Source of the DNA: Pseudonocardiaceae bacterium
GTDB taxonomy: Bacteria > Actinomycetota > Actinomycetes > Mycobacteriales > Pseudonocardiaceae
Length of the DNA: 64,000 nt
Assembly: GCA_036562635.1 (NCBI GenBank)
Contig: DATCJU010000094.1
Coordinates: forward strand, 11,758-75,757
Reading direction: 5' to 3'
The notes under the pieces are model-generated. The model was not told the origin of the DNA and did not search any database. It worked only from the letters and a program-made list of their open reading frames with translations. Position numbers and translations under genes: made by a program. Positions 1 through 64,000 of the stretch are shown piece after piece; the first letter of the stretch is position 1, and every line of letters begins with the position of its first letter.

Positions 1-176
1 AATCCCCCCAGGACACCGCTCCAGCGGGACCGTACCGGCAATACCCCGGGGAGCCGGCACCGGGATGCACTGTCCCGAGCCTGTTGCCGAGACGGTATGG
101 CGCCGCCACACCCATCAGGTAGCTCATGTCACACCGGTGAGTGGCGCCGGAGCCCGTCGGGTCGCACGGAAGCGGG

Positions 177-1385
177 ATGTGTCCGACACATTCGGAACCT
201 CCCGTCCACCCCGGACGGGTCGACCTCTACTGTCGGGCTGTGCATCTGGTCGATCTCCCCGCCTTCTACCCGCCACACCGAGGCGGTGTCGAGACCTACG
301 CCCACGAGCTGCACCAGCGCCTGCTCGCCACCGATCCCGACCTGCGGATCACGGTGCTGACCTCGGAGGTCGGCGCCTCTCCCGGTCGGGAGGTGCTCGG
401 TGACCGGTGGACGGTGATCCGCTGGCCCGCGCTGCAGCCGGTGCCGCTGTACCCGATGCCCCGCCCCGGGTTCCGGCGTCTGGTCCGGGACCACCTCGGG
501 CCGGACACGGTGCTGATGACGCACACCCGGTTCTACCGGCACGCGGCGATCGCCGGGAACCTGGCCAAGAAGCACGGCGTCGGCTGGCTCCACGTCGAAC
601 ACGGCTCGACCCCGGTCCAGGCCGGGGGCACCCTGGTGCGGCGCACCGCCGACACCGTCGACCTCACCATGGGCCGGCCGCTCCTCCAGGCGGCCGACCG
701 GGTCATCGCGGTCTCCGCGGCCTCGGCCGACTTCGTCAAGCGGCTCTCCGGACGCGAGGCCCGCGTGCTGTACCGCGGGGTGGAACTCCCCCACGGCCTG
801 TCCGCCAACCCACCCGCGACCGGTGAACCCGTGCTGTGCTGCGTGGGTCGCCTGATCACCAGCAAGGGCATCGCGGACCTGTTCCACGCGGTGGCCCAGC
901 TCGACCGGGAAGGGACACGGGTCCGGGTGCGCCTGGTCGGGGACGGCCCGGACCGCGGCGAGTTCGAGCGGCTGGCCGAGCGCCTGGGAATCGCCGACCG
1001 GGTGACCTTCCTCGGCAGCACCGAGCACCTGGTGGCGTTGGAGGAGATGGCCCGCGCCACGGTGATGGTGAACCCGAGCTGGACGGAGGGCCTGCCCACG
1101 ACGGTCCTGGAGGCCGCCGCCCTCGGTTGCGCCGTGGTCGCCACCGACGTCGGTGGCACCTCGGAGATCGTGACCGACGGGGAGAGCGGCTGGGTGGTGC
1201 CGGAGCGCCGCCCGGACCTGCTCGCCGCCGCCCTGCGCGCGGCCCTGAACGACCCGAGCGAACGGTCCCGCCGGGCCATGCGGCTCGCGGTGCAGGCCCG
1301 GGACAAGTTCTCCTGGGAACGCACGGTGGCCGGCTACCTGGAGCTGCTCCACGAGCTGCACGCCACGTCGGCGACGCGGCCCTGA
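177..1385 (+). CDS. glycosyltransferase family 4 (GT-B fold)
   Basis: ORF 141..1385. PPHRGGVETYAHEL near the N-terminus and EGLPTTVLEAAALGCAVVATDVGGTSEIV near the C-terminus are typical GT4/GT1 signatures. Start placed at ATG 177 (GGAAG upstream); GTG 240 is an alternative. Confidence 0.85.
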   Translation: MCPTHSEPPVHPGRVDLYCRAVHLVDLPAFYPPHRGGVETYAHELHQRLLATDPDLRITVLTSEVGASPGREVLGDRWTVIRWPALQPVPLYPMPRPGFRRLVRDHLGPDTVLMTHTRFYRHAAIAGNLAKKHGVGWLHVEHGSTPVQAGGTLVRRTADTVDLTMGRPLLQAADRVIAVSAASADFVKRLSGREARVLYRGVELPHGLSANPPATGEPVLCCVGRLITSKGIADLFHAVAQLDREGTRVRVRLVGDGPDRGEFERLAERLGIADRVTFLGSTEHLVALEEMARATVMVNPSWTEGLPTTVLEAAALGCAVVATDVGGTSEIVTDGESGWVVPERRPDLLAAALRAALNDPSERSRRAMRLAVQARDKFSWERTVAGYLELLHELHATSATRP

Positions 1386-1394
1386 ACCACCGGT

Positions 1395-1433
1395 CCGCCG
1401 TCCCCGGCCCGGTGGTGGGGTCGGGGACGGCGG
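1395..1433. terminator. GC-rich hairpin between convergent genes (12-bp arms CCGCCGTCCCCG / CGGGGACGGCGG)
   Basis: Perfect inverted repeat read directly from the sequence, in the 76-nt gap between the stops of the GT4 and flippase genes. No U-tract. Confidence 0.4.
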
Positions 1434-1461
1434 CCGGGGACAGGTCGGGAACGGGTGCCGG

Positions 1462-2796
1462 TCAGGAACGGGCGCGGCGCAGCAGGAGCCGGATCGCGCC
1501 GTACCGGGACAGCACCTCGTAGCAGAACACCAGCCCGCCGATGGCCAGCGCGGAGGCCAACACGGCCCCGCTGGGGGTCTCGGCGAACAGCATCAGCAGG
1601 CAGGCGTGCACCGCGGCACCGACCACCGCCAGCTGCACGAACCGCTTCTCCCCCGCCGCCAGCGCCACCATCAGGTGCACGTTCAGCACGGCCGCGCCGG
1701 TCATCACCGCGGTCAGTGGGATCGCGATGCTGTGGGCCTCGGCGAACGCCGGGCCGAAGACCAGGGCGAGCAGCGAGGACGGCGCCAGGGCCACGGCCAG
1801 CAGCACCAGCAGCCCGGTACCCACCGCCGCGGCCAGGGTCGCCAGGATCGGCCTGGTCACGTCGCGGGCGGCCGCGAGCCGGGCCGTCACCGAGGGCAGC
1901 AGCATCAACGACAGGGCGGACGGCGCGTAGAACGCCACCTTGGCCAGCAGCGACGCCGAGGCGTAGTGACCGGCGTCGACCTCGCTCATCAGCGCCTTGG
2001 CCACCACCAGGTCGATGTTGGTGAGGGAGCCGAACGCGAGCAGGCCCACCACGGCCAGCGCCAGGTGCGGCACCGCCCGACGCCGTCCGCCGCTCGCGGC
2101 GATCTGGCGCCGCACCACCGGGGTCAGCCAGAGCAGGCCCACCACGGTGGCCAGCACCAGCGCCCACATCGCCCCGGCCACCCCGGCCAGCAGGGCCAGG
2201 GGTACCAGGAACACCACCCGCAGCACCCCGGCCGGGCCGGCCATGACCCCGCCGACCTGGAGGAACCGTTCCTCGCCCTGCGCCACACCCAGCCAGGACT
2301 GCATACCCACACCCAGGGCCAGCCACAGCACACCGCCGACCCAGGCCCAGACCCCGCTGATCCTCAGCACCGGTCCGACCACCGGCCACAGCGCCACCAG
2401 CACCGCGAACAGGCCGATCTGCAGGGCCAGCATCCGCCGCACCATCCACAGCACGGTGGCACCCGCCTCGTCGGCGCGGCCGGTGGCACGGGCGCGTGCC
2501 ACCTCCTTGGCCACGGCGGCCTGCACCCCGTTGAAGGGCATGAAGGCCATGTTGCCGATCGCGGTGATGGCACTGACCTGGGCGAACTCGACCGGCCCGA
2601 GAATGCGCAGCGCCACCACGTAGTACAGGTAGTTGCCCACGTGGGCGCACATGGAGAGCACCAGCACCAGCAGACCCGTGCCCGCGGCCGCCCGGGCTCC
2701 CCGCCCGGTCGAGGTGGGTGGGTTCGCGGCGGACGGTGCGTCGGCGGTCGCCGCCGCGGTCTCCGGGGGTGTCGGTTCGGACGCTGGCCGGCTCAC
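1462..2796 (-). CDS. polysaccharide biosynthesis / oligosaccharide flippase family membrane protein (Wzx/MOP-like)
   Basis: 444-aa polytopic membrane protein with about 12 hydrophobic segments. The N-terminal region (GNYLYYVVALRILGPVEFAQVSAI) is typical of polysaccharide export flippases. It lies among glycosyltransferase genes. GTG start at 2796. Confidence 0.75.
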   Translation of the reverse strand: MSRPASEPTPPETAAATADAPSAANPPTSTGRGARAAAGTGLLVLVLSMCAHVGNYLYYVVALRILGPVEFAQVSAITAIGNMAFMPFNGVQAAVAKEVARARATGRADEAGATVLWMVRRMLALQIGLFAVLVALWPVVGPVLRISGVWAWVGGVLWLALGVGMQSWLGVAQGEERFLQVGGVMAGPAGVLRVVFLVPLALLAGVAGAMWALVLATVVGLLWLTPVVRRQIAASGGRRRAVPHLALAVVGLLAFGSLTNIDLVVAKALMSEVDAGHYASASLLAKVAFYAPSALSLMLLPSVTARLAAARDVTRPILATLAAAVGTGLLVLLAVALAPSSLLALVFGPAFAEAHSIAIPLTAVMTGAAVLNVHLMVALAAGEKRFVQLAVVGAAVHACLLMLFAETPSGAVLASALAIGGLVFCYEVLSRYGAIRLLLRRARS

Positions 2797-3001
2797 GGCG
2801 CCACGATAACCATCCCGTTCCGGAAAACCGCGACCAGTGGGACAACCCGAGAAAACGGGAGAACGTCCTGTGTGACGAGAACCTGATCGACGTGGTCGGG
2901 AAACCGGCCGAGAGGTCGGAGGGCTGCTCCGCTACTGTGGGACTGCCGTTCGGCCGCGACGGGTGCGGCATCCAGTAGACGAAAGGTTTCCGGGAGGGCA
3001 C

Positions 3002-3691
3002 GTGGCCGATTGGTCCAACGTCTGGCTCGTCATTCCCGTGTACAACGAGGCACCGGTCATCGCCAGCGTGGTCGAGCACGCCCGCCAGACCTTCCCGAAC
3101 ATCGTGTGCGTGGACGACGGAAGCCGGGACGGTTCCGCGGAGCAGATCCGGCTCTCCGGTGCGCACCTGGTACGCCACCCGGTGAACCTGGGTCAGGGGG
3201 CCGCACTGCAGACCGGCATCGAGTACGCACGTCAGCAGCCCGGTGCCGAGTACTTCGTCACCTTCGACGCGGACGGCCAGCACCAGGTCGAGGACGTGGT
3301 CCGGATGCTGGAGCGGCTGCAGCAGGGTGACGTGGACATCGTGGTCGGCACCCGTTTCCAGGGCGACACCAAGCACATCCCGTGGATCAAGCGCCTGGTG
3401 CTGCGCACCGTCGTCATGCTCAGCCCGCGCACCCGGCGGCTCGGTCTCAGCGACGCACACAACGGGTTGCGGGTGTTCAACCGCAAGGTCGCCGAGCAGA
3501 TGAACATCACCCTCAACGGTATGGGCCACGCCTCGGAAATCGTCGAGATGATCGACAAGAAGAAGTGGCGGGTCGCCGAGGAGCCGGTGAAGATCCTCTA
3601 CACCGAGTACTCGATGGCCAAGGGACAATCCCTGATCAACGGGGTGAACATCCTGTTCGACACCATGCTCAAGGGAAGCGCGAAGAACTGA
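3002..3691 (+). CDS. glycosyltransferase family 2 (polyprenyl-phosphate sugar transferase-like, GtrB/ArnC type)
   Basis: WLVIPVYNEAPVI, VCVDDGSRDGS and TFDADGQH motifs (GT2 DxD type). Start moved to GTG 3002, directly after GGGAGGG; the ORF track start is 2963. Confidence 0.85.
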   Translation: MADWSNVWLVIPVYNEAPVIASVVEHARQTFPNIVCVDDGSRDGSAEQIRLSGAHLVRHPVNLGQGAALQTGIEYARQQPGAEYFVTFDADGQHQVEDVVRMLERLQQGDVDIVVGTRFQGDTKHIPWIKRLVLRTVVMLSPRTRRLGLSDAHNGLRVFNRKVAEQMNITLNGMGHASEIVEMIDKKKWRVAEEPVKILYTEYSMAKGQSLINGVNILFDTMLKGSAKN

Positions 3692-3692
3692 G

Positions 3693-4067
3693 ATGCTGAT
3701 CCAGATCCTGCTCATCGCCGCGGTCCTGGCGCTGTTGGTCTTCTTCCTGCGCCACCGGGGCACAGCGCGCACCGCGGCGGGTGTCAAGATCGGTTTTGTC
3801 CTTTTCCTGCTGTTTGGTGTTTATGCGGTGCTGCGGCCGGACGACGTGCAGCTGCTGGCCGACCTGGTCGGGGTGGGCCGGGGCACCGACCTGATGCTCT
3901 ACGCGCTGATCGTGGCCTTCGCCTTCGCCACGATCAACACCTACCTGCGGTTCAAGGAGCTGGAGCTGCGCTACGCCCGGCTGGCCCGGGCCATCGCCCT
4001 GGCCAACGCCGAGGCACCCCGCGGCGACAGGCCCACCGACTCCTCCGACTCCGCCGAGGCGGCCTGA
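3693..4067 (+). CDS. DUF2304 family small membrane protein
   Basis: 124 aa with three or four hydrophobic helices. It starts 1 nt after the GT2 stop. The GT2 + DUF2304 pair is a conserved actinobacterial arrangement (from memory). Confidence 0.7.
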   Translation: MLIQILLIAAVLALLVFFLRHRGTARTAAGVKIGFVLFLLFGVYAVLRPDDVQLLADLVGVGRGTDLMLYALIVAFAFATINTYLRFKELELRYARLARAIALANAEAPRGDRPTDSSDSAEAA

Positions 4068-4155
4068 CCGCGACGACCGTGGTGTCCGGGTGATCGTCCC
4101 CGGTCCCCCGGGACGTACCGTCGCACGTCCGTCCCGTCGCCACCCCCGAACGTGC

Positions 4156-4202
4156 CCGGCCCCGTGCCGGAGCGGGTCGTTCCCGCCCGGTCACGGGGCC
4201 GG
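4156..4202. terminator. hairpin between convergent genes (arms CCGGCCCCGTG / CACGGGGCCGG with a structured loop)
   Basis: 11-bp perfect arms seen in the sequence between the DUF2304 stop and the epimerase stop. The long loop contains a second small stem (CGGG..CCCG). Confidence 0.3.
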
Positions 4203-4216
4203 ACGTCGCTCCGGGA

Positions 4217-5227
<1,011 letters not shown>

Positions 5228-5311
5228 CTAGAGCGCAGGGCTCACCCCGGCCCGGGGTGCCCGGGGTGGGGATGGCCCACCTCGGGCACCCCGACGTGAC
5301 ACGGTCGGCGA

Positions 5312-7153
5312 TCAGGTGGTCACGACCAGCGAACCGCCCTCGAAGTCCTGCCGCAGTCCGCCCGCGACCGGGTAGGCGTCGCTGATCGGCAACCCCAGGG
5401 GCCCCTGTTCCGCACCCTGCGCCCACCACTGCCGGCGCAGCTCACCGGAGAGCACGTGCGCCCCGGTCCCGGGGGACCACAGGATGCTCGCGTCCTGGGT
5501 GAACTCGTTGAACAGCCCCTCCCGGCCCGCCAGGGGCAGGGTGTCCGTGACCGGCAGACCGAGAACACCGCTGCCCCCGGCGTCCCACCACTTCTGCCGC
5601 ACCACGCCGCGCACCTCGTGGGCGCCGGTCGCCGCGGACCACATGATCGTGGTGTCCCCGGTGAACTCGTTGAACCGGGCACCGGGCACGTCGGTGTCCG
5701 GCAGCTCGTCCGTGACCGGGTAGCCGACCACCGACGGACCGCCGAGCGCCCAGAACTTCTCCTGGATGGCACCGCCGATCCAGTGCGTGCCGGCGTCAGC
5801 GTGCCAGGTGATCGTCGGACCGCCCCAGCCGGTGAACCCGGTCGCCCGACCACCACCGGCCCAGTCGGACTCGACGGCGAACACCGGTCCCAGCCAGCCG
5901 TCCTCGCCGCCCTGCGACTGCCAGCGCTGGTAGATCGGGCCGTTCCGCCACGCCCCGGCCAGCTCACCCACCCGCTGCCGGATCCGGCCGAGCTGCGCGT
6001 ACCCGGCGTCGCCCGGGCACTCGGTGTGGTTGGCGTCCCGGTGTCCGAGGATCGTCGGCAGGGTCACCAGGGTGCCCGCGGGGTACTTGGCGTTCGCACG
6101 GCTGTCCGTGGACACCAGCTCCACGGTGCCCAGGGGCTCCTGGTAACCGGCCAGCAGCTTCCACGCGGCGGTCCGGGCCACCGACTCCAGCTGCTGCGCC
6201 TGCGGGGTGACGGTGCGGAAGTCGCCGATCATGGCGATGCCGAAGGTGTGCTGGTTGAAGCCCAGGGCGTGTCCCCCGACGACCGGCAGGTTCACCCCAC
6301 CGGCACGGCCCTCGAACATCACCCCGCACTTGTCGACCAGCACGTGGTAGCCGATGTCACCCCAGCCGTTGGTGACCGCGTGGAGGGTGTAGATGCTCCG
6401 CACGATCCGGGCCGATTCGGCACAGGTGTAGTTGTTGCTGTTGGAGCCGTCGTGGAAGGTGTGGTGGACCACCACGGCCCGGTTCGGCACGACGTACTCC
6501 GGCGGCCAGGTCATGAGGGACTCGTCGGCACCCCACTGGGCCCGGGTGACGATCGGTGGCTGCTCCGGCACCCCGGTGACCGGGTGGGCCGCCAGCTCGG
6601 CGATCCGGAGGTCGTTGTCGCTGGTGCCCCCGTCCACCGCCACCAGGGTCAGCTCGTCCGTGACCGGCCTGCCGTCCCGCCAGGCCCGCACCTGCACCCG
6701 GTCGGCGCGACCGACCCACACCGGTTCGCTGCTCCGGGTCACGGGCACGTGGTCCGGACCGGAGTCCTCGACCCCCGGTGTGCTCCAGGGGCTCCAGGTG
6801 CCGTCGACGGTGCGACTGCGCACCTCCAACCGGTCCGGAGCCTGCCCGTCCCAGGTGACCACGACCAGCGAGAACGCCGGGTCCTGACTCACCTCACGCG
6901 TGTCGGGCCCGCCGTACGGTGTGTTCTCCGATCCGGCCTCCCGCACCCGGGCGGTGTCGGCCAGCCGGACCGTCCGGATGCGGGTCGGGACCGTCCCCGC
7001 CTCGGGTAACGCCGCGACGACGGGGCCACCCGTGCGGGCCGGGTCCTGCGGTTCGGCGGCCCACCCCGTTCCGACCGACGGTGTCGTCGCCACGAGGGCG
7101 AAGACCAACGCCCCCGTGATCACTCCGCGTGCTGAGCGCACCCTGCTGCACAT
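5312..7153 (-). CDS. secreted N-acetylmuramoyl-L-alanine amidase (Amidase_2/PGRP type) with C-terminal LGFP repeats
   Basis: Signal peptide (ITGALVFALVATTPSVG). Amidase core: VVVHHTF..., GDIGYHVLVDKCGVMFEGRAGG, LGHRDANHTECPGD. Four or five C-terminal repeats of the form GG..G.LG.P..DE...G....F (LGFP-like). Confidence 0.9.
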   Translation of the reverse strand: MCSRVRSARGVITGALVFALVATTPSVGTGWAAEPQDPARTGGPVVAALPEAGTVPTRIRTVRLADTARVREAGSENTPYGGPDTREVSQDPAFSLVVVTWDGQAPDRLEVRSRTVDGTWSPWSTPGVEDSGPDHVPVTRSSEPVWVGRADRVQVRAWRDGRPVTDELTLVAVDGGTSDNDLRIAELAAHPVTGVPEQPPIVTRAQWGADESLMTWPPEYVVPNRAVVVHHTFHDGSNSNNYTCAESARIVRSIYTLHAVTNGWGDIGYHVLVDKCGVMFEGRAGGVNLPVVGGHALGFNQHTFGIAMIGDFRTVTPQAQQLESVARTAAWKLLAGYQEPLGTVELVSTDSRANAKYPAGTLVTLPTILGHRDANHTECPGDAGYAQLGRIRQRVGELAGAWRNGPIYQRWQSQGGEDGWLGPVFAVESDWAGGGRATGFTGWGGPTITWHADAGTHWIGGAIQEKFWALGGPSVVGYPVTDELPDTDVPGARFNEFTGDTTIMWSAATGAHEVRGVVRQKWWDAGGSGVLGLPVTDTLPLAGREGLFNEFTQDASILWSPGTGAHVLSGELRRQWWAQGAEQGPLGLPISDAYPVAGGLRQDFEGGSLVVTT

Positions 7154-7293
7154 GTGATCCCCCTCACCATCCCAGGTGACCGGAGGCTACGAGTCGGTGC
7201 CGACGGGAAACGCGGTGACGCATCGGAGTTCACCCGAGGAGCCAGGCACCACCACACGTTCGGCCCTGACGCGCCGCGCGGAGATGCGGCCGG

Positions 7294-8541
7294 TCAGCGC
7301 CCGTGGACCCGACCGTCCTGCCACACCCCGAACAGTTCGGCGACCCGCTGCCGGACCTGTTCCATCCGCTCGTAGCCGGCGTCCCCCGGGCACACCGTGC
7401 GGCCGACGTCCCGGTGCCCGAAGACCCGCTGCACCCGGAGCCGTTCACCCGCCGGGACCTTCGCCGTGCCGCCGCCGGTGCTCTCCAGCTCCACCTCACC
7501 GCTCGGCGACTGGCCCTCGACGTCCAGCTTCCACGCGGAGATCCGGGCCACCGACTCCAGCTGCTCCGCCGTGGGCTGCTCCGAGGAGTAGTTGCCGATC
7601 AGCGACACCCCGAAGGTGTGGAGGTTGAATCCCCCCGCGTGTCCGCCGACGACCGGCAGGTGCAGCCCGCCGAAGCGGCCTTCGAAGATCACCCCGCACT
7701 TGTCGACCAGCACGTGGTAGCCGAGGTCACCCCAGCCCAGGGTGACCGCGTGGTAGTGGTGGATGCCCCGCACGATCTTGGCCGAGTCGGCGCAGCTGTA
7801 GTCGTTGCCGCCCGCGGTGTGGTGCACGGTGATCGCCAGCACCGGCGACGCGTACGTCGGCTCCCAGGTCGTCGTCTCCTCGTCGGCACCCCACTGGGCC
7901 CGGCTCACCACCCGCGGCTGCCGCACCGTCGTACCGTCCTGCACGGTGTCGCCCTGTGCGGTGTCACCCTGCGCGGCCGTCTCGCCGATCCGGGCGTCGT
8001 TCTCCCCGACCCCGGGGTCCACGAGCACCAGGGACAGCTCGTCGGTGACCGCACGCCCGTCCTGGAAGGCCCGCACCTGTACCTGGCGTGCCGGCCCGGT
8101 CCAGACCGGCTCGGTCGCCCAGGTGGAGTCCACCCCGTCCGGTCCGCCGGTCTCCGGCTCCAGGACCAGCCACGCCCCCCAGGCTCCCCCGTCCAGGCCC
8201 AGGTCGAGTCGCACCCGCACCTCGATCCGGGTCGGCAGGATCTGCCCGATCACCCCGAGCAGGGAGAACGGGCGGTCCACGGTGACCTCGCGCACCTCAC
8301 CGCCCTGCTCGTCCCGGACCGCCGGCACCTCGGCGAGCCGCACCACACGGCTGTCCACCCGCACCGGCGGTATCTCGGGCAGCTCGCTCCGTTCCAGGAC
8401 GGGACCGTCCACGAACCGCTCGGGTCCGGTCCCGACCGGGGTCGCCACCGCCGACCCGGGCAACCCCGTCCCCACGACCACCGCCACCACGGCCCCGGCC
8501 AGCACCCGCCCCAGCCGCGTCGCCTGCCACCGACCCACCAT
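7294..8541 (-). CDS. secreted N-acetylmuramoyl-L-alanine amidase (paralogue of 5312..7153, without LGFP repeats)
   Basis: Same core motifs (ITVHHTAGGNDY, GDLGYHVLVDKCGVIFEGRFGG, FGHRDVGRTVCPGD). Start set at ATG 8541, which gives a normal signal peptide; the ORF track start (TTG 8574) is possible. Confidence 0.88.
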   Translation of the reverse strand: MVGRWQATRLGRVLAGAVVAVVVGTGLPGSAVATPVGTGPERFVDGPVLERSELPEIPPVRVDSRVVRLAEVPAVRDEQGGEVREVTVDRPFSLLGVIGQILPTRIEVRVRLDLGLDGGAWGAWLVLEPETGGPDGVDSTWATEPVWTGPARQVQVRAFQDGRAVTDELSLVLVDPGVGENDARIGETAAQGDTAQGDTVQDGTTVRQPRVVSRAQWGADEETTTWEPTYASPVLAITVHHTAGGNDYSCADSAKIVRGIHHYHAVTLGWGDLGYHVLVDKCGVIFEGRFGGLHLPVVGGHAGGFNLHTFGVSLIGNYSSEQPTAEQLESVARISAWKLDVEGQSPSGEVELESTGGGTAKVPAGERLRVQRVFGHRDVGRTVCPGDAGYERMEQVRQRVAELFGVWQDGRVHGR

Positions 8542-8745
8542 GCCGCCCCCACCCACAGGACTCACACCGGTCAACTCGGGGGCAGGTTAGGCAGCAGCAG
8601 CCACAGCCGCTGGTCAGGAGAAACACGCCCGGGCGAAGATCCGACGCAAACCACTCGGCGGAGGAAAACCCGGTCGGTGGCCGATGACACCGTGCTGCCG
8701 ACACGCCCAGGAGCAGGTGAACCGGGCCCGCCGGCCGGTGTTCAC

Positions 8746-9936
8746 TCAGGCCGGCACCGCCTCCAGCACGCGGTCCGCCACCACCTTGGCGATCTCCAGG
8801 CTGCTGGTGGCCGCGGGCGAGGGCGCGTTCAGCACGTGCACCTGGCGGGGTGCCGTCTCGAACAGGAAGTCGTCCACCAGCGAACCGTCCGGCAGCACCG
8901 CCTGCGCCCGCACCCCCGCCGGGGCCGGGACCAGGTCGGCCGGACGCACCGCGGGCACCAGGCGGGCCAGGCTCTCCGCGAACCGCTGCCGGGACAGCGA
9001 ACGCCACACCTCGGCGATCCCGGTCGCGGCGTGCCGGGCGGCGAGCCGCCAGAACCCGGGGAACCGCAGCACCTCCGCGAGGTCCCCCGCCGCGACGTCC
9101 CGCCACTGGTACCCCTCGCGGCGCAGGGCGAGCACCGCGTTCGGCCCGGCGTGCACCCCACCGTCCACGCCCCGGGTCAGATGCACCCCCAGGAACGGGA
9201 ACCTGGGGTCCGGTACCGGGTAGACCAGACCACGCACCAGGTGCCGGGCCCGGGGACGCAGTTCGTAGTACTCCCCGCGGAACGGCACGATCCGGGCCCG
9301 GGGCTGCAGCCCGGCGAGTCGTGCCACCCGGTCGCTGTGCAGGCCGGCGCAGTTCACCAGCGCGTCCGCCCGCACCACCCCGGTCGTGGTGGCCAGCTCC
9401 ACCCGGCCGGGCGCGGAACGGATCGCCCGCACCTCCGACCCGGTGCGCAGCTCGGCCCCGTGCTCGGCGAGCCGGTCGGCCAGCACCCGGCACACCCCGG
9501 GAAAGTCGATGATCGCGGTGCTCTCCACCCGCAACGCGGCCAGACAGGACACCTCGGGCTCGAACTCACGTGCCTCCTCCGGGGTGAGCGTCCGCGCCGG
9601 CACCCCGTTGGCCTCGGCCCGCCGGGCCAGTTCGGCCAGCCGGGGCAGCTCCTCCGGCTCGGTCGCCACCACCAGCTTGCCGCACACCTCCACCGGGACC
9701 CCGTGCTCCCGGGCGAACTCCACCACGGACCGGTTGCCGGCCACGCACAACCGGGCCTTCCACGAGCCGGGCCGGTAGTACAACCCGGCGTGCACCACAC
9801 CGCTGTTGTGTCCGCTCTGGTGCCGAGACCAGGTGTTCTCCTTCTCCAGCACGGTCACCGCGTACCCGCGGTGCACCGCCAGCTCGTGCGCCACCGCGAG
9901 CCCGACGATTCCGCCACCCACCACCGCGACGTGCAC
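8746..9936 (-). CDS. lhgO: L-2-hydroxyglutarate oxidase (FAD-dependent)
   Basis: VAVVGGGIVGLAVA dinucleotide fold and HQSGHNSGVVHAGLYYRPGS, typical of LhgO. Start moved to GTG 9936 (AGGAG 7 nt upstream); the ORF track start is 10005. Confidence 0.85.
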   Translation of the reverse strand: MHVAVVGGGIVGLAVAHELAVHRGYAVTVLEKENTWSRHQSGHNSGVVHAGLYYRPGSWKARLCVAGNRSVVEFAREHGVPVEVCGKLVVATEPEELPRLAELARRAEANGVPARTLTPEEAREFEPEVSCLAALRVESTAIIDFPGVCRVLADRLAEHGAELRTGSEVRAIRSAPGRVELATTTGVVRADALVNCAGLHSDRVARLAGLQPRARIVPFRGEYYELRPRARHLVRGLVYPVPDPRFPFLGVHLTRGVDGGVHAGPNAVLALRREGYQWRDVAAGDLAEVLRFPGFWRLAARHAATGIAEVWRSLSRQRFAESLARLVPAVRPADLVPAPAGVRAQAVLPDGSLVDDFLFETAPRQVHVLNAPSPAATSSLEIAKVVADRVLEAVPA

Positions 9937-10028
9937 GTGACCACTCCTGTCCCACATTCCCGGTGACGGCAGAGCATAGGACCGCCCTGGCCCCGCGCTG
10001 ATCATCGGTGCCCGTCGGAGCCGACTTG

Positions 10029-10049
10029 ACCCTGACGTCGCGTCAGGGT
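10029..10049. promoter_or_regulatory. 21-bp dyad ACCCTGACG-tcg-CGTCAGGGT overlapping a TTGACC -35-like hexamer; candidate MerR-type operator
   Basis: Perfect 9-bp arms read from the sequence, 16 nt upstream of the MFS start. The MFS gene is followed, with overlap, by a MerR regulator. MerR operators typically sit inside the promoter spacer. Confidence 0.45.
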
Positions 10050-10064
10050 TGCACGCTGCCGGCC

Positions 10065-11324
10065 ATGGGGTACGTTGTGCCGCTCTTCCTCGCCGCCGAC
10101 GCGCTCTCGCTGCTCGGCAACATGATCGCCGCCGTGGTGCTGCCCTGGCTGGTCCTGGTGCGCACCGGGGACGCCACCGCCGCGGGCACCGTGGCCGCGG
10201 TGACCGCCCTGCCCGCGCTGCTCGCGGCCGTGGCCGGTGGGGTCCTGATCGACCGGGTCGGACGGCGCCGCGCGTCGATCGGCGCGGACCTGGCCTCCGC
10301 GGTGTGCGTGGCGGCCCTGCCGGTGGTGGACGCCGCCGTCGGGCTCACCCTCACCGCGTTCCTGGTGCTCGGCGTGGCCGGGGCGCTCTTCGACGTACCG
10401 GGGATGACCGCGCGGGAATCGCTGCTGCCCGCGGTCGCCACGCGGGCGGGCATCCCGCTGGAACGCATGGCCGGCCTGCGCGAGGCGCTCGGCGGCACCG
10501 CAACGATCGCCGGGCCCGCCGCGGGTGGTTTCCTGCTCGCCCTGTTCGACGGTTCGACGGTGCTGTGGGTCACCGCGGCCTGCTCGGCCACCGCCGCACT
10601 GCTCACCTGGCTGCTGCCCGCCGAGGTGGGCGCGGCGACACCTCCGAACCCGGGGCGGCGACGCTGGCTCGCCGACCTGCGCGAGGCGGGGGCGGTGATC
10701 CGCCGCGACCCGCTGCTGACCTGGCTGACCGTCTTCACCACCGCGGGGCTGACGGTGCTCGGCCCGCTGCAGGGCCTGCTGCTGCCGGCGCACCTGGCGG
10801 CCACCGGCTCGGCCGCCCAGCTCGGCGGGGTGCTCACCGCGCTCACGGTGGGCGGGATGCTGGGCAACGGGATCTACGCCGCGATCGGCCCCCGCTGGTC
10901 CCGACGCACCTGGTTCGTCGTCTGCCAGCTGGGGACGGCCGGAGCGATCGCCTGGCTCGCCGCACTGCCGTCCTTCTGGTGGCTGGTCACCGCGGCGGTC
11001 ACCGTGGGCCTGCTGTCCGGGCCGCTGCAGCCGATCCTGCTGGTCGTCTCCACCGAGCGGGTTCCCGACCACGTCCGGGGGCGGGTGTTCGGGCTGCAGA
11101 ACGCGGCCGCGATGGCCGCCGTGCCGGTGGGCCTGTTCGGCGGCGGACTGCTGATCGACACGGTCGGGGTGGACCGGACCGGCACACTCGTGGCTGTGGC
11201 GTGGGTGAGCCTGACCGTGGTCGCGCTGCTCGCCCCGGCGGTCCGACAGCTCGGTCGCAGCGAGCGTCCGGGAACGGACACCCCGCACGAGACGGCGGAG
11301 GTGGGACGTGCTGACGATCGGTGA
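10065..11324 (+). CDS. MFS transporter
   Basis: About 12 TM segments with typical MFS loop 2-3 (DRVGRRR). Start at ATG 10065. Confidence 0.85.
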   Translation: MGYVVPLFLAADALSLLGNMIAAVVLPWLVLVRTGDATAAGTVAAVTALPALLAAVAGGVLIDRVGRRRASIGADLASAVCVAALPVVDAAVGLTLTAFLVLGVAGALFDVPGMTARESLLPAVATRAGIPLERMAGLREALGGTATIAGPAAGGFLLALFDGSTVLWVTAACSATAALLTWLLPAEVGAATPPNPGRRRWLADLREAGAVIRRDPLLTWLTVFTTAGLTVLGPLQGLLLPAHLAATGSAAQLGGVLTALTVGGMLGNGIYAAIGPRWSRRTWFVVCQLGTAGAIAWLAALPSFWWLVTAAVTVGLLSGPLQPILLVVSTERVPDHVRGRVFGLQNAAAMAAVPVGLFGGGLLIDTVGVDRTGTLVAVAWVSLTVVALLAPAVRQLGRSERPGTDTPHETAEVGRADDR

Positions 11325-12099
11325 ACTGGCCCGACTGGCGGGCACCACGGTCCGCGCCGTCCGGCACTACCACGCCGAGGGGCTGCTCGACGAGCCACCG
11401 CGGGACCGCTCCGGCTACCGCCGGTACGGGGCGCAGGACCTGGTCCGGCTGATCCGCATCCGCCGGCTGCGTGAGCTGGGCCTGTCGCTCGAACAGGTGC
11501 GGGAGCTGCTGGACCGGCCGGGCACCCTGGCCGAGGCGTTGGACGCCCTGGACACGGAGCTGGCGGCCCGGCAACGCCAGATCGAGGAGCAACGGGCCCG
11601 GATCGCCCGGCTCCGCAGGTCGACGGTGGATCCGGAACTGCCCCCGGGATTCGCCGAACTGTTCGGGGAACTGGCCGCACACGGGGTGAACCCCGACTAC
11701 CTGGCCCGGGAGAAGGAGGGGCTGCTCCTGGCCCTGGCCCTGGTGCCGGAGTCCGGGCAGCAGCTGCTGGACCAGCAGCGACGGGTGCTGAACGGTCCGA
11801 ACGCACGGCGATACGTGGAGCTGGGCGAGCGGCTGGAGGAACTGGCCGAGGCCGACCCCGACGATCCGCGGGTGGCACAGCTCGCCGCGGAGCTGGTCGA
11901 CCTGCTGCACACCGACTTCGCCGAACTGCTCACCTCGCCGCCCGCCCACGCCCCGGCACGACCGGTCGAGGCGGCGCTGTTCGCCGACTGGGTGAACACG
12001 CTGGGCCCGGCGCAGCGCAGGGTGGTCCAGCACGTCACCGACGCGCTGCAACGCCTACTCCCCACAGACGACGACCAGCCGCGAACCCCGACCGGCTGA
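11308..12099 (+). CDS. MerR family transcriptional regulator
   Basis: N-terminal LTIGELARLAGTTVRAVRHYHAEGLL...RSGYRRY (MerR wHTH). GTG start after GGAGGTGGG. Overlaps the MFS stop by 17 nt. Confidence 0.9.
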   Translation: MLTIGELARLAGTTVRAVRHYHAEGLLDEPPRDRSGYRRYGAQDLVRLIRIRRLRELGLSLEQVRELLDRPGTLAEALDALDTELAARQRQIEEQRARIARLRRSTVDPELPPGFAELFGELAAHGVNPDYLAREKEGLLLALALVPESGQQLLDQQRRVLNGPNARRYVELGERLEELAEADPDDPRVAQLAAELVDLLHTDFAELLTSPPAHAPARPVEAALFADWVNTLGPAQRRVVQHVTDALQRLLPTDDDQPRTPTG

Positions 12100-12148
12100 A
12101 CCGGACACCACGGCTCCGGCACAGGGCACCCGAGTCGGTCCTCGGAGG

Positions 12149-12961
12149 TCAGAACCAGCGTTCCAAGACCAGGGCCACCCCGTCCTCGTCGTTGGGCGCG
12201 GTGACCTCGTCGGCCACCGCCAGTGCCTCGGGATGGGCGTTGGCCATCGCCACCCCGTGCCCCGCCCACCGCAGCATCGGCACGTCGTTGGGCATGTCAC
12301 CGAAGGACACCACGTCCGTCCGGTCCACCCCGAACCGCTCGGCCACCAGCTCCAACCCGGTCGCCTTGGTGACCCCACGGGCCGACAGTTCGAGCAACCC
12401 GCTGCCCGTGGAGTAGGTGATGTCGACCGCGTCACCGAGCACGGCCGCGGCGGCCTGGGCCATCTCCTCGCTGGTCATCCCGCGGTGCCGGACCAGCAGC
12501 TTCACCGCCGGCCTGCCCAGCACCTCGGCGCGGGGCACCGCCTCGTGGTCCGGGTTCGGCCAGGCGTGCTCGAAACCCGGTTCGGCCAGGAACTGCTGGT
12601 TCCGCCGCTCGTAGGCACTCGCGCCCACACGCTCCACCGCCACCACACACCCCGGCAGCGCCTCGTCCAGCGCGCCCACCACGTCGTGCAGCAGCACCGG
12701 GTCGAGGGTGACGGCGTGCAGCACCCGGTCGGCGGCGGCGTCGTAGAGCACGGCCCCGTTGGCGCACACCGCCAGCCCCGCCTGGCCCAGCTCGGAGACC
12801 ACGGGTGGGATCCACCGCGGCGGCCGTCCGGTGACCAGGACGAACGGGGTGCCGGCCGTGGTCACCCGCTGCACGGTGGCCATGGTGCGGGGGCTCACCC
12901 GCTCCTGAGGGTTCAACAGGGTGCCGTCGACGTCGGTCGCTACCAGTCTGGGAGTCTGCAC
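12149..12961 (-). CDS. HAD family hydrolase (Cof-type phosphatase)
   Basis: LVATDVDGTLL (motif I), VLVTGRP and SFGDMPNDVPML (motif III/IV). Start set at GTG 12961. The 497-aa ORF-track extension is an Arg/Pro-rich artefact. Confidence 0.85.
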   Translation of the reverse strand: MQTPRLVATDVDGTLLNPQERVSPRTMATVQRVTTAGTPFVLVTGRPPRWIPPVVSELGQAGLAVCANGAVLYDAAADRVLHAVTLDPVLLHDVVGALDEALPGCVVAVERVGASAYERRNQQFLAEPGFEHAWPNPDHEAVPRAEVLGRPAVKLLVRHRGMTSEEMAQAAAAVLGDAVDITYSTGSGLLELSARGVTKATGLELVAERFGVDRTDVVSFGDMPNDVPMLRWAGHGVAMANAHPEALAVADEVTAPNDEDGVALVLERWF

Positions 12962-13191
12962 CCTTCCATCGTGCCTGGTCGATCCACACCACCACCTGGT
13001 CCGAAGGGGGGAGAGGTATGGTTCCGGCCACTTCTCCACCCCGACCGGGCCCGGTTCGACGGGGGAGGAAGAACGGCGCATACCCGCCGACCGTCCGGGT
13101 ACCCCGCTTCCCGGGGGGACGGCACCGCGGGTGGTGCACCGACGCGTCACCCGCGGTGTCGGGCGGTGCCACGAAGGGAACGCGGACCGCG

Positions 13192-13836
13192 ATGCACAGG
13201 GCGGACGCGCTGGTACGGGAGCTGCTGCGGCAGGGGGGACGGACCTACGCGGAGCAGGCGGGTATCCGCCTGGCCAACCGGCCGGCACCGCTCTACCAGC
13301 TCCTGGTGTTGACCGTCCTGGTGTCGATCCCCATCCGGGCGGACGTCGCGGTGGCGGCGGCCCGGGAACTGTTCGCCGCCGGGTGGACCACTCCCCACGC
13401 CCTGCTGGCCTCCTCCTGGCAGGAACGGGTGGACGCGCTGGGTCGCGCGCACTACGTGCGCTACGACGAGAGCACCGCGACCCGCCTGGCCGAGGGCGCC
13501 CGGCTGCTGCTCGACCGCTACCGGGGCGACCTGCGCCGGCTCCGGGAGGCGGCCGGAGGCGACCGCGCCGAACTGCGGCGTCGGCTCCAGGAGTTCCCCC
13601 GGATAGGGCCGGTCGGCGCGGATGTCTTCTGCCGCGAGGCACAGGCGGTGTGGCCGGAACTGCGCCCCTACCTGGACCGGCGTGCTCTCACCGCCGCCCA
13701 CGACCTGGGCCTGCCCACCGACCCGGACCGGCTCGCCGAACTCGTGGCCGCGAACGACCTGGCCCGGCTGGCCGCCGCCCTGGTGCGAGCCGGCCTGGAC
13801 CGCCGGCTCGCCGAGAAGATCCGCGCCGCCGCCTGA
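13192..13836 (+). CDS. HhH-GPD / endonuclease III-like domain protein
   Basis: Helical protein with FPRIGPVGADVFCRE (helix-hairpin-helix GPD-like loop). Start at ATG 13192. Confidence 0.6.
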   Translation: MHRADALVRELLRQGGRTYAEQAGIRLANRPAPLYQLLVLTVLVSIPIRADVAVAAARELFAAGWTTPHALLASSWQERVDALGRAHYVRYDESTATRLAEGARLLLDRYRGDLRRLREAAGGDRAELRRRLQEFPRIGPVGADVFCREAQAVWPELRPYLDRRALTAAHDLGLPTDPDRLAELVAANDLARLAAALVRAGLDRRLAEKIRAAA

Positions 13837-13866
13837 CCGCGGGTGCCGGCCGGGTCGGCGACCCGC

Positions 13867-15135
13867 TCAGCGCGCGACCGGCTCCAGCACCTCCCGGCCG
13901 CCCAGGAACGGGCGCAGCGCCTCGGGCACCCGCACCGAACCGTCGGCCTGCTGGTGGTTCTCCAGGATCGCCACCAGCCACCGCGTGGTGGCCAACGTGC
14001 CGTTCAGGGTGGCCGCGATCTGCGGGCGCCCGTTGGCGTCCCGGTAGCGCACCCCGAGGCGGCGGGCCTGGAAGGTGGTGCAGTTCGACGTCGACGTGAC
14101 CTCGCGGTAGGTCTGCTGGCTGGGCAACCAGGCCTCGCAGTCGTACTTGCGGGCCGCGGACGCCCCCAGGTCGCCGGCCGCCACGTCGATCACCCGGTAC
14201 GGCAGCTCGACCTTGGCCAGCATCTCCTCCTCCCAGGCCAGCAGGCGCAGGTGCTCCTCGTGCGCCTCCTCGGGCCGGCAGTAGGAGAACATCTCCACCT
14301 TGTTGAACTGGTGGACGCGGATGATCCCGCGCACGTCCTTGCCGTAGGAACCGGCCTCGCGCCGGAAACAGGAGGACCAGCCGGCGTAGCGGATCGGGCC
14401 GTTCGACAGGTCGATGATCTCGCCGGCGTGCAGCCCGGCCAGCGGCACCTCGGAGGTGCCCACCAGGTACAGGTCGTCGTCACGCAGCCGGTAGACCTCG
14501 CTGGCGTGCGCCCCGAGGAAGCCGGTGCCCTCCATGATCTCCGGGCGCACCAGCACCGGTGGGATCACCACCTGGAAACCGGCGGCCACCGCCTGCTGCA
14601 CGGCCAGGTTGAGCAGCGCCAGCTCCAGCTGTGCGCCCACGCCGGTGAGGAAGTAGAAGCGGGAACCGGAGACCTTGGCGCCGCGCTCGACGTCGATCGC
14701 GCCCAGCCCCTCGCCCAGCTCCAGGTGGTCCTTCGGTTCGAAGTCGAACGTCCGTGGCTCGCCGACGTGCCGGAGCACCACGTAGTCGTCCTCGCCACCG
14801 GCCGGGGCGCCCTCCTCGACGATGTTGGACACCCGGCGGTGCGCCTCGACGAACGCGGCCTCCGCCTCGGCCTGCTCGGCCTCGGCGGCCTTGACCGCGG
14901 CGGCCAGCTCCTTGGCCTTGGCCAGCAGCGCCTCGCGCTCCTCGCCCTTGGCCTTGCCGACCTGCTTGCCGAGCTGCTTCTGCTCGGCGCGCAGCGAGTC
15001 CGCGCGGGACACCGCGGCACGGCGGCGCTCGTCGGCTTCCAGCAGCGCGTCCACCAGCGCGGGGTCCTCACCCCTGGCCTGCTGGGAGGCGCGCACGGCG
15101 TCCGGGTCCTCGCGGAGCGTCTTCAGGTCGATCAC
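13867..15135 (-). CDS. serS: serine--tRNA ligase
   Basis: N-terminal coiled-coil ([19 protein letters not shown]) and class II aaRS core motifs ([25 protein letters not shown]). Confidence 0.97.
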
Positions 15136-15146
15136 GGCAGGTCAGC

Positions 15147-15425
15147 CTAGTCGCCGTCGCCCGAAAACGTTCCGCCACCCGCCGGTTCGGCCCGTCCGGC
15201 GGACGAGGTGAGCAGCACGAGCAGGGCGGCGAGCTGGACCAGGGCGGCCACCGCGACCGGCGGCGACACCGAGCGGGCGCACCGCGTCCCGGTCGACAGG
15301 CCACCGGGCAGACGGACGCCCCGAACACCGCGCCACAGCGCTAGCCCGGCCGGGCCGAACGCGATGTTCCCCGTGAAACCGTGCGCCGGAGCCGGTGCAA
15401 CCGACAGGGCGCAGCCCCGGCGCAC
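15147..15425 (-). CDS. possible small membrane protein (hypothetical)
   Basis: Only frame in the 459-nt serS-upstream gap with high third-position GC and a hydrophobic helix (VAVAALVQLAALLVLLTS). No family recognised and the start is uncertain. Confidence 0.25.
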   Translation of the reverse strand: MRRGCALSVAPAPAHGFTGNIAFGPAGLALWRGVRGVRLPGGLSTGTRCARSVSPPVAVAALVQLAALLVLLTSSAGRAEPAGGGTFSGDGD

Positions 15426-15594
15426 CGTCCGGCACGCAGGTCACCGGGAACGGCGGCACCACCACGGGCACGGCGCACCCCGCGGTGACCGACGTCCGGT
15501 ACGTCCCGGTCCGGCCAGCGGACCGGCCACCCCGACCCCGGCGACGATGCGGTGGGCGGCGCGCCGGGGGCGGGTCGTGGCGCCCGGAGGTCGA

Positions 15595-16065
15595 TCAGGA
15601 GATGGCGACCGCGACGACCAGGCCGAGCGCCAGGTGCGCGGCGGCGACGACCAGGCTGGCCGGGGTGAACTCGTCGGCCCGGATCAGCTGCCCGATCTGG
15701 ATACGGGCCACCCATTCCAGCAGCCGCACGGCGAGCACCTGGACCACGATGCCGATCAGGCCGAACACCAGGGAGGCGATCAGCCCCTCGACGAGGTTCC
15801 CCCCGGAGGAGTAGATGGCCACCACCACGATGAACGCCATGCTCACCAGACCGGCGGCGGTCACCACCACGGCGTTCGGTGCTCCGGCCCGCACCAGCTG
15901 GTTCAGCCGCCCCGGGGTGGTCAGGTCGATGGCGTAGAAGCCCACCAGCATCAGCAGGACACCGACGAGGGCGTAGAGCACGATCGCGCCCACACCACGG
16001 CTGAGCGCGGCGACGAAGTCCTGTCCCTGCGCAAGGGTGGACTGCGCAGCGAGGGTAGCGGTCAC
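15595..16065 (-). CDS. DUF350 domain membrane protein (YjfL-like)
   Basis: 156 aa with four TM helices in two DUF350-like halves. GTG start preceded by AGGAGG. Confidence 0.75.
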   Translation of the reverse strand: MTATLAAQSTLAQGQDFVAALSRGVGAIVLYALVGVLLMLVGFYAIDLTTPGRLNQLVRAGAPNAVVVTAAGLVSMAFIVVVAIYSSGGNLVEGLIASLVFGLIGIVVQVLAVRLLEWVARIQIGQLIRADEFTPASLVVAAAHLALGLVVAVAIS

Positions 16066-16123
16066 TTACTGCCTCCTGTGTTCTGCGGGACACCCGCACC
16101 CAACCACAACGGACCAGGGCGGG

Positions 16124-17290
16124 TCACGACTGCGGGATGCGGTGGGGGACGAACGCGGCCCCGTCGTCGGTGACCAGACCGGCGGTCTCCCGGATACCGA
16201 GACCGGCCGACGCGTCCCCGACGATCCACGCCCCCAGCACCGGCCGCATTCCGTCGAACTCGGGCAGCGGCGCGAACAACTGGTAGACGTAGCCCTCCTG
16301 CCCGTAGACGCCGCCGGTCTCGTGCTGCATGCCCGGCGCGACGATCTGGATGTTCGCGCCCTCACGTCCCAGCTTGGGCTTGCGCACGTACTCGGTGAGC
16401 ATCCCGGGCTGGTCGAGGTAGGCGGGCAGCAGGTTGGGGTGGCCGGGGTACATCTCCCACAGCACCGCCAGCAGCGCCTTGTTGGACAGCAGCATCTTCC
16501 ACAGCGGCTCCACCCACAGGGTTTCCGGCAGGGACTCCACGGCGTACTTGCCGAACTGGTCCTCGACCATCCACTCCCAGGGGTAGAGCTTGAAGACCGT
16601 GCGCATCGGCGCCTCGGCCAGGTCCACGAAGCGGTTCAGTGCACTGTCCCAGCCGATCTCCTCGATCGGCAGGCCGATCGTGTCCAGCCCGGCCTCGGCC
16701 GCGGTCTCCTGCAGGTAGGCCACGGTGACGTGGTCCTCGCCGGTGGGGTCACCGGACGACCAGGTGAAGTGCACCTCGCCGGAGGGCAACCGCCCGGCGA
16801 TCTCGGTCCACCGCTCGACCAGCTTCTCGTGCAGCGAGTTCCACTGGTCGTCACCCTCGTGCACGTCGGTGAGCCAGTGCCACTGCACCACCGCCGCCTC
16901 CAGCAGCGAGGTGGGAGTGTCCGCGTTGTACTCCAGGAGCTTGGCCGGCCCCCTGCCGTCGTAGCGCAGGTCGAACCGGCCGTACACGTGCGGATCGCCG
17001 CGCCGCCACGACTCGGCGATCGCGGGCCACACCCACTCCGGTATGCCGAAGTCCCGGTACCGCTCGGCGGTGATCACGTGGTCCACCGCCTCCAGGCACA
17101 TGGAGTGCAGCAGCTCGACGTCGGCCTCCAGTGCGAGCACCTCGTCCAGGCTGAACACGTAGTGCACCGACTCGTCCCAGTAGGGACGGCGCACTCCGTT
17201 CGGTCCGACGGCCGGCGCCCCGAAGACCAGCCCCTGCTCGGCGATCCGACGCTGCCAGTCGGGACGGGGCTCCCCCACTTCCCGGTGCAC
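16124..17290 (-). CDS. glutathionylspermidine synthase family ATP-grasp protein (YjfC-like)
   Basis: YGRFDLRYDGRGPAKLLEYNADTPTSLLE and the downstream GSP_synth-type core. Start set at GTG 17290 (GGAG upstream). The ORF-track N-terminal extension overlaps the upstream gene. Confidence 0.85.
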   Translation of the reverse strand: MHREVGEPRPDWQRRIAEQGLVFGAPAVGPNGVRRPYWDESVHYVFSLDEVLALEADVELLHSMCLEAVDHVITAERYRDFGIPEWVWPAIAESWRRGDPHVYGRFDLRYDGRGPAKLLEYNADTPTSLLEAAVVQWHWLTDVHEGDDQWNSLHEKLVERWTEIAGRLPSGEVHFTWSSGDPTGEDHVTVAYLQETAAEAGLDTIGLPIEEIGWDSALNRFVDLAEAPMRTVFKLYPWEWMVEDQFGKYAVESLPETLWVEPLWKMLLSNKALLAVLWEMYPGHPNLLPAYLDQPGMLTEYVRKPKLGREGANIQIVAPGMQHETGGVYGQEGYVYQLFAPLPEFDGMRPVLGAWIVGDASAGLGIRETAGLVTDDGAAFVPHRIPQS

Positions 17291-17297
17291 GATCCGA

Positions 17298-17882
17298 TCA
17301 GCTCCCGCTTCCGCCCTTGCCGCTGATACCGAAACCGCCACGCTGGATGACCGTGCCGGACTTGGTCCGGACCTCCGCGTTGCCGGGACGGAGCGTGGTG
17401 CCGCCGGTGACCTTCTGGCCGTAGGTGCCGGTACCACCGTAGTGGTAGTGGTACTGGTTGCCGCCGATGTAGACGTGGCCACCGCTGTGGTAGCCGCCGT
17501 GGGAGCGCGCGTAGTTCTCGTCGCAGTAGTCGTCGTCGACGATCACGCCGTTGCTGTCGACACAGTGCGCGACGACCCGGTCGGGCGTGCTGGCCGCGTA
17601 CCAGACGGCCACCAGGGCGACCACGCCGACGCTGACCCCGCTCCCGATCAGGACACGGCGCCGGGTACGCGCCTTACGTTCCGCGCTCTCCTGCTCGGCC
17701 AGCCAACGCTCGCGTTCCAGCACGGCAGCGCGTTCCCTGGCGCGCTGCTCCGCGAGGCTCGGCGGGCGGGGCGTGGTCTTGCCGGGTTCCTGGAACTCCA
17801 TCCGGCCCCTGCGCTGAGGTTCTCCGGGTGTGCCCGGGCTCACCGGGCCACCGCCCTGCCCCTGCTCGTCATGGTCAGTCAT
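17298..17882 (-). CDS. membrane-anchored Gly/Tyr/His-rich protein, DUF1190/YjfM-like
   Basis: ATG 17882. Charged N-terminus, one TM (VLIGSGVSVGVVALVAVWY), Cys pair (HCVD...YCDENY), and a C-terminal ...TVIQRGGFGISGKGG resembling the RGGFG end of E. coli YjfM (from memory). Confidence 0.55.
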   Translation of the reverse strand: MTDHDEQGQGGGPVSPGTPGEPQRRGRMEFQEPGKTTPRPPSLAEQRARERAAVLERERWLAEQESAERKARTRRRVLIGSGVSVGVVALVAVWYAASTPDRVVAHCVDSNGVIVDDDYCDENYARSHGGYHSGGHVYIGGNQYHYHYGGTGTYGQKVTGGTTLRPGNAEVRTKSGTVIQRGGFGISGKGGSGS

Positions 17883-17933
17883 CAGCCACTCCCGCTCGCA
17901 CGGTACCCAGCGTGGGACACCCGTGGGACGTAG

Positions 17934-19145
17934 ATGCCGAACCGAAACACAACTCGGCCAACCCGTCCCTTCGACGTGCCCGGCATCATGGAACAGATGT
18001 TCCCGCGCAGAGAACGGTTCCCGGCCGACGCTCGTACCGCCGGCACCCGACGCGTGATGCTCGGTGCTTTCTTCGGGGCGGTCGCCGTGCTGGCCGCCAC
18101 GACGGTGCTCACGTGGGACACGATGCAGGCGCGGAAGGCGGCGCGGGCCGAGGCGGCGGCCCGCGAGATCGCTCGGGCCGAGGCGTTCGCCGCACCACCG
18201 GGTTCCTGTCTGACCTGGACGGAACCGGAAGCGGCCGACATCCGGAAGGTGGACTGCACCGAACCGCACCTGTTCGAACTGGTCGGCACCGCGGACCTGG
18301 AACCGATCCTGGGCAAGAACACGCCCTACCCGTCAGCCGAGCGGTGGCAGGAGCTCAAGGAGGAGCACTGCACGACGCTGGCCACCGACTACATGAACGG
18401 CAAGCTCGACCCCTTCGGACGGTTCAGCGTCGGCGCGCTCACCCCGAGCCAGCAGGGATGGCAGAACGGGGACAAGCGTCTGCGGTGCGGACTGCAGATC
18501 GTGGGCCCCTCCGGTGCGGTGTTCTCCGTGGTCGGCAGCGCCACCAAGCTCGACCAGTCGGACGTGCACGAGGTGGGCACCTGCATCGGCATCGACGGCA
18601 AGAGCGTCGGCGACCCGGGAGTGGACTGCGCAGGGCCGCACGCCTACGAGATCGTCGGCGTGATCGACCTGGGCGTGCTGTTCCACGACGAGGAGTACCC
18701 GGACACCAAGAAGCAGGACCCGCCCCTGTTCGAGTCGTGCAACGCCCTGGCCAAGGAGTACTCCGGCGGCAAGGACATCAGCACGATGGGACTGGTCGTC
18801 ACCTGGGACAACCTCGCCCAGGAGAGCTGGGACGCCGGCTCCCGCAAGGTGAACTGCAAGGTCGGCGCCTCCCTGCCGGACGGCAGTGGCCTGGCCCCGG
18901 TGACCGGCAGCATCAAGGGCGAGGTGCAGGTCGGCACGGAACCGGCCCCACCCGCCGAGAAGGTCAGGCCCGGCTCCCCGGCCACCACCGTGCCGCCCCC
19001 GATCCCCGCCACCCCCGAGGAGGAGCAGGAGGAGGGCCAGGGAGAGGAGTCGCCGGACGATCAGCAGAACTCCGAACAGAACCCGCCGGGCTCCGAGGAG
19101 AACCAACCCAGCCAGGAACCCTCGACCTCGCCCTCGGAAGGATGA
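17934..19145 (+). CDS. septum formation family protein
   Basis: N-terminal TM followed by repeated Cys-containing modules (GSCLTW...VDCTEPHLFELVG; GTCIGI...VDCAGPHAYEIVG), characteristic of the actinobacterial septum-formation domain. Acidic Pro-rich tail. The start may be ATG 17988. Confidence 0.7.
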   Translation: MPNRNTTRPTRPFDVPGIMEQMFPRRERFPADARTAGTRRVMLGAFFGAVAVLAATTVLTWDTMQARKAARAEAAAREIARAEAFAAPPGSCLTWTEPEAADIRKVDCTEPHLFELVGTADLEPILGKNTPYPSAERWQELKEEHCTTLATDYMNGKLDPFGRFSVGALTPSQQGWQNGDKRLRCGLQIVGPSGAVFSVVGSATKLDQSDVHEVGTCIGIDGKSVGDPGVDCAGPHAYEIVGVIDLGVLFHDEEYPDTKKQDPPLFESCNALAKEYSGGKDISTMGLVVTWDNLAQESWDAGSRKVNCKVGASLPDGSGLAPVTGSIKGEVQVGTEPAPPAEKVRPGSPATTVPPPIPATPEEEQEEGQGEESPDDQQNSEQNPPGSEENQPSQEPSTSPSEG

Positions 19146-19149
19146 ACAG

Positions 19150-19500
19150 GTGGCCGTGGAGATGAGCCGGGCCCGGTTCGAGGAACTGGTGGCCGAGGCA
19201 CTGGACTCGATCCCGCCGGAGCTGGCCCGTGCCATGCGCAACGTGGTGGTGCTGGTGGAGGACCGGCACCCGACCGAACCGGACCTGCTCGGCCTGTACG
19301 AGGGGGTGGCGCTGACCGAGCGTGACTCCCACTACGGCGGGGTGCTGCCGGACCGGATCTTCGTCTTCCGCGAGCCGATCCTGGCCATGTGCGAGGACGA
19401 GGACGAGGTCGTCGACGAGGTCCTCATCACCGTGGTGCACGAGGTGGCACACCACTTCGGGATCGACGACGACCGACTGCACGAGCTGGGCTGGGCCTGA
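19150..19500 (+). CDS. metallopeptidase family protein (zincin-like, HExxH)
   Basis: 116 aa with VVHEVAHHFG near the C-terminus; typical small actinobacterial zincin-like protein. Confidence 0.75.
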   Translation: MAVEMSRARFEELVAEALDSIPPELARAMRNVVVLVEDRHPTEPDLLGLYEGVALTERDSHYGGVLPDRIFVFREPILAMCEDEDEVVDEVLITVVHEVAHHFGIDDDRLHELGWA

Positions 19501-19524
19501 CGGCCGGGCCGGGTCCGGGGTCGC

Positions 19525-20736
19525 TCAGCCGACCACCGGGCCGAGATCCGGCGGGGTCCAGCCGAGGATGCGCCGGGCCTGGCGCTGCAGCACCCCGGCC
19601 GGGACGAGGGGCAGCACCGCGTCCCGCAGCCCGGCGGCGGGACCGTCCAGCTGGGCGAGGCGTGCGGCCCGGGCCGCCAGCCGCACCAGGCGCTGGGTAC
19701 GTGGGCGCCGGGCCGCGTCGTAGGCGGCGAGCGCAGCCGGAACGTCACCCCCGGGTGCGCCGAGCAGGGCGGCCAGCACCACCGCGTCCTCCAGGGCCTG
19801 GGCTCCGCCCTGCCCCAGGTCGGGGCTCATGGCGTGGGCGGCGTCCCCCACCAGGACCACGCGCCGGGTGACGTAGGTCGGGAGCGGATGGCGTTGGAAG
19901 CGGATGTCGTGCCGCAGCAGGGCCTCGGGCCGGGTGGCGGCCAGCAGTTCCGGGATCGGCGGATGCCAGTCGGCGAAACGTGCCGCCACCGCCGGCAGCG
20001 CCGCCCCGGACCCGGTGCCCGGAGGACCGGAGGCGGTGGCGTACCAGTACACCCGCCCGTCGGCGAGCGGCACGATCCCGAACCGCCGGCCCCTCCCCCA
20101 GGTCTCGACCGGCAGGTCCGGCACCCCGATCCGCGTCGCGGCCTCCGCCTCCACCACGGCCCGCCACGCCACGTACCCGGCGTGGGACGGCCCGGGATGC
20201 CCGGCGACGACGGCGGGCCGCACCACACTGTCCACGCCGTCCGCCCCCACCAGCAGGTCCGCGACCAGCTCGTCCGGGCCAGCCGCGGTCTCCACGGCGA
20301 CCACGACCCGCTCGGCGTCCTCCCGGACGTCGACCACCCGGTGCCCGGTGCGCAGCTCCGCGTCGCGTGCCCCGTCCCGCAGCAGGTGGTGCAGGTCGGC
20401 GCGGTGCAGGGCGAACATCGCGCCCACGTCGTCCTCCGACGGAACCCGGGTGGGGGCGTGGGCCAACCGGCGGCCGCGCGGGGTGCGTAGCTCGGCAGGA
20501 CCCCGGATCGCGGCGCGGCGCCGCAGCCGCTCGCCCAGACCGAGCCGGTCCAGGGCTCGCACCGCGTTGGACGGCAGGGCGATACCCGCGCCCACCGGGG
20601 CGAACTCCGGGGCACGTTCCAGCACGACCACCCGCCAGCCGGCACGGCCCAGCACACCGGCGACCGCCAGTCCGCCGATGCCTCCCCCCGCCACCACGAC
20701 CGTGGCCCGGGCGGGGCCGCTCACCTCACGCACCAC
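19525..20736 (-). CDS. FAD-dependent monooxygenase (aromatic hydroxylase-like)
   Basis: VVVAGGGIGGLAVAGVL (GxGxxG), a DG motif and VVLVGDAAHAMSPDLGQGGAQALEDA (FAD/NAD fingerprint). GTG 20724 is an alternative start. Confidence 0.88.
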   Translation of the reverse strand: MVREVSGPARATVVVAGGGIGGLAVAGVLGRAGWRVVVLERAPEFAPVGAGIALPSNAVRALDRLGLGERLRRRAAIRGPAELRTPRGRRLAHAPTRVPSEDDVGAMFALHRADLHHLLRDGARDAELRTGHRVVDVREDAERVVVAVETAAGPDELVADLLVGADGVDSVVRPAVVAGHPGPSHAGYVAWRAVVEAEAATRIGVPDLPVETWGRGRRFGIVPLADGRVYWYATASGPPGTGSGAALPAVAARFADWHPPIPELLAATRPEALLRHDIRFQRHPLPTYVTRRVVLVGDAAHAMSPDLGQGGAQALEDAVVLAALLGAPGGDVPAALAAYDAARRPRTQRLVRLAARAARLAQLDGPAAGLRDAVLPLVPAGVLQRQARRILGWTPPDLGPVVG

Positions 20737-21682
20737 CTCCGGAACGCACCAGCTCCAACCAGCGTGCGGCCGCGGTGAACGCCGCGTCGGCCCCGTGGGG
20801 CGGCACGACGGTCGGGGTGCGGTCGGCCCGTGGATAGGAGCCGAGGAAACGGACCTCGGTGCACCGCCGGTACAGCGCGGCCAGGGCGTCCCCCACCCGC
20901 GCCTCGGCCACGTGGCCCTCGAAGTCCAGGAAGAACCGGTACTCGCCGATCCGGTCCCGGATGGGGCGGGACTCGATCCGGGTGAGGTTGATCCCGCGGG
21001 AGGCCAGTTCGTCCAGCACCTCCGACAGCGCCCCGACCCGGTGCGCGGTCACCACGACCACCGAGGTGCGGTCGGCCCCGGTGGGTTCCGGCAGCCACCC
21101 TGGCGCGCGGACCAGCAGGAACCGGGTGACCGCGTCCCGCACGTCCGCCACGTCCTCGGCCAGCACCTCCAACGGGTAGTGCAGGGCGGCGGCCGGGGCG
21201 GTGACCGCCGCGTCGAACTCGCCGCGCTGCACGGCCAGTGCCGCCCCGGCGGTGGAGGAGGCCGGCACCACGTCCGCCTGGGGGAGGTGCTCGGCCAGCC
21301 ACCGCCGCACCTGGGCGGCGGCGTGTGGGTGGGTGGCCACGGTGCGCACGTCCGCGGCCCGGGTGCCCGGGCGGACCAGGACGGTGAAGCGGATCGGCAG
21401 GGCCACCTCGGCCACGGTGACCAGGGGCTCGTCCACGGCCAGGGCGTCGAGGGTGGCGGTGACCGAGCCCTCGACGGAGTTCTCCACCGGCACGCAGGCG
21501 GCGTGGGCGTTCCCGGCCCGGACCTCGGCGAGGGCGGCGGGGATGGTGTCGAAGGGGATCAGTTCGGCACCGGCGAGATCGGGGGGAAGCCGGACACCGG
21601 CGTCGTGGTCCTGTGTCACGAGCGAGCGGGCCGCCTGCTCGGTGAACGTCCCCCGGGGGCCGAAGTACGCGATCCGCGGCAC
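20726..21682 (-). CDS. pheA: prephenate dehydratase
   Basis: MPRIAYFGPRGTFTEQAA, a PDT domain with VPVENSVEGSV, and a C-terminal ACT domain (ESRPI...YRFFLDFEGH). Confidence 0.93.
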   Translation of the reverse strand: MPRIAYFGPRGTFTEQAARSLVTQDHDAGVRLPPDLAGAELIPFDTIPAALAEVRAGNAHAACVPVENSVEGSVTATLDALAVDEPLVTVAEVALPIRFTVLVRPGTRAADVRTVATHPHAAAQVRRWLAEHLPQADVVPASSTAGAALAVQRGEFDAAVTAPAAALHYPLEVLAEDVADVRDAVTRFLLVRAPGWLPEPTGADRTSVVVVTAHRVGALSEVLDELASRGINLTRIESRPIRDRIGEYRFFLDFEGHVAEARVGDALAALYRRCTEVRFLGSYPRADRTPTVVPPHGADAAFTAAARWLELVRSGGGA

Positions 21683-21841
21683 CTTGTCAGCCTACGACGG
21701 GCCGGATTCTCGGTCGGGTGAGCCTCGGGTGACCGGATCGTGGTCATACGCCGGGTGCGAGGCCAAAGAGCGCCAGCCTAGGGGGCGGATCACCTCCGCC
21801 ACACGTGTGGTTCCCCGATACACCCCATACTGCGTCCTGCA

Positions 21842-22462
21842 ATGCTGTTCGCTGTGACCGCCGATTCGGAGGGCCCCACGAACGGAGCGGTACCGGCTTT
21901 GCGACTCGTGCTGTGTGCGGTTGACCAACCCCTCGCCCAGGCGTGGTGGGAGATCGCGGCCAACCGGCACGGCGTCACCGTCCACCCCGGTTCGGTGTTC
22001 GACCTCGAGGTGGACGCGGTCGTCAGCCCGGCCAACTCGTTCGGCTGGATGCGGGGCGGTATCGACGCGCTCTACGCCCGCGCCTATCCCCAGGTGGAGG
22101 AGAACGTGCGCAGCGCCGTGCTGGCGTTGCACGGTGGTGAGCTCCCCGTGGGTGAGGCAGTGGTGGTACCCACCGGTGTCCGGGTACCAGCCTGGTTGAT
22201 CAGTGCTCCCACCATGAGAAATCCGGGTGAGCACCTGCCACCGGACACCGTGCACCCCTATCTCGCCGCCAGGGCCGTGTTCCGGCTGTGGCGCGACGGC
22301 CGGTTGGAGAACGGCACTCCGGTCCGGCACGCGGTGCGGTCCATCGCGATGCCGGGACTGGGCACCGGTGTGGGTGGGGTGGACCCCCGCACCTGTGCCC
22401 GACAGGTGGCCGCGGCGTGGGACGAGATGTTCGGACAGTGGTCAGGAGCGGCCGCGGTCTGA
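21842..22462 (+). CDS. macro domain-containing protein (ADP-ribose binding/hydrolase-like)
   Basis: DAVVSPANSFGWMRGGIDALY motif and a following Gly-rich loop (PGLGTGVGG). Confidence 0.75.
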   Translation: MLFAVTADSEGPTNGAVPALRLVLCAVDQPLAQAWWEIAANRHGVTVHPGSVFDLEVDAVVSPANSFGWMRGGIDALYARAYPQVEENVRSAVLALHGGELPVGEAVVVPTGVRVPAWLISAPTMRNPGEHLPPDTVHPYLAARAVFRLWRDGRLENGTPVRHAVRSIAMPGLGTGVGGVDPRTCARQVAAAWDEMFGQWSGAAAV

Positions 22463-22563
22463 CACGTCGCGGTTCGGGACGTCGACAACGCCGGTCGACC
22501 CGGTCGACCGGCTGCCGGTACCACTCCCGTCGAGGGCCAACAGAGAGCAACGGATGACACAGA

Positions 22564-22599
22564 GCGGCCCCGCACCGGCCGGTTCCGGTGCGGGGCCGC
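22564..22599. terminator. bidirectional stem-loop (15-bp stem, GCGGCCCCGCACCGG / CCGGTGCGGGGCCGC)
   Basis: Perfect inverted repeat with a 6-nt loop between the convergent macro-domain and hsp20 genes. Confidence 0.6.
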
Positions 22600-22657
22600 C
22601 CGTGTCGGCCGCGGTCGACGTCGGCCGGTCCGATCGCCGCCGCGGCGGTCGCGCGGG

Positions 22658-23170
22658 TCACTGACGGGTGTCACGCTCCTCCGCGGTGCCCTCGATCGCC
22701 GTGGGGGTCGAGCCACCGACGCTGCGGATCCGCACCTTCTGCGCGGTCACCGCCGGGCGCACCACGTCCCGGACGCGCACGCGCAGCAGCCCACGGTCGT
22801 AGGTGGCGTCGACCTGGTCGGCGGTCACGCCCTCGGGGAGCGCGAACTCGCGGCGGAACTCACCGGTGCGGATCTCCCGGATCATCGTCCCGTCCCCGTC
22901 CGTGGACCGCTCCTCGGAACGCCGGCCGCTGATGGTCAGCCGCCCCTCGGCGACCTCCACGTCGACGTCCTTGTCCACGTCGACGCCGGGCAGTTCCAGG
23001 GTGATCACCACGTCCGACCCCTCACGGGTCATGTCGGCGGCAGGAACGAACCCGGTCACCCCGACCGGACCGGAACCGAACGCGCGGCGTACGAGCGCGT
23101 CGAACTCCGCATCCACCTGCCGCACGAGCGCGGTGAAGGGATCCCACACGGAACCAACACCGATCGCCAT
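22658..23170 (-). CDS. Hsp20/alpha-crystallin family small heat-shock protein
   Basis: Alpha-crystallin domain (VVITLELPGVDVDKDVDVEVAEGRLTISG...FRREFALPEGV). ATG 23170 preceded by GAGGAGGG. Confidence 0.93.
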   Translation of the reverse strand: MAIGVGSVWDPFTALVRQVDAEFDALVRRAFGSGPVGVTGFVPAADMTREGSDVVITLELPGVDVDKDVDVEVAEGRLTISGRRSEERSTDGDGTMIREIRTGEFRREFALPEGVTADQVDATYDRGLLRVRVRDVVRPAVTAQKVRIRSVGGSTPTAIEGTAEERDTRQ

Positions 23171-23233
23171 GTTCGTCCCTCCTCAGTCCTGTGTGCGCCG
23201 AACCGTCTCTCACCTGCGGAGCGAGCCTCCGGA

Positions 23234-23260
23234 TTAGCACTCTCGCTCCATGAGTGCTAA
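23234..23260. promoter_or_regulatory. CIRCE operator (HrcA-binding inverted repeat), perfect consensus TTAGCACTC-N9-GAGTGCTAA
   Basis: Read directly: TTAGCACTC (23234..23242), tcgctccat, GAGTGCTAA (23252..23260). Lies 64-90 nt upstream of hsp20 (minus strand) and 86 nt upstream of the response regulator (plus strand). Confidence 0.85.
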
Positions 23261-23345
23261 CGCACGGAGGTGCCTCGGTGTTCCCGGACACGGCTCCGGG
23301 GGGAATCACCCACCGGAAGGGAACGGGAGGTCGTACCGTGAGGCC

Positions 23346-24005
23346 GTGACGGTGCGGGTACTACTGGTCGACGACCACGAGGTGGTCCGACTGGGACTGC
23401 GTGACCTGTTGGACAACGAGGACGACATCGAGGTCGTCGCCGAGGCCGGCAGCGTGGCCGAGGCCCTGGTCATGGCCCGGGCCCACCACCCGGACGTCGC
23501 CGTGGTCGACATGCGGCTCCCCGACGGCGACGGGACCACCCTCTGCCGCCGGCTCCGCGAGGAGGCCCCCGCCGGGCACACCCCACCCCGCTGCCTGGTG
23601 CTCACCGCGTTCGACGACGAGCAGGCCGTCGTGGGCGCCATCCTGGCCGGCGCCTCCGGCTACCTGCTCAAACAGGTCCGGGGGCAGGACCTGGTGCTGG
23701 CCGTGCGCGAGGTCGCCGCAGGCCGTTCGCTGCTCGACCCCGTCACCACCGCCCGGGTGCTGGAGCGGGTGCGCCAGCAGGCCGGGGGCGAGCAGGACGA
23801 CGCACTCGCCACGCTCACCGAGCAGGAGCGGCGGGTGCTGGAGCTGATCGGCGAGGGCCTGACCAACCGGCAGATCGCCGCCCGACTGTTCCTGGCCGAG
23901 AAGACGGTCAAGAACTACGTGACCTCGATCCTGGCCAAGCTCGGCATGGAACGACGTACCCAGGCCGCCGCCTGGATCGCCCGCCGCACCCGCCATCACG
24001 ACTGA
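23346..24005 (+). CDS. NarL/LuxR-family response regulator, DevR/DosR-like
   Basis: Receiver domain (VRVLLVDDHEVVRLGL...DVAVVDMRLPDGDG) plus LuxR HTH (LTEQERRVLELIGEGLTNRQIAARLFLAEKTVKNYVTSILAKLGMERRTQAA). Long identical runs with M. tuberculosis DevR as I remember it. GTG 23346 (or 23352). Confidence 0.88.
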   Translation: MTVRVLLVDDHEVVRLGLRDLLDNEDDIEVVAEAGSVAEALVMARAHHPDVAVVDMRLPDGDGTTLCRRLREEAPAGHTPPRCLVLTAFDDEQAVVGAILAGASGYLLKQVRGQDLVLAVREVAAGRSLLDPVTTARVLERVRQQAGGEQDDALATLTEQERRVLELIGEGLTNRQIAARLFLAEKTVKNYVTSILAKLGMERRTQAAAWIARRTRHHD

Positions 24006-24722
24006 TCCCCGGGGCGCCCCGCCACCGGGCGGGACCCACCGCGCCCGGACCGGCCGCCGGGACAGGCCCGCGACTCCGGGCACCACACCCACGCAGCGCA
24101 CCGGACGGATCGACGACACCGACGGGTCCCGTCCCGGGTCGACCGCCCCACGACCCCTTGGTCACCGCCCCACCGACACACCCGGTGCAGCCCGCAGCAC
24201 GGTCGAGGACGAGAACGACGAGAACTCGGACACGCCCGAATTACAGCTCTGTTTCGGATGGCGGGACAGGGAAACAATGTGCGCCGGTGCGTAAGTTTCC
24301 ACGGTGAGGAGCACACCCCAGGTCCTCGCGCACCGGCCCGGACCGCGCACCGAGGAAGTCCGATCCCTTCCCGGCGGAGCGACACGAGCCGCGGAACGTG
24401 CCGGTCCAGCGGCCGGTCCCGCCGCCGGAACAAGGCCGACGACCTACCGGAAGGGGGCTCAGGCCAGCCCCGGAAGGGGACGACGGAGAAGATGGCCGAA
24501 CACGGTCGCCGCGCCCGGCACACACCCGCCATCACCGAGTCGACCGGGAGCGTGACAGGCCCCACGGAGGACCTGCTTACCGACAGCGTATCGACGATGC
24601 ACTCCGAGCGGAGCAACCACAGTGCGTCATTCGGAGCAATTTTTCTGCTCTTCCGGAAATTATGCTGTGGTTCTGCACACGCGCTTCGACCGCGGAGTCC
24701 CGCCGCGGTCCCCGAACACGTC

Positions 24723-26075
24723 ATGATCAATCACATGTGCGAAGGATCGACACGGTACCCGGCCATATGGCTGCGCCCACTGCACTGGTGGTGGGTGGCG
24801 CTGTCCGGCGTACTGGTCATGGTCACCGGCGTCTGCGGAAGCTGGTGGCTGTGGGAGTGGCTCCGAGGGCTACCCGGCCCGGAGTGGATCCGTGAACTGC
24901 TCCAGATGGTCCGCGCGGTGCTGACCGCCACCGGCGCGGCCTGGGTGGCACTGACGCTGCTGATGGCCGTGGTGAGCCCGCGCGGGGTGCGCGAACTGCT
25001 GAGCGTGCTCACCGGGGAACGCGGTACCTCCGACTCCTGGCGCGACGCGGCGGAGCGACGGATCACCGAGCTGTACGCCAAGGCCGTCGAGCAGCTGTCC
25101 TCCGAGCACGTGCCCGACCGCCTGGCCGGGCTGTCCACCCTGGAACAGCTGGCCCAGAACAGCCCGGGGTACCGGCAGGCCGTGGTCGAGACGATCTGTG
25201 CCTACCTCCGCACCCCCTGCCCGCACAGCGGAGGCCCGACCGCCACCGGCGCCGGGGACGACGACGGCGTCCGGGAAGGAGCCGGGCAGTGGAGCGGGGA
25301 GTGCCAGGTCCGGGTGACCGCCCAGCGCATCCTGGCGAGCCACCTGCGGCCCGACCGCGACCCCACGAACGGCGAGCCCACCAACCCCAGGTTCTGGGCG
25401 GACATCGACCTGGACCTGTCCGGCGCCACCCTGCACGACTGGGACTTCTCTGGCTGTACGGTGCGCACCTCGCGCTTCACCCGGACGACCTTCCTCGGCA
25501 ACACCGGGTTCGAGCGGGCCACCTTCACCGGCCACGCCTGGTTCCGTGAGGCGACCTTCGCTGGGAACGTCCGGTTCACCCGCGCGACCTTCGCCGGGGA
25601 CGCCTGGTTCAACCTGACGACCTTCCACCGCGACGCCTGGTTCACCGAGGTGTTCGTCGCCGGCGACACCTGGTTCTCCGAGGCGACGTTCGTGCAGAAC
25701 GCCTGGTTCAACCGGGCGAGCCTCGACCGCGACGCGTGGTTCGCCGAGGTGGCCTTCGCCGGGGACGCCTGGTTCGTGGAGACCGACTTCGGCGGCGACG
25801 CCTGGTTCGGCCAGGCGGTCTTCGGCGGCGAGGTGTGCCTCATGGGCGCCCGGGCCCGGGTGGACCGTGCGGTGCTCTCGGTCTGGCCGATGGGATGGCG
25901 ACTACGCCGACCCGACGACGAGGACGAGGCGCGCCTGCCCGGCAAGCACGGCAGCTGGGGCTTCCTGGTCCCACTGCCCTCGGTTCCCACCACGCCACCT
26001 GCCAAGCCCAAGCCCGTCACCACGGAGACCGACTCCTTCGACAACGGCGGCACAGCGCTGGCCGGCCAGCTCTGA
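24723..26075 (+). CDS. membrane-anchored pentapeptide repeat protein (paralogue 1)
   Basis: Two N-terminal TM helices (LHWWWVALSGVLVMVTGV...). HEAT-like segment ELYAKAVEQL...LEQLAQNSPGYRQAVVETICAYLR. About 28 pentapeptide units (ATFTGHAWFREATFAGNVRF...). Conserved C-terminal VWPMGW...WGFL. Start at ATG 24723; the ORF-track start 24258 lies in low-GC non-coding-looking DNA. Confidence 0.8.
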   Translation: MINHMCEGSTRYPAIWLRPLHWWWVALSGVLVMVTGVCGSWWLWEWLRGLPGPEWIRELLQMVRAVLTATGAAWVALTLLMAVVSPRGVRELLSVLTGERGTSDSWRDAAERRITELYAKAVEQLSSEHVPDRLAGLSTLEQLAQNSPGYRQAVVETICAYLRTPCPHSGGPTATGAGDDDGVREGAGQWSGECQVRVTAQRILASHLRPDRDPTNGEPTNPRFWADIDLDLSGATLHDWDFSGCTVRTSRFTRTTFLGNTGFERATFTGHAWFREATFAGNVRFTRATFAGDAWFNLTTFHRDAWFTEVFVAGDTWFSEATFVQNAWFNRASLDRDAWFAEVAFAGDAWFVETDFGGDAWFGQAVFGGEVCLMGARARVDRAVLSVWPMGWRLRRPDDEDEARLPGKHGSWGFLVPLPSVPTTPPAKPKPVTTETDSFDNGGTALAGQL

Positions 26076-26392
26076 CCCGCCGCAGCCGACGGAGTCCCGT
26101 CCCAACAACTGAAACGCCCTGAACAGTGTGGCCGGTTGCCTCACCTCCACCGGCCGCAGCCGCCGCCCCCTCACATCGACATCGCTCGGCCCCGTCGAAC
26201 CGGAGTCGCCGCACCGGTTCCCGGTACGGAGAGCACGTTCCGCTACCCGATCACAGTCGCTGAGAGTAGCGGATCTCTCACCAACAGTTCTCGCGGCCTG
26301 CCTCTCGCCCGCTGTCCTCGACACAGGTTCGCCTCCGGTGTGGCTGTGCCTCCGTCAGGCTCCTCAGCGCTCAGCGGGTGCGGGCGCCGCGG

Positions 26393-28006
26393 TCACGCCA
26401 CCTCCGACGGATCGTCCTCACCGTCGCCGGAGCTGGTCGGCTTGTCCTCTTCGGCGACCTTCTCCAGGAATCCCCACACGCCCTCGTGGCCTTCCAGGAG
26501 GCCTTCCTCGTCATCGGCAGGCTCCCACACCTGCCATCCCACCGGCCACACCCGCTCGGCCTTACGGTCCAACCGGGCTCGCGCTTTCACGAGCTGAACA
26601 CCCTTGTGGAAAACCGCCTCATCGAACCAGACATCGTCGTAGAAGATCGCCTTATCGAACCGGGCATCGTCGTGGAAGGCCGCATCCTCGAACTTGACAT
26701 TGTTGTGGAAGACCGCCCCCTCGAACCAGGCGATGCCGCGGAAAACCGCATCCTCGAACCAGGCACTGTCGCGGAAGACCGCCTCATCGAATTTGACACT
26801 GTCGTGGAAGATCACCTCACGAAACCAGGCATCGCCGTGAAAAACTGCCATAACGAACCTGGCCTCGTCGTGGAAAACCGTCTCCCTGAAATTGCCCTTT
26901 TTGTGGAAAACCGCATCACCGAATCCAGCGCTGTCGTGGAAGACCGCCTCATCGAACCAGGCATAACCACGGAAGACCGCATCCTCGAACCAGGTGATGC
27001 CACGGAAAACCGCATCACTGAAGTTGGCATCGACGCGGAATACCGCCCTACCGAAATCGGCACCGGCGTGGAAGGCCACATTACTGAACGCGGCTCTGTC
27101 GCGAAAGACCGCCGCGTGGAACCCGGCATCGCCGTGGAAGACCGCCCCACCGAACGCGGCCTCACCATGGAAGACCGACCGATGGAACCGGGCATAGCCG
27201 TGGAAGATCGTCCCGTAGAACTCGACGTCGCCGTGGAAGGTCGCTCTGTTGAACCAGGCATCGCCGTGGAAGACTGCTCCATAGAACAAGGCACCGCCGC
27301 GGAAGACCGTCTGGAAGAAGTTGGCGTGGCGGACCTCGCAGCCAGCGAACTCCCATTTGTGCAGGGTGGCTCCGGACAGGTCCAGGTCGATGTCGGGCCA
27401 GAACTTGGGATTGGTGGGCCGACCGGTCTTCTCGTCGCGGTCGGGAAACAGGTGATCGGTGAGGATGCGCTGGGCGGTCTGCCGGACCTGTCGCTCCTCC
27501 GCCCATTGCCGGGCCCGCTCCCGAGCAGCCTGCTGCTCCTCCACCGAACCAGCACCGCCCGCTGACTTGACCGAGGCGGAATCCTGGTTCTCCTCCAGAT
27601 CCTCGTCGACAGGGCCGGGCAGGCGCAGGTAGGCACAGATCACGTTGACGATGGTCTGCCGGTGCCCCGGATTGTCCTGCGCCAGCTGCTCCAGCGCGTA
27701 CAGCCCGCCCAGACGCACCGCGGCCTTGTCACTGCCCAGCTGCTCGACGGCCTTGGTGTACAGCTCGGCGACCCACCGCTCGGTCACATCGTGCTCGGCA
27801 ACCTGGGCGGCCCGCTTCCTCTGTTCCAGACCCTCGGCGGCGATCCTTTCCCTGAGCTGCAGGTCCTGCTCAGTGGTCCCCTGTCGCCGGAACGCCCACA
27901 GCAACGCCGCCGCACCCGCCCCGAAGCCCACCGCCGACACCGCGGTGCGCGCCACCTGCCACCAGCGCGACGCCTCACGCCGGGGCACCATCGACCGCTC
28001 GATCAT
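26393..28006 (-). CDS. membrane-anchored pentapeptide repeat protein (paralogue 2, expanded repeat array)
   Basis: Same architecture as 24723..26075: one TM, ELYTKAVEQL...LEQLAQDNPGHRQTIVNVICAYLR, PTNPKFWPDIDLDLSGATLHKWEF. About 54 contiguous pentapeptide units of the type AVFHGDAWFx. C-terminal VWPVGW...WGFL. Confidence 0.85.
   Translation of the reverse strand: MIERSMVPRREASRWWQVARTAVSAVGFGAGAAALLWAFRRQGTTEQDLQLRERIAAEGLEQRKRAAQVAEHDVTERWVAELYTKAVEQLGSDKAAVRLGGLYALEQLAQDNPGHRQTIVNVICAYLRLPGPVDEDLEENQDSASVKSAGGAGSVEEQQAARERARQWAEERQVRQTAQRILTDHLFPDRDEKTGRPTNPKFWPDIDLDLSGATLHKWEFAGCEVRHANFFQTVFRGGALFYGAVFHGDAWFNRATFHGDVEFYGTIFHGYARFHRSVFHGEAAFGGAVFHGDAGFHAAVFRDRAAFSNVAFHAGADFGRAVFRVDANFSDAVFRGITWFEDAVFRGYAWFDEAVFHDSAGFGDAVFHKKGNFRETVFHDEARFVMAVFHGDAWFREVIFHDSVKFDEAVFRDSAWFEDAVFRGIAWFEGAVFHNNVKFEDAAFHDDARFDKAIFYDDVWFDEAVFHKGVQLVKARARLDRKAERVWPVGWQVWEPADDEEGLLEGHEGVWGFLEKVAEEDKPTSSGDGEDDPSEVA
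26561..27370 (-). repeat. degenerate tandem 30-nt (decapeptide = 2 pentapeptide) coding repeat, about 27 units
   Basis: A unit close to GTGGAAGACCGCCTCATCGAACCAGGCATCGCC on the plus strand recurs head-to-tail across about 0.8 kb inside paralogue 2. Both strands stay open across it. Confidence 0.8.
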
Positions 28007-28139
28007 TTCTCGATCATGTCAAGTCACAACGACACGGGCACAGCTCGAAACCGTGGGTCCGTCCAACATCACACGCCCACTGAGCAACGACAGTCGGAGT
28101 GGCTCCCGACCTTCTGTCCAGCGGGAGCGAACACTCCGG

Positions 28140-28346
28140 TCACACCGCCTCCGACTGGGCCCGCTCCACCTCTGGCAGGCCGGACGTCCGCTGGGCCTGG
28201 ACCAGTGCCACGGTGTCCTGCCACAACCACCAGCCCACACCCACCCCGACGCCCACCACCAACACCGCGGTGAGCACCACCCACCACCAGCGCAACGGCT
28301 GCAACCGCAACGCCTCACGCCGGGACACCGTCGACTGCTCGCTCAC
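28140..28346 (-). CDS. 68-aa TM-only protein; truncated N-terminal copy of the pentapeptide paralogues (possible gene remnant)
   Basis: MSEQSTVSRREALRLQPLRWWWVVLTAVLVVGVGV matches the N-termini of both full-length paralogues. About 55 nt around its start is near-identical to the start region of 26393..28006. Confidence 0.5.
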   Translation of the reverse strand: MSEQSTVSRREALRLQPLRWWWVVLTAVLVVGVGVGVGWWLWQDTVALVQAQRTSGLPEVERAQSEAV

Positions 28347-28662
28347 TTCTCGATCATGTCGAACCGAGAAATGTCGACATAGCGATGAATACAGAAATCG
28401 AGAGATCGGAACGATCGGGCTCCCGGTACGGGCCGCTCGACACCCCGGCCCACCAGAAAGGGCGAATCGGAAACAGCACTCCTGGCCGGAAAAAACCCGG
28501 AAAGACGATTGACACCGAACACCAAATCCGGATCAACCCGGAAACCACGGTGCCCACACACAACTCGTCCCCGGCCGGAGGAAACACCGACCGGGGACGA
28601 GAACAGATATCGTCAGGACCGACGACACGTGGCCGGCCGTATCCGCGGCCCGGCCACCGCCG

Positions 28663-28974
28663 TCAGCAGGTCACGCCCGGGTCGGCGTGCACGGCCGCGG
28701 TCACCCGCCAGTCCTGCAGCGTCCGGGCGAGCCCGGCCCACTGCCCCGACTCGGCGGACACCCCCAGCTCACGGATGAAGTCGGCCACGAACTCGGCGCG
28801 TTCGGACTCGGGCAGCTCGGCCGCCCAGGGAAACTCGTCGATCAACACCGCGGTGACCGCGGCATCGTCCACCCGGGCGAGCAGCTCGTACATCGCCCGC
28901 GCCGCCGCCACCGCCCCACGGGCTGCCGAACTCTCGCGGTCCCTCTCCTCGCTCCGCCGCACCTCGTCTGGCAT
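28663..28974 (-). CDS. hypothetical small acidic helical protein
   Basis: 103 aa from ATG 28974, with high GC3. Lies 91 nt downstream of the histidine kinase on the same strand. No family recognised with confidence. Confidence 0.5.
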   Translation of the reverse strand: MPDEVRRSEERDRESSAARGAVAAARAMYELLARVDDAAVTAVLIDEFPWAAELPESERAEFVADFIRELGVSAESGQWAGLARTLQDWRVTAAVHADPGVTC

Positions 28975-29065
28975 ACCGTGATCTTGACGCCTACCCCGAT
29001 CGCCCGCACGACGAATCACCTGAGCGGCGGCACCCCCTGCCCGAACGCGCCGAACACCGGCCCCG

Positions 29066-30226
29066 TCAGGTCCCGGCGGGCAGCGGAACCTCCCAGGTCA
29101 CCGTGGTTCCGGTACTCGGCGAGGACTCCACGGTGCACCGCCCGCCCGCGGCGACCGCCCGCTCCTCCAGGTGCCGCAGCCCGCGCCGGGACACCCCCGG
29201 CGGGATACCGCACCCGTCGTCGGACACCTGCAACCGCAGCCCCGCCGCATCCCGCTCCAGGCGCACCAGCACCGAACGCGCCCCGGAGTGCCGCACCACG
29301 TTGGACAACGCCTCCCGCAGCGCGGCACGGGCGTGGTCGGCCACCGCCACCGGCACGTCGGCGACCTCCCCTGCCACCTCCAGCCGCGGCGGCACCCCGA
29401 GCAGCTCACCGGCGGTCTGCACCTCGGCGCGCACCGAGTCCAGCAGGTCCGGGGCTCGCGCCTCCTCGTCCGGATCGACCGAGGTCAGGGCCCGCACGGT
29501 CGCCCGCACCTCCGCGATGGTGCGGTCCAGCTGGGCCAGCGCCTCACCCAGGCGACGCGCGTCCTGCGGCTCCAGCCGCCCGGACAGCCGACGCTCCAGC
29601 AGCTCCAACTGCACCCCGGCCGCGTACAGCCGCTGCACGATCACGTCGTGCAGATCGCGGGCGATGCGCTCCCGCTCCTGGTAGACCGCCACCCGCTGCC
29701 GCGCGTTGGCCCCCTCGGCCACCACCATCGCCAGCCCGGCCTGCGCCGCGAACGAGGTCAGCAGGTCGACCATGACCGGGGTGAACGGGGGCCCGCCGCG
29801 CCGCCGGTAGACGGCCAGCGCCCCGAGCCGTCGCTCCCGGGTGCCGAACGGCACCACGGCGAACGGCCCGTACCCGCGCAGCAGGGGCGGGACGAACGGC
29901 GCGGTCCGCGGGTCACCGGTGAGGTCCTCCACCGCCACCGGCACCCCGCTGCGCCCCACCCGCGCCGCCACGGACCGGGGGGACAGCACGGTGCCCACCA
30001 CCTGCTCGTCCTCCCCCGGGTCGGGAGGACCGGTGCGGTGCGCCGCCTCCACCACCACCCCGCCACCGTCGGTCGGCACGGTCACCACACCCAGGTCCGC
30101 CGAGGTCAGCTCGGCGGCACGCCGCACCACCAGCGGCAGCACCGAGTCGGGGTCGTCCCCGAGCAGGGCGGCATTGGTGATCTCGGTGGAGGCGGCGAGT
30201 GCCCGGGTGGCCAGTGTCGAGTCCAT
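29066..30226 (-). CDS. GAF domain sensor histidine kinase (HisKA_3 type, DevS/DosT-like C-terminal half)
   Basis: One GAF-like domain, H-box ERERIARDLHDVIVQRLYAAGVQL, and HATPase (NVVRHSGARSV...VSDDGCGIP...GLRHLEERA). Start at ATG 30226. The ORF-track extension is an artefact. Confidence 0.88.
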   Translation of the reverse strand: MDSTLATRALAASTEITNAALLGDDPDSVLPLVVRRAAELTSADLGVVTVPTDGGGVVVEAAHRTGPPDPGEDEQVVGTVLSPRSVAARVGRSGVPVAVEDLTGDPRTAPFVPPLLRGYGPFAVVPFGTRERRLGALAVYRRRGGPPFTPVMVDLLTSFAAQAGLAMVVAEGANARQRVAVYQERERIARDLHDVIVQRLYAAGVQLELLERRLSGRLEPQDARRLGEALAQLDRTIAEVRATVRALTSVDPDEEARAPDLLDSVRAEVQTAGELLGVPPRLEVAGEVADVPVAVADHARAALREALSNVVRHSGARSVLVRLERDAAGLRLQVSDDGCGIPPGVSRRGLRHLEERAVAAGGRCTVESSPSTGTTVTWEVPLPAGT

Positions 30227-30327
30227 GACGAGTCCAGAATGCCGCCTCCCCGGCCCGGTGCGCAGGGCGCAGGCGGTGACCCGGTCCTGCCACACCGGGG
30301 CGCGGGAGGTCTCTCCTCGGAACGTAC

Positions 30328-31335
30328 TCACGGGACGTGCACCTTGGGGATGTGCTGGACACCGATCCGCCGCCGGAACACCCAGTACGTCCAGCCCTGG
30401 TAGACCAACACGGCGGGGGTACCGAACGCGGCCACCCAGGTCATCACGGTCAGGGTGTACGGGCTGGAGGCCGCATCCTGCACGGTCAGCGTGTACGCAG
30501 GGTCCAGGGTCGAGGGCAGCACGTTCGGGTACAGGCTGCCGAACAGCACCACCACGGCGGCGGCGATCACCACGCCGAGCAGGGCGAACGCCTGGCCGTC
30601 CCGTCCGACGGCCAGCCGGGCCGGGGCCGCGAGCCCGGCCACCAGCACCAGCACCACCGGGACCCAGGTCCACCCGCCGCCGTACCGCAGCTGCACCACC
30701 AGCACCAGCAGCGCCAACGGGGCCAGACACGGCACGGCGAACCGCAGCGCGAACCGGGTCGCCCGCTGTCGTACCTCACCGACCGTCTTGAGCGCCAGGA
30801 ACACCGCGCCGTGCAGCAGGCAGAACCCGGCCAGCGCCAGCGCCCCCAGCGCCGTCTCCCAGCTCAGCAGGGCCAGCGGCCCGGCGGGCACCTCACCGTC
30901 GGCGTCCAGCGGCAGGCCCAGCACCACGGCGGTGATCACCATGCCCCAGCCCAGGGGCGGGATCCACGAGCCGACCTGGATCACCCGGTCCCAGTTGCGC
31001 CGCCAACGCTCGGAGTCCACCTTGCCGCGGTACTCGAACGCCACACCCCGGCCGATCAGGGCCAGCAGCACCAACAGCACCGGCAGGTACGCGGCGGACA
31101 ACATGGCGGCGTACCAGGCGGGGAAGGCGGCGAAGGTGGCCCCGATCGCCACGATCACCCACACCTCGTTGCCGTCCCACACCGGCCCGATGGTGTTCAC
31201 CAACACGCGCCGTTCGGTGTCGTCCCTGGTCAGCGGGCCGAGGAGCATACCGACACCGAAGTCGAAGCCCTCCAGGAAGAAGTAGCCGAGCCACAGCAGG
31301 GCCACGATGCAGAACCACACGGTGGGCAGGTCCAT
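30328..31335 (-). CDS. cydB: cytochrome bd ubiquinol/menaquinol oxidase subunit II
   Basis: MDLPTVWFCIVALLWLGYFFLEGFDFGVGML is the canonical CydB N-terminus. Eight or nine TM segments. Confidence 0.95.
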   Translation of the reverse strand: MDLPTVWFCIVALLWLGYFFLEGFDFGVGMLLGPLTRDDTERRVLVNTIGPVWDGNEVWVIVAIGATFAAFPAWYAAMLSAAYLPVLLVLLALIGRGVAFEYRGKVDSERWRRNWDRVIQVGSWIPPLGWGMVITAVVLGLPLDADGEVPAGPLALLSWETALGALALAGFCLLHGAVFLALKTVGEVRQRATRFALRFAVPCLAPLALLVLVVQLRYGGGWTWVPVVLVLVAGLAAPARLAVGRDGQAFALLGVVIAAAVVVLFGSLYPNVLPSTLDPAYTLTVQDAASSPYTLTVMTWVAAFGTPAVLVYQGWTYWVFRRRIGVQHIPKVHVP

Positions 31336-31365
31336 CTCCGGTCCTCTCGGTCCTCGAGCCGCCGG

Positions 31366-32937
31366 TCAGTAGGCGAAGGTGAGCACGTCGTCGGACTCCT
31401 GGCCGTCGGCCCGCCGTCCGCGGTCCTCGTCCGTCCGGGCCGGCATCACCCCGCCGATCCCGGCGCGGGCGAAGCGGGTCAGCAGGAAGAGCTCCACCAC
31501 CGCGAGCACCCCGTACACCACGGTCAGCGTGACCAGCGAGAACACCATCTCGCCGAGCGACACCCCCGAGGAGACGGCCTGCGCGGTGTACATCCACACC
31601 CCGTCCACCCCGCTCGGGTTGGGCACCACCACGAACGGCTGGCGGCCCATCTCGGTGAAGATCCAACCGAAGCTGTTGGCCAGGAACGGGGTGGCGATAC
31701 CCAGCAGGGCCAACCGCGGGAACCACACCGAGTTCGGCATCCGGCCCCGCCGGGTGAGCCAGAGCGCCAGCGCGGCGGCCGCGGCGGCGACCACACCGAA
31801 GCCGATCATCAGGCGGAAGCCCCAGTAGGTGACCGGCAGGTTCGGCACGTAGTCGACGGGCTTGCCCGCCAGCTCGCCCAGCCGCGGGTCGTCCGGGTAG
31901 TTCGTGCCGTACCGCTCCCGGTACTCGACGACCAGGTCCTGCACCCCCTTGACCTCGGTGTCGAAGTCACCGTGTGCCAGGAAGGACAGCAGGGCGGGCA
32001 GGGTGACGCTCTTGACGTTCTCGCAGTCCGGCCGGGTGACGTCACCGACGGCGAACACCGAGAACCCGGCGGGCGCCTCGGTGTGGCACAGCGCCTCGGC
32101 CGCGGCCATCTTCATCGGCTGCTGCTGGAACATCAGCTTGCCCTGGACGTCACCGGTGATGGCGACCGCGGCGAAGGCGATCATGCCGACCCAGGCACCC
32201 AGACGCAGCGAGGTCCGCCACACCCGCCGGTCCTCCTCGACCGACAGCGGGCCGGTGGCCGGGTCCGCCTCGGCGGGAGCGGCCGACCCCGCGGTGGTGT
32301 CCCGGGTGTCGCGGTGCCGCCGCCACAGGTGCCAGGCCGAGATGCCGACCAGGAAGGCACCGGCCACGGCGAACGCACCGGCCAGGGTGTGCGGGAACGC
32401 CGCCAGCACGGTGGAGTTGGTCAGCACCGCCCAGATCGAGGTCAGGCGCGGCCGGCCGTCCACCATCTCCACGCCCACCGGGTGCTGCATCCAGGAGTTC
32501 GCGGCCAGGATGAAGTACGCCGAGGCGACGGTGGCCAGCGAGGCGGCCCAGATGCTGGCCAGATGTGCCCGCCTGGGCAGCCGGTCCCAGCCGAAGATCC
32601 ACAGACCGAGGAAGGTGGACTCGACGAAGAAGGCGACCAGGCCCTCCATGGCCAGCGGTGCGCCGAACACGTCCCCGACGAATCGGGAGTAGGCGCTCCA
32701 GCTCATGCCGAACTGGAACTCCTGCACGATGCCGGTCACCACGCCCATGGCGAAGTTGACCAGCATCAGCTTGCCCCAGAACTTGGTCATCGCCAGGTAG
32801 CGCGCCTCACCGGTGCGGTACCAGGCGGTGTGCATGCCCGCCACCAACAGGGAAAGCCCGATGGTCAGCGGAACCATCAGGAAGTGATAGACGGTGGTGA
32901 TCCCGAACTGCCACCTGGCCACATCGAGGATGTCCAC
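31366..32937 (-). CDS. cydA: cytochrome bd ubiquinol/menaquinol oxidase subunit I
   Basis: LDVARWQFGITTVYHFLMVPLTIG is the canonical CydA N-terminus, and a Q-loop region is present. Start at GTG 32937. Confidence 0.95.
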   Translation of the reverse strand: MDILDVARWQFGITTVYHFLMVPLTIGLSLLVAGMHTAWYRTGEARYLAMTKFWGKLMLVNFAMGVVTGIVQEFQFGMSWSAYSRFVGDVFGAPLAMEGLVAFFVESTFLGLWIFGWDRLPRRAHLASIWAASLATVASAYFILAANSWMQHPVGVEMVDGRPRLTSIWAVLTNSTVLAAFPHTLAGAFAVAGAFLVGISAWHLWRRHRDTRDTTAGSAAPAEADPATGPLSVEEDRRVWRTSLRLGAWVGMIAFAAVAITGDVQGKLMFQQQPMKMAAAEALCHTEAPAGFSVFAVGDVTRPDCENVKSVTLPALLSFLAHGDFDTEVKGVQDLVVEYRERYGTNYPDDPRLGELAGKPVDYVPNLPVTYWGFRLMIGFGVVAAAAAALALWLTRRGRMPNSVWFPRLALLGIATPFLANSFGWIFTEMGRQPFVVVPNPSGVDGVWMYTAQAVSSGVSLGEMVFSLVTLTVVYGVLAVVELFLLTRFARAGIGGVMPARTDEDRGRRADGQESDDVLTFAY

Positions 32938-33014
32938 GCTCCCAGCGTGCTGTCCGGGGTGGTGGTCACGGCAGGTGCGACGGTCCCCTTCCGGCCGGCC
33001 CGGGGGTCCCGCCC

Positions 33015-33034
33015 CCGGGGACCTTGGTCCCGGG
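33015..33034. promoter_or_regulatory. DosR-type box candidate (ccgGGGACcttgGTCCCggg) upstream of cydA
   Basis: GGGAC-N4-GTCCC core, the same spacing as the mycobacterial DosR consensus TTSGGGACTWWAGTCCCSAA. About 87 nt upstream of the cydA start. Extra GTCCC/GGGAC half-sites at 32983, 33006 and 33032. Confidence 0.4.
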
Positions 33035-33104
33035 ACTCTCCGCCCCGGGGTGAGACGGCTCACGGGGTGCTGGGCGGTGGGGTGGGCCGCTCGCTAGCAT
33101 CGGG

Positions 33105-33230
33105 GCGCCTGAGGGGAGTAGTTCCCGGGACCGCTCGAGGCGGTCCGGCGAGGTGATCGACATACTGGTCCGCCGTCGCGGATCCGGTCCCTCACCCGGT
33201 GCGAGCCGGGCGAACGAGACCTCCGGCCGG
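33105..33230 (+). promoter_or_regulatory. yybP-ykoY family manganese riboswitch
   Basis: Conserved blocks GGGGAGTAG (33113..33121), GATCGACATAC (33155..33165) and GAACGAGACC (33212..33221). P1 pairing GCCTGAGG / CCTCCGGC (7 of 8). Lies 70 nt upstream of a UPF0016/GDT1 gene, a known Mn-exporter family controlled by this riboswitch class. Confidence 0.75.
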
Positions 33231-33300
33231 GTGTTGGTGCGCCCGGTCGGGGTCGTGTGTCCCCCCGTCCGGGCCGGACGTGGGAGGAATCGACGACCTC

Positions 33301-33900
33301 ATGACTGCCTGGCTGCTGGCGTTCGCCACCGCCTTCGGTGCGGTGTTCCTGGTCGAACTGCCGGACAAGACCCTGGTCGCGACGCTGGTGTTGACCACGC
33401 GCTATCGGGCGTTGCCGGTGTTCGTCGGGGTGAGCACCGCCTTCGCCGTGCAGTGCGCCATCGCCGTCACCGTCGGGGGTGTGCTCACCCTGCTGCCGGA
33501 CCGACTGGTCGCCGGGGTGGTGGCGGTGTTGTTCGGCGTGGGCGCGTTCCTGCTGCTGCGCGAGGGTTTCGGCCACGACGACCCGGACGAGGCCGACCAG
33601 GCGAGCGGCGGGCGGCGACCGGTGCCGTTCCTGCGGGCCGCGCTGACCTCGTTCGGGGTGCTGTTCGCCGCCGAGTGGGGAGACGCCTCCCAGCTCGCCA
33701 CCGCCGGCCTGGCCGCGAAGTTCACCGCCCCGGTGGCGGTGGGCCTGGGTGCCTGGACGGCGCTGGTGACGGTGGCCGGGATCGCGGTCCTGCTCGGTCA
33801 CCGGATCCGCGACCGTATCCCCACCCACTGGATCCAGCGGGTGGCCGGTGTGGTGTTCGCACTGTTCGCACTGTTCGCCGCCTACCAGGTCGTGGCCTGA
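33301..33900 (+). CDS. TMEM165/GDT1 (UPF0016) family cation (Mn2+/Ca2+) transporter
   Basis: Two E-x-G-D-(K/R)-(T/S)-like motifs (ELPDKT and EWGDAS) in a six-TM duplicated topology. ATG 33301. Confidence 0.85.
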   Translation: MTAWLLAFATAFGAVFLVELPDKTLVATLVLTTRYRALPVFVGVSTAFAVQCAIAVTVGGVLTLLPDRLVAGVVAVLFGVGAFLLLREGFGHDDPDEADQASGGRRPVPFLRAALTSFGVLFAAEWGDASQLATAGLAAKFTAPVAVGLGAWTALVTVAGIAVLLGHRIRDRIPTHWIQRVAGVVFALFALFAAYQVVA

Positions 33901-33990
33901 GCCGGTGCGGGCACACCGCCGCCCGCCCGGCGGGCACCTCCACCGCTGCGCCGACCGGCCCCGGTCCGACGACCCGGAACCGACAGCCGG

Positions 33991-34752
33991 TCAGCGCAGC
34001 GCGGCGGCCATGGACGCGGCGGCGTCGACCACCAGCGGGCCGATCCGCTCGGTGTCGAACGGCTCGAAGGCGACCACGCCCACGCTGGCCCGCAGCCCGG
34101 GCACCCCGCGTACCGGGGCGGCGAGCCCGTGGGCACCGGCCTGGAGCTCCCCCGAGGTGGTCACCCACCGGGGGCCTTCCTCGGGCAGGTCGATGGCCCG
34201 TCCCCCGGCGCCCTGCCGCACCGGGTGCCGGGTGCCCACCCGATAGGCCACGTGGTAGGTGGTCCACGACGGTTCCACCACCGCGACGGCCTGCGCCTCG
34301 TCCCCCTCCGCGACGGTGAGGTGGGCGGTGGCACCGGCCTGCTCGGCCAGCTCGCGCAGCACCGGTATCGCGGCCAGGCGGAGCTGGGGCAGGACCCGCG
34401 CGGCCAGGCGGAGCACGCCGAGACCGAGCCGGACCCGCGACCCCTCCCGACGCACCAGGCCCGCGGCGTGCAGCGGGCCGAGCAACCGGTACACCGCGGC
34501 CCGGCTCGCCCCGATCACGGTGGCCAGGTCGCTGATGTTCGGGGCGTCGGTCTCCGCCTCCGCCACCGCGTTGAGCAGGGCCAGTGCGCGTTCCAGGGTC
34601 AGCGAGCTCTCCTTGGCCGATCCGCGGCCTCCGGCGCCCGACGCGGCCCTGCCCCGGGTCCGCCGCTCGGAAACACCGGTGTGGCCGGCGACGCCGCCCG
34701 ATGCCCCCGGTGGACCTCCGACGTTCGGGTCCGGGCGGGCGGAGGAGACCAT
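33991..34752 (-). CDS. IclR family transcriptional regulator
   Basis: wHTH (LERALALLNAVAEAE...ISDLATVIGASRAAVYRLLGPLHAAGLV) plus a C-terminal IclR effector domain. Lies directly downstream of fahA. Confidence 0.88.
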   Translation of the reverse strand: MVSSARPDPNVGGPPGASGGVAGHTGVSERRTRGRAASGAGGRGSAKESSLTLERALALLNAVAEAETDAPNISDLATVIGASRAAVYRLLGPLHAAGLVRREGSRVRLGLGVLRLAARVLPQLRLAAIPVLRELAEQAGATAHLTVAEGDEAQAVAVVEPSWTTYHVAYRVGTRHPVRQGAGGRAIDLPEEGPRWVTTSGELQAGAHGLAAPVRGVPGLRASVGVVAFEPFDTERIGPLVVDAAASMAAALR

Positions 34753-34754
34753 GG

Positions 34755-35990
34755 CTACCCCCGCGCCTCGTACGGCTCGGCCGGACGCACGGTGCCGGTC
34801 ACCTCGGCGAACCCGACCACACTGCCGTCGGGGCCCGGCGCGGTGGCGGTGATGGTCACCGTGTCCCCGTCCTCCAGGAAGGTGCGCTCGCTGCCGTCAG
34901 CCAGCGTCACCGGTTCCCGGCCGCCCCAGGTCAGCTCCAGGAAGCAGCCGCGCTGTTCCTTCTCCGGTCCCGACACCGTGCCGGAGGCGAACAGGTCACC
35001 CGGGCGCACGGTGGCACCGTTGATCGTCATGTGCGCGAGCTGCTGGGCGCAGGACCAGGACATGGCGGCGAACGGCGGGTGGGCGACCACGGTGCCGTTC
35101 CACTCCACCGCCAGCTTCAGGTCCAGCCCCCACGGCTCCTCCTCGACCAGGTACGGCAGCAGCTCGTGGTCGAAGCCGGGCGTGGGCACCCGCGCCGCGG
35201 ACAGGGCCGCCAGGGGCGTGATCCAGGCGCCGATCGAGGTGAGGAACGACTTGCCCAGGAACGGACCCAGCGGCTGGTACTCCCAGGCCTGGATGTCCCG
35301 GGCCGACCAGTCGTTGACCAGGGCGACACCGAAGACGTGGTCAGCGACCTCGGAGGTGGTCACCCGGGAACGCACCGGACCGCCGCAGACGAACCCGACC
35401 TCGGCCTCGATGTCCAGGCGCCTGCTGGGACCGAACACCGGGGCGTCGGCGCCGGCCGGGCGGCTCTGCCCGCTGGGGCGGACCACGTCCGTGCCGGAGA
35501 CGACGACGGTGCCGGCGCGGCCGTGGTAACCGACCGGCAGGTGGGTCCAGTTGGGCAGCAGCGGGGCGCTGTCGGGGCGGAAGATCCGACCGACGTTCTC
35601 CGCGTGGTGCCGGGACGAGTAGAAGTCGACGTAGTCGGCGACGGTGAACGGCAGCACGGGCTGCACGGCGGACTCACCGGTCAGCGGCAGCAGCTGGGCG
35701 CCCCGGGGCGCCGTGTCCGCGGTGACCAGTGCGACCAACCGCTCCCGCAGCTCGTCCCAGGCGGGACGGCCGGCGGCCAGCAGCGGGTTCAGCGAGTCGG
35801 CGCTCACCAGGTCGGCGAGGCGCTCGCCGAGCTCCCCGGCGAGCGGGCGCAGCGGCAGCGCGTGGTCACCCACCCGCACGGCGAGGACGGGCCGGTCCCC
35901 GACCCCGGGCCCGGTGACCACACCGTAGGGCAGGGTCTGCGGGCCGAACGGACGGTCGGCGGCGAACTCGGGATCGTCGATCCAGGTCAC
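34755..35990 (-). CDS. fahA: fumarylacetoacetase
   Basis: N-terminal FGPQTLPYGVV, core HVFGVALVNDWSARDIQAWEYQPLGPFLGKSF and the C-terminal FAH fold. Start at GTG 35990, overlapping the upstream stop (GTGA). Confidence 0.92.
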   Translation of the reverse strand: MTWIDDPEFAADRPFGPQTLPYGVVTGPGVGDRPVLAVRVGDHALPLRPLAGELGERLADLVSADSLNPLLAAGRPAWDELRERLVALVTADTAPRGAQLLPLTGESAVQPVLPFTVADYVDFYSSRHHAENVGRIFRPDSAPLLPNWTHLPVGYHGRAGTVVVSGTDVVRPSGQSRPAGADAPVFGPSRRLDIEAEVGFVCGGPVRSRVTTSEVADHVFGVALVNDWSARDIQAWEYQPLGPFLGKSFLTSIGAWITPLAALSAARVPTPGFDHELLPYLVEEEPWGLDLKLAVEWNGTVVAHPPFAAMSWSCAQQLAHMTINGATVRPGDLFASGTVSGPEKEQRGCFLELTWGGREPVTLADGSERTFLEDGDTVTITATAPGPDGSVVGFAEVTGTVRPAEPYEARG

Positions 35991-36853
35991 AGCAACCCCA
36001 GTTCTTGCATGTCGGCGATGGGTTCGGACAGCGAGCAGGAGCCGTAGGAGGCGAACACGCCCCGCACGGCGTGTGCTGCCTCCTCGGACAGGGACTTGGC
36101 CTCGTCGGCGAGGGCGGCGGCGTCGGTGCACGCCAGCGCCTCACGAACGTCCCGCCCGCACAGGGCGCGGGCGGTGGCCACCAGCAGGTTCAGGAACCCG
36201 TGGTGGGTGCGCCCGGTCTCGGGGTTGACGTGCCGCACGGCGTGGTGCAGGCCGGCCGTGGCCTTGAACGGCACGCCGAGGGTGGAGGCCACGGCGAGGA
36301 AGTCGGCGACCTCGTCGACGCTGGGGAACGCCTCGTTGGTCAGGCCGCCGCAGCGGATCTTGGGCCAGCAGCCGTGCTCGGCCACCTTACGGACCCCGTC
36401 GAGCCACTCGGGGGCGCCACGCCGGGGTTCCACGACACGGATGACGTCCTCGGGGACGAACTCCGAGACCCGCTCCAGCCAGACGTCGTCCACGTCGGCG
36501 GAGGCGGGCATCTCGACCATCCGCAGGGACAGCAGCTCACTGCGGGACTCGACGATCGAGACGGCCTTGGGCACACCGCCCAGCCCGGTGTCGATCACGA
36601 GCGACAGCGCCACCGGCTTTGCCGGCTTGGCCTTGATCAGCTCGGCGATCAGGTCCGGGAGGCGGGAGGCGGGACACAGGAACAGGCCGACGAGCCCGGC
36701 GTGGGGGCCGGACCGAGCCTCCAGGTGCCCGCGGACCGCATCGGGCATCGTCGCGTTGCCCGGCGGGAACAACGCGGCGTCGTCGATGAGCCGGGCCAGG
36801 AGAGGCGGAATACCGCGCGGGCCGGGCGCGCGGAGTTCGATGGCGCTTGACAC
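35987..36853 (-). CDS. conserved hypothetical protein translationally coupled to fahA
   Basis: 288 aa with high GC3 from GTG 36853 onward; the first 19 codons of the ORF-track version have low GC3 and sit in the hmgA promoter region. No family recognised (KIRCGGLTNEAFPS, FKATAGLHHAVRH). Confidence 0.65.
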   Translation of the reverse strand: MSSAIELRAPGPRGIPPLLARLIDDAALFPPGNATMPDAVRGHLEARSGPHAGLVGLFLCPASRLPDLIAELIKAKPAKPVALSLVIDTGLGGVPKAVSIVESRSELLSLRMVEMPASADVDDVWLERVSEFVPEDVIRVVEPRRGAPEWLDGVRKVAEHGCWPKIRCGGLTNEAFPSVDEVADFLAVASTLGVPFKATAGLHHAVRHVNPETGRTHHGFLNLLVATARALCGRDVREALACTDAAALADEAKSLSEEAAHAVRGVFASYGSCSLSEPIADMQELGLL

Positions 36854-36922
36854 AGGTGTCACGCTAATAGTGTCCAGCACAGCGAACAAAGCTGTTCGAT
36901 ATCCGGACACCGGAGGCGATCA

Positions 36923-38119
36923 ATGCCGTACTACCGCCAAGTCGGCGAAATCCCACGTAAACGGCACACCCAGTTCCGCCGGCCGGACGGCGGCCTGTAC
37001 GCCGAAGAGCTGATGGGAGTCGAGGGCTTCTCCTCGGACTCCGCGCTGCTCTACCACCGGTACCTGCCCACGGCCATCGTCGACGCGGAGACCGTCGAGG
37101 ACACCGGGCGGGAGACCACCCCCAACCTCCCGCTCAAGCCGCGGCACTACCGGACCCAGGACCTCACGTGGGAGTCCCCCGGCGAGGTGGACGCCGTCAC
37201 CGGACGTCGTCTGCTGTTCGGCAACCCCGACGTCAAGATCTGTTTCGTCGCGGCCACCAGCCCCAGCCCGCTGTACCGGAACGCCTTCGGTGACGAACTG
37301 TTCTACGTGCAGACCGGCTCCGCCACCCTGGAGACGGTGTACGGCGCCCTGACCATCGGGGAGGGCGACTACGTCGTCATCCCCACCTCCACCACCTACC
37401 GGGTGGTTCCGGACACCGACCCGGGCGCCGAGCCGCTGCGCCTGCTCGTGCTGGAGGCCACCGGGCACATCGGCCCGCCGAAGCGTTACCTGTCGGCGCG
37501 CGGCCAGTTCCTGGAGCACTCCCCCTACTGCGAGCGCGACCTGCGCGCCCCCACCGAGCCGCTGCTGGTGGAGGGGGAGGACGTCCCGGTGCTGGTGCGG
37601 CACCGCAACGGACTCACCCGGTTCACCTACGCCCACCACCCGTTCGACGTGGTGGGTTGGGACGGCTGCCTGTACCCGTGGGCGTTCAACATCCGCGACT
37701 TCGAGCCCATCACCGGCCGGGTGCACCAGCCGCCGCCCGTGCACCAGACCTTCGAGGGCCCGAACTTCGTGGTCTGCTCGTTCTGCCCGCGCAAGGTGGA
37801 CTACCACCCGCAGGCCATCCCGGTGCCCTACAACCACGCCAACGTGGACTCCGACGAGCTGATGTTCTACGTCGGCGGGAACTACGAGGCCCGCAAGGGC
37901 TCCGGCATCGGCATCGGCTCGATGTCGCTGCACCCGTCCGGCTGCACCCACGGCCCGCAGCCCGGTGCGGTGGAGGCCTCGCTCGGCGTGGAGTACTTCG
38001 ACGAGACCGCGGTCATGGTGGACACCTTCCGACCGCTGGAACTCGGCGAGGCCGCGGCCGCCTGCGAGGACCCGCGCTACGCCTGGACCTGGGCCAGGCG
38101 CGGCCCGGACTGGAGCTGA
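36923..38119 (+). CDS. hmgA: homogentisate 1,2-dioxygenase
   Basis: MPYYRQVGEIPRKRHTQFR...GFSSDSALLYH and a C-terminal cupin with NHANVDSDELMFY...MSLHPSGCTHGP. Diverges from the fahA operon. Confidence 0.9.
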   Translation: MPYYRQVGEIPRKRHTQFRRPDGGLYAEELMGVEGFSSDSALLYHRYLPTAIVDAETVEDTGRETTPNLPLKPRHYRTQDLTWESPGEVDAVTGRRLLFGNPDVKICFVAATSPSPLYRNAFGDELFYVQTGSATLETVYGALTIGEGDYVVIPTSTTYRVVPDTDPGAEPLRLLVLEATGHIGPPKRYLSARGQFLEHSPYCERDLRAPTEPLLVEGEDVPVLVRHRNGLTRFTYAHHPFDVVGWDGCLYPWAFNIRDFEPITGRVHQPPPVHQTFEGPNFVVCSFCPRKVDYHPQAIPVPYNHANVDSDELMFYVGGNYEARKGSGIGIGSMSLHPSGCTHGPQPGAVEASLGVEYFDETAVMVDTFRPLELGEAAAACEDPRYAWTWARRGPDWS

Positions 38120-38131
38120 GCCGCACGTTCC

Positions 38132-38172
38132 GGCTGCGCCGAGCGGGTTGCGGCGACCCGCCCGGCGCAGCC
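38132..38172 (+). terminator. nested GC hairpin after hmgA (arms GGCTGCGCCG / CGGCGCAGCC, inner GCGGGT / ACCCGC)
   Basis: Perfect 10-bp outer and 6-bp inner stems starting 13 nt after the hmgA stop. Confidence 0.5.
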
Positions 38173-38261
38173 ACCGGGCCGGCTCGCCCGGTTCGTCGGA
38201 CTCACCGCGACCGTGGGTTCCGCCACCCGTGACCGGCCCCCGCTTCCGGGCCGTCCGCCGG

Positions 38262-39107
38262 TCACCGTCCGACGGACGGCCCGGAATGAGAAGACCCGGA
38301 ATAAGAAGGAAGGAGCACCGGGTCCGTCAGGAACGCCCACGGCCCGGGCGCCGGCGGTGCGGCAGGTCGCTCCGCCGGCTCGGCACCCACCAGGACCGCG
38401 TAGGCCACGACGTTGTCCGTGTAGCTGCGGCGGGCCCGGTCGAAGCGACCCCCACAGGTGATCAGCCGCAGCCCGGCGTGATCGATCGCCCCGTACACCG
38501 CCTCGGTGGGGAACCGCTCCTTGGGATACCGCTCCACCGCGGTCACCCGGAACACCGCGGTGCTGCCGTCGGCCCGGACCACCCGCACCTCGGCGCCGGG
38601 GCGGAGGTGCCCCAGCCGGTGGAACACGCCCGGGCGGCCGGCCCAGTCGACGTGTCCGACGAGCACCGCCGGTCCCCACGCACCGGGCGGTGGCGCCCCG
38701 GTGTACCAGCCGACCTGCTCACCGCTGTCGGGCACCTCCACCGTGCCGTCCGGCTGCAACCCCAGCGCGACCGGTTCCGTGTCCACGCCGAGGGCCGGCA
38801 CGACCACCCGCACCGGAGGCACCGCCGGCAGTGCCGACCCGTCCCCCGACCCCGGGGGAACCACCCCGGTGGACACCACCTGCGCACCGGCGACCGGCAC
38901 CGGGTCCTCGACGCCGGGACGGATGCCGGCTCCGGCGGACCGGTCGAACGCGCCGCAGGTCAGCAGGGAGAACCCGAGCGCGACGACCACCGTCGCCGGC
39001 GCGGGCCCGGTTCGGTGACGACCGACCACGCGGCGACCGGCCGGACGACGACCACCGTGGGCGTGCCGCCTGCCGCCCCGGCGTCGACGGGCGTGCCGTC
39101 CAGCCAA
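38262..39107 (-). CDS. class F sortase
   Basis: VGWYTGAPPPGAWGPAVLVGHVD (His site) and LRLITCGGRFD (TxxTC-type Cys site). N-terminal Arg-rich segment plus a TM. Start tentatively TTG 39107, 4 nt after the upstream stop. Confidence 0.8.
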   Translation of the reverse strand: MAGRHARRRRGGRRHAHGGRRPAGRRVVGRHRTGPAPATVVVALGFSLLTCGAFDRSAGAGIRPGVEDPVPVAGAQVVSTGVVPPGSGDGSALPAVPPVRVVVPALGVDTEPVALGLQPDGTVEVPDSGEQVGWYTGAPPPGAWGPAVLVGHVDWAGRPGVFHRLGHLRPGAEVRVVRADGSTAVFRVTAVERYPKERFPTEAVYGAIDHAGLRLITCGGRFDRARRSYTDNVVAYAVLVGAEPAERPAAPPAPGPWAFLTDPVLLPSYSGSSHSGPSVGR

Positions 39108-39111
39108 CGGT

Positions 39112-39909
39112 TCACCCGTTCCGATGCCGCACCCGCCGCCGGGCGAGAACCGCACCGGCGAGCATCGCACCGCCCAGCACGGCCAGGGCGGGCGCCGGAC
39201 CGTCGGTGGAGCCCGCGGTGCTGCCGTCACCGGCCTCCACCGCACCCACCGGCACCGAGACCGGCCCCACCCCGGACAGCGCACCACAGGTCACCGGGTT
39301 GGTGGCCTCCTCGGGGACACCGGCCACGCCCAGGGCCTTGGCGAACGTCGACTCGCCGAGCGCCTCCAGGTCGTACCGACCGTTCCCGTTCGCGTCGATG
39401 CCGTGCTGCTCGACGACCAGGTTCCGCAGGTTCCGTTTGACCGCGGGAGGCAGCTCCGCGGCCGGGAAGGTCCGCTCGTAGTGCAGTTCGCCCTTCGCGT
39501 CGGCCTTGGGCATGCGGTCCAGGGCGAGGGCGCTCGCCGGGCCGGTGTCGCCGGTGGTGGTGAGCGAGAGAACCGCCGGGCCGTAGTAGGGCGCCCCCTC
39601 CTCCGCGGAGACGTACCCGTCGCGGTCGGCGTCCGCGGACCTGTCCGTGCAGACGAACCGACCCCGCTCCCCGCCGTGGAGGTGCTGGGCGTGCGGCACG
39701 TTCGGCAGCAGCCCGGTGGCGTGGATCGTGACGTGCAGGTCCCCCGCCTCGGTCACGGTCACCGTCGCGACACCTCCGGCGCCGGTGCCGTTGATGTCCC
39801 CGAGCCGGACGTGGAAGTTCTGCTGGGGTTCCTCAGCCGCCGCGGGGGCCGCCAGGAGCAGCAGCAACGCGGCGGAGACGATCAGCGGTCCTCGTGTCCT
39901 CGTCCTCAT
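39112..39909 (-). CDS. secreted CHRD-like protein with EF-hand-like loops and a C-terminal TM/Arg tail (putative sortase F substrate)
   Basis: Signal peptide (LIVSAALLLLLAAPAAAEE). CHRD-like GGVATVTV...LHVTIHATGL...HAQHLHGG. DADRDGYVSAEE fits the 12-residue EF-hand loop. C-terminus G/S/T-rich, then ALAVLGGAMLAGAVLA-RRRVRHR. Confidence 0.6.
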   Translation of the reverse strand: MRTRTRGPLIVSAALLLLLAAPAAAEEPQQNFHVRLGDINGTGAGGVATVTVTEAGDLHVTIHATGLLPNVPHAQHLHGGERGRFVCTDRSADADRDGYVSAEEGAPYYGPAVLSLTTTGDTGPASALALDRMPKADAKGELHYERTFPAAELPPAVKRNLRNLVVEQHGIDANGNGRYDLEALGESTFAKALGVAGVPEEATNPVTCGALSGVGPVSVPVGAVEAGDGSTAGSTDGPAPALAVLGGAMLAGAVLARRRVRHRNG

Positions 39910-40241
39910 CTACCGGGTCCTCCCGTCGTGTCGGCACCCGCCCCGTCACCGGAGCCGGCCGGTCCTCCCGGTGGCTCCGCCGGCGGGCGGCTCCCGGTTT
40001 GCCCCGGTACCCCACCCCCAACCGCCGTCCGGTCCGGTTCGCCCCGGCCGGGACGGTGGAACCGCCGGTCGCGGGCCCCTTCACGGCACGCTGCGCACAC
40101 CCTCGTTCCTCCCGCCGGGCGTATCCGCCTCGTCCGGACTCCCCTGGACCGAGTGACCCGTACCGAGCAGCAGTGATCGGTTTCTGTCGGTGGTGATCCC
40201 TAACGTGCGAGGCGCCTGGTGACGGAGAGGAGACGGGCACG

Positions 40242-41582
40242 GTGGACGTGCAGGCGGTGCTGAGCCTGGCCCCGGACGCACAGGTCGCGTCGAGCGGCAG
40301 CAAGTTGGCCAACCCCGCCAAGTGGTCCGGTTCGGGCCACGACGGGCAGGCCCTGTGGGGGCTGTGCGCGGGCAGCGGCAAGAAGCCCTACCAGGTGTGC
40401 GTCGACCTGAGCGACCGGGTCAGCAAGTGCTCCTGCCCGTCCCGCAAGTTCCCCTGCAAGCACGCGGTGGCACTGCAGCTGCTGCACGTCACCGGCTCCG
40501 TTCCCGGCCCGGAGGGCGCCGAGCGCCCGGAGTGGGCCGAGGAGTGGCTGCGCCGGCGGCAGCAGCGGAGGAACACCCGGAGCGCGTCCTCCGACGAGTC
40601 CCCGGAGGACCGGCAGCGACGAGCCGCCCAGCGGGCCCGCACCGCCAGGGCCCGGCAGCAGAAGGTGCTGGCCGGGGTGGCGACCCTGCGCGACTGGCTG
40701 ACCGACATCGCCACCGCCGGGATCGCCGAGCTCGGCGAGCGGGACGCGTCCTGGTGGCGCACCGCGTCCGCCCGCATGGTGGACGCCCAGGCCCCCGGTC
40801 TGGCCTCCGCGATCGAGGAGCTGCACCAGGTGGTCTCCGCCGGTGGTGACCGGTGGACGGAGGAGGCCGCGGACCGACTGGGCGGGCTGCACCTGCTCGC
40901 CGTGCTCGCCCCGGCCGCCCTGGGGGAGGACGGGAACGCGGCGACGCTGCCGGCCGGGTTGGCCGACACGGTGCGGTCCCGGCTCGGGCTCACCACCTCC
41001 GAGGACGAGGTGCGGGCCGGGGAGGGCTGGTCCGACCGGTGGCTGGTGCTGCTGCGCCGGGACAGCAGCGCCGGGCGGGTGCAGACCGTGCAGCAGTGGG
41101 CATGGGGCCGGGAGCGCCGGGAGTGGGTGACCGCGGTGCGGCACGCCGGGGGTGGTGCCCTTCCGGCCCCGCCCCTGCCGCCGGGGACGGAACTGACCGC
41201 GGTGGTCCACCCCTACCCCGGGGGTGCTCCGCGCCGGGTGCTGCTCGGCGAGGTCACCGAGCAGCGTCCGGTGCACGACCTGGACCTGCCCGCCACGTGG
41301 TCGGAGGCGCTGGCCGGCCTGGAGCCGCTGCTGTGCGCCGACCCGTGGCAGCGGGTGCACCCGCTGGGCAGCGCGGCGGTGCGTGTCGCCCGCGCCGGGA
41401 ACGAGTTCGTGCTGCTGGACCGGACCGACAGGTCGATCCCGGTACGGGCGGACACCGCGCTGGAGCGGGCCCTGGCGGTCTCCGGGGGTGCGGAGTTCGG
41501 CGCGGTGGGGCTGTGGGACGGCCGGGAGCTGCGGCTGGGTGCGATCACCCGGCCCGGCGGCGAGGTGGAGTTGGTGGCATGA
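40242..41582 (+). CDS. SWIM zinc finger family protein
   Basis: CSCPSRKFPCKHAVAL equals the SWIM CxCx(n)CxH motif. GTG start after GGAGAGGAG. First gene of the five-gene operon. Confidence 0.85.
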   Translation: MDVQAVLSLAPDAQVASSGSKLANPAKWSGSGHDGQALWGLCAGSGKKPYQVCVDLSDRVSKCSCPSRKFPCKHAVALQLLHVTGSVPGPEGAERPEWAEEWLRRRQQRRNTRSASSDESPEDRQRRAAQRARTARARQQKVLAGVATLRDWLTDIATAGIAELGERDASWWRTASARMVDAQAPGLASAIEELHQVVSAGGDRWTEEAADRLGGLHLLAVLAPAALGEDGNAATLPAGLADTVRSRLGLTTSEDEVRAGEGWSDRWLVLLRRDSSAGRVQTVQQWAWGRERREWVTAVRHAGGGALPAPPLPPGTELTAVVHPYPGGAPRRVLLGEVTEQRPVHDLDLPATWSEALAGLEPLLCADPWQRVHPLGSAAVRVARAGNEFVLLDRTDRSIPVRADTALERALAVSGGAEFGAVGLWDGRELRLGAITRPGGEVELVA

Positions 41583-43042
41583 CGACGTTCGAGAGCTCCT
41601 CCGTGACGGAGGCGACCCCCCAGGCGTGGCAGGAGACGGTGCGCCGCCTGCTCGCCGGCGGTGGCCGGGCCGGCACGGATCCGGCCGCACTGCTGGACAA
41701 CTGTGCCGCGCTCGGAACGGCCCGCCGCGGTGCCCGGCTGCCCGACGCGGCCGGGACGGCGGTACCGGTGTCGCCCGCCCCGTCCGACCCGCGGCCCGAA
41801 GGGTCCGAGCGCCTGGCCGGCCTGCTCACCCGGATGCTGGCCGGCGGGGACAAGGACCTGATCACCGAGTGGTGCCGGTCGGTGGCGGACGCCGGTCTGA
41901 CCGCTCCGTACTGCTGCCTGCCCGACCTGCTGGCCTACGGCACCGGGCGGTCCGGGATGCGCCCGGCGATCCACGAGGTGCTGGGTGCGCGGGGACGCTG
42001 GCTGGCCGCGATGCGCCCGGCCTGGTCCTGGGCCGGACACGACCAGAGCGCGTGGGAGGACCAGGACCTGGAGGCGCTGCTGGACGCACCGGCCCCGGTG
42101 CGTCTGGCGGGGCTGCGCCGGGCCCGCCGGCGCGACCCGGACGGCACCCGGGAGTTCCTGGCCGCGCAGTACGCGGCGCAACGTCGGGCCGCGGACCGCA
42201 GGGTGCTGGTCGAGGCCCTGGAGGAGGGTCTGGGCCCGGCGGACGAGCCCCTGCTGGAACGGATGCTGCGTGACCGCGCCGTCGAGGTGCACGACGCCGC
42301 GGTCCAGCTGCTGCGTCGACTGCCCGGTTCGGCGCTGTCCCGGCGGGCCGCCGAACGGCTACGTGCCGGAGTCGTCCTGGTCGACGGGGTCCTGGAGGTA
42401 CGCCCCGACGGGCCGTTCGGCACCGAGCCGACCGAGGAGGAACGGCTCGACCTGCTGTGGGAGGGGGGCGGCGGGCGTGGCCGCTGGGGTCGGCTGCACG
42501 GTGCCGCGGCCAGCGTGCCACCCGAGTTCTGGACGGAGCTGCTCGACCTCGACGTCCAGAGCGCGATCGAGGTGGTGGCCGAGACACCCGAGTTCCTGCA
42601 CGGGCTGGTCGCGGCGCTGCCGCAGGCCGCGGACCCGGTCCCCTGGCTGGTCGCCGCGCTTCGGACCTGGGGCACCGGCAGCAACGCCCTGCGCGTGTCG
42701 TACCGGATGAGCGACCTGCCCGTCGAACAGGCCGAACGCGCCCTGTTCGAGCTGCTGCCAGACTGCGAACACGACCTGATCGCCCACGTGTGCGAGTACC
42801 TGCCCACACCGTGGTCGGCGGCGATGACCGCCGCGCTGGTGGAGCGCTACATGGCGCTGGAGGACCCCGAGTGGCGGCAGAACCAGGTGCCCGACCTGCT
42901 GGTCCACCGGGGTGACGTGGACGTCCTGGTCCAGGCGTGGCCCCGGATCACCGCCCGCTGGCCCGAGCACGCCACCGAGACCGGAGTGCTGGAGCTGCGG
43001 GTCGCACTCCGGGACGCGATCCGCGAGCACCGAACCGTCTGA
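41579..43042 (+). CDS. DUF5691-like helical-repeat protein
   Basis: 487 aa, Leu/Ala/Arg-rich helical (HEAT-like). ATG 41579 overlaps the SWIM stop (ATGA). DUF5691 assignment is from memory of the conserved SWIM-DUF5691-AAA-DUF5682-VWA gene order. Confidence 0.65.
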   Translation: MTTFESSSVTEATPQAWQETVRRLLAGGGRAGTDPAALLDNCAALGTARRGARLPDAAGTAVPVSPAPSDPRPEGSERLAGLLTRMLAGGDKDLITEWCRSVADAGLTAPYCCLPDLLAYGTGRSGMRPAIHEVLGARGRWLAAMRPAWSWAGHDQSAWEDQDLEALLDAPAPVRLAGLRRARRRDPDGTREFLAAQYAAQRRAADRRVLVEALEEGLGPADEPLLERMLRDRAVEVHDAAVQLLRRLPGSALSRRAAERLRAGVVLVDGVLEVRPDGPFGTEPTEEERLDLLWEGGGGRGRWGRLHGAAASVPPEFWTELLDLDVQSAIEVVAETPEFLHGLVAALPQAADPVPWLVAALRTWGTGSNALRVSYRMSDLPVEQAERALFELLPDCEHDLIAHVCEYLPTPWSAAMTAALVERYMALEDPEWRQNQVPDLLVHRGDVDVLVQAWPRITARWPEHATETGVLELRVALRDAIREHRTV

Positions 43043-43149
43043 CCGGTCCGGCACGGAACCGAGCATCACGTCGCCCGCCCCGGCGGCGTTCCGACACCAC
43101 ATCCGCGCGCCGTGGACGCGCGCGTTCCACGACGAGGAGGACACACCCC

Positions 43150-44265
43150 GTGAGCACCCAGAACGGCATGCTGCGCCCGCCCGCCGAGGAGCAGTACGCC
43201 GCCGAGCTGGCCGCGCTGGCCGCGATCGACGACCGGCCCCGTCCGCCGCGCTGGCGGCTGTCCCCGCAGGCCGTGGTCCGGTACGTGCTGGGCGACACCC
43301 TGCCGGACGGCACGGTGATCACCCCCAAGTACGTCGGTGACCGGCGGCTGGTGGAGGTGGCGGTGAGCACCCTGGCCACCGACCGGGCACTGCTGCTGGT
43401 CGGGGTGCCGGGTACCGCCAAGTCGTGGCTGTCCGAGCACCTGGCCGCCGCGATCAGCGGGGACTCCACCCTCGTGGTGCAGGGCACCGCGGGCACCGGG
43501 GAGGACGCGGTCCGCTACGGCTGGAACTACGCCCAGCTCATCGCCCAGGGTCCCAGTGAGGACGCGGTAGTGCCCAGCCCGGTGATGCGTGCGATGCGCA
43601 CGGGTGCGCTGGTCCGCATCGAGGAGCTGACCCGGATGCCGGCCGAGGTGCAGGACTCGCTGATCACGATCCTGTCCGAGAAGACGCTGCCGGTGCCCGA
43701 GCTGAACAGCCAGGTCCGGGCGGTGCCGGGTTTCAACGTGATCGCCACCGCCAACGACCGGGACCGCGGGGTCAACCAGATGTCCTCGGCGCTGGCCCGC
43801 CGGTTCAACACCGTGGTGCTGCCGCCACCGGCCACCGAGGACGACGAGGTGGAGATCGTGTCCATGCGGGCCGCCCAGCTGGGCCGGGCGCTGGAGCTGC
43901 CCGCCGAGCCGCCCGCCCTGGAGGAGGTGCGCCGGGTGGTCCGGGTCTTCCGCGAGCTGCGCCAGGGGTCCACTGTGGACGGTCGCACCCAGCTCAAGCG
44001 TCCCAGCGGCAGCCTGTCCACCGCGGAGGCGATCTCGGTGGTGACCAACGGGATGGCGCTGGCCGCGCACTTCGGCGACGGCCGGATCGGGGCGGACGAG
44101 CTGGCCGCGGGGCTGCTCGGCGCCGTGGTCAAGGACCGGGTGTCGGACACCGCCGCGTGGCAGGAGTACCTGGAGACCGTGGTCCGGGAGCGCACCGAGT
44201 GGCGTGACCTGTACCGAGCCTGCCGGGAGCTGGACGCCTCGGCCTTCGCCGCGGACGGGGTGTGA
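43150..44265 (+). CDS. MoxR-class AAA+ ATPase (AAA_5 type)
   Basis: Walker A LLLVGVPGTAKS, Walker B-like GALVRIEELTRMP, sensor/Arg-finger region FNVIATANDRDRGVNQMSSALARRF. GTG 43150 after GAGGAGGA. Confidence 0.88.
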   Translation: MSTQNGMLRPPAEEQYAAELAALAAIDDRPRPPRWRLSPQAVVRYVLGDTLPDGTVITPKYVGDRRLVEVAVSTLATDRALLLVGVPGTAKSWLSEHLAAAISGDSTLVVQGTAGTGEDAVRYGWNYAQLIAQGPSEDAVVPSPVMRAMRTGALVRIEELTRMPAEVQDSLITILSEKTLPVPELNSQVRAVPGFNVIATANDRDRGVNQMSSALARRFNTVVLPPPATEDDEVEIVSMRAAQLGRALELPAEPPALEEVRRVVRVFRELRQGSTVDGRTQLKRPSGSLSTAEAISVVTNGMALAAHFGDGRIGADELAAGLLGAVVKDRVSDTAAWQEYLETVVRERTEWRDLYRACRELDASAFAADGV

Positions 44266-46538
44266 TGGCCCGGACGCGACAGCTGCCCGAGCGGGTGACC
44301 CTGCTCGGGGTCCGGCACCACGGTCCCGGCTCGGCCCGGATGGTGGAGACCGCGCTGCGGGCGCTGCAACCGGACCTGGTGCTGGTGGAGGGACCACCCG
44401 AGGCGGATCCGCTGGTGGCGCACGTCGGCGAACTGACCCCGCCGGTGGCGCTGCTGCTGCACGACGAGTCCGAACCGGCACGTGCGGCGTTCTGGCCGTT
44501 CGCCCGGTTCTCCCCGGAGTGGCGGGCGCTGTGCTGGGCGGCGGAACACCGGGTTCCGGTGCGGTTCGTCGACCTGCCCGCGGCGGTGTTCCTGGCCGAG
44601 CCGGACGAGCCGGCCGGCTCCGGTGACGGGGCACCCACGGAACCCGCCGCGGAGGGGGAGGCGGCGGTGTCCGAGGACCGGCGGGTGCGGGTCGACCCGC
44701 TCGGGGTGCTCGCCGAGGCCGCCGGGTTCGACGACCCGGAGCGCTGGTGGGAGGACGTGGTCGAGCACCGGCTCGCCGGGGACCCGGTCAAGCTCGCCGA
44801 GGCGGTCGCCGAGGCGATGACCGCGCTGCGCGAGGAGTACGCGGCCGCCGTCGACGAGCGCACGCTGCGTCGCGAGGCGGCGATGCGGCAGGCGCTGCGG
44901 GCCGCGCTGCGGGAGGTGTCGGGCCGGATCGTGGTGGTGTGCGGGGCGTGGCACGTCCCCGCGCTGCGGGAACTACCGCCCGCCACCGAGGACACCGCCC
45001 TGCTGCGTGGGCTGCCCCGGCGGAAGGTGTCCGGGAGTTGGGTGCCGTGGAGCCACGGCCGGCTGGCCGCCGCTTCCGGGTACGGGGCCGGCGTGGCCTC
45101 CCCCGGCTGGTACGCGCACCTGTGGGAGCACGCCGGGGCCGGGGACGCGGTCCCGCGGTGGGTGGCCCGGACCTGCCAGGTGCTGCGTGAGGAAGGGCTG
45201 CAGGCGTCCACGGCCAGTGCCGTGGAGGCGGTGCGGCTGGCCGACGCGCTGGCCGCGGTGCGGGGCCGTCCCGCGCCCGGGCTCAGCGAGGTGATGGACG
45301 CGACCCTGGCTGTGCTGTGCGGCGGGGACGACGTGCCGCTGCGGCTGGTGCACCAGCGGCTGGTGGTCGGCGAGGAGCTGGGCGCGGTCGGTGCCGGGGT
45401 TCCCCGCTCCCCGCTGGCGGTCGACCTGGAGCGGTGGCAGCGCACGCTGCGACTGCGCCCGAAGGCGACCGAACAGCAGCTCCGACTGGACTTGCGCAAG
45501 GACACCGACCGGGAACGGTCCCGGCTGCTGCGGCGGCTCCGGGTGCTGGGGGTGCCCTGGGGGGTGCCGGAGACCACGCGCAGCCTGGGCACGTTCGCCG
45601 AGGCCTGGCGGCTGTGCTGGGAGCCGGAGCTGGCGGTGGCGGTGGCCGAGGCGGCGCGGCACGGCACCACGGTGGCGGGAGCCGCTGAGCAGGTGCTGCG
45701 GCTGCGGGCGGCCGAGGCCGGGCAGGTCGCGGAGGCCGCCGAGGTGCTGCACGCCGCGGTGGGCTGCGAACTGCCGGACGCGGTGACCGCGGCCCGGGCC
45801 GCCCTGGACCGGTGTGCGGCGGCGGCCACCGACGCGGTCGAGCTGCTGGCCGCGCTGCCCGAGCTGGCCGCGACGGTGCGCTACGGCTCGGTGCGGGACA
45901 GCGATCCGGAGCTGCTGCGTACCGCCCTGCACGGTCTGCTGGCCCGTGGTGCGGCCGGGTTGTCGCTGGCCTGCCGGAACGTGGACGACGACACCGCGGA
46001 ACGGGTGCTGCGGGTACTGGACGAGGCACACGAGGCGGTGGGGCTGGCCGCGGACGCCGAGCACACCGCCGCGTGGCGGGAGGCGCTGCTGCACCTGGTG
46101 CACACCGAGAACGCCCACCCGCTGCCGGTGGGTCGGGCCACCCGGCTGTTGTGGGAGGGCGGTGACCTGGACACCGAGGCGGTGGCGGTGCGGTTGCACC
46201 GGGCGGTGTCCGGGGACGTGACGCGGGCGACCGCGTTCGTGTCGGGCTTCCTGCGCGGTTCGGCCGCGTTGCTGGCTGCGGACCAGCGGTTGTTGTCGCT
46301 GGTGGACGCGTGGCTGACCGGGCTGTCGGCGGAGGCGTTCGCGGACGCGCTGCCCCTGCTGCGCCGGGCGGTCGCCCACTTCAGCCCGGCCGAGCGGCGC
46401 ACGATCGCCGAGCGGTTGGGGGCACCGGGCACCGCGGAGCTGCGGCGGCACGGAGCGGTCGAGACCGGGTGGGACGTCGAGCGGGCCGGGCGGCTGGCCG
46501 GGTTCGTGCGGGGATTGCTGGCGGAGGTGGGCCGATGA
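44262..46538 (+). CDS. DUF5682-like large protein of unknown function
   Basis: 758 aa. Start overlaps the AAA+ stop (GTGATG). The N-terminus VTLLGVRHHGPGSARMVETALRALQPDLVLVEGP is characteristic of the family as I recall it. The rest is helical and Ala/Leu/Arg-rich. Confidence 0.65.
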   Translation: MMARTRQLPERVTLLGVRHHGPGSARMVETALRALQPDLVLVEGPPEADPLVAHVGELTPPVALLLHDESEPARAAFWPFARFSPEWRALCWAAEHRVPVRFVDLPAAVFLAEPDEPAGSGDGAPTEPAAEGEAAVSEDRRVRVDPLGVLAEAAGFDDPERWWEDVVEHRLAGDPVKLAEAVAEAMTALREEYAAAVDERTLRREAAMRQALRAALREVSGRIVVVCGAWHVPALRELPPATEDTALLRGLPRRKVSGSWVPWSHGRLAAASGYGAGVASPGWYAHLWEHAGAGDAVPRWVARTCQVLREEGLQASTASAVEAVRLADALAAVRGRPAPGLSEVMDATLAVLCGGDDVPLRLVHQRLVVGEELGAVGAGVPRSPLAVDLERWQRTLRLRPKATEQQLRLDLRKDTDRERSRLLRRLRVLGVPWGVPETTRSLGTFAEAWRLCWEPELAVAVAEAARHGTTVAGAAEQVLRLRAAEAGQVAEAAEVLHAAVGCELPDAVTAARAALDRCAAAATDAVELLAALPELAATVRYGSVRDSDPELLRTALHGLLARGAAGLSLACRNVDDDTAERVLRVLDEAHEAVGLAADAEHTAAWREALLHLVHTENAHPLPVGRATRLLWEGGDLDTEAVAVRLHRAVSGDVTRATAFVSGFLRGSAALLAADQRLLSLVDAWLTGLSAEAFADALPLLRRAVAHFSPAERRTIAERLGAPGTAELRRHGAVETGWDVERAGRLAGFVRGLLAEVGR

Positions 46539-47719
46539 GCGGGGAGCACGCGACGGGTACGGCGGTCGACCCGGCGGAGCGGCTGCGGCGCTGGCGACTG
46601 CTGCTGGGTCCGGCGGCCGGGGAGCTGTGCCAGCTCGACGCGGACGACGCGCGGCGGGACGCGGCGTTGACCGCACTGTACGGCGGGGGTGACGGCAAGG
46701 GCGGTCGCGGTGCCGGACTGGGAGGGAGCGCCCCGGTGCTGCACCGCTGGCTGGGGGACATCCGCACCTACTTCCCCAGCTCCGTGGTGCGGGTGATGCA
46801 GCAGGACGCGGTGGAGCGGTTGGGGCTGACCAAGCTGCTGCTGGAGCCGGAGCTGCTGTCCGGTGTGGAGCCGGACGTGCGGCTGGCCGCCACGCTGGTG
46901 TCGCTGTCCCGGGCGATTCCCGAGCGCACCCGGGAGACCGCCCGTGCCGTGGTGCGCAAGGTGGTCGAGGAGGTGGAGCGCCGCCTGGCCGAACGGGTGG
47001 TGTCCGCGGTGACCGGTGCGGTGGACCGCTCCCGCCGCACCCGGCGCCCTCGACTGTCCGATGTGGACTGGGACGCGACCATCCGGGCCAACCTGCGGCA
47101 CTACCAGCCCGAGCAGCGCACCGTGGTGGTGGAGAAGCTCATCGGCCACCAGCGGCGCAGCCGGGTCGGCGCGCTCAAGGACGTGGTGCTGCTGGTGGAC
47201 CAGTCGGGGTCGATGGCCGAGTCGGTGGTGTACTCGGCGATCTTCGGTGCGACCCTGGCCTCGATCCGTGCGGTGTCCACCCGGCTGGTGGTGTTCGACA
47301 CCGAGGTGGTGGACCTGACCGAGGAGCTGGCCGATCCGGTGGATCTGCTGTTCTCCACCCAGCTCGGTGGGGGTACCGACATCAACCGGGCGGTGGCCTA
47401 CGGCCAGAGCCTGGTGCGGCGGCCCACGGACACGGTGATGGTGCTGATCAGCGACCTGTACGAGGGCGGGGTGGCCGCCGAGTTGAAGCGCCGGGTGCAG
47501 GAGCTGGTGGCAAGCGGGGTGATGGTGGTGGTGCTGCTGGCGCTGTCGGACAGCGGGACACCGTCCTACGACCACCAGCTGGCGGCGGAGTTGTCCGCGC
47601 TGGGTGCCCCGTCGTTCGCCTGCACGCCGGATCTGTTCCCCGATCTGCTGGCCACGGCGCTGCGCCGGGAGGACGTGGGAGCCTGGGCCGAGGGAGCCGG
47701 GATGGCCGTGGGCCGCTGA
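46535..47719 (+). CDS. VWA domain-containing protein (CoxE-like)
   Basis: Intact MIDAS: VVLLVDQSGSM (DxSxS), a downstream T, and GGGTD. ATG 46535 overlaps the upstream stop (ATGA). Confidence 0.88.
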   Translation: MSGEHATGTAVDPAERLRRWRLLLGPAAGELCQLDADDARRDAALTALYGGGDGKGGRGAGLGGSAPVLHRWLGDIRTYFPSSVVRVMQQDAVERLGLTKLLLEPELLSGVEPDVRLAATLVSLSRAIPERTRETARAVVRKVVEEVERRLAERVVSAVTGAVDRSRRTRRPRLSDVDWDATIRANLRHYQPEQRTVVVEKLIGHQRRSRVGALKDVVLLVDQSGSMAESVVYSAIFGATLASIRAVSTRLVVFDTEVVDLTEELADPVDLLFSTQLGGGTDINRAVAYGQSLVRRPTDTVMVLISDLYEGGVAAELKRRVQELVASGVMVVVLLALSDSGTPSYDHQLAAELSALGAPSFACTPDLFPDLLATALRREDVGAWAEGAGMAVGR

Positions 47720-47731
47720 CCGGGGAGGGGT

Positions 47732-47772
47732 GGTGTGCCCGCCCGCACAGGGGGGAGGCGGGCGGGCACACC
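47732..47772 (+). terminator. strong stem-loop terminator (15-bp perfect stem GGTGTGCCCGCCCGC / GCGGGCGGGCACACC)
   Basis: Starts 13 nt after the VWA stop, with an 11-nt loop. Closes the five-gene operon. Confidence 0.7.
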
Positions 47773-47968
47773 GGACCGGTCGGCACCGGGGCCACGCCGA
47801 GCGTCGGGGCCGGGTGGCCGCGCCGCGCGGGTACCGCCGGGCCCGGGCGGGCCGGCGTGCCGGGACGAACCGGGGACCACGGGAGACGGAACCGGTCCCC
47901 GATGCGCGATTCGCCTTCCGCCGGGTCGCTCTTTCAGGTTAGGCTCACCTAAGTTGGAGGTGAGTCAG

Positions 47969-48787
47969 GTGCCGACGAACTCCTCGCGACCTCAGGTTCC
48001 CCGTCCCGCCGAACGCGCCCGGTCGCTGGCCGCCCGCCCCGGACACGCCGCGCTGCTGCCCTCCGTACCCCCCGACGTCCTGCCCCACGGCATGCCGGTG
48101 TCGCACACCGAGACCGTGCGGGTCCGTCCGCTGCTGCACCACGTCCACGCCGACGGCACCGCCACCGTCCTGCTTCCCGACGACCACCCGCTGGTCGCCG
48201 CCATCCACCTGGCCCCGCGCGGCCAGCACCCCACCGTGCTGGAACTGGCCGACCCCGCGCCGGTGCGGCTGCGCGAGCCGATCCGCGGTCTGCTCTGGCT
48301 CACCGGCTGGCTGCACGTCCCCGACCCCGCCGAGCAGCGGACCGCCGCCCTGGCCGTCGCCGAGGAGCGGGCCGACCCACGGCTCCTCGACGTGGGACAC
48401 GGCGCCACCCTGTTGCGCCTGACCCCGGTGTCGCTGGTGCTGGCCGACGCCGAAGGCACCGCGGCCCTGACCCCCGACGAGTTCGCCGGCGCCGACCCCG
48501 ACCCGTTCTGCCGGGTCGCCGACCACTGGCTGCGCCACCTGGAGTACGGCCACCCCGACGTGATGGGCCGACTGGCCCGGCACCTGCCGGACCGGCTGCG
48601 CGGCGGCCACATCCGCCCGCTGGGCCTGGACCGGATGGGGCTGCGACTCCGGGTGGAGGCCGCGGACGGCGACCACGACGTGCGCCTGGCGTTCTCCCGC
48701 CCGGTGCACAGCGCCGACGAGCTGACCGGCGAACTGCGCAGGCTGCTCGGCTGCCCCTTCCTGGCCGCGGCCGGGCGACGCGACTGA
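47969..48787 (+). CDS. DUF2470 domain-containing protein (heme-utilisation/HugZ-related fold)
   Basis: GTG 47969 after GGAGG. The C-terminal segment (HLEYGHPDVMGRLARHLP...GLDRMGLRLRV...DVRLAF...ELRRLL) resembles DUF2470 proteins. Assignment from memory. Confidence 0.5.
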   Translation: MPTNSSRPQVPRPAERARSLAARPGHAALLPSVPPDVLPHGMPVSHTETVRVRPLLHHVHADGTATVLLPDDHPLVAAIHLAPRGQHPTVLELADPAPVRLREPIRGLLWLTGWLHVPDPAEQRTAALAVAEERADPRLLDVGHGATLLRLTPVSLVLADAEGTAALTPDEFAGADPDPFCRVADHWLRHLEYGHPDVMGRLARHLPDRLRGGHIRPLGLDRMGLRLRVEAADGDHDVRLAFSRPVHSADELTGELRRLLGCPFLAAAGRRD

Positions 48788-48858
48788 CCCCACCCCACCG
48801 GAACGCCCACCCCGGGCAGGGGCCGACCACTCGTCTCCCGAACGGCTAGATTGCCCTG

Positions 48859-49629
48859 GTGGCCGAATCGGTGGACCGCGAAGCGAGCACCGCGCGACGC
48901 ACCGTCGTCGTCGAACTGGCGATCGTGTTCGGCGCGACCCTCGGCCTGTCCGGGCTGCGCAGCCTGTTGTCCCTGCTGGACTCGCTGCTGCGCCCGGAGC
49001 CGTTGAACGAGCAGTCGGTGGCCATCAACGCCCCGCGGGCCGAACTTGGGCTGCTCGACCTGGCGTTCCAGCTCACCAGCGTGCTGCAGCTGGCGGCCTG
49101 GGGCGGGTTGGGGGCCTACCTGCTGTGGCGCAGCGGCATCGGGGCCCGCGGTGTCGGGCTGGACCGGTCCCGCCCCCGGCAGGACCTGGTGGCGGGGGTG
49201 GGCCTGGCCGCGGTCATCGGCATCCCCGGGCTGGCGTTCTACCTGGTGATGCGCGGTCTGGGACTGAACCTCACCGTGTTGCCGTCCACCCTGGACGACA
49301 CCTGGTGGCGGCTCCCGGTGCTGGTGCTCTCCGCGCTGGCCAACGCGTGGGCCGAGGAGGTCCTGGTCGTCGGCTACCTGCTCAGCCGGTTGCGGCAGCT
49401 CGGCTGGTCGGATCGGCGGTCGCTGCTGGTGTCGGCGGTCCTGCGTGGCTCGTACCACCTCTACCAGGGATTCGGCGGTTTCCTGGGCAACATCGTGATG
49501 GGCCTGGTGTACGGCTGGGCATGGCAACGCACCCACCGGCTGTGGCCCCTGGTGGTCGGGCACGCGCTCATCGACGTGGTCGCGTTCGTCGGTTTCGCGC
49601 TGCTCCACCCGTACGTGTCCTGGCTGTAG
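48859..49629 (+). CDS. CPBP family intramembrane glutamic endopeptidase (CAAX protease-like)
   Basis: Motif 1 ANAWAEEVLVVGYL (EExxxR-like), motif 2 RGSYHLYQG, motif 3 VVGHALIDVV. Six or seven TM segments. Confidence 0.82.
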   Translation: MAESVDREASTARRTVVVELAIVFGATLGLSGLRSLLSLLDSLLRPEPLNEQSVAINAPRAELGLLDLAFQLTSVLQLAAWGGLGAYLLWRSGIGARGVGLDRSRPRQDLVAGVGLAAVIGIPGLAFYLVMRGLGLNLTVLPSTLDDTWWRLPVLVLSALANAWAEEVLVVGYLLSRLRQLGWSDRRSLLVSAVLRGSYHLYQGFGGFLGNIVMGLVYGWAWQRTHRLWPLVVGHALIDVVAFVGFALLHPYVSWL

Positions 49630-49910
49630 CCACGGCACCGGGGCGTCGCCCGCACCGCGGTCTCCCCGCCGCCGCGGAGCGGGACCACCGCCCGTTCCTC
49701 CTCACCGTACGGCACCGACCGGTGCCGCCCCGTGCCGTGGACTCGCCCGACCAGCCGGAAACCCCCCGCCTCGCGGTTGCAACGAATCGACCAACAGACC
49801 GACGTTCTGTTTCACAAACAATCTGACTTTCGGGGGTATCGCTGCGTTTTTCTCTGCGTAACAGCGTTCTTATTGCACGCTCCACTCCGCCCGGCGCTAC
49901 GCTCGCGGAC

Positions 49911-51182
49911 GTGACCGCCCGACAGGCCACCGACCAGACACCGCAGCCCGATCTCCGGACCTCGCCGAAGGAACTGACCGCCCCCGCCCACCAGGTGGAC
50001 AGCGAGGTCGGCGTGCTGCGCACCGTGCTGCTGCACCGGCCCGGCGCCGAACTCAAGCGGCTCACCCCGCGCAACAACGACCAGCTCCTCTTCGACGGCA
50101 TCCCCTGGGTGGACCGGGCCCAGGAGGAGCACGACATGTTCGCCGAGACGCTGCGCGGACGCGGGGTCGAGGTCCTGCTGCTGGCGGACCTGCTGACCGA
50201 GGCGCTGTCCGACCGGCGGGCCCGCACCGCCGGCATCCTGGCCGCGGTGGACGAGCGGCGGCTCGGCCTGGACCTGGCCGACGCCCTGCGCTCGCACCTG
50301 TCCTCGCTCAAGCCGGAGGACCTGGCCACCGTGCTGACCGCGGGCATGACCTTCGAGGAACTGCCCGCCGCCGAGGGCGCGTCGCTGGTGCGGCGGATGC
50401 ACCACCCGCACGACTTCGCCGTCGACCCGCTGCCGAACCTGCTGTTCACCCGGGACTCCTCGGTGTGGGTGGGCGACCGGGTGGCGATCACCTCGCTGGC
50501 CATGCCGGCCCGCCGCCGGGAGACCTCGCTGACCGACCTGGTCTACGCCTACCACCCACGTTTCTCCCGCACCGAACGCGCCTACGGGGCCCACTCCGCC
50601 CCGGTCGAGGGCGGGGACGTCCTGCTGCTGGCCCCGGGGGTGCTGGCCGTCGGCGTGGGTGAGCGCACCACCCCGGCCGGTGCGGAGTCGTTCGCCCGCT
50701 CGGTGTTCGCCGACGGGCTGGCGCACACCGTGCTGGCGGTGCCGATCGCCCAGCAGCGCGCCACCATGCACCTGGACACCGTGTGCACCATGGTGGACCG
50801 CGACGCCATGGTGATGTACCCCGCGGTGCGGGACACCCTCCAGGCCTATCCGCTGCGTCCCGACGGATCCGGCGGGGTGTCGGTCTCCGGGCCGCTCCCG
50901 TTCCTCGACGCGGCGGCCGAGGCGATGGGCATCGAGCGACTCCGGGTGATCGACACCGGGCTGGACCCGGTGACCGCGGAACGCGAACAGTGGGACGACG
51001 GCAACAACACCCTCGCCGTGGCCCCCGGCGTGGTGGTCGCCTACGAGCGGAACGTGGAGACCAACGCGCGCCTGGAGGCCGCCGGTGTCGAGGTGCTGCG
51101 GATCTCCGGGTCCGAGCTGGGGTCCGGCCGCGGCGGGCCGCGCTGCATGTCCTGCCCGATCGCCCGTGCTCCGTTGGCGTGA
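49911..51182 (+). CDS. arcA: arginine deiminase
   Basis: [35 protein letters not shown], and C-terminal [12 protein letters not shown] (catalytic Cys). Confidence 0.93.
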
Positions 51183-51244
51183 ACGCGCTGGGCACGGGAC
51201 CGCGACACCTCGCCCGTGCCCACCGTTCCCGCCAGGATGGGCAC

Positions 51245-51502
51245 ATGCTGCTCGACGACTGGGTCGCCGCGCTCCGCGCCGAGCTGGGCGTCGGCGTCGA
51301 GGTGGACATCCGGACGCTGCTGGACACGGCCCGGGAGGCCGCGCACAACGTGGACCGTCCCGCCGCCCCGCTGACCACGTTCCTGGTGGGGTACGCGGCC
51401 GGTGCCCGTGGTGGCGGCCGCGAGGACGTGGCCGAGCTGTGCCGGCGGGTGGCCGAGCTGAGCCGGACCTTCACCGCCGGGACACAGGACGGACGTGACT
51501 GA
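51245..51502 (+). CDS. DUF6457-like small protein
   Basis: 85 aa. MLLDDWVAALRAELGV...LLDTAREAAHNVDRPAAPLTTFLVGYAAG resembles small actinobacterial proteins of that family (from memory). Confidence 0.5.
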   Translation: MLLDDWVAALRAELGVGVEVDIRTLLDTAREAAHNVDRPAAPLTTFLVGYAAGARGGGREDVAELCRRVAELSRTFTAGTQDGRD

Positions 51503-51511
51503 CCCGCCCGG

Positions 51512-53038
<1,527 letters not shown>

Positions 53039-53132
53039 TCATACGAACGGACTACAGATCCGGATCCCGCGGGACCGTGCTCCCCCCCGGGTCCGGAGCA
53101 CGGGCGGCGGAGCCGTGTCGGGGTGCGGCCGT

Positions 53133-53510
53133 TCAGCGAGCCGGCTCGGCGGCGGCCCCACCGCGGGCCAGGGCGGCGGGCAGCCGGAACGTGCCGTCCG
53201 GCTCCGGCGGGAAGTCGTACACCGCCGCCACCGCCGACACCGGGATCGGGCCGTAGACGTGGGGGAACCACACCCCGCTCGGGTGCTCCGGCACCCCGGG
53301 CTCCCACCGCACCGGCACGTCCAGACGCGCCGGATCGATCACCAGCAGCACCAGGTCGGTACGTCCACGGAACAGGGCGTTCGCCGGCAGGTGCACCGTC
53401 CCGGGGTCGGAGCAGTGCACGAAACCCACGGTGTCCAGGCTGGCCGCACGCAGCTCGCCCGCCCGGCGGGCGGCCGCCCACGACTCCGTGTCGACGATGT
53501 GCAGGATCAC
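53133..53510 (-). CDS. DUF952 domain-containing protein
   Basis: ILHIVDTESWAAA...GFVHCSDPGTV...LVLLVIDPARL...WFPHVYGPI pattern. GTG 53510 after GGGAGAGG. Confidence 0.7.
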   Translation of the reverse strand: MILHIVDTESWAAARRAGELRAASLDTVGFVHCSDPGTVHLPANALFRGRTDLVLLVIDPARLDVPVRWEPGVPEHPSGVWFPHVYGPIPVSAVAAVYDFPPEPDGTFRLPAALARGGAAAEPAR

Positions 53511-53589
53511 GACGCCTCTCCCGTCCGGAACCGGCCGGATGGGTGCGGTCTCGGGCCACGCCGGACCGCACCCATCCGGCGAACCGTGG

Positions 53590-54552
53590 TCAGCGCAGGG
53601 TGATCTGCCGGCCACGCAGGCCGTCGCGGGCCCGGCGCTCCGCCTCGGTCAGCGGCTCGGACTCCACCGAGGCCAGCGCCTCGTCCAGCCGCTTGGCCAG
53701 CGCGGCCACCGGCTCGGCCCACTCCCGCACGTGCCGTTCCCGGTCCAGGTCCCACACCGGCACCAGCAGGCCGTGCGCCCGGAACGCGCCGGCGTAGCGG
53801 GTGTCCTCGCCGAGGTTCAGCTCACCGCGCGCGGCCAACCGGGCCAGCGCGGCCATCAGCTGCTCCTCCGGCTCCGGCCGCACCCAGCGCAGGAACGCCT
53901 TGTCACCCACGTCGGTCCAGTAGGCGGTGTGCACGCCCTCGGCCTCGACCCGCTCGGTGGGCATGATCGCCGCGTTGGCCCGCTCCAGGGAGAGCGCCAC
54001 CTCACCGGTGGCCTCGACCCCCTCGGGCATCCACCAGGAGAAGTCCGAGTGCAGGGTCACGTCCAGCTGTGCGTCCGCCGGCACCAGGTCCTGCAGCCGC
54101 ACCTGCTCGTCGGCCCCGGTGCCCGGGCCGACCGCCGGCAGCACCTCGCCCGGCTCGGCCTGCTGGGCCCAACGGACCGCGCGGGCCAGGTCCCAGCTGA
54201 TGTCGCCGGACCGGGTCTGCACCTGCATCCCCACCAGTGCGGTGCCGTCGGCCCGCACCAGCGCGGCCGCCGCCATCGGCAGCACAGTGGCCAGGACGAT
54301 CTTCCGTTCCCCCGCCTCGGTCAGCGGCAGGGGTGTCGTCGCCGACGGGACGAACTCGCGCAGCGCGACCAGCTCGCACTCCGCGGCCAGTCCCGCGAAT
54401 GGCCGGATGACCATCACGTCGGCCGCACCGCCTGCCGCGCCATGGCAGGCCTTGTACCGCTTACCGGAGCCACAGGGGCAGGGCTGGCGCGGTTTGATCC
54501 CACCAGCCTCTCCCGTGCTGGCGCCCCGCTTCGTCGCAGTGCGCTTGGCCAC
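53590..54552 (-). CDS. SEC-C motif / DUF5926 family protein
   Basis: N-terminal PCPCGSGKRYKACHG (SEC-C metal-binding motif) followed by a conserved about 280-aa domain. GTG 54552. The ORF-track 692-aa version is an upstream read-through artefact. Confidence 0.7.
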   Translation of the reverse strand: MAKRTATKRGASTGEAGGIKPRQPCPCGSGKRYKACHGAAGGAADVMVIRPFAGLAAECELVALREFVPSATTPLPLTEAGERKIVLATVLPMAAAALVRADGTALVGMQVQTRSGDISWDLARAVRWAQQAEPGEVLPAVGPGTGADEQVRLQDLVPADAQLDVTLHSDFSWWMPEGVEATGEVALSLERANAAIMPTERVEAEGVHTAYWTDVGDKAFLRWVRPEPEEQLMAALARLAARGELNLGEDTRYAGAFRAHGLLVPVWDLDRERHVREWAEPVAALAKRLDEALASVESEPLTEAERRARDGLRGRQITLR

Positions 54553-54575
54553 CGCGGTCCTCCTCGTGCATTCGC

Positions 54576-55637
54576 TCACAGCAGGCTTGGCGTGACGGTA
54601 GTCCACCCGGCGGTGCGCAGCCGGAGCCGGGTGGCCGCCGGGGTGTTGGTGGCCAGGTAGCGCACCCCCAGTCGACGGCACAACGCCACGTCCTCGGACT
54701 CGTCCACCGTCCAACAGTAGGTGGGATGACCGTGCGCGGCCGCCCGCTGCACGTAACCGGGGTCCTGGCGCAGCAGGTGCACCCCGGGTCCGGCGATGTC
54801 GGCCCACGGTGGCAGTGAGCCGTCCCGGCGGGCCCGGGACAGCCGGTGCAGCAGCAACACGGTGGGCAGCCGCGGCGCGTACCGGCGGACGCGACGCACC
54901 GCGCGGGAGGAGAACGACATGACCACGACCCGCGAGGACTCCCGGTCCTCGGGTTCGGTCAGGCCGTACCGGGCCAGCAGTTCGACCAGCCTGGCCTCCA
55001 CCAGTCCGGCGTACCGGGTGGGGTGTTTGGTCTCCACGAACAACCGCACCGGCCAGCCGACGTCCGTGATCATCCCCAGCAGCTCGTCCAGGGTCAGCAG
55101 GCCCCGGGAGGAGCGGGGTGCCGAGGGGACCGCCTCCGGCTGCAGCACCAGCTCGTCCGCCGAGTCCGGCAGCGGGTCGTGCCAGCGCCCGTAGTCCAGC
55201 TCGGCCAGGCGGTCCAGGGACAGCGCGCTGACCACCCCGCGGCCGCTGGAGGTGCGGTCCACACGACGGTCGTGCAGGCACACCAGGTGACCGTCCCGGG
55301 ACAGCCGGACGTCGCACTCCAGGGCGTCGGCGCCCTGCTCGATGGCCAGGGTGTAGGCGGCACGGGTGTGCTCGGCCCGGTCCGCCGACGCCCCACGGTG
55401 CGCGACCACCTCGGGCAGGCGAGGAGGTTCCCCGGACAGGCCGGACACCGGGGGCGGGGACGACAGCGGTGAGGGGGGCGACCAGGGTTCCAGGAGCCCC
55501 GGGGACAGCGTCGGGAGCGGTGCGGGCTCGGGTGGAGCGGCGGGTTGCACAGCGGGGCATCGTTCCTGACCGCTCCGAGCGGCCGGTGACCGGGGTCTGA
55601 ACTCTCCTCGGCCCCCGGGTGACGACCCGAAGACCAC
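54576..55637 (-). CDS. glycerophosphodiester phosphodiesterase
   Basis: VVAHRGASADRAEHT, ALECDVRLSRDGHLVCLHD (GDPD catalytic motifs). The true start is uncertain: GTG 55448 would remove a Pro-rich 63-aa leader. Confidence 0.8.
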   Translation of the reverse strand: MVFGSSPGGRGEFRPRSPAARSGQERCPAVQPAAPPEPAPLPTLSPGLLEPWSPPSPLSSPPPVSGLSGEPPRLPEVVAHRGASADRAEHTRAAYTLAIEQGADALECDVRLSRDGHLVCLHDRRVDRTSSGRGVVSALSLDRLAELDYGRWHDPLPDSADELVLQPEAVPSAPRSSRGLLTLDELLGMITDVGWPVRLFVETKHPTRYAGLVEARLVELLARYGLTEPEDRESSRVVVMSFSSRAVRRVRRYAPRLPTVLLLHRLSRARRDGSLPPWADIAGPGVHLLRQDPGYVQRAAAHGHPTYCWTVDESEDVALCRRLGVRYLATNTPAATRLRLRTAGWTTVTPSLL

Positions 55638-55733
55638 CCGAACGGAGTAAGAAGCGAAACCTGGTCACATTCCTTCGCGAAATTCACCCGAACGGACTTA
55701 CGTTGAGGACAGTCCTCGGCTCCGGGAGGCTTC

Positions 55734-56930
55734 GTGTCGACTGTTCCGTTCGATCCCAAAGACGAGACGTTCGTCGCCAACCCCTACCCCGTGTTCGCCG
55801 AACTGCGTGCACGCGGGGAAGTGCACTGGCATCCCACCCTCGGCATGGCGATCGCCGTCTCGCACGGCGCCTGCTCCGCCGTGCTGCGCAACCGCCGACT
55901 CGGCCGGATCTGGACCGACGCCCGGCCGCTGGAGCGGTTCACCCACTTCAACCTGCTGCACCGCAACTCCCTGCTGGAGAACGAGCCGCCCACCCACACC
56001 CGGTTGCGTCGGCTGGTCTCCTCCGCGTTCGGCCGCGGCCACGTCGAACGGATGCGCCCCTGGGTGGAGCAGCTGGCACACAAGCTGGTCACCGACCTGG
56101 TCGAACGCATCGACGCCGAGGGACGGGCGGACCTGCTCGAACACGTGGCCGGACCGCTGCCGGTGCAGGTCATCGCGGAGCTGCTCGGGGTGCCGGAGAG
56201 CGACCGCGGCCTGCTCCAGCCCTGGTCGAACGCCATCGTGAAGATGTACGAGTACGGCCTGGACGAGGCACGGCAGGACGCGGCCGAACGAGCCTCCGCG
56301 GAGTTCGTCGCCTACATGCGCGAGCTGGTCGAGCAGCGTCGCCGCACCCCGGGGGACGACCTGATCAGCGACCTGGTCGCGGTCACGGACACCGACGGGG
56401 CCAGGCTTACCGAGGACGAGCTGGTGGCCACCGGGGTGCTGTTGCTGATGGCCGGGCACGAGGCCACGGTGAACCTGGTCGGCAACGGTGTGTTGGCCCT
56501 GCTGCGCAACCCCGACCAGTGGCGGCGGCTGCTCGACGACCGTTCCCTGCTGGACACGGCCGTGGAGGAACTCATCCGCTACGACTCGCCGCTCCAGCTG
56601 TTCGAGCGCACCGCCACCGCGGACGTGGAGATCGCCGGGTACCGGATCCGGGAGGGCGAGAAGATCGCCGCCCTGCTCGGCGCCGCGGCACACGACCCCG
56701 CGGTCTTCGCCGAGCCGGAGCGCCTGGACGTCGGCCGCTTCCCGAACCCGCACCTGGGTTTCGGGGCGGGCATCCACTACTGCCTGGGTGCTCCGCTGGC
56801 CCGGATCGAGGCGCAGGCCGCGCTGGGGGCGCTCGTGGAGCGGCTGCCCGGGCTGAAACTGGCGGACGAGCCGGTGCGCCGGCCCGAGTTCGTCATCCGC
56901 GGTCTGCGTACCCTGCCCGTCACCGCCTGA
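55734..56930 (+). CDS. cytochrome P450
   Basis: Heme-binding loop FGAGIHYCLGAPLA, I-helix LLLMAGHEATV, ExxR (EELIRY). GTG start after GGGAGG. Confidence 0.95.
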   Translation: MSTVPFDPKDETFVANPYPVFAELRARGEVHWHPTLGMAIAVSHGACSAVLRNRRLGRIWTDARPLERFTHFNLLHRNSLLENEPPTHTRLRRLVSSAFGRGHVERMRPWVEQLAHKLVTDLVERIDAEGRADLLEHVAGPLPVQVIAELLGVPESDRGLLQPWSNAIVKMYEYGLDEARQDAAERASAEFVAYMRELVEQRRRTPGDDLISDLVAVTDTDGARLTEDELVATGVLLLMAGHEATVNLVGNGVLALLRNPDQWRRLLDDRSLLDTAVEELIRYDSPLQLFERTATADVEIAGYRIREGEKIAALLGAAAHDPAVFAEPERLDVGRFPNPHLGFGAGIHYCLGAPLARIEAQAALGALVERLPGLKLADEPVRRPEFVIRGLRTLPVTA

Positions 56931-56936
56931 GGGCGG

Positions 56937-57851
56937 TCACCGGGCCGAGTGGGGGTGGGGCGGCCGCAGCACCGGCGGCTCGGCGTCCCGCACCTCCACC
57001 ACGCGTTCCCGGCGCAGGGCCCTCCTGCGCTCCGGGACCAGCAGCTCGGTGATCCGGTCGACGGTCCGCGCGGTGGCCAGGGCCACCGCCACCGCCGACG
57101 CGTCGGTGAGGGCGTGCAGCACCACACCGTCCGCCTCCGCCTGCACGCCCTCACGGAACGACCACAGGAAGGTGACCAGTGCCACCACACCGTTGACCGC
57201 CCACAGCGCCCACCACCACAGCAACGGCCGGGACGGGCTGGGGCGACGGTCCGGCGGCAGCCGCAGCGCGGTGTGCTCCAGCTCGGCCACCACCGCGCCG
57301 GCCAGCACCAGGTTCACCCCCGGGCACAGCACGCCCACCAGTACCTGCCAGTTCGGGCGGGACGGCAGCACCCCGGCCGCGGCGGACGCCTCCTGCCTGG
57401 CCCGCAGCAGCCACAGCACGGTGAACACCGCGGCCGACACCGAGGTGAGCACGGTGACGGTCGCCCCGGCCACCACCAGGGCGTCGGAGATCCACACCCG
57501 GCGGGCCGGCAACGCGCCGTACCGGCTCTGCAGCAACAGGACGTACCGCCACAGCTCGGCGAGCGTCGCCAGTGCGGCGGCCACCGCGGTCAACCGGAGC
57601 AGTGGCACCGCCCGCGCCGCCATGGACTGCGCCGTCACCCCGGTCACCGCCGTCCGGCCACGGAACGGGAGGGGGGATCCGGGCAGGGCCACCGAGCGAC
57701 GCCACGTCACCGGCGGGAAGCCCCAGCGGGGCACCGCCGGGTAGGACGGGGGTCCGCTGTAGGTCGGGGGCTGCGACGGTCGCTGCGGGCGTGCGGGAAC
57801 GGGTGGAGTGGCCACCCACTCCACCGGTGTCATCGGCCCCGGCCGCGCCAT
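56937..57851 (-). CDS. DUF4328 domain-containing membrane protein
   Basis: Pro-rich N-terminus with YSGPPSYPAVPRWGFP followed by about five TM helices. ATG 57851 (GGGGGA upstream) avoids overlap with the rhodanese gene. Confidence 0.6.
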   Translation of the reverse strand: MARPGPMTPVEWVATPPVPARPQRPSQPPTYSGPPSYPAVPRWGFPPVTWRRSVALPGSPLPFRGRTAVTGVTAQSMAARAVPLLRLTAVAAALATLAELWRYVLLLQSRYGALPARRVWISDALVVAGATVTVLTSVSAAVFTVLWLLRARQEASAAAGVLPSRPNWQVLVGVLCPGVNLVLAGAVVAELEHTALRLPPDRRPSPSRPLLWWWALWAVNGVVALVTFLWSFREGVQAEADGVVLHALTDASAVAVALATARTVDRITELLVPERRRALRRERVVEVRDAEPPVLRPPHPHSAR

Positions 57852-57864
57852 GCCGTCCCCCGGA

Positions 57865-58209
57865 TCAGATGATCTGCGGCTCCACACCCGGCTGGTCGGT
57901 CACCACCGGACGCCCGGCGGCCGCCCAGGACAACATGCCCCCGGCCACGTTGATCGCGTCCCAGCCGTTGACGTTGAGGAACGCGGTGACCCGGGCGGAG
58001 CGGCCGCCGCTGCGGCACACCACGTACACCTCGCCGTCCTCGGGCAGCTCGTCCAGGCGCTCGGCGAGCTCACCCATCGGGATGTGCACCGCACCGGGAG
58101 CGTGTCCGGCGTCCCACTCGTCCTGCTCGCGCACGTCGAGCAGGACCGCGCCGGACGGGAGCTCGGCGGGCAGTTCGGTGACCTCGACCGCGGGAACCTG
58201 CTGGGGCAT
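57865..58209 (-). CDS. rhodanese-like domain protein
   Basis: LLDVREQDEWDAGHAPGAVHIP and active-site loop YVVCRSGGRSARV. ATG 58209. Confidence 0.88.
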   Translation of the reverse strand: MPQQVPAVEVTELPAELPSGAVLLDVREQDEWDAGHAPGAVHIPMGELAERLDELPEDGEVYVVCRSGGRSARVTAFLNVNGWDAINVAGGMLSWAAAGRPVVTDQPGVEPQII

Positions 58210-58417
58210 CACAACCACGATGCTGCCACGCCGGACGTAGCGGTACCGTGAGGAGGCGGTCCCGTCCGAGCCGGCCGCGCGGAGGCGAGTCGTGTACCGC
58301 GTGGCACCGTGGTACCCACTGGGGGCGCTCCCGCTCGCGCGCGTACGCATCAAGCACGGGAAAAGTTGCATCTCCAACTGGTCAACTTTTCTCCCCGCCC
58401 GGCCCCTTCAACAGGGT

Positions 58418-59275
58418 GTGCGGACCAGCAGATCACTTCTCCTGGGAATGATGCTCGGGGCCGCCTGCGCGATGTGCCTGGTCCTGGCGTCGGGTGTGCC
58501 CCGGCCCCTGGCCACGGCGATGTCCACCACGTCGCACACGCTGACGACCACGCAGGCGGGATCCAACGAGCTGGTCACCGAGGCGGGGGCGGCGGCCGAG
58601 GGTGCCCTGCTCGGGATCATGGTGTTCGACCGGCAGACCGACCAGGTCGTCCTGGAACACGACGCGGACCGCCGCTTCACCACGGCCTCCCTGGTCAAGG
58701 TGCTCATCGCCCTGGACTGGATGCAGCAGATCGCCGGGGGCGGAAGGCCGTCCGCCGCCGAGACCAGGCAGATCAAGCAGATGCTCTCGTCCAGCGACGA
58801 CCCCACGGCCAGCGAGCTGTGGATGGCCGCCGGCGGTCCCGGCATCGTCACACGGGCGATCAACCGCATGGGCCTGGAGCACACCGAGCCGCCCGCGGAA
58901 CCGGGCCGCTGGGGAGACACCCTGATCAGCGCGGCGGACATGGTGCGGGTCTACCGGTACCTGATGGAGGAGGCCCCGGCCGCGCACCGGGAGATCGTGC
59001 TGGACGCCCTGCGGAACATGACCCCGCGGGGGTCGGACGGGTACGACCAGACCTTCGGCATCCCGGACGCGGCCGGCAACCGACCGTGGGCGGTCAAACA
59101 GGGCTGGTCCTGCTGCATCGACTACCTGATCAGGCACACCTCGGGCCTGGTGGGTCCGGACGACCGGTACATCGTGGTGGTGCTCACCGCACACAGCCTG
59201 TCCACACCCAAGGCGGTGGCGGACGACCGGACCACCGCGGTCACCGCCGCGGTGCTGCGGGCCCTGGAGCCCTGA
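58418..59275 (+). CDS. secreted serine hydrolase (class A beta-lactamase-like fold)
   Basis: Signal peptide. SxxK motif in FTTASLVKVLIAL. The start (GTG 58418 or ATG 58448) is uncertain. Confidence 0.6.
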   Translation: MRTSRSLLLGMMLGAACAMCLVLASGVPRPLATAMSTTSHTLTTTQAGSNELVTEAGAAAEGALLGIMVFDRQTDQVVLEHDADRRFTTASLVKVLIALDWMQQIAGGGRPSAAETRQIKQMLSSSDDPTASELWMAAGGPGIVTRAINRMGLEHTEPPAEPGRWGDTLISAADMVRVYRYLMEEAPAAHREIVLDALRNMTPRGSDGYDQTFGIPDAAGNRPWAVKQGWSCCIDYLIRHTSGLVGPDDRYIVVVLTAHSLSTPKAVADDRTTAVTAAVLRALEP

Positions 59276-59356
59276 AACGGCCGGGCCCGCCGGGAGGTCC
59301 CGACGGGCCCGGTGGGCGAGGGAATCGACGGAGCAGGCTGGCTCGGTGCGGCCGGG

Positions 59357-60994
59357 TCAGTGCGACACGGCCTTCTCCGCACCGACACCGGTGAGCGAAC
59401 GCACCTCCATCTCGGCGTACTTGGCCTCGTCCGCCCGGTCCCGGGACAGCACGGTGCCCAGGTAGCCGAGCAGGAACGAGAGCGGGATCGACACGATGCC
59501 CGGGTTGGACAGCGGGAACAGGTCGAAGTCCGCGTTGGGGAACATCGACGTGCTCTTGCCGGACACCGCGGGCGAGAACACGATGAGCAGCACCGTGGTC
59601 GCCAGGCCGCCGTAGATGCTCCACAGCGCGCCGATGGTGTTGAACCGCTTCCAGAACAGCGAGTACAGGATGGTCGGCAGGTTGGCCGAGGCGGCCACCG
59701 CGAACGCCAACGCGACCAGGAACGCGATGTTCTGCCCGTTGGCCACGATGCCGCCCAGGATCGACACCAGACCGATCACCACCGCGGTGATCCGGGCGAC
59801 CCGGACCTCCTGCTGCTTGTCGTCGGCCGCGCCGCCCTTGATCACGTTGGCGTAGATGTCGTGCGCGAACGACGCCGACGCGGTGATGGTCAGACCGGCG
59901 ACCACCGCCAGGATGGTGGCGAAGGCGACCGCGGCGATGAAGCCCAGCAGCAGCGGACCACCCAGCTCCGCCGCGAGCAACGGCGCCGCCGAGTTCTGCC
60001 CACCGGGTGCCTCGGAGATCTTCTCCGAGCCGACCAACGCCGCAGCCCCGTAGCCGAGCACCAGGGTGAACAGGTAGAACATGCCGATCAACCAGATCGC
60101 CCACACCACCGAGCGGCGCGCCTCCTTGGCCGTCGGCACGGTGTAGAAGCGCATCAGGATGTGCGGCAGGCCCGCCGTACCCAGGACCAGTGCCAGGGAC
60201 AGCGACAGGAAGTCGAGCTTGCTCATGTCGCTGATGCCGTACTGTTTGCCCGGGTTGAGCACCGCCTCACCCGCCGGGCTGCGTTCCACGGCGGCACCGA
60301 GCAGACCGGACAGGTTCAGCCCGAACTTGCCCAGCACCCACAGCGTCATGACCGCCGCGCCGCTGATCAGCAGCACCGCCTTGATGATCTGCACCCAGGT
60401 GGTGCCCTTCATGCCACCGACCAGCACGTAGAGGATCATCAGCAGACCGACCACGCTGATCACCAGCGCCTGCCCGGTCTTGCTGGTGATGCCCAGCAGC
60501 AGGGCGACCAGGCCACCGGCGCCGGCCATCTGGGCCAGCAGGTAGAAGAACGACACCGCGAGGGTGGAGGTGGCCGCCGCCGTCCGGACCGGTTTCTGGC
60601 GCATCCGGAAGCTGAGGACGTCGGCCATGGTGTACCGGCCGGTGTTGCGCAGCAGCTCGGCGACCAGCAGCAACGCCACCAACCAGGCCACCAGGAAGCC
60701 GATGGAGTAGAGGAAACCGTCGTACCCGTTGACCGCGATGGCCCCGGCGATGCCGAGGAACGACGCGGCGGACAGGTAGTCCCCGGAGATGGCGATGCCG
60801 TTCTGGGGTCCGGTGAAGGCACGGCCGGCCGCGTAGTAGTCGGTGGCGGTCCGGGTGTTCTTGCTGGCCCGGAACACCACGACCAGGGTGATCAGCACGA
60901 AGAGGGCGAAGATGCCGAGGTTGAGCGCCGGGTTGCCGCCGACGACGTCCCCCTCGGCGAGGACGATCGTGCCGTTGGAGCTCGCCGTGGTCAC
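59357..60994 (-). CDS. actP: cation/acetate symporter (SSS family, ActP/MctC-like)
   Basis: 545 aa, 13-14 TM. YYAAGRAFTGPQNGIAISGDYLSAASFLGIAG and GLPHILMRFYTV are ActP hallmarks. Preceded by a DUF485 gene. Confidence 0.9.
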   Translation of the reverse strand: MTTASSNGTIVLAEGDVVGGNPALNLGIFALFVLITLVVVFRASKNTRTATDYYAAGRAFTGPQNGIAISGDYLSAASFLGIAGAIAVNGYDGFLYSIGFLVAWLVALLLVAELLRNTGRYTMADVLSFRMRQKPVRTAAATSTLAVSFFYLLAQMAGAGGLVALLLGITSKTGQALVISVVGLLMILYVLVGGMKGTTWVQIIKAVLLISGAAVMTLWVLGKFGLNLSGLLGAAVERSPAGEAVLNPGKQYGISDMSKLDFLSLSLALVLGTAGLPHILMRFYTVPTAKEARRSVVWAIWLIGMFYLFTLVLGYGAAALVGSEKISEAPGGQNSAAPLLAAELGGPLLLGFIAAVAFATILAVVAGLTITASASFAHDIYANVIKGGAADDKQQEVRVARITAVVIGLVSILGGIVANGQNIAFLVALAFAVAASANLPTILYSLFWKRFNTIGALWSIYGGLATTVLLIVFSPAVSGKSTSMFPNADFDLFPLSNPGIVSIPLSFLLGYLGTVLSRDRADEAKYAEMEVRSLTGVGAEKAVSH

Positions 60995-61341
60995 TGGTTG
61001 CCTCCCTCGACACGGTGGCGGATCTCGTCGGCGATGGGGTCCAGGTTCCGGTTGGCGTGCCGCACGTACAGCGTGGTGATGACGAAGGTGGAGACGAACT
61101 GCAGCAGGCCGAAGACCAGGCCGATGTTGATGTTCCCGACCAGCTTGGTGCTCATGAAACCGGGCGCGTAGTCGGCCAGGAGCACGTACAGCAGGTACCA
61201 GGCCAGGAACACCCCGGTCATCGGGAAGACGAAACGCCGAAGACGACGACGCAGCTCGGCGAACTCAGGACTGGCCTGGATCTCCTGCCAGGCCGCCGCC
61301 TCGGGTGGGCCTTCCTCGGTGGGGCGCTCGGTGGTGCTCAC
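60991..61341 (-). CDS. DUF485 domain membrane protein (YjcH-like)
   Basis: 116 aa, two TM, SPEFAELRRRLRRFVFPMT motif. Its stop overlaps the actP start. Confidence 0.85.
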   Translation of the reverse strand: MSTTERPTEEGPPEAAAWQEIQASPEFAELRRRLRRFVFPMTGVFLAWYLLYVLLADYAPGFMSTKLVGNINIGLVFGLLQFVSTFVITTLYVRHANRNLDPIADEIRHRVEGGNQ

Positions 61342-61401
61342 GGGACCCTCCCTTCAGCACAGATGCTTGCGGCGGACGTTAAAGAGATCTGCGTCACGCT
61401 G

Positions 61402-61428
61402 GTAAGTCACCAAAAGGAGTAAGTCACC
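61402..61428. promoter_or_regulatory. direct repeat GTAAGTCACC-N7-GTAAGTCACC in the DUF485-actP promoter region
   Basis: Two perfect 10-mers (61402..61411 and 61419..61428), 61-87 nt upstream of the DUF485 start. Flanked by CAAAAGG / CCTTTTG. A LytTR regulator gene lies upstream in the same gene string. Confidence 0.4.
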
Positions 61429-61609
61429 ACCCTTTTGGGTGAAACAGCGTCGTCCCCACGCAGAGCACCCGACTTTCCGCTGGACACCGCACCAGCTCGT
61501 CGGAGTGGCCAACGCGCCCGCGCCCCACGCCCCGAAGCGCTTCCCGCGGAACCACCCGAAAGAATTAACCCGTTCGTGCGAGCAGTCGCACCGGCGAACC
61601 CGGCACCGC

Positions 61610-63400
61610 TCAGCACGACCTCCTGGTCCCACCCCGCCCGGGGCGTTCTCCTTCCTCCGAACCCCCGAACCGCTGCACGTCACGGTCCTGGGTCAGCCCC
61701 AACCGGTCCGGGGCGTGCATCCGCACCATGCTCCGCCCCACGTCGGCCGGGACCTGGTGCCGGGTCAACCGGCTCACCAGCCACATGACCGCGAAGGCGA
61801 GCGGGGTGGTCACCACGGCCGGCTGGACCAGCAGCGGGCTCACCCACTCCCCGGTGAACCCCGACACCACCACCGTCACCAGGGCCACGAGAGTGAGCCC
61901 GCCCCCGGCCAGCATCCCGGCCACCGCCCCCGCCGGCGTCAACCCGCGCCACCAGATCCCCAGCACCAGCAGCGGGCAGAACGTGGACGCGGACAGGGCG
62001 AGCGCCAGCCCCACCGCCTGGAACGAGTTCAGGCCGAACGCCGCGAACGCCCCGACCAGCGCCATCGCCCCCGACACCAGGGTGGCCAGCCGGAAGTCCT
62101 GCACCTTCCCGGACAACACGTCCGTGGACAGCACGCCGGCCATGCTCACCGTCAGCCCGGCCGCCACCGACAGGAAGGCGGTGAAGGCCCCCGCGGCGAG
62201 CAACGCGGCCGACACCCGTCCCACCCAGTTGTCCAGCATCTCCGTCGGCAGCAGGAGCACCGCCGCGTCGGTGTGACCGGTCACCAGCAGCTGTGGCGTG
62301 TACAGACGGGACAGCGCGCCGAGCAGCGCCGGGAACAGGAAGAACAACCCGAGGTACCCCAGGGCGTACAGGGTGGTCCACCGGGCGGACCGCCCGTCCG
62401 GATTGGTGTAGAACCGGACCAGCACGTGCGGCAGCCCCATGGCACCCAGGAACGCCGCGAAGATGGTCGAGTAGATCTCGAGCAACGACGCCCCGTCCGG
62501 CCCCGTCTGCGGACGCAGCCAGCTCGCGTTGTCCGCGGCCGCACCGACCACCACCGGCACCGCCGCCCCGGCCGGGAAACGCAGCTCGGCGCCGGAGGCG
62601 ACCTGGTGCACACCGGGCCCCCAGTACACCGCACCGTCGACGGGATGCCCGTCCACCGTTCCCCGCGCCTGCAACAGCACCGGCTCGACGACCTGCACCC
62701 TGACCTCGAACCGCACGTCGACCGTGGTCTCGACGGGGAAGTTCGGCGGAACCGGTTCGGACAGCGGCCGGTGCTGCCGGTCGGTGTCCATCAGGAACGC
62801 CACGAGCAGCACCGCCGCCGGGACCGCCATCGCGACGAACTTGAGCCAGTACTGCGCGACCTGCACCGTGGTGACGGCCCGCATGCCCCCGGCGAGCACC
62901 GTGACCACGACCACCACCGTCACCAGCACCGCGCCGACCCAGATGGGCATACCGCTCACCGCGGCCAGGGTCAGCCCGGCCCCCTGGAGCTGCGGCACCA
63001 GGTAGATCCAGCAGGTCAGCACCACGAACACGGTCACCATGCGGCGCAACCGCACCGAACCGAGCCGTGCCTCGGCGAAGTCGGGCAGGGTGTAGGCCCC
63101 GGAACGGCGCAACGGCGCGACCACCAGGAGCAGCAGCACGAGATGGCCGGCGACCAGACCGACCGGGTACCACAGCCCGTCCACCCCGTCCCGGAGCACC
63201 GCCCCGGCTATGCCGAGGAAGGACGCGGCGGACAGGTAGAGCCCGGCGACCGCGATCGCGTTGTTGCGCACGGTGACCACGCGTCCGGCCACGAGGAAGT
63301 CGGAGGTGGTCTTGGCCCGACGGGAGCCCCGCAGTCCCAGGACGAACGTGAGCACGATGACCGCGGCGACCGCAACCAATGGCCAGGGATTCAGGCTCAT
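61610..63400 (-). CDS. SSS family sodium:solute symporter (second ActP/MctC-like paralogue, with a large extra loop)
   Basis: DFLVAGRVVTVRNNAIAVAGLYLSAASFLGIAG and GLPHVLVRFYTN. ATG 63400. An insertion of about 100 aa relative to the neighbouring ActP. Confidence 0.85.
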   Translation of the reverse strand: MSLNPWPLVAVAAVIVLTFVLGLRGSRRAKTTSDFLVAGRVVTVRNNAIAVAGLYLSAASFLGIAGAVLRDGVDGLWYPVGLVAGHLVLLLLVVAPLRRSGAYTLPDFAEARLGSVRLRRMVTVFVVLTCWIYLVPQLQGAGLTLAAVSGMPIWVGAVLVTVVVVVTVLAGGMRAVTTVQVAQYWLKFVAMAVPAAVLLVAFLMDTDRQHRPLSEPVPPNFPVETTVDVRFEVRVQVVEPVLLQARGTVDGHPVDGAVYWGPGVHQVASGAELRFPAGAAVPVVVGAAADNASWLRPQTGPDGASLLEIYSTIFAAFLGAMGLPHVLVRFYTNPDGRSARWTTLYALGYLGLFFLFPALLGALSRLYTPQLLVTGHTDAAVLLLPTEMLDNWVGRVSAALLAAGAFTAFLSVAAGLTVSMAGVLSTDVLSGKVQDFRLATLVSGAMALVGAFAAFGLNSFQAVGLALALSASTFCPLLVLGIWWRGLTPAGAVAGMLAGGGLTLVALVTVVVSGFTGEWVSPLLVQPAVVTTPLAFAVMWLVSRLTRHQVPADVGRSMVRMHAPDRLGLTQDRDVQRFGGSEEGERPGRGGTRRSC

Positions 63401-63416
63401 CGGCGCACTCCCACGG

Positions 63417-63845
63417 TCAGTCCCCCACCGACCTGGTGAAGTCCCGCTCGTTGCGTTCGGCACGCCGGACGTACAGCACACCCACCGCGTACAGCGCGGG
63501 ATAGGCCAGGGCACCGAGCAGCACCCAGGGCAGTCGGACCCCCGCGATGGCGTGGTCGGACAGTTCGGGCACCAGCTCGAACAACGCCGGCACCGCGCAC
63601 AGCACGCCGAGCACCCCGGCCGCGCTCCCCAGCGCCAGCCGCCGCTGCCGCCGGATCAGGTCCCGGATCCGCGCCTCGTCGACCGGTGCCGGCTCCTCGA
63701 CCGGGGTCGCGGCCCGCGGCACCATACGGACCCGACTGCGTTCGGCGAGCACCACCCGGACCCGGCGCGGCCGACGTACCGTGGTCTCCTGCGATGCACC
63801 CCAGGTCGGGGTCACGCCACTGCCGGTGTCCACCTCGCTGCTCAT
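63417..63845 (-). CDS. two-TM small membrane protein (DUF485-like accessory subunit)
   Basis: 142 aa. Charged N-terminus, then two TM helices (LALGSAAGVLGVLCAVPALF; LPWVLLGALAYPALYAVGVLYV). Same position relative to its symporter as DUF485 has to ActP. Confidence 0.6.
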   Translation of the reverse strand: MSSEVDTGSGVTPTWGASQETTVRRPRRVRVVLAERSRVRMVPRAATPVEEPAPVDEARIRDLIRRQRRLALGSAAGVLGVLCAVPALFELVPELSDHAIAGVRLPWVLLGALAYPALYAVGVLYVRRAERNERDFTRSVGD

Positions 63846-64000
63846 CTGCCCTGCCCCCAGGCACGCCGCGGCGAACGCACCAACCGGTCCTTCAGCTCAC
63901 GGGTGTGCCGGCGGCTCACCGGCAGTTCCACCGCGTCCGGACCGTTGCCCAGACGCACCGTGTAACCGGACGACCCCATCCGCAGCTCGGTGATCAGCGG
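63842..64000 (-). CDS. LytTR-type DNA-binding response regulator, C-terminal fragment (gene runs off the window)
   Basis: Minus-strand translation ...PLITELRMGSSGYTVRLGNGPDAVELPVSRRHTRELKDRLVRS... is a typical LytTR domain end. The stop overlaps the next start (ATGA). Confidence 0.6.
   Translation of the reverse strand, partial: PLITELRMGSSGYTVRLGNGPDAVELPVSRRHTRELKDRLVRSPRRAWGQGR

Follow-up and report, generated by a model that had tools for sequence, protein, structure and literature searches.

The window analyzed here, that is, the whole stretch of DNA at its full length of 64,000 nucleotides, carries a five-gene operon whose products include an AAA+ ATPase and a VWA protein, and the question that this locus raises is on which partner the ATPase/VWA pair acts and what the five proteins accomplish together. 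No functional study of the cluster was found in the literature searched. A preliminary description, made from the sequence, had called it widely conserved but unstudied. The lack of a published function agrees with this, but the cluster has not gone wholly unnoticed, given that YehL names one of seven recognized MoxR subfamilies (PMC3893208).

Organization of the operon

Five open reading frames occupy 40242-47719, all on the plus strand. The co-directional genes and families named in the preliminary description were borne out by profile-HMM searches, in which each protein matched the expected Pfam family.

40225..40232, plus strand: Shine-Dalgarno-like sequence GAGAGGAG, 5′ of the SWIM start codon GTG at 40242 (sequence reading)
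40242-41582, plus strand: SWIM gene, 446 aa (Pfam SWIM, E 1.7e-5)
41579-41582, plus strand: SWIM/DUF5691 overlap GCATGACG (ATGA; sequence reading)
41579-43042, plus strand: DUF5691 gene, 487 aa (Pfam DUF5691, E 2.8e-75)
43134-43140, plus strand: Shine-Dalgarno sequence GAGGAGG, 9 nt before the AAA+ start codon, within the 107-nt gap
43150-44265, plus strand: MoxR AAA+ gene, 371 aa (Pfam AAA_5, E 5.8e-37)
44262-44267, plus strand: AAA+/DUF5682 overlap GTGTGATGG (GTGATG; sequence reading)
44262-46538, plus strand: DUF5682 gene, 758 aa (Pfam DUF5682, E 2.7e-241)
46535-46538, plus strand: DUF5682/VWA overlap CGATGAGC (ATGA; sequence reading)
46535-47719, plus strand: VWA_CoxE gene, 394 aa (Pfam VWA_CoxE, E 2.8e-53)
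47732-47772, plus strand: perfect 15-bp GC-rich hairpin, starting 13 nt past the last stop codon

The start/stop overlaps that had been reported at three of the four junctions could all be read directly in the sequence. The sole non-overlapping junction is that between DUF5691 and the AAA+ gene, where 107 nt separate the stop at 43042 from the GTG start at 43150. The AAA+ open reading frame extends back to 42937, but we place the gene start at 43150, where the GTG codon aligns with residue 1 of E. coli YehL. The N-terminus of the SWIM protein aligns with homologues of other phyla. The stem-loop noted earlier after the last stop is present, and the segment from 47715 to 47800 that includes it folds with −59.1 kcal/mol (z = −4.1; 0 of 200 shuffles as good). 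It is probably a transcription terminator or an RNA-stabilizing element; because no U-tract follows the hairpin, we only infer the terminator role. As for the neighboring genes, the sortase gene placed upstream in the preliminary description was found (38262-39287, minus strand), but the CHRD gene was not; the DUF2470 gene lies downstream as described.

The AAA+ ATPase, the VWA protein and their E. coli relatives

Judged by its sequence, the AAA+ protein is a MoxR-class ATPase of the YehL subfamily. Its Walker A motif is G85-VPGTAK91-S (G85 to S92, with K91 as the lysine), and its Walker B motif, I157-E158-E159, carries E-E instead of D-E and falls on Walker B of midasin in the alignment; N202 corresponds to sensor 1, and R217/R218 to the arginine finger. 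Among proteins of solved structure, the AAA modules of midasin (E 1.8e-17) and NorQ (E 6.6e-6) come closest, with motifs aligned. In the VWA protein, some 150 conserved N-terminal residues precede the VWA domain (VWA_CoxE match, residues 151-367), which holds an intact MIDAS (D222-Q-S224-G-S226, T256 and T281-D282). At least 85% of 73 homologues retain the AAA+ motifs, and likewise the MIDAS residues. All of these motifs (Walker A, Walker B, sensor 1, arginine finger and MIDAS) sit at canonical positions in the alignments, as the earlier report of an intact MoxR-VWA pair had implied, and both the ATPase and the MIDAS are predicted to be active.

Full-length alignment with E. coli YehL gives 44% identity for the AAA+ protein (E 6e-85); the VWA protein shares 41% identity with YehP (E 1e-85), and DUF5682 shares 26% with YehM over its full length. 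YehQ (614 aa), by contrast, matches the SWIM protein (446 aa) at the zinc finger only, and no E. coli counterpart of DUF5691 was detectable. The likeness to yehLMPQ that had been proposed earlier is, for these reasons, exact for L, M and P only.

The N-terminal domain of DUF5682

DUF5682 was previously described as having no recognizable catalytic family. Structure and profile matches supersede this statement, and the N-terminal domain is most likely a member of the TraB/TIKI superfamily, as judged from sequence and from the AF2 model, although this assignment falls below the usual thresholds in every single test. In the model, an α/β domain sits on an ARM/HEAT-like solenoid.

44262..45077, plus strand: N-terminal α/β domain of DUF5682, residues 1-272, a putative TraB/TIKI-type hydrolase or metal-binding domain
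45099..46538, plus strand: C-terminal ARM/HEAT-like α-solenoid of DUF5682, residues about 280-758 (AF2 secondary structure)

The pLDDT was 89 for the full-length protein and 80 for the N-terminal domain alone, the Pfam DUF5682 match spans residues 28-753, and a small α/β insert interrupts the solenoid around residues 384-451. Foldseek comparison of the solenoid with the PDB returned transportin-3, importin-β, Kap121 and VPS35 (E 0.01-0.2, probability up to 0.96). For the N-terminal domain, the best structural match was a TraB-family protein in two independent libraries: 7w5z_E/8b6h_DQ in the PDB (E 0.057, probability 0.72, TM 0.32) and a 'TraB family protein' in BFVD (E 5.1e-4, probability 1.00). 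Because the TraB/GumN profile failed to retrieve the former, a Tetrahymena chain, by sequence, it was identified by its length and the table of the corresponding paper. The Pfam TraB model did not match DUF5682 even at E 10. In hhalign comparisons, DUF5682 scored 29-34 against the TraB/GumN profile (P 0.0004-0.0015, probability only 17-36%), higher than all controls: five control family pairs reached at most 22.6, the reversed profile 18.2 and 30 column shuffles 19.8. In the alignment, GxxH / E / R / GxxH occur colinearly on both sides, with motif spacings of 24 and 27 residues in DUF5682 and of 26 and 24 in TraB.

TIKI proteins are marked by a core of parallel β-sheet, a 2His/2Glu site and a basic residue that is conserved (PMC6254334). 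DUF5682 shows no variation at its TIKI-type residues, which comprise a pair of GxxH motifs, acidic positions and one arginine: G16, H19, E43, E86, D104, R204, E205, G228 and H231 are identical in all 82 sequences. The candidate site consists of H19, E43, E86, D104, R204-E205 and H231; H19, E43, D104 and H231 each directly follow a β-strand, and the invariant residues would cluster together in the fold. A disordered acidic loop at about residues 105-144 is net acidic in 71 of the 82 sequences. Given the TraB/TIKI-like domain, DUF5682 is itself a probable enzyme or client. The fold is no proof of hydrolysis, because the superfamily includes non-enzymes (ChaN and PMT C1/C2).

The invariant His/Glu/Asp cluster also resembles a metal site, and one could envision that the operon encodes a class I chelatase-like machine for cofactor or metal insertion, in which DUF5682 is not a hydrolase but the large, substrate-binding subunit, offering a metal or a tetrapyrrole-like ligand, and the final client is encoded elsewhere. 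An AAA+ protein, a large protein and a VWA protein form the three-part layout of BchI-D-H and CobS-T-N, which the AAA+/DUF5682/VWA arrangement resembles. The VWA protein is CoxE-type, CoxD-CoxE function in metal-cluster insertion, and ChaN, a TIKI superfamily member, binds haem. We nevertheless think that this explanation is unlikely. DUF5682 matches neither CobN/BchH nor any chelatase model, and the weak match of the VWA protein to an NCBIfam cobaltochelatase subunit model (E 4.5e-5) is limited to the VWA domain and lies far under the cut-off (22 versus 779 bits). Across 80 loci, the cluster has no tetrapyrrole, Moco or metalloenzyme gene as a conserved neighbor, and the retention of the arginine and both GxxH motifs is the pattern of catalytic TIKI members.

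The SWIM and DUF5691 proteins

The SWIM protein comprises an N-terminal SWIM module, a basic low-complexity linker, a helical region and a C-terminal domain without a recognized fold. Its Pfam match (E 1.7e-5) exceeds the curated cut-off, and the model was matched by all 18 family members, in which no further domain was found; a sequence search for a PDB relative gave none. The CxCx(n)CxH finger reported earlier is C63-x-C65-x6-C72-x-H74, and neither these residues nor the stretch CSCPSRKFPCKH vary among the 18 sequences compared, which come from many phyla. The 487-aa DUF5691 protein, described before as a helical-repeat protein, contains HEAT repeats: HEAT_2 was matched by 9 of 13 members (best E 1e-6), and its profile retrieved alphaRep/HEAT repeat proteins from the PDB (best E 4e-4). 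At one locus (L076), SWIM and DUF5691 are naturally fused in frame.

These domain types bear on another scenario, in which the AAA_5 ring and the MIDAS VWA protein form a split bacterial counterpart of midasin/Rea1 that acts on a ribonucleoprotein or nucleoid complex, stripping off or remodeling one of its factors. Contact with nucleic acid would be made by the SWIM finger (and, in E. coli, by WGR/DUF4132 proteins too), and the solenoids would serve as scaffolds. The midasin AAA modules are the best solved relatives of the AAA+ protein, the MIDAS is intact, two HEAT/ARM solenoids are present, SWIM and, in E. coli, WGR domains adjoin the core genes, and strong cross-phylum conservation fits a universal target. 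To our knowledge, however, all MoxR/AAA_5 proteins resemble midasin modules, and the match is for this reason generic. No ribosome or RNA gene is linked to the cluster in 80 loci, cells can do without the cluster, which is silenced in K-12 and has been lost from some Shigella lineages, and the invariant TraB-like site of DUF5682 is left unaccounted for. We regard this scenario as very improbable.

Distribution of the cluster

Enough flanking sequence was available for 67 loci from at least 10 phyla; all five families occur together in 63 of these loci, and 48 keep the same gene order. The families are syntenic, in keeping with the single, coupled and widely conserved unit proposed earlier, and the cluster recurs unchanged in form across at least 10 bacterial phyla. 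SWIM-DUF5691 is transcribed divergently from AAA-DUF5682-VWA in nine loci, mostly of Streptomyces, and a DUF5682-VWA fusion protein exists (P0017). No neighbor is conserved beyond lineage-level synteny in 80 loci, which agrees with the earlier remark that a client is not encoded next door. In E. coli, the cluster is present in single copy in 5210 of 5426 genomes (96%). Of 72,556 plasmid records, 28 carry it (24 being non-mobilizable), and it is essentially absent from phages. These counts and the 41-44% identity between the E. coli and actinomycete AAA+ and VWA proteins mark the cluster as chromosomal and stable; none of the five proteins has a transmembrane segment, which places them in the cytoplasm. 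This five-protein module is self-contained, cytoplasmic and inherited with the chromosome, and its conservation spans at least 10 phyla; the operon in the window is a complete and unexceptional example of this YehL-subfamily MoxR-VWA cluster.

This distribution bears on whether the operon is a conflict or anti-phage system, in which the MoxR-VWA pair is a threshold switch that permits a TIKI-like protease effector to act (RRSP and HopBA1 are comparable) once the SWIM and HEAT proteins sense an invader. Several conflict systems have co-opted MoxR-vWA pairs as switches (PMC7159879), toxins occur among TIKI superfamily members, and the phyletic spread is patchy, with many matches from filamentous or large-genome taxa. 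In K-12, yehL and yehM are silenced by H-NS (PMC3686432); both genes are dispensable. The AAA+ protein weakly matches the bpMoxR model (E 9e-5), but below the gathering score (22.1 versus 27 bits), and PADLOC returned nothing significant, with no match for four proteins and only a weak SWIM-finger match for the fifth. There is no VMAP, iSTAND or β-propeller third component and no variable effector; the neighbors are housekeeping genes, with no conserved defense context. A near-core, single-copy, chromosomal cluster that is almost absent from plasmids and phages, and whose proteins evolve slowly (41-44% identity across phyla) with no diversification, makes a defense role unlikely.

Discussion

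What is new here is the probable TraB/TIKI-type N-terminal domain of DUF5682, the HEAT repeats of DUF5691 and the SWIM-DUF5691 fusion. The reading that we tentatively favor, and to which we would give nearly an even chance, is that the MoxR-VWA pair activates DUF5682 as a TraB/TIKI-type hydrolase and that the SWIM/HEAT module targets it. The operon would comprise two sub-modules, AAA+-DUF5682-VWA and SWIM-DUF5691, because the two are divergent in nine loci, the L076 and P0017 fusions and the gene overlaps fall inside each, and the lone gap lies between them. DUF5682 would be the enzyme, with a His/Glu hydrolase or metal site carried on its long solenoid. The MoxR hexamer, recruited through the VWA MIDAS, might spend ATP to switch this domain on, either by metal loading or by pulling an autoinhibitory element from the site; as a guess, the conserved acidic disordered loop beside the site could be that element. 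SWIM and DUF5691, judged by domain types, may jointly form a targeting or sensing module that brings a substrate or signal to the DUF5682 solenoid, possibly nucleic acid or nucleoprotein, as the SWIM finger suggests. The net activity would be the ATP-gated cleavage or processing of a broadly conserved cellular substrate.

Gene order and one fusion suggest DUF5682 as the target on which the AAA+/VWA pair acts, and E. coli yehL-yehM-yehP corresponds to the core of the five-gene operon. In NorQ-NorD, CbbQ-CbbO, CoxD-CoxE and BchI-BchD-BchH, the AAA+/VWA pair remodels a partner enzyme or loads metal into it, and it is by analogy with these systems that we propose such an action on DUF5682.

Organization of the operon

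Each of the five families named in the preliminary description was matched by a Pfam model, and these matches establish the parts list of the operon:

40242-47719, + strand: operon of five ORFs (ORF call)
SWIM protein: Pfam SWIM, E 1.7e-5
DUF5691 protein: Pfam DUF5691, E 2.8e-75
AAA+ protein: Pfam AAA_5, E 5.8e-37
DUF5682 protein: Pfam DUF5682, E 2.7e-241
VWA protein: Pfam VWA_CoxE, E 2.8e-53

The closest relatives of the DUF5682 protein are found in Kutzneria, Saccharothrix and Actinosynnema (about 70% identity), which makes a host within the Pseudonocardiaceae probable. Start/stop overlaps had been claimed for three of the four gene junctions, and these are present in the sequence as described. 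The fourth junction, between the DUF5691 and AAA+ genes, is a spacer of 107 nt and the only one without an overlap. The AAA+ gene starts with a GTG at 43150, preceded by GAGGAGG 9 nt before the start codon, and in the alignment this start coincides with residue 1 of E. coli YehL. The hairpin reported after the last gene (47732-47772) does have a perfect 15-bp stem; the segment that includes it (47715-47800) folds with -59.1 kcal/mol (z = -4.1) in a window of about 72% GC, and no U-tract was found 3' of the hairpin. No transmembrane-like segment was detected in any of the five proteins, and the location of the module is cytoplasmic.

The genes upstream of the operon encode a sortase, a homogentisate 1,2-dioxygenase-like protein (36923-38116, + strand) and an FAA-hydrolase-like protein (34755-36131, - strand); a CHRD gene that had been listed among the upstream genes was not found in the window. 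The genes at 34755-38116 seem to belong to a cluster for aromatic amino-acid catabolism and are unrelated to the operon. Downstream are genes for a DUF2470 protein, an Rce1-like protease and an arginine deiminase. The ORF with the DUF2470 domain (47735-48787) opens inside the hairpin, and the true start of this gene is probably further downstream than 47735. The four 2-kb bins over the operon (40001-48000) have a positive GC skew (+0.03 to +0.155); across most of the remaining window, the skew is near zero or negative.

Relation to the E. coli yeh cluster

The operon had been called yehLMPQ-like, which proved correct for three of the four E. coli proteins. The AAA+ protein is 44% identical to YehL over 365 aligned columns, that is, over its full length (BLASTP, E 6e-85), the DUF5682 protein is 26% identical to YehM over the full length (E 1e-36), and the VWA protein is 41% identical to YehP (E 1e-85). 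The three E. coli proteins also match the Pfam families of their window counterparts (AAA_5, DUF5682 and VWA_CoxE). The order yehL-yehM-yehP is the AAA+, DUF5682, VWA order of the window, and it is conserved in the survey of loci described below. The E. coli cluster also includes a SWIM protein, and it is likewise uncharacterized. However, YehQ (614 aa), which is encoded downstream of the core, has only the zinc finger in common with the window SWIM protein (446 aa). Both proteins match the Pfam SWIM model, and the alignment between them is confined to the finger of about 20 residues (BLASTP E 0.65; hhalign P 0.096 over 24 columns). DUF5691 is present in the window and absent from E. coli, where genes of the WGR and DUF4132/HEAT types are found upstream instead: yehF, yehI, yehK and the pseudogene yehH. 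DUF5691 was not detectably related to YehI (DUF4132), YehQ, YehK and YehF (WGR), with hhalign P values of at least 0.096 and negative BLASTP searches. The window SWIM protein is not equivalent to YehQ, and DUF5691 has no detected E. coli counterpart.

The module shows stable chromosomal inheritance. Of 5426 complete E. coli genomes, 5210 carry yehLMPQ at a coverage of at least 80%, in single copy and on the chromosome. Among 72,556 plasmid records, just 28 contained a DUF5682 gene, 24 of the 28 being non-mobilizable, and essentially no phage had one. In K-12, yehL and yehM are bound by H-NS and are derepressed in an hns/stpA mutant (PMC3686432), and the yeh region has been lost from some Shigella sonnei lineages (PMC12795559). 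The yehP gene (17968-19104 in L001, an E. coli locus) contains a site predicted by FSscan to be prone to +1 ribosomal frameshifting, and the frameshifted product was detected by mass spectrometry of a yehP-egfp fusion (PMC2790909).

This distribution bears on the possibility that the module is a conflict or anti-phage system of the MoxR-vWA type. The ternary conflict systems (VMAP, iSTAND, beta-propeller; PMC7159879) resemble the operon in having a MoxR and vWA core with additional large proteins, and their CoxE-like vWA proteins carry an N-terminal helical region that is also found in the window. Against this, the module is near-core in E. coli, essentially absent from mobile elements and slow to evolve, and in PADLOC four of the proteins had no match, the fifth having just a weak one to the SWIM finger (E 6.6e-4). 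Neither a VMAP, iSTAND or beta-propeller third component nor a variable effector was found at the operon, the bpMoxR model scored the window AAA+ protein at 22.1 bits, which is below the cut-off of 27, and the survey of these systems (PMC7159879) makes no mention of yehL, yehM or DUF4132. On the PADLOC and distribution data, we rejected membership in a defence system and disfavor this explanation.

Distribution and variants of the five-gene module

A DUF5682 profile was scanned against one genome per GTDB species. The scan gave at least 596 loci, of which the best 80 were retained; their six-frame ORFs were searched with the five window proteins and then with the family HMMs. All five families were present in 63 of the 67 loci that had enough flanking sequence, and the window gene order was found on one strand in 48 of the 67. 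The loci belong to at least 10 phyla (Actinomycetota, Cyanobacteriota, Bacteroidota, Chloroflexota, Pseudomonadota, Planctomycetota, Acidobacteriota, Methylomirabilota, Myxococcota and Deinococcota), with Obscuribacterales and Sericytochromatia among the hosts in Cyanobacteriota, and the wide conservation supposed in the preliminary description was thereby confirmed. The DUF5682 family as a whole comprises at least 7,930 sequence clusters. The locus shows that the real unit of the YehL subfamily is a five-protein module, whose strong conservation reaches from actinomycetes to cyanobacteria, Bacteroidota and E. coli.

Several loci depart from the window arrangement. In nine, mostly from Streptomyces, the SWIM-DUF5691 genes are divergent from the AAA-DUF5682-VWA genes. 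In five Lentzea loci, the VWA gene lies about 7-8 kb upstream of the DUF5682 gene on the opposite strand:

about 900-2800 in L004, L007, L008, L009 and L012 (Lentzea loci), - strand: VWA gene

Because the VWA gene has moved in Lentzea and the others have been kept, the operon can be divided and still keep all of its parts. In Phytohabitans maris (locus L076, NZ_JAVHUY010000018.1), a single ORF of 952 aa at 6098-8953 carries the SWIM part at residues 13-408 and the DUF5691 part at residues 474-908 in one frame; it is a natural fusion of the operon's first two genes. A metagenomic protein (P0017) joins DUF5682 to the VWA protein. At two further loci, the DUF5682 gene had none of its four partners within about 10 kb on each side (L015) or within about 2 kb downstream (L068).

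Additional genes were found at some of the loci. A DUF4132 gene directly follows the VWA gene, at about 13400-16400, in five Bacteroidota loci (L023, L036, L041, L060 and L075), and the E. coli DUF4132 gene, yehI, is upstream of yehL (L001, 10280-13909); the 64-kb window has none. The DUF4132-domain proteins encoded at the operon are about 980-1210 aa long, and HEAT repeats were detected in one of the two Bacteroidota proteins scanned. The DUF4132 protein looks like an optional sixth component; as a constant sixth gene it was rejected, being found only in the five loci and in E. coli. In two cyanobacterial metagenome-assembled genomes, a gene for a Uma2-family putative restriction endonuclease (PF05685, E about 1e-34) is located between the AAA+ and DUF5682 genes, which are otherwise neighbors (L014, 9304-9882; L026, 9128-9706). 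The Uma2 family is expanded in cyanobacteria, and we rejected this gene as an operon component, since it is probably an incidental insertion.

The preliminary description had noted that no client gene is encoded next door. When the other flanking ORFs were compared all against all, the outcome agreed with this, in that no family extended beyond related genomes: across the 80 loci, no candidate for a sixth conserved gene or neighboring client occurred in more than 13, and recurrences were confined to sets of related genomes. From the lack of a shared neighbor and from the locus variants, it follows that the module is self-contained and consists of two sub-modules, SWIM-DUF5691 and AAA-DUF5682-VWA. 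This division agrees with the window, where the DUF5691/AAA+ junction is the sole one that does not overlap.

Conserved motifs of the AAA+, VWA and SWIM proteins

The Walker motifs proposed for the AAA+ protein are at canonical positions. Walker A (GVPGTAK91S) and Walker B (I-E158-E159) align with the midasin AAA modules and with NorQ, as do sensor 1 (N202) and the arginine finger (R217/R218), and the motifs are kept in at least 85% of 73 homologues. The only oddity is the first acidic residue of Walker B, which is Glu and not Asp; this substitution is common to E. coli YehL and at least 85% of the 73 homologues. The MIDAS noted in the VWA protein is likewise intact (D222-Q-S224-G-S226, T256 and T281-D282), and its residues are kept in at least 85% of 73 homologues. 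N-terminal to the VWA domain is a conserved region of about 150 residues, and a four-helix N-terminal domain has been reported for CoxE-type vWA proteins (PMC7159879). The alignment with midasin might suggest that the module is a midasin-like remodeller of ribonucleoprotein, but the similarity that supports this reading is generic.

The finger of the SWIM protein (C63-x-C65-x6-C72-x-H74) sits within the stretch CSCPSRKFPCKH, which is invariant across 18 homologues from many phyla. The C-terminal two thirds of the SWIM protein had no Pfam or PDB match. The DUF5691 protein has HEAT repeats of the PBS type; HEAT_2 was detected in 9 of 13 members of the family, and alphaRep proteins were matched in the PDB.

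The N-terminal domain of the DUF5682 protein

In an alignment of 11 DUF5682 sequences that includes YehM, the motifs GxRHH, VEGP, FSPEW, DLP, REAxM and CGxWH are invariant, a sequence pattern that looked like the TIKI/TraB signature. Sequence searches with the family returned little else: against Pfam at E values up to 10, DUF5682 matched its own family only, with no match to PF01963 (TraB); the DUF5682 profile against PDB sequences gave only noise (E of at least 0.16); and there was no match in NCBIfam, which has no specific model for the operon proteins.

The AF2 model of the full-length protein (pLDDT 89) has an alpha/beta N-terminal domain (residues 1-272) and an all-helical remainder. A Foldseek search with this model was dominated by the C-terminal solenoid (transportins and designed repeats) and was uninformative for the N-terminal domain. 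The helical part, of about 480 residues, matches transportins, importins and VPS35, and is therefore an alpha-solenoid. Because the solenoid swamped the full-length search, the N-terminal domain was modelled alone (pLDDT 80). Its top three matches in the PDB were to one subunit of Tetrahymena complex IV (E 0.057-0.11, probability up to 0.72), and the E value of the next match was above 2. The Tetrahymena chain has 383-384 residues, and by length and by the published subunit table it matches COXTT5, a "TraB family protein" of 385 aa; no other subunit of complex IV is of this size (PMC10060162 and its supplement). A TraB/GumN profile search with the chain as target did not retrieve it by sequence. 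Since the TM-scores were low, about 0.3, the support from the fold is moderate. Among the predicted viral structures of BFVD, the top match of the N-terminal domain was a "TraB family protein [Marseillevirus]" (E 5.1e-4, probability 1.00).

Profile comparison gave a related result. When the N-terminal domain was aligned by hhalign with YbaP alone or with a low-diversity YbaP alignment, the motifs were paired correctly and P was 0.065-0.083, which is not significant. The YbaP homologue search had returned only sequences at least 59% identical, and a diverse profile was needed. With a TraB/GumN profile of 92 representatives (below 50% mutual identity) against 82 DUF5682 N-terminal domains, the score was 29.4-33.7 (P 0.0015-0.0004). 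All controls scored lower: unrelated families did not exceed 22.6, the reversed profile reached 18.2, and the best of 30 column shuffles was no higher than 19.8. The hhalign probability of 17-36% is above that of every control and under the usual cut-offs. The pairing is colinear: GxxH with GxxH, the Glu at a strand end with its counterpart, R-E with R-N, and the second GxxH with the second GxxH. The TraB/GumN invariants are H41, E67, E159, R228, G249 and H252. In DUF5682, all 82 sequences have G16, H19, E43, E86, D104, R204, E205, G228 and H231, and these residues make up an invariant putative active site. In the AF2 model, H19, E43, D104 and H231 each directly follow a predicted beta-strand, and the invariant Arg is in the helix ahead of the second GxxH. 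The published hallmarks of TIKI proteins are a parallel beta-sheet core, a site of two His and two Glu, and a conserved basic residue; some members of the superfamily are non-catalytic (PMC6254334). We conclude that the N-terminal domain very probably belongs to the TraB/TIKI superfamily, based on four independent lines of evidence that converge, none of them decisive alone. A candidate family is therefore now recognized, from structure, profile and residues, for the 758-aa protein that had been described as having no recognizable catalytic family.

Next to the putative active site is an acidic insert (residues ~105-144, window 44562-44690), which is disordered in the model. The insert varies in length between 14 and 82 residues and carries a net negative charge in 71 of the 82 homologues. 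One could imagine that the insert is a MIDAS ligand or an autoinhibitory or pseudo-substrate loop.

Discussion

The unit recognized in the preliminary description is real, and its reading holds with two corrections: YehQ and DUF5691 are not equivalents between the E. coli cluster and the window operon, and the 758-aa protein has a candidate catalytic family. The locus itself is not new, because it is a standard member of a catalogued, uncharacterized type of cluster. Among the remodelling ATPases of bacteria, MoxR-VWA pairs are a major class that is poorly understood. YehL is listed among seven MoxR subfamilies, without an assigned function (PMC3893208). As had been supposed, no functional study of YehL was found in the literature searched, nor any paper that mentions DUF5682, DUF5691, PF18934 or PF18944, and the yeh gene names occurred there only in lists, the H-NS study, a deletion table and the frameshift-prediction paper.

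One hypothesis, which we offer as possible though short of probable, is that the YehL-type module represents a class of ATP-regulated hydrolytic machine not recognized before, in which the AAA+/MIDAS pair gates a cytoplasmic TraB/TIKI protease carried on a solenoid and a SWIM/HEAT receptor chooses the substrate. The broader mechanism that we favor, tentatively, follows the precedent of NorQ-NorD, CbbQ-CbbO, CoxD-CoxE and the class I chelatases: the AAA+ ring would act on DUF5682, with the MIDAS of the VWA protein as the coupling element. The AAA+/VWA step might be the loading of metal into the His/Glu site or a remodelling of that site, and the acidic loop is a candidate for the MIDAS ligand or for a pseudo-substrate. 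Choosing the substrate or sensing a signal would fall to the SWIM-HEAT pair; a nucleic acid or nucleoprotein is hinted at by the SWIM finger and by the WGR domains of the E. coli cluster. If the hydrolytic-machine hypothesis is true, the module would stand beside Clp, Lon, FtsH and the proteasome as a parallel machine made of unrelated components, in at least 10 phyla including E. coli. The TraB/TIKI link and the invariant His/Glu/Arg site provide a direct experimental handle on the largest subunit. If confirmed, this would be, to our knowledge, the first link between an AAA+/MIDAS system and a TIKI-type enzyme, and two DUF families, DUF5682 and DUF5691, would acquire a function.

The N-terminal domain of DUF5682 resembles the TIKI/TraB/PrgY/GumN group (PF01963, Tiki, RRSP, erythromycin esterases and ChaN) in its predicted alpha/beta fold, and both have two GxxH motifs, acidic residues and an Arg before the second GxxH. 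DUF5682 differs in its acidic insert of 14-82 residues, its fused solenoid and its lack of a Pfam TraB match. Its location is also cytoplasmic, in contrast to Tiki and TraB/PrgY, which function outside the membrane. We know of no TIKI member that is paired with an AAA+/VWA system.

Alternatively, the module might be a chelatase-like insertion machine with a non-catalytic DUF5682. The class I chelatases BchI-BchD-BchH and CobS-CobT-CobN are like the window module in combining an AAA+ protein, a VWA/MIDAS protein and a large third subunit with the active site. However, DUF5682 has no homology to BchH or CobN, no tetrapyrrole or other cofactor genes are linked, and the module has two extra obligatory proteins, SWIM and DUF5691, unlike the chelatases. 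We therefore disfavor this alternative.

The characterized MoxR-VWA pairs are NorQ-NorD, CbbQ-CbbO, CoxD-CoxE and RavA-ViaA, in which a MoxR AAA+ protein and a VWA/MIDAS protein are encoded in one cluster, as in the window. NorQ is a detectable relative of the window AAA+ protein (E 6.6e-6), and the window VWA protein is of the CoxE type. The clients of the characterized pairs are known enzymes encoded near or elsewhere: NOR, Rubisco, CO dehydrogenase and, for RavA-ViaA, Nuo/Frd. In the window module, by contrast, the only constant partners are DUF5682, SWIM and DUF5691, the DUF5682 gene lies between the AAA+ and VWA genes, and Walker B reads E-E and not D-E. The module is a distinct variant relative to every characterized MoxR-VWA system.
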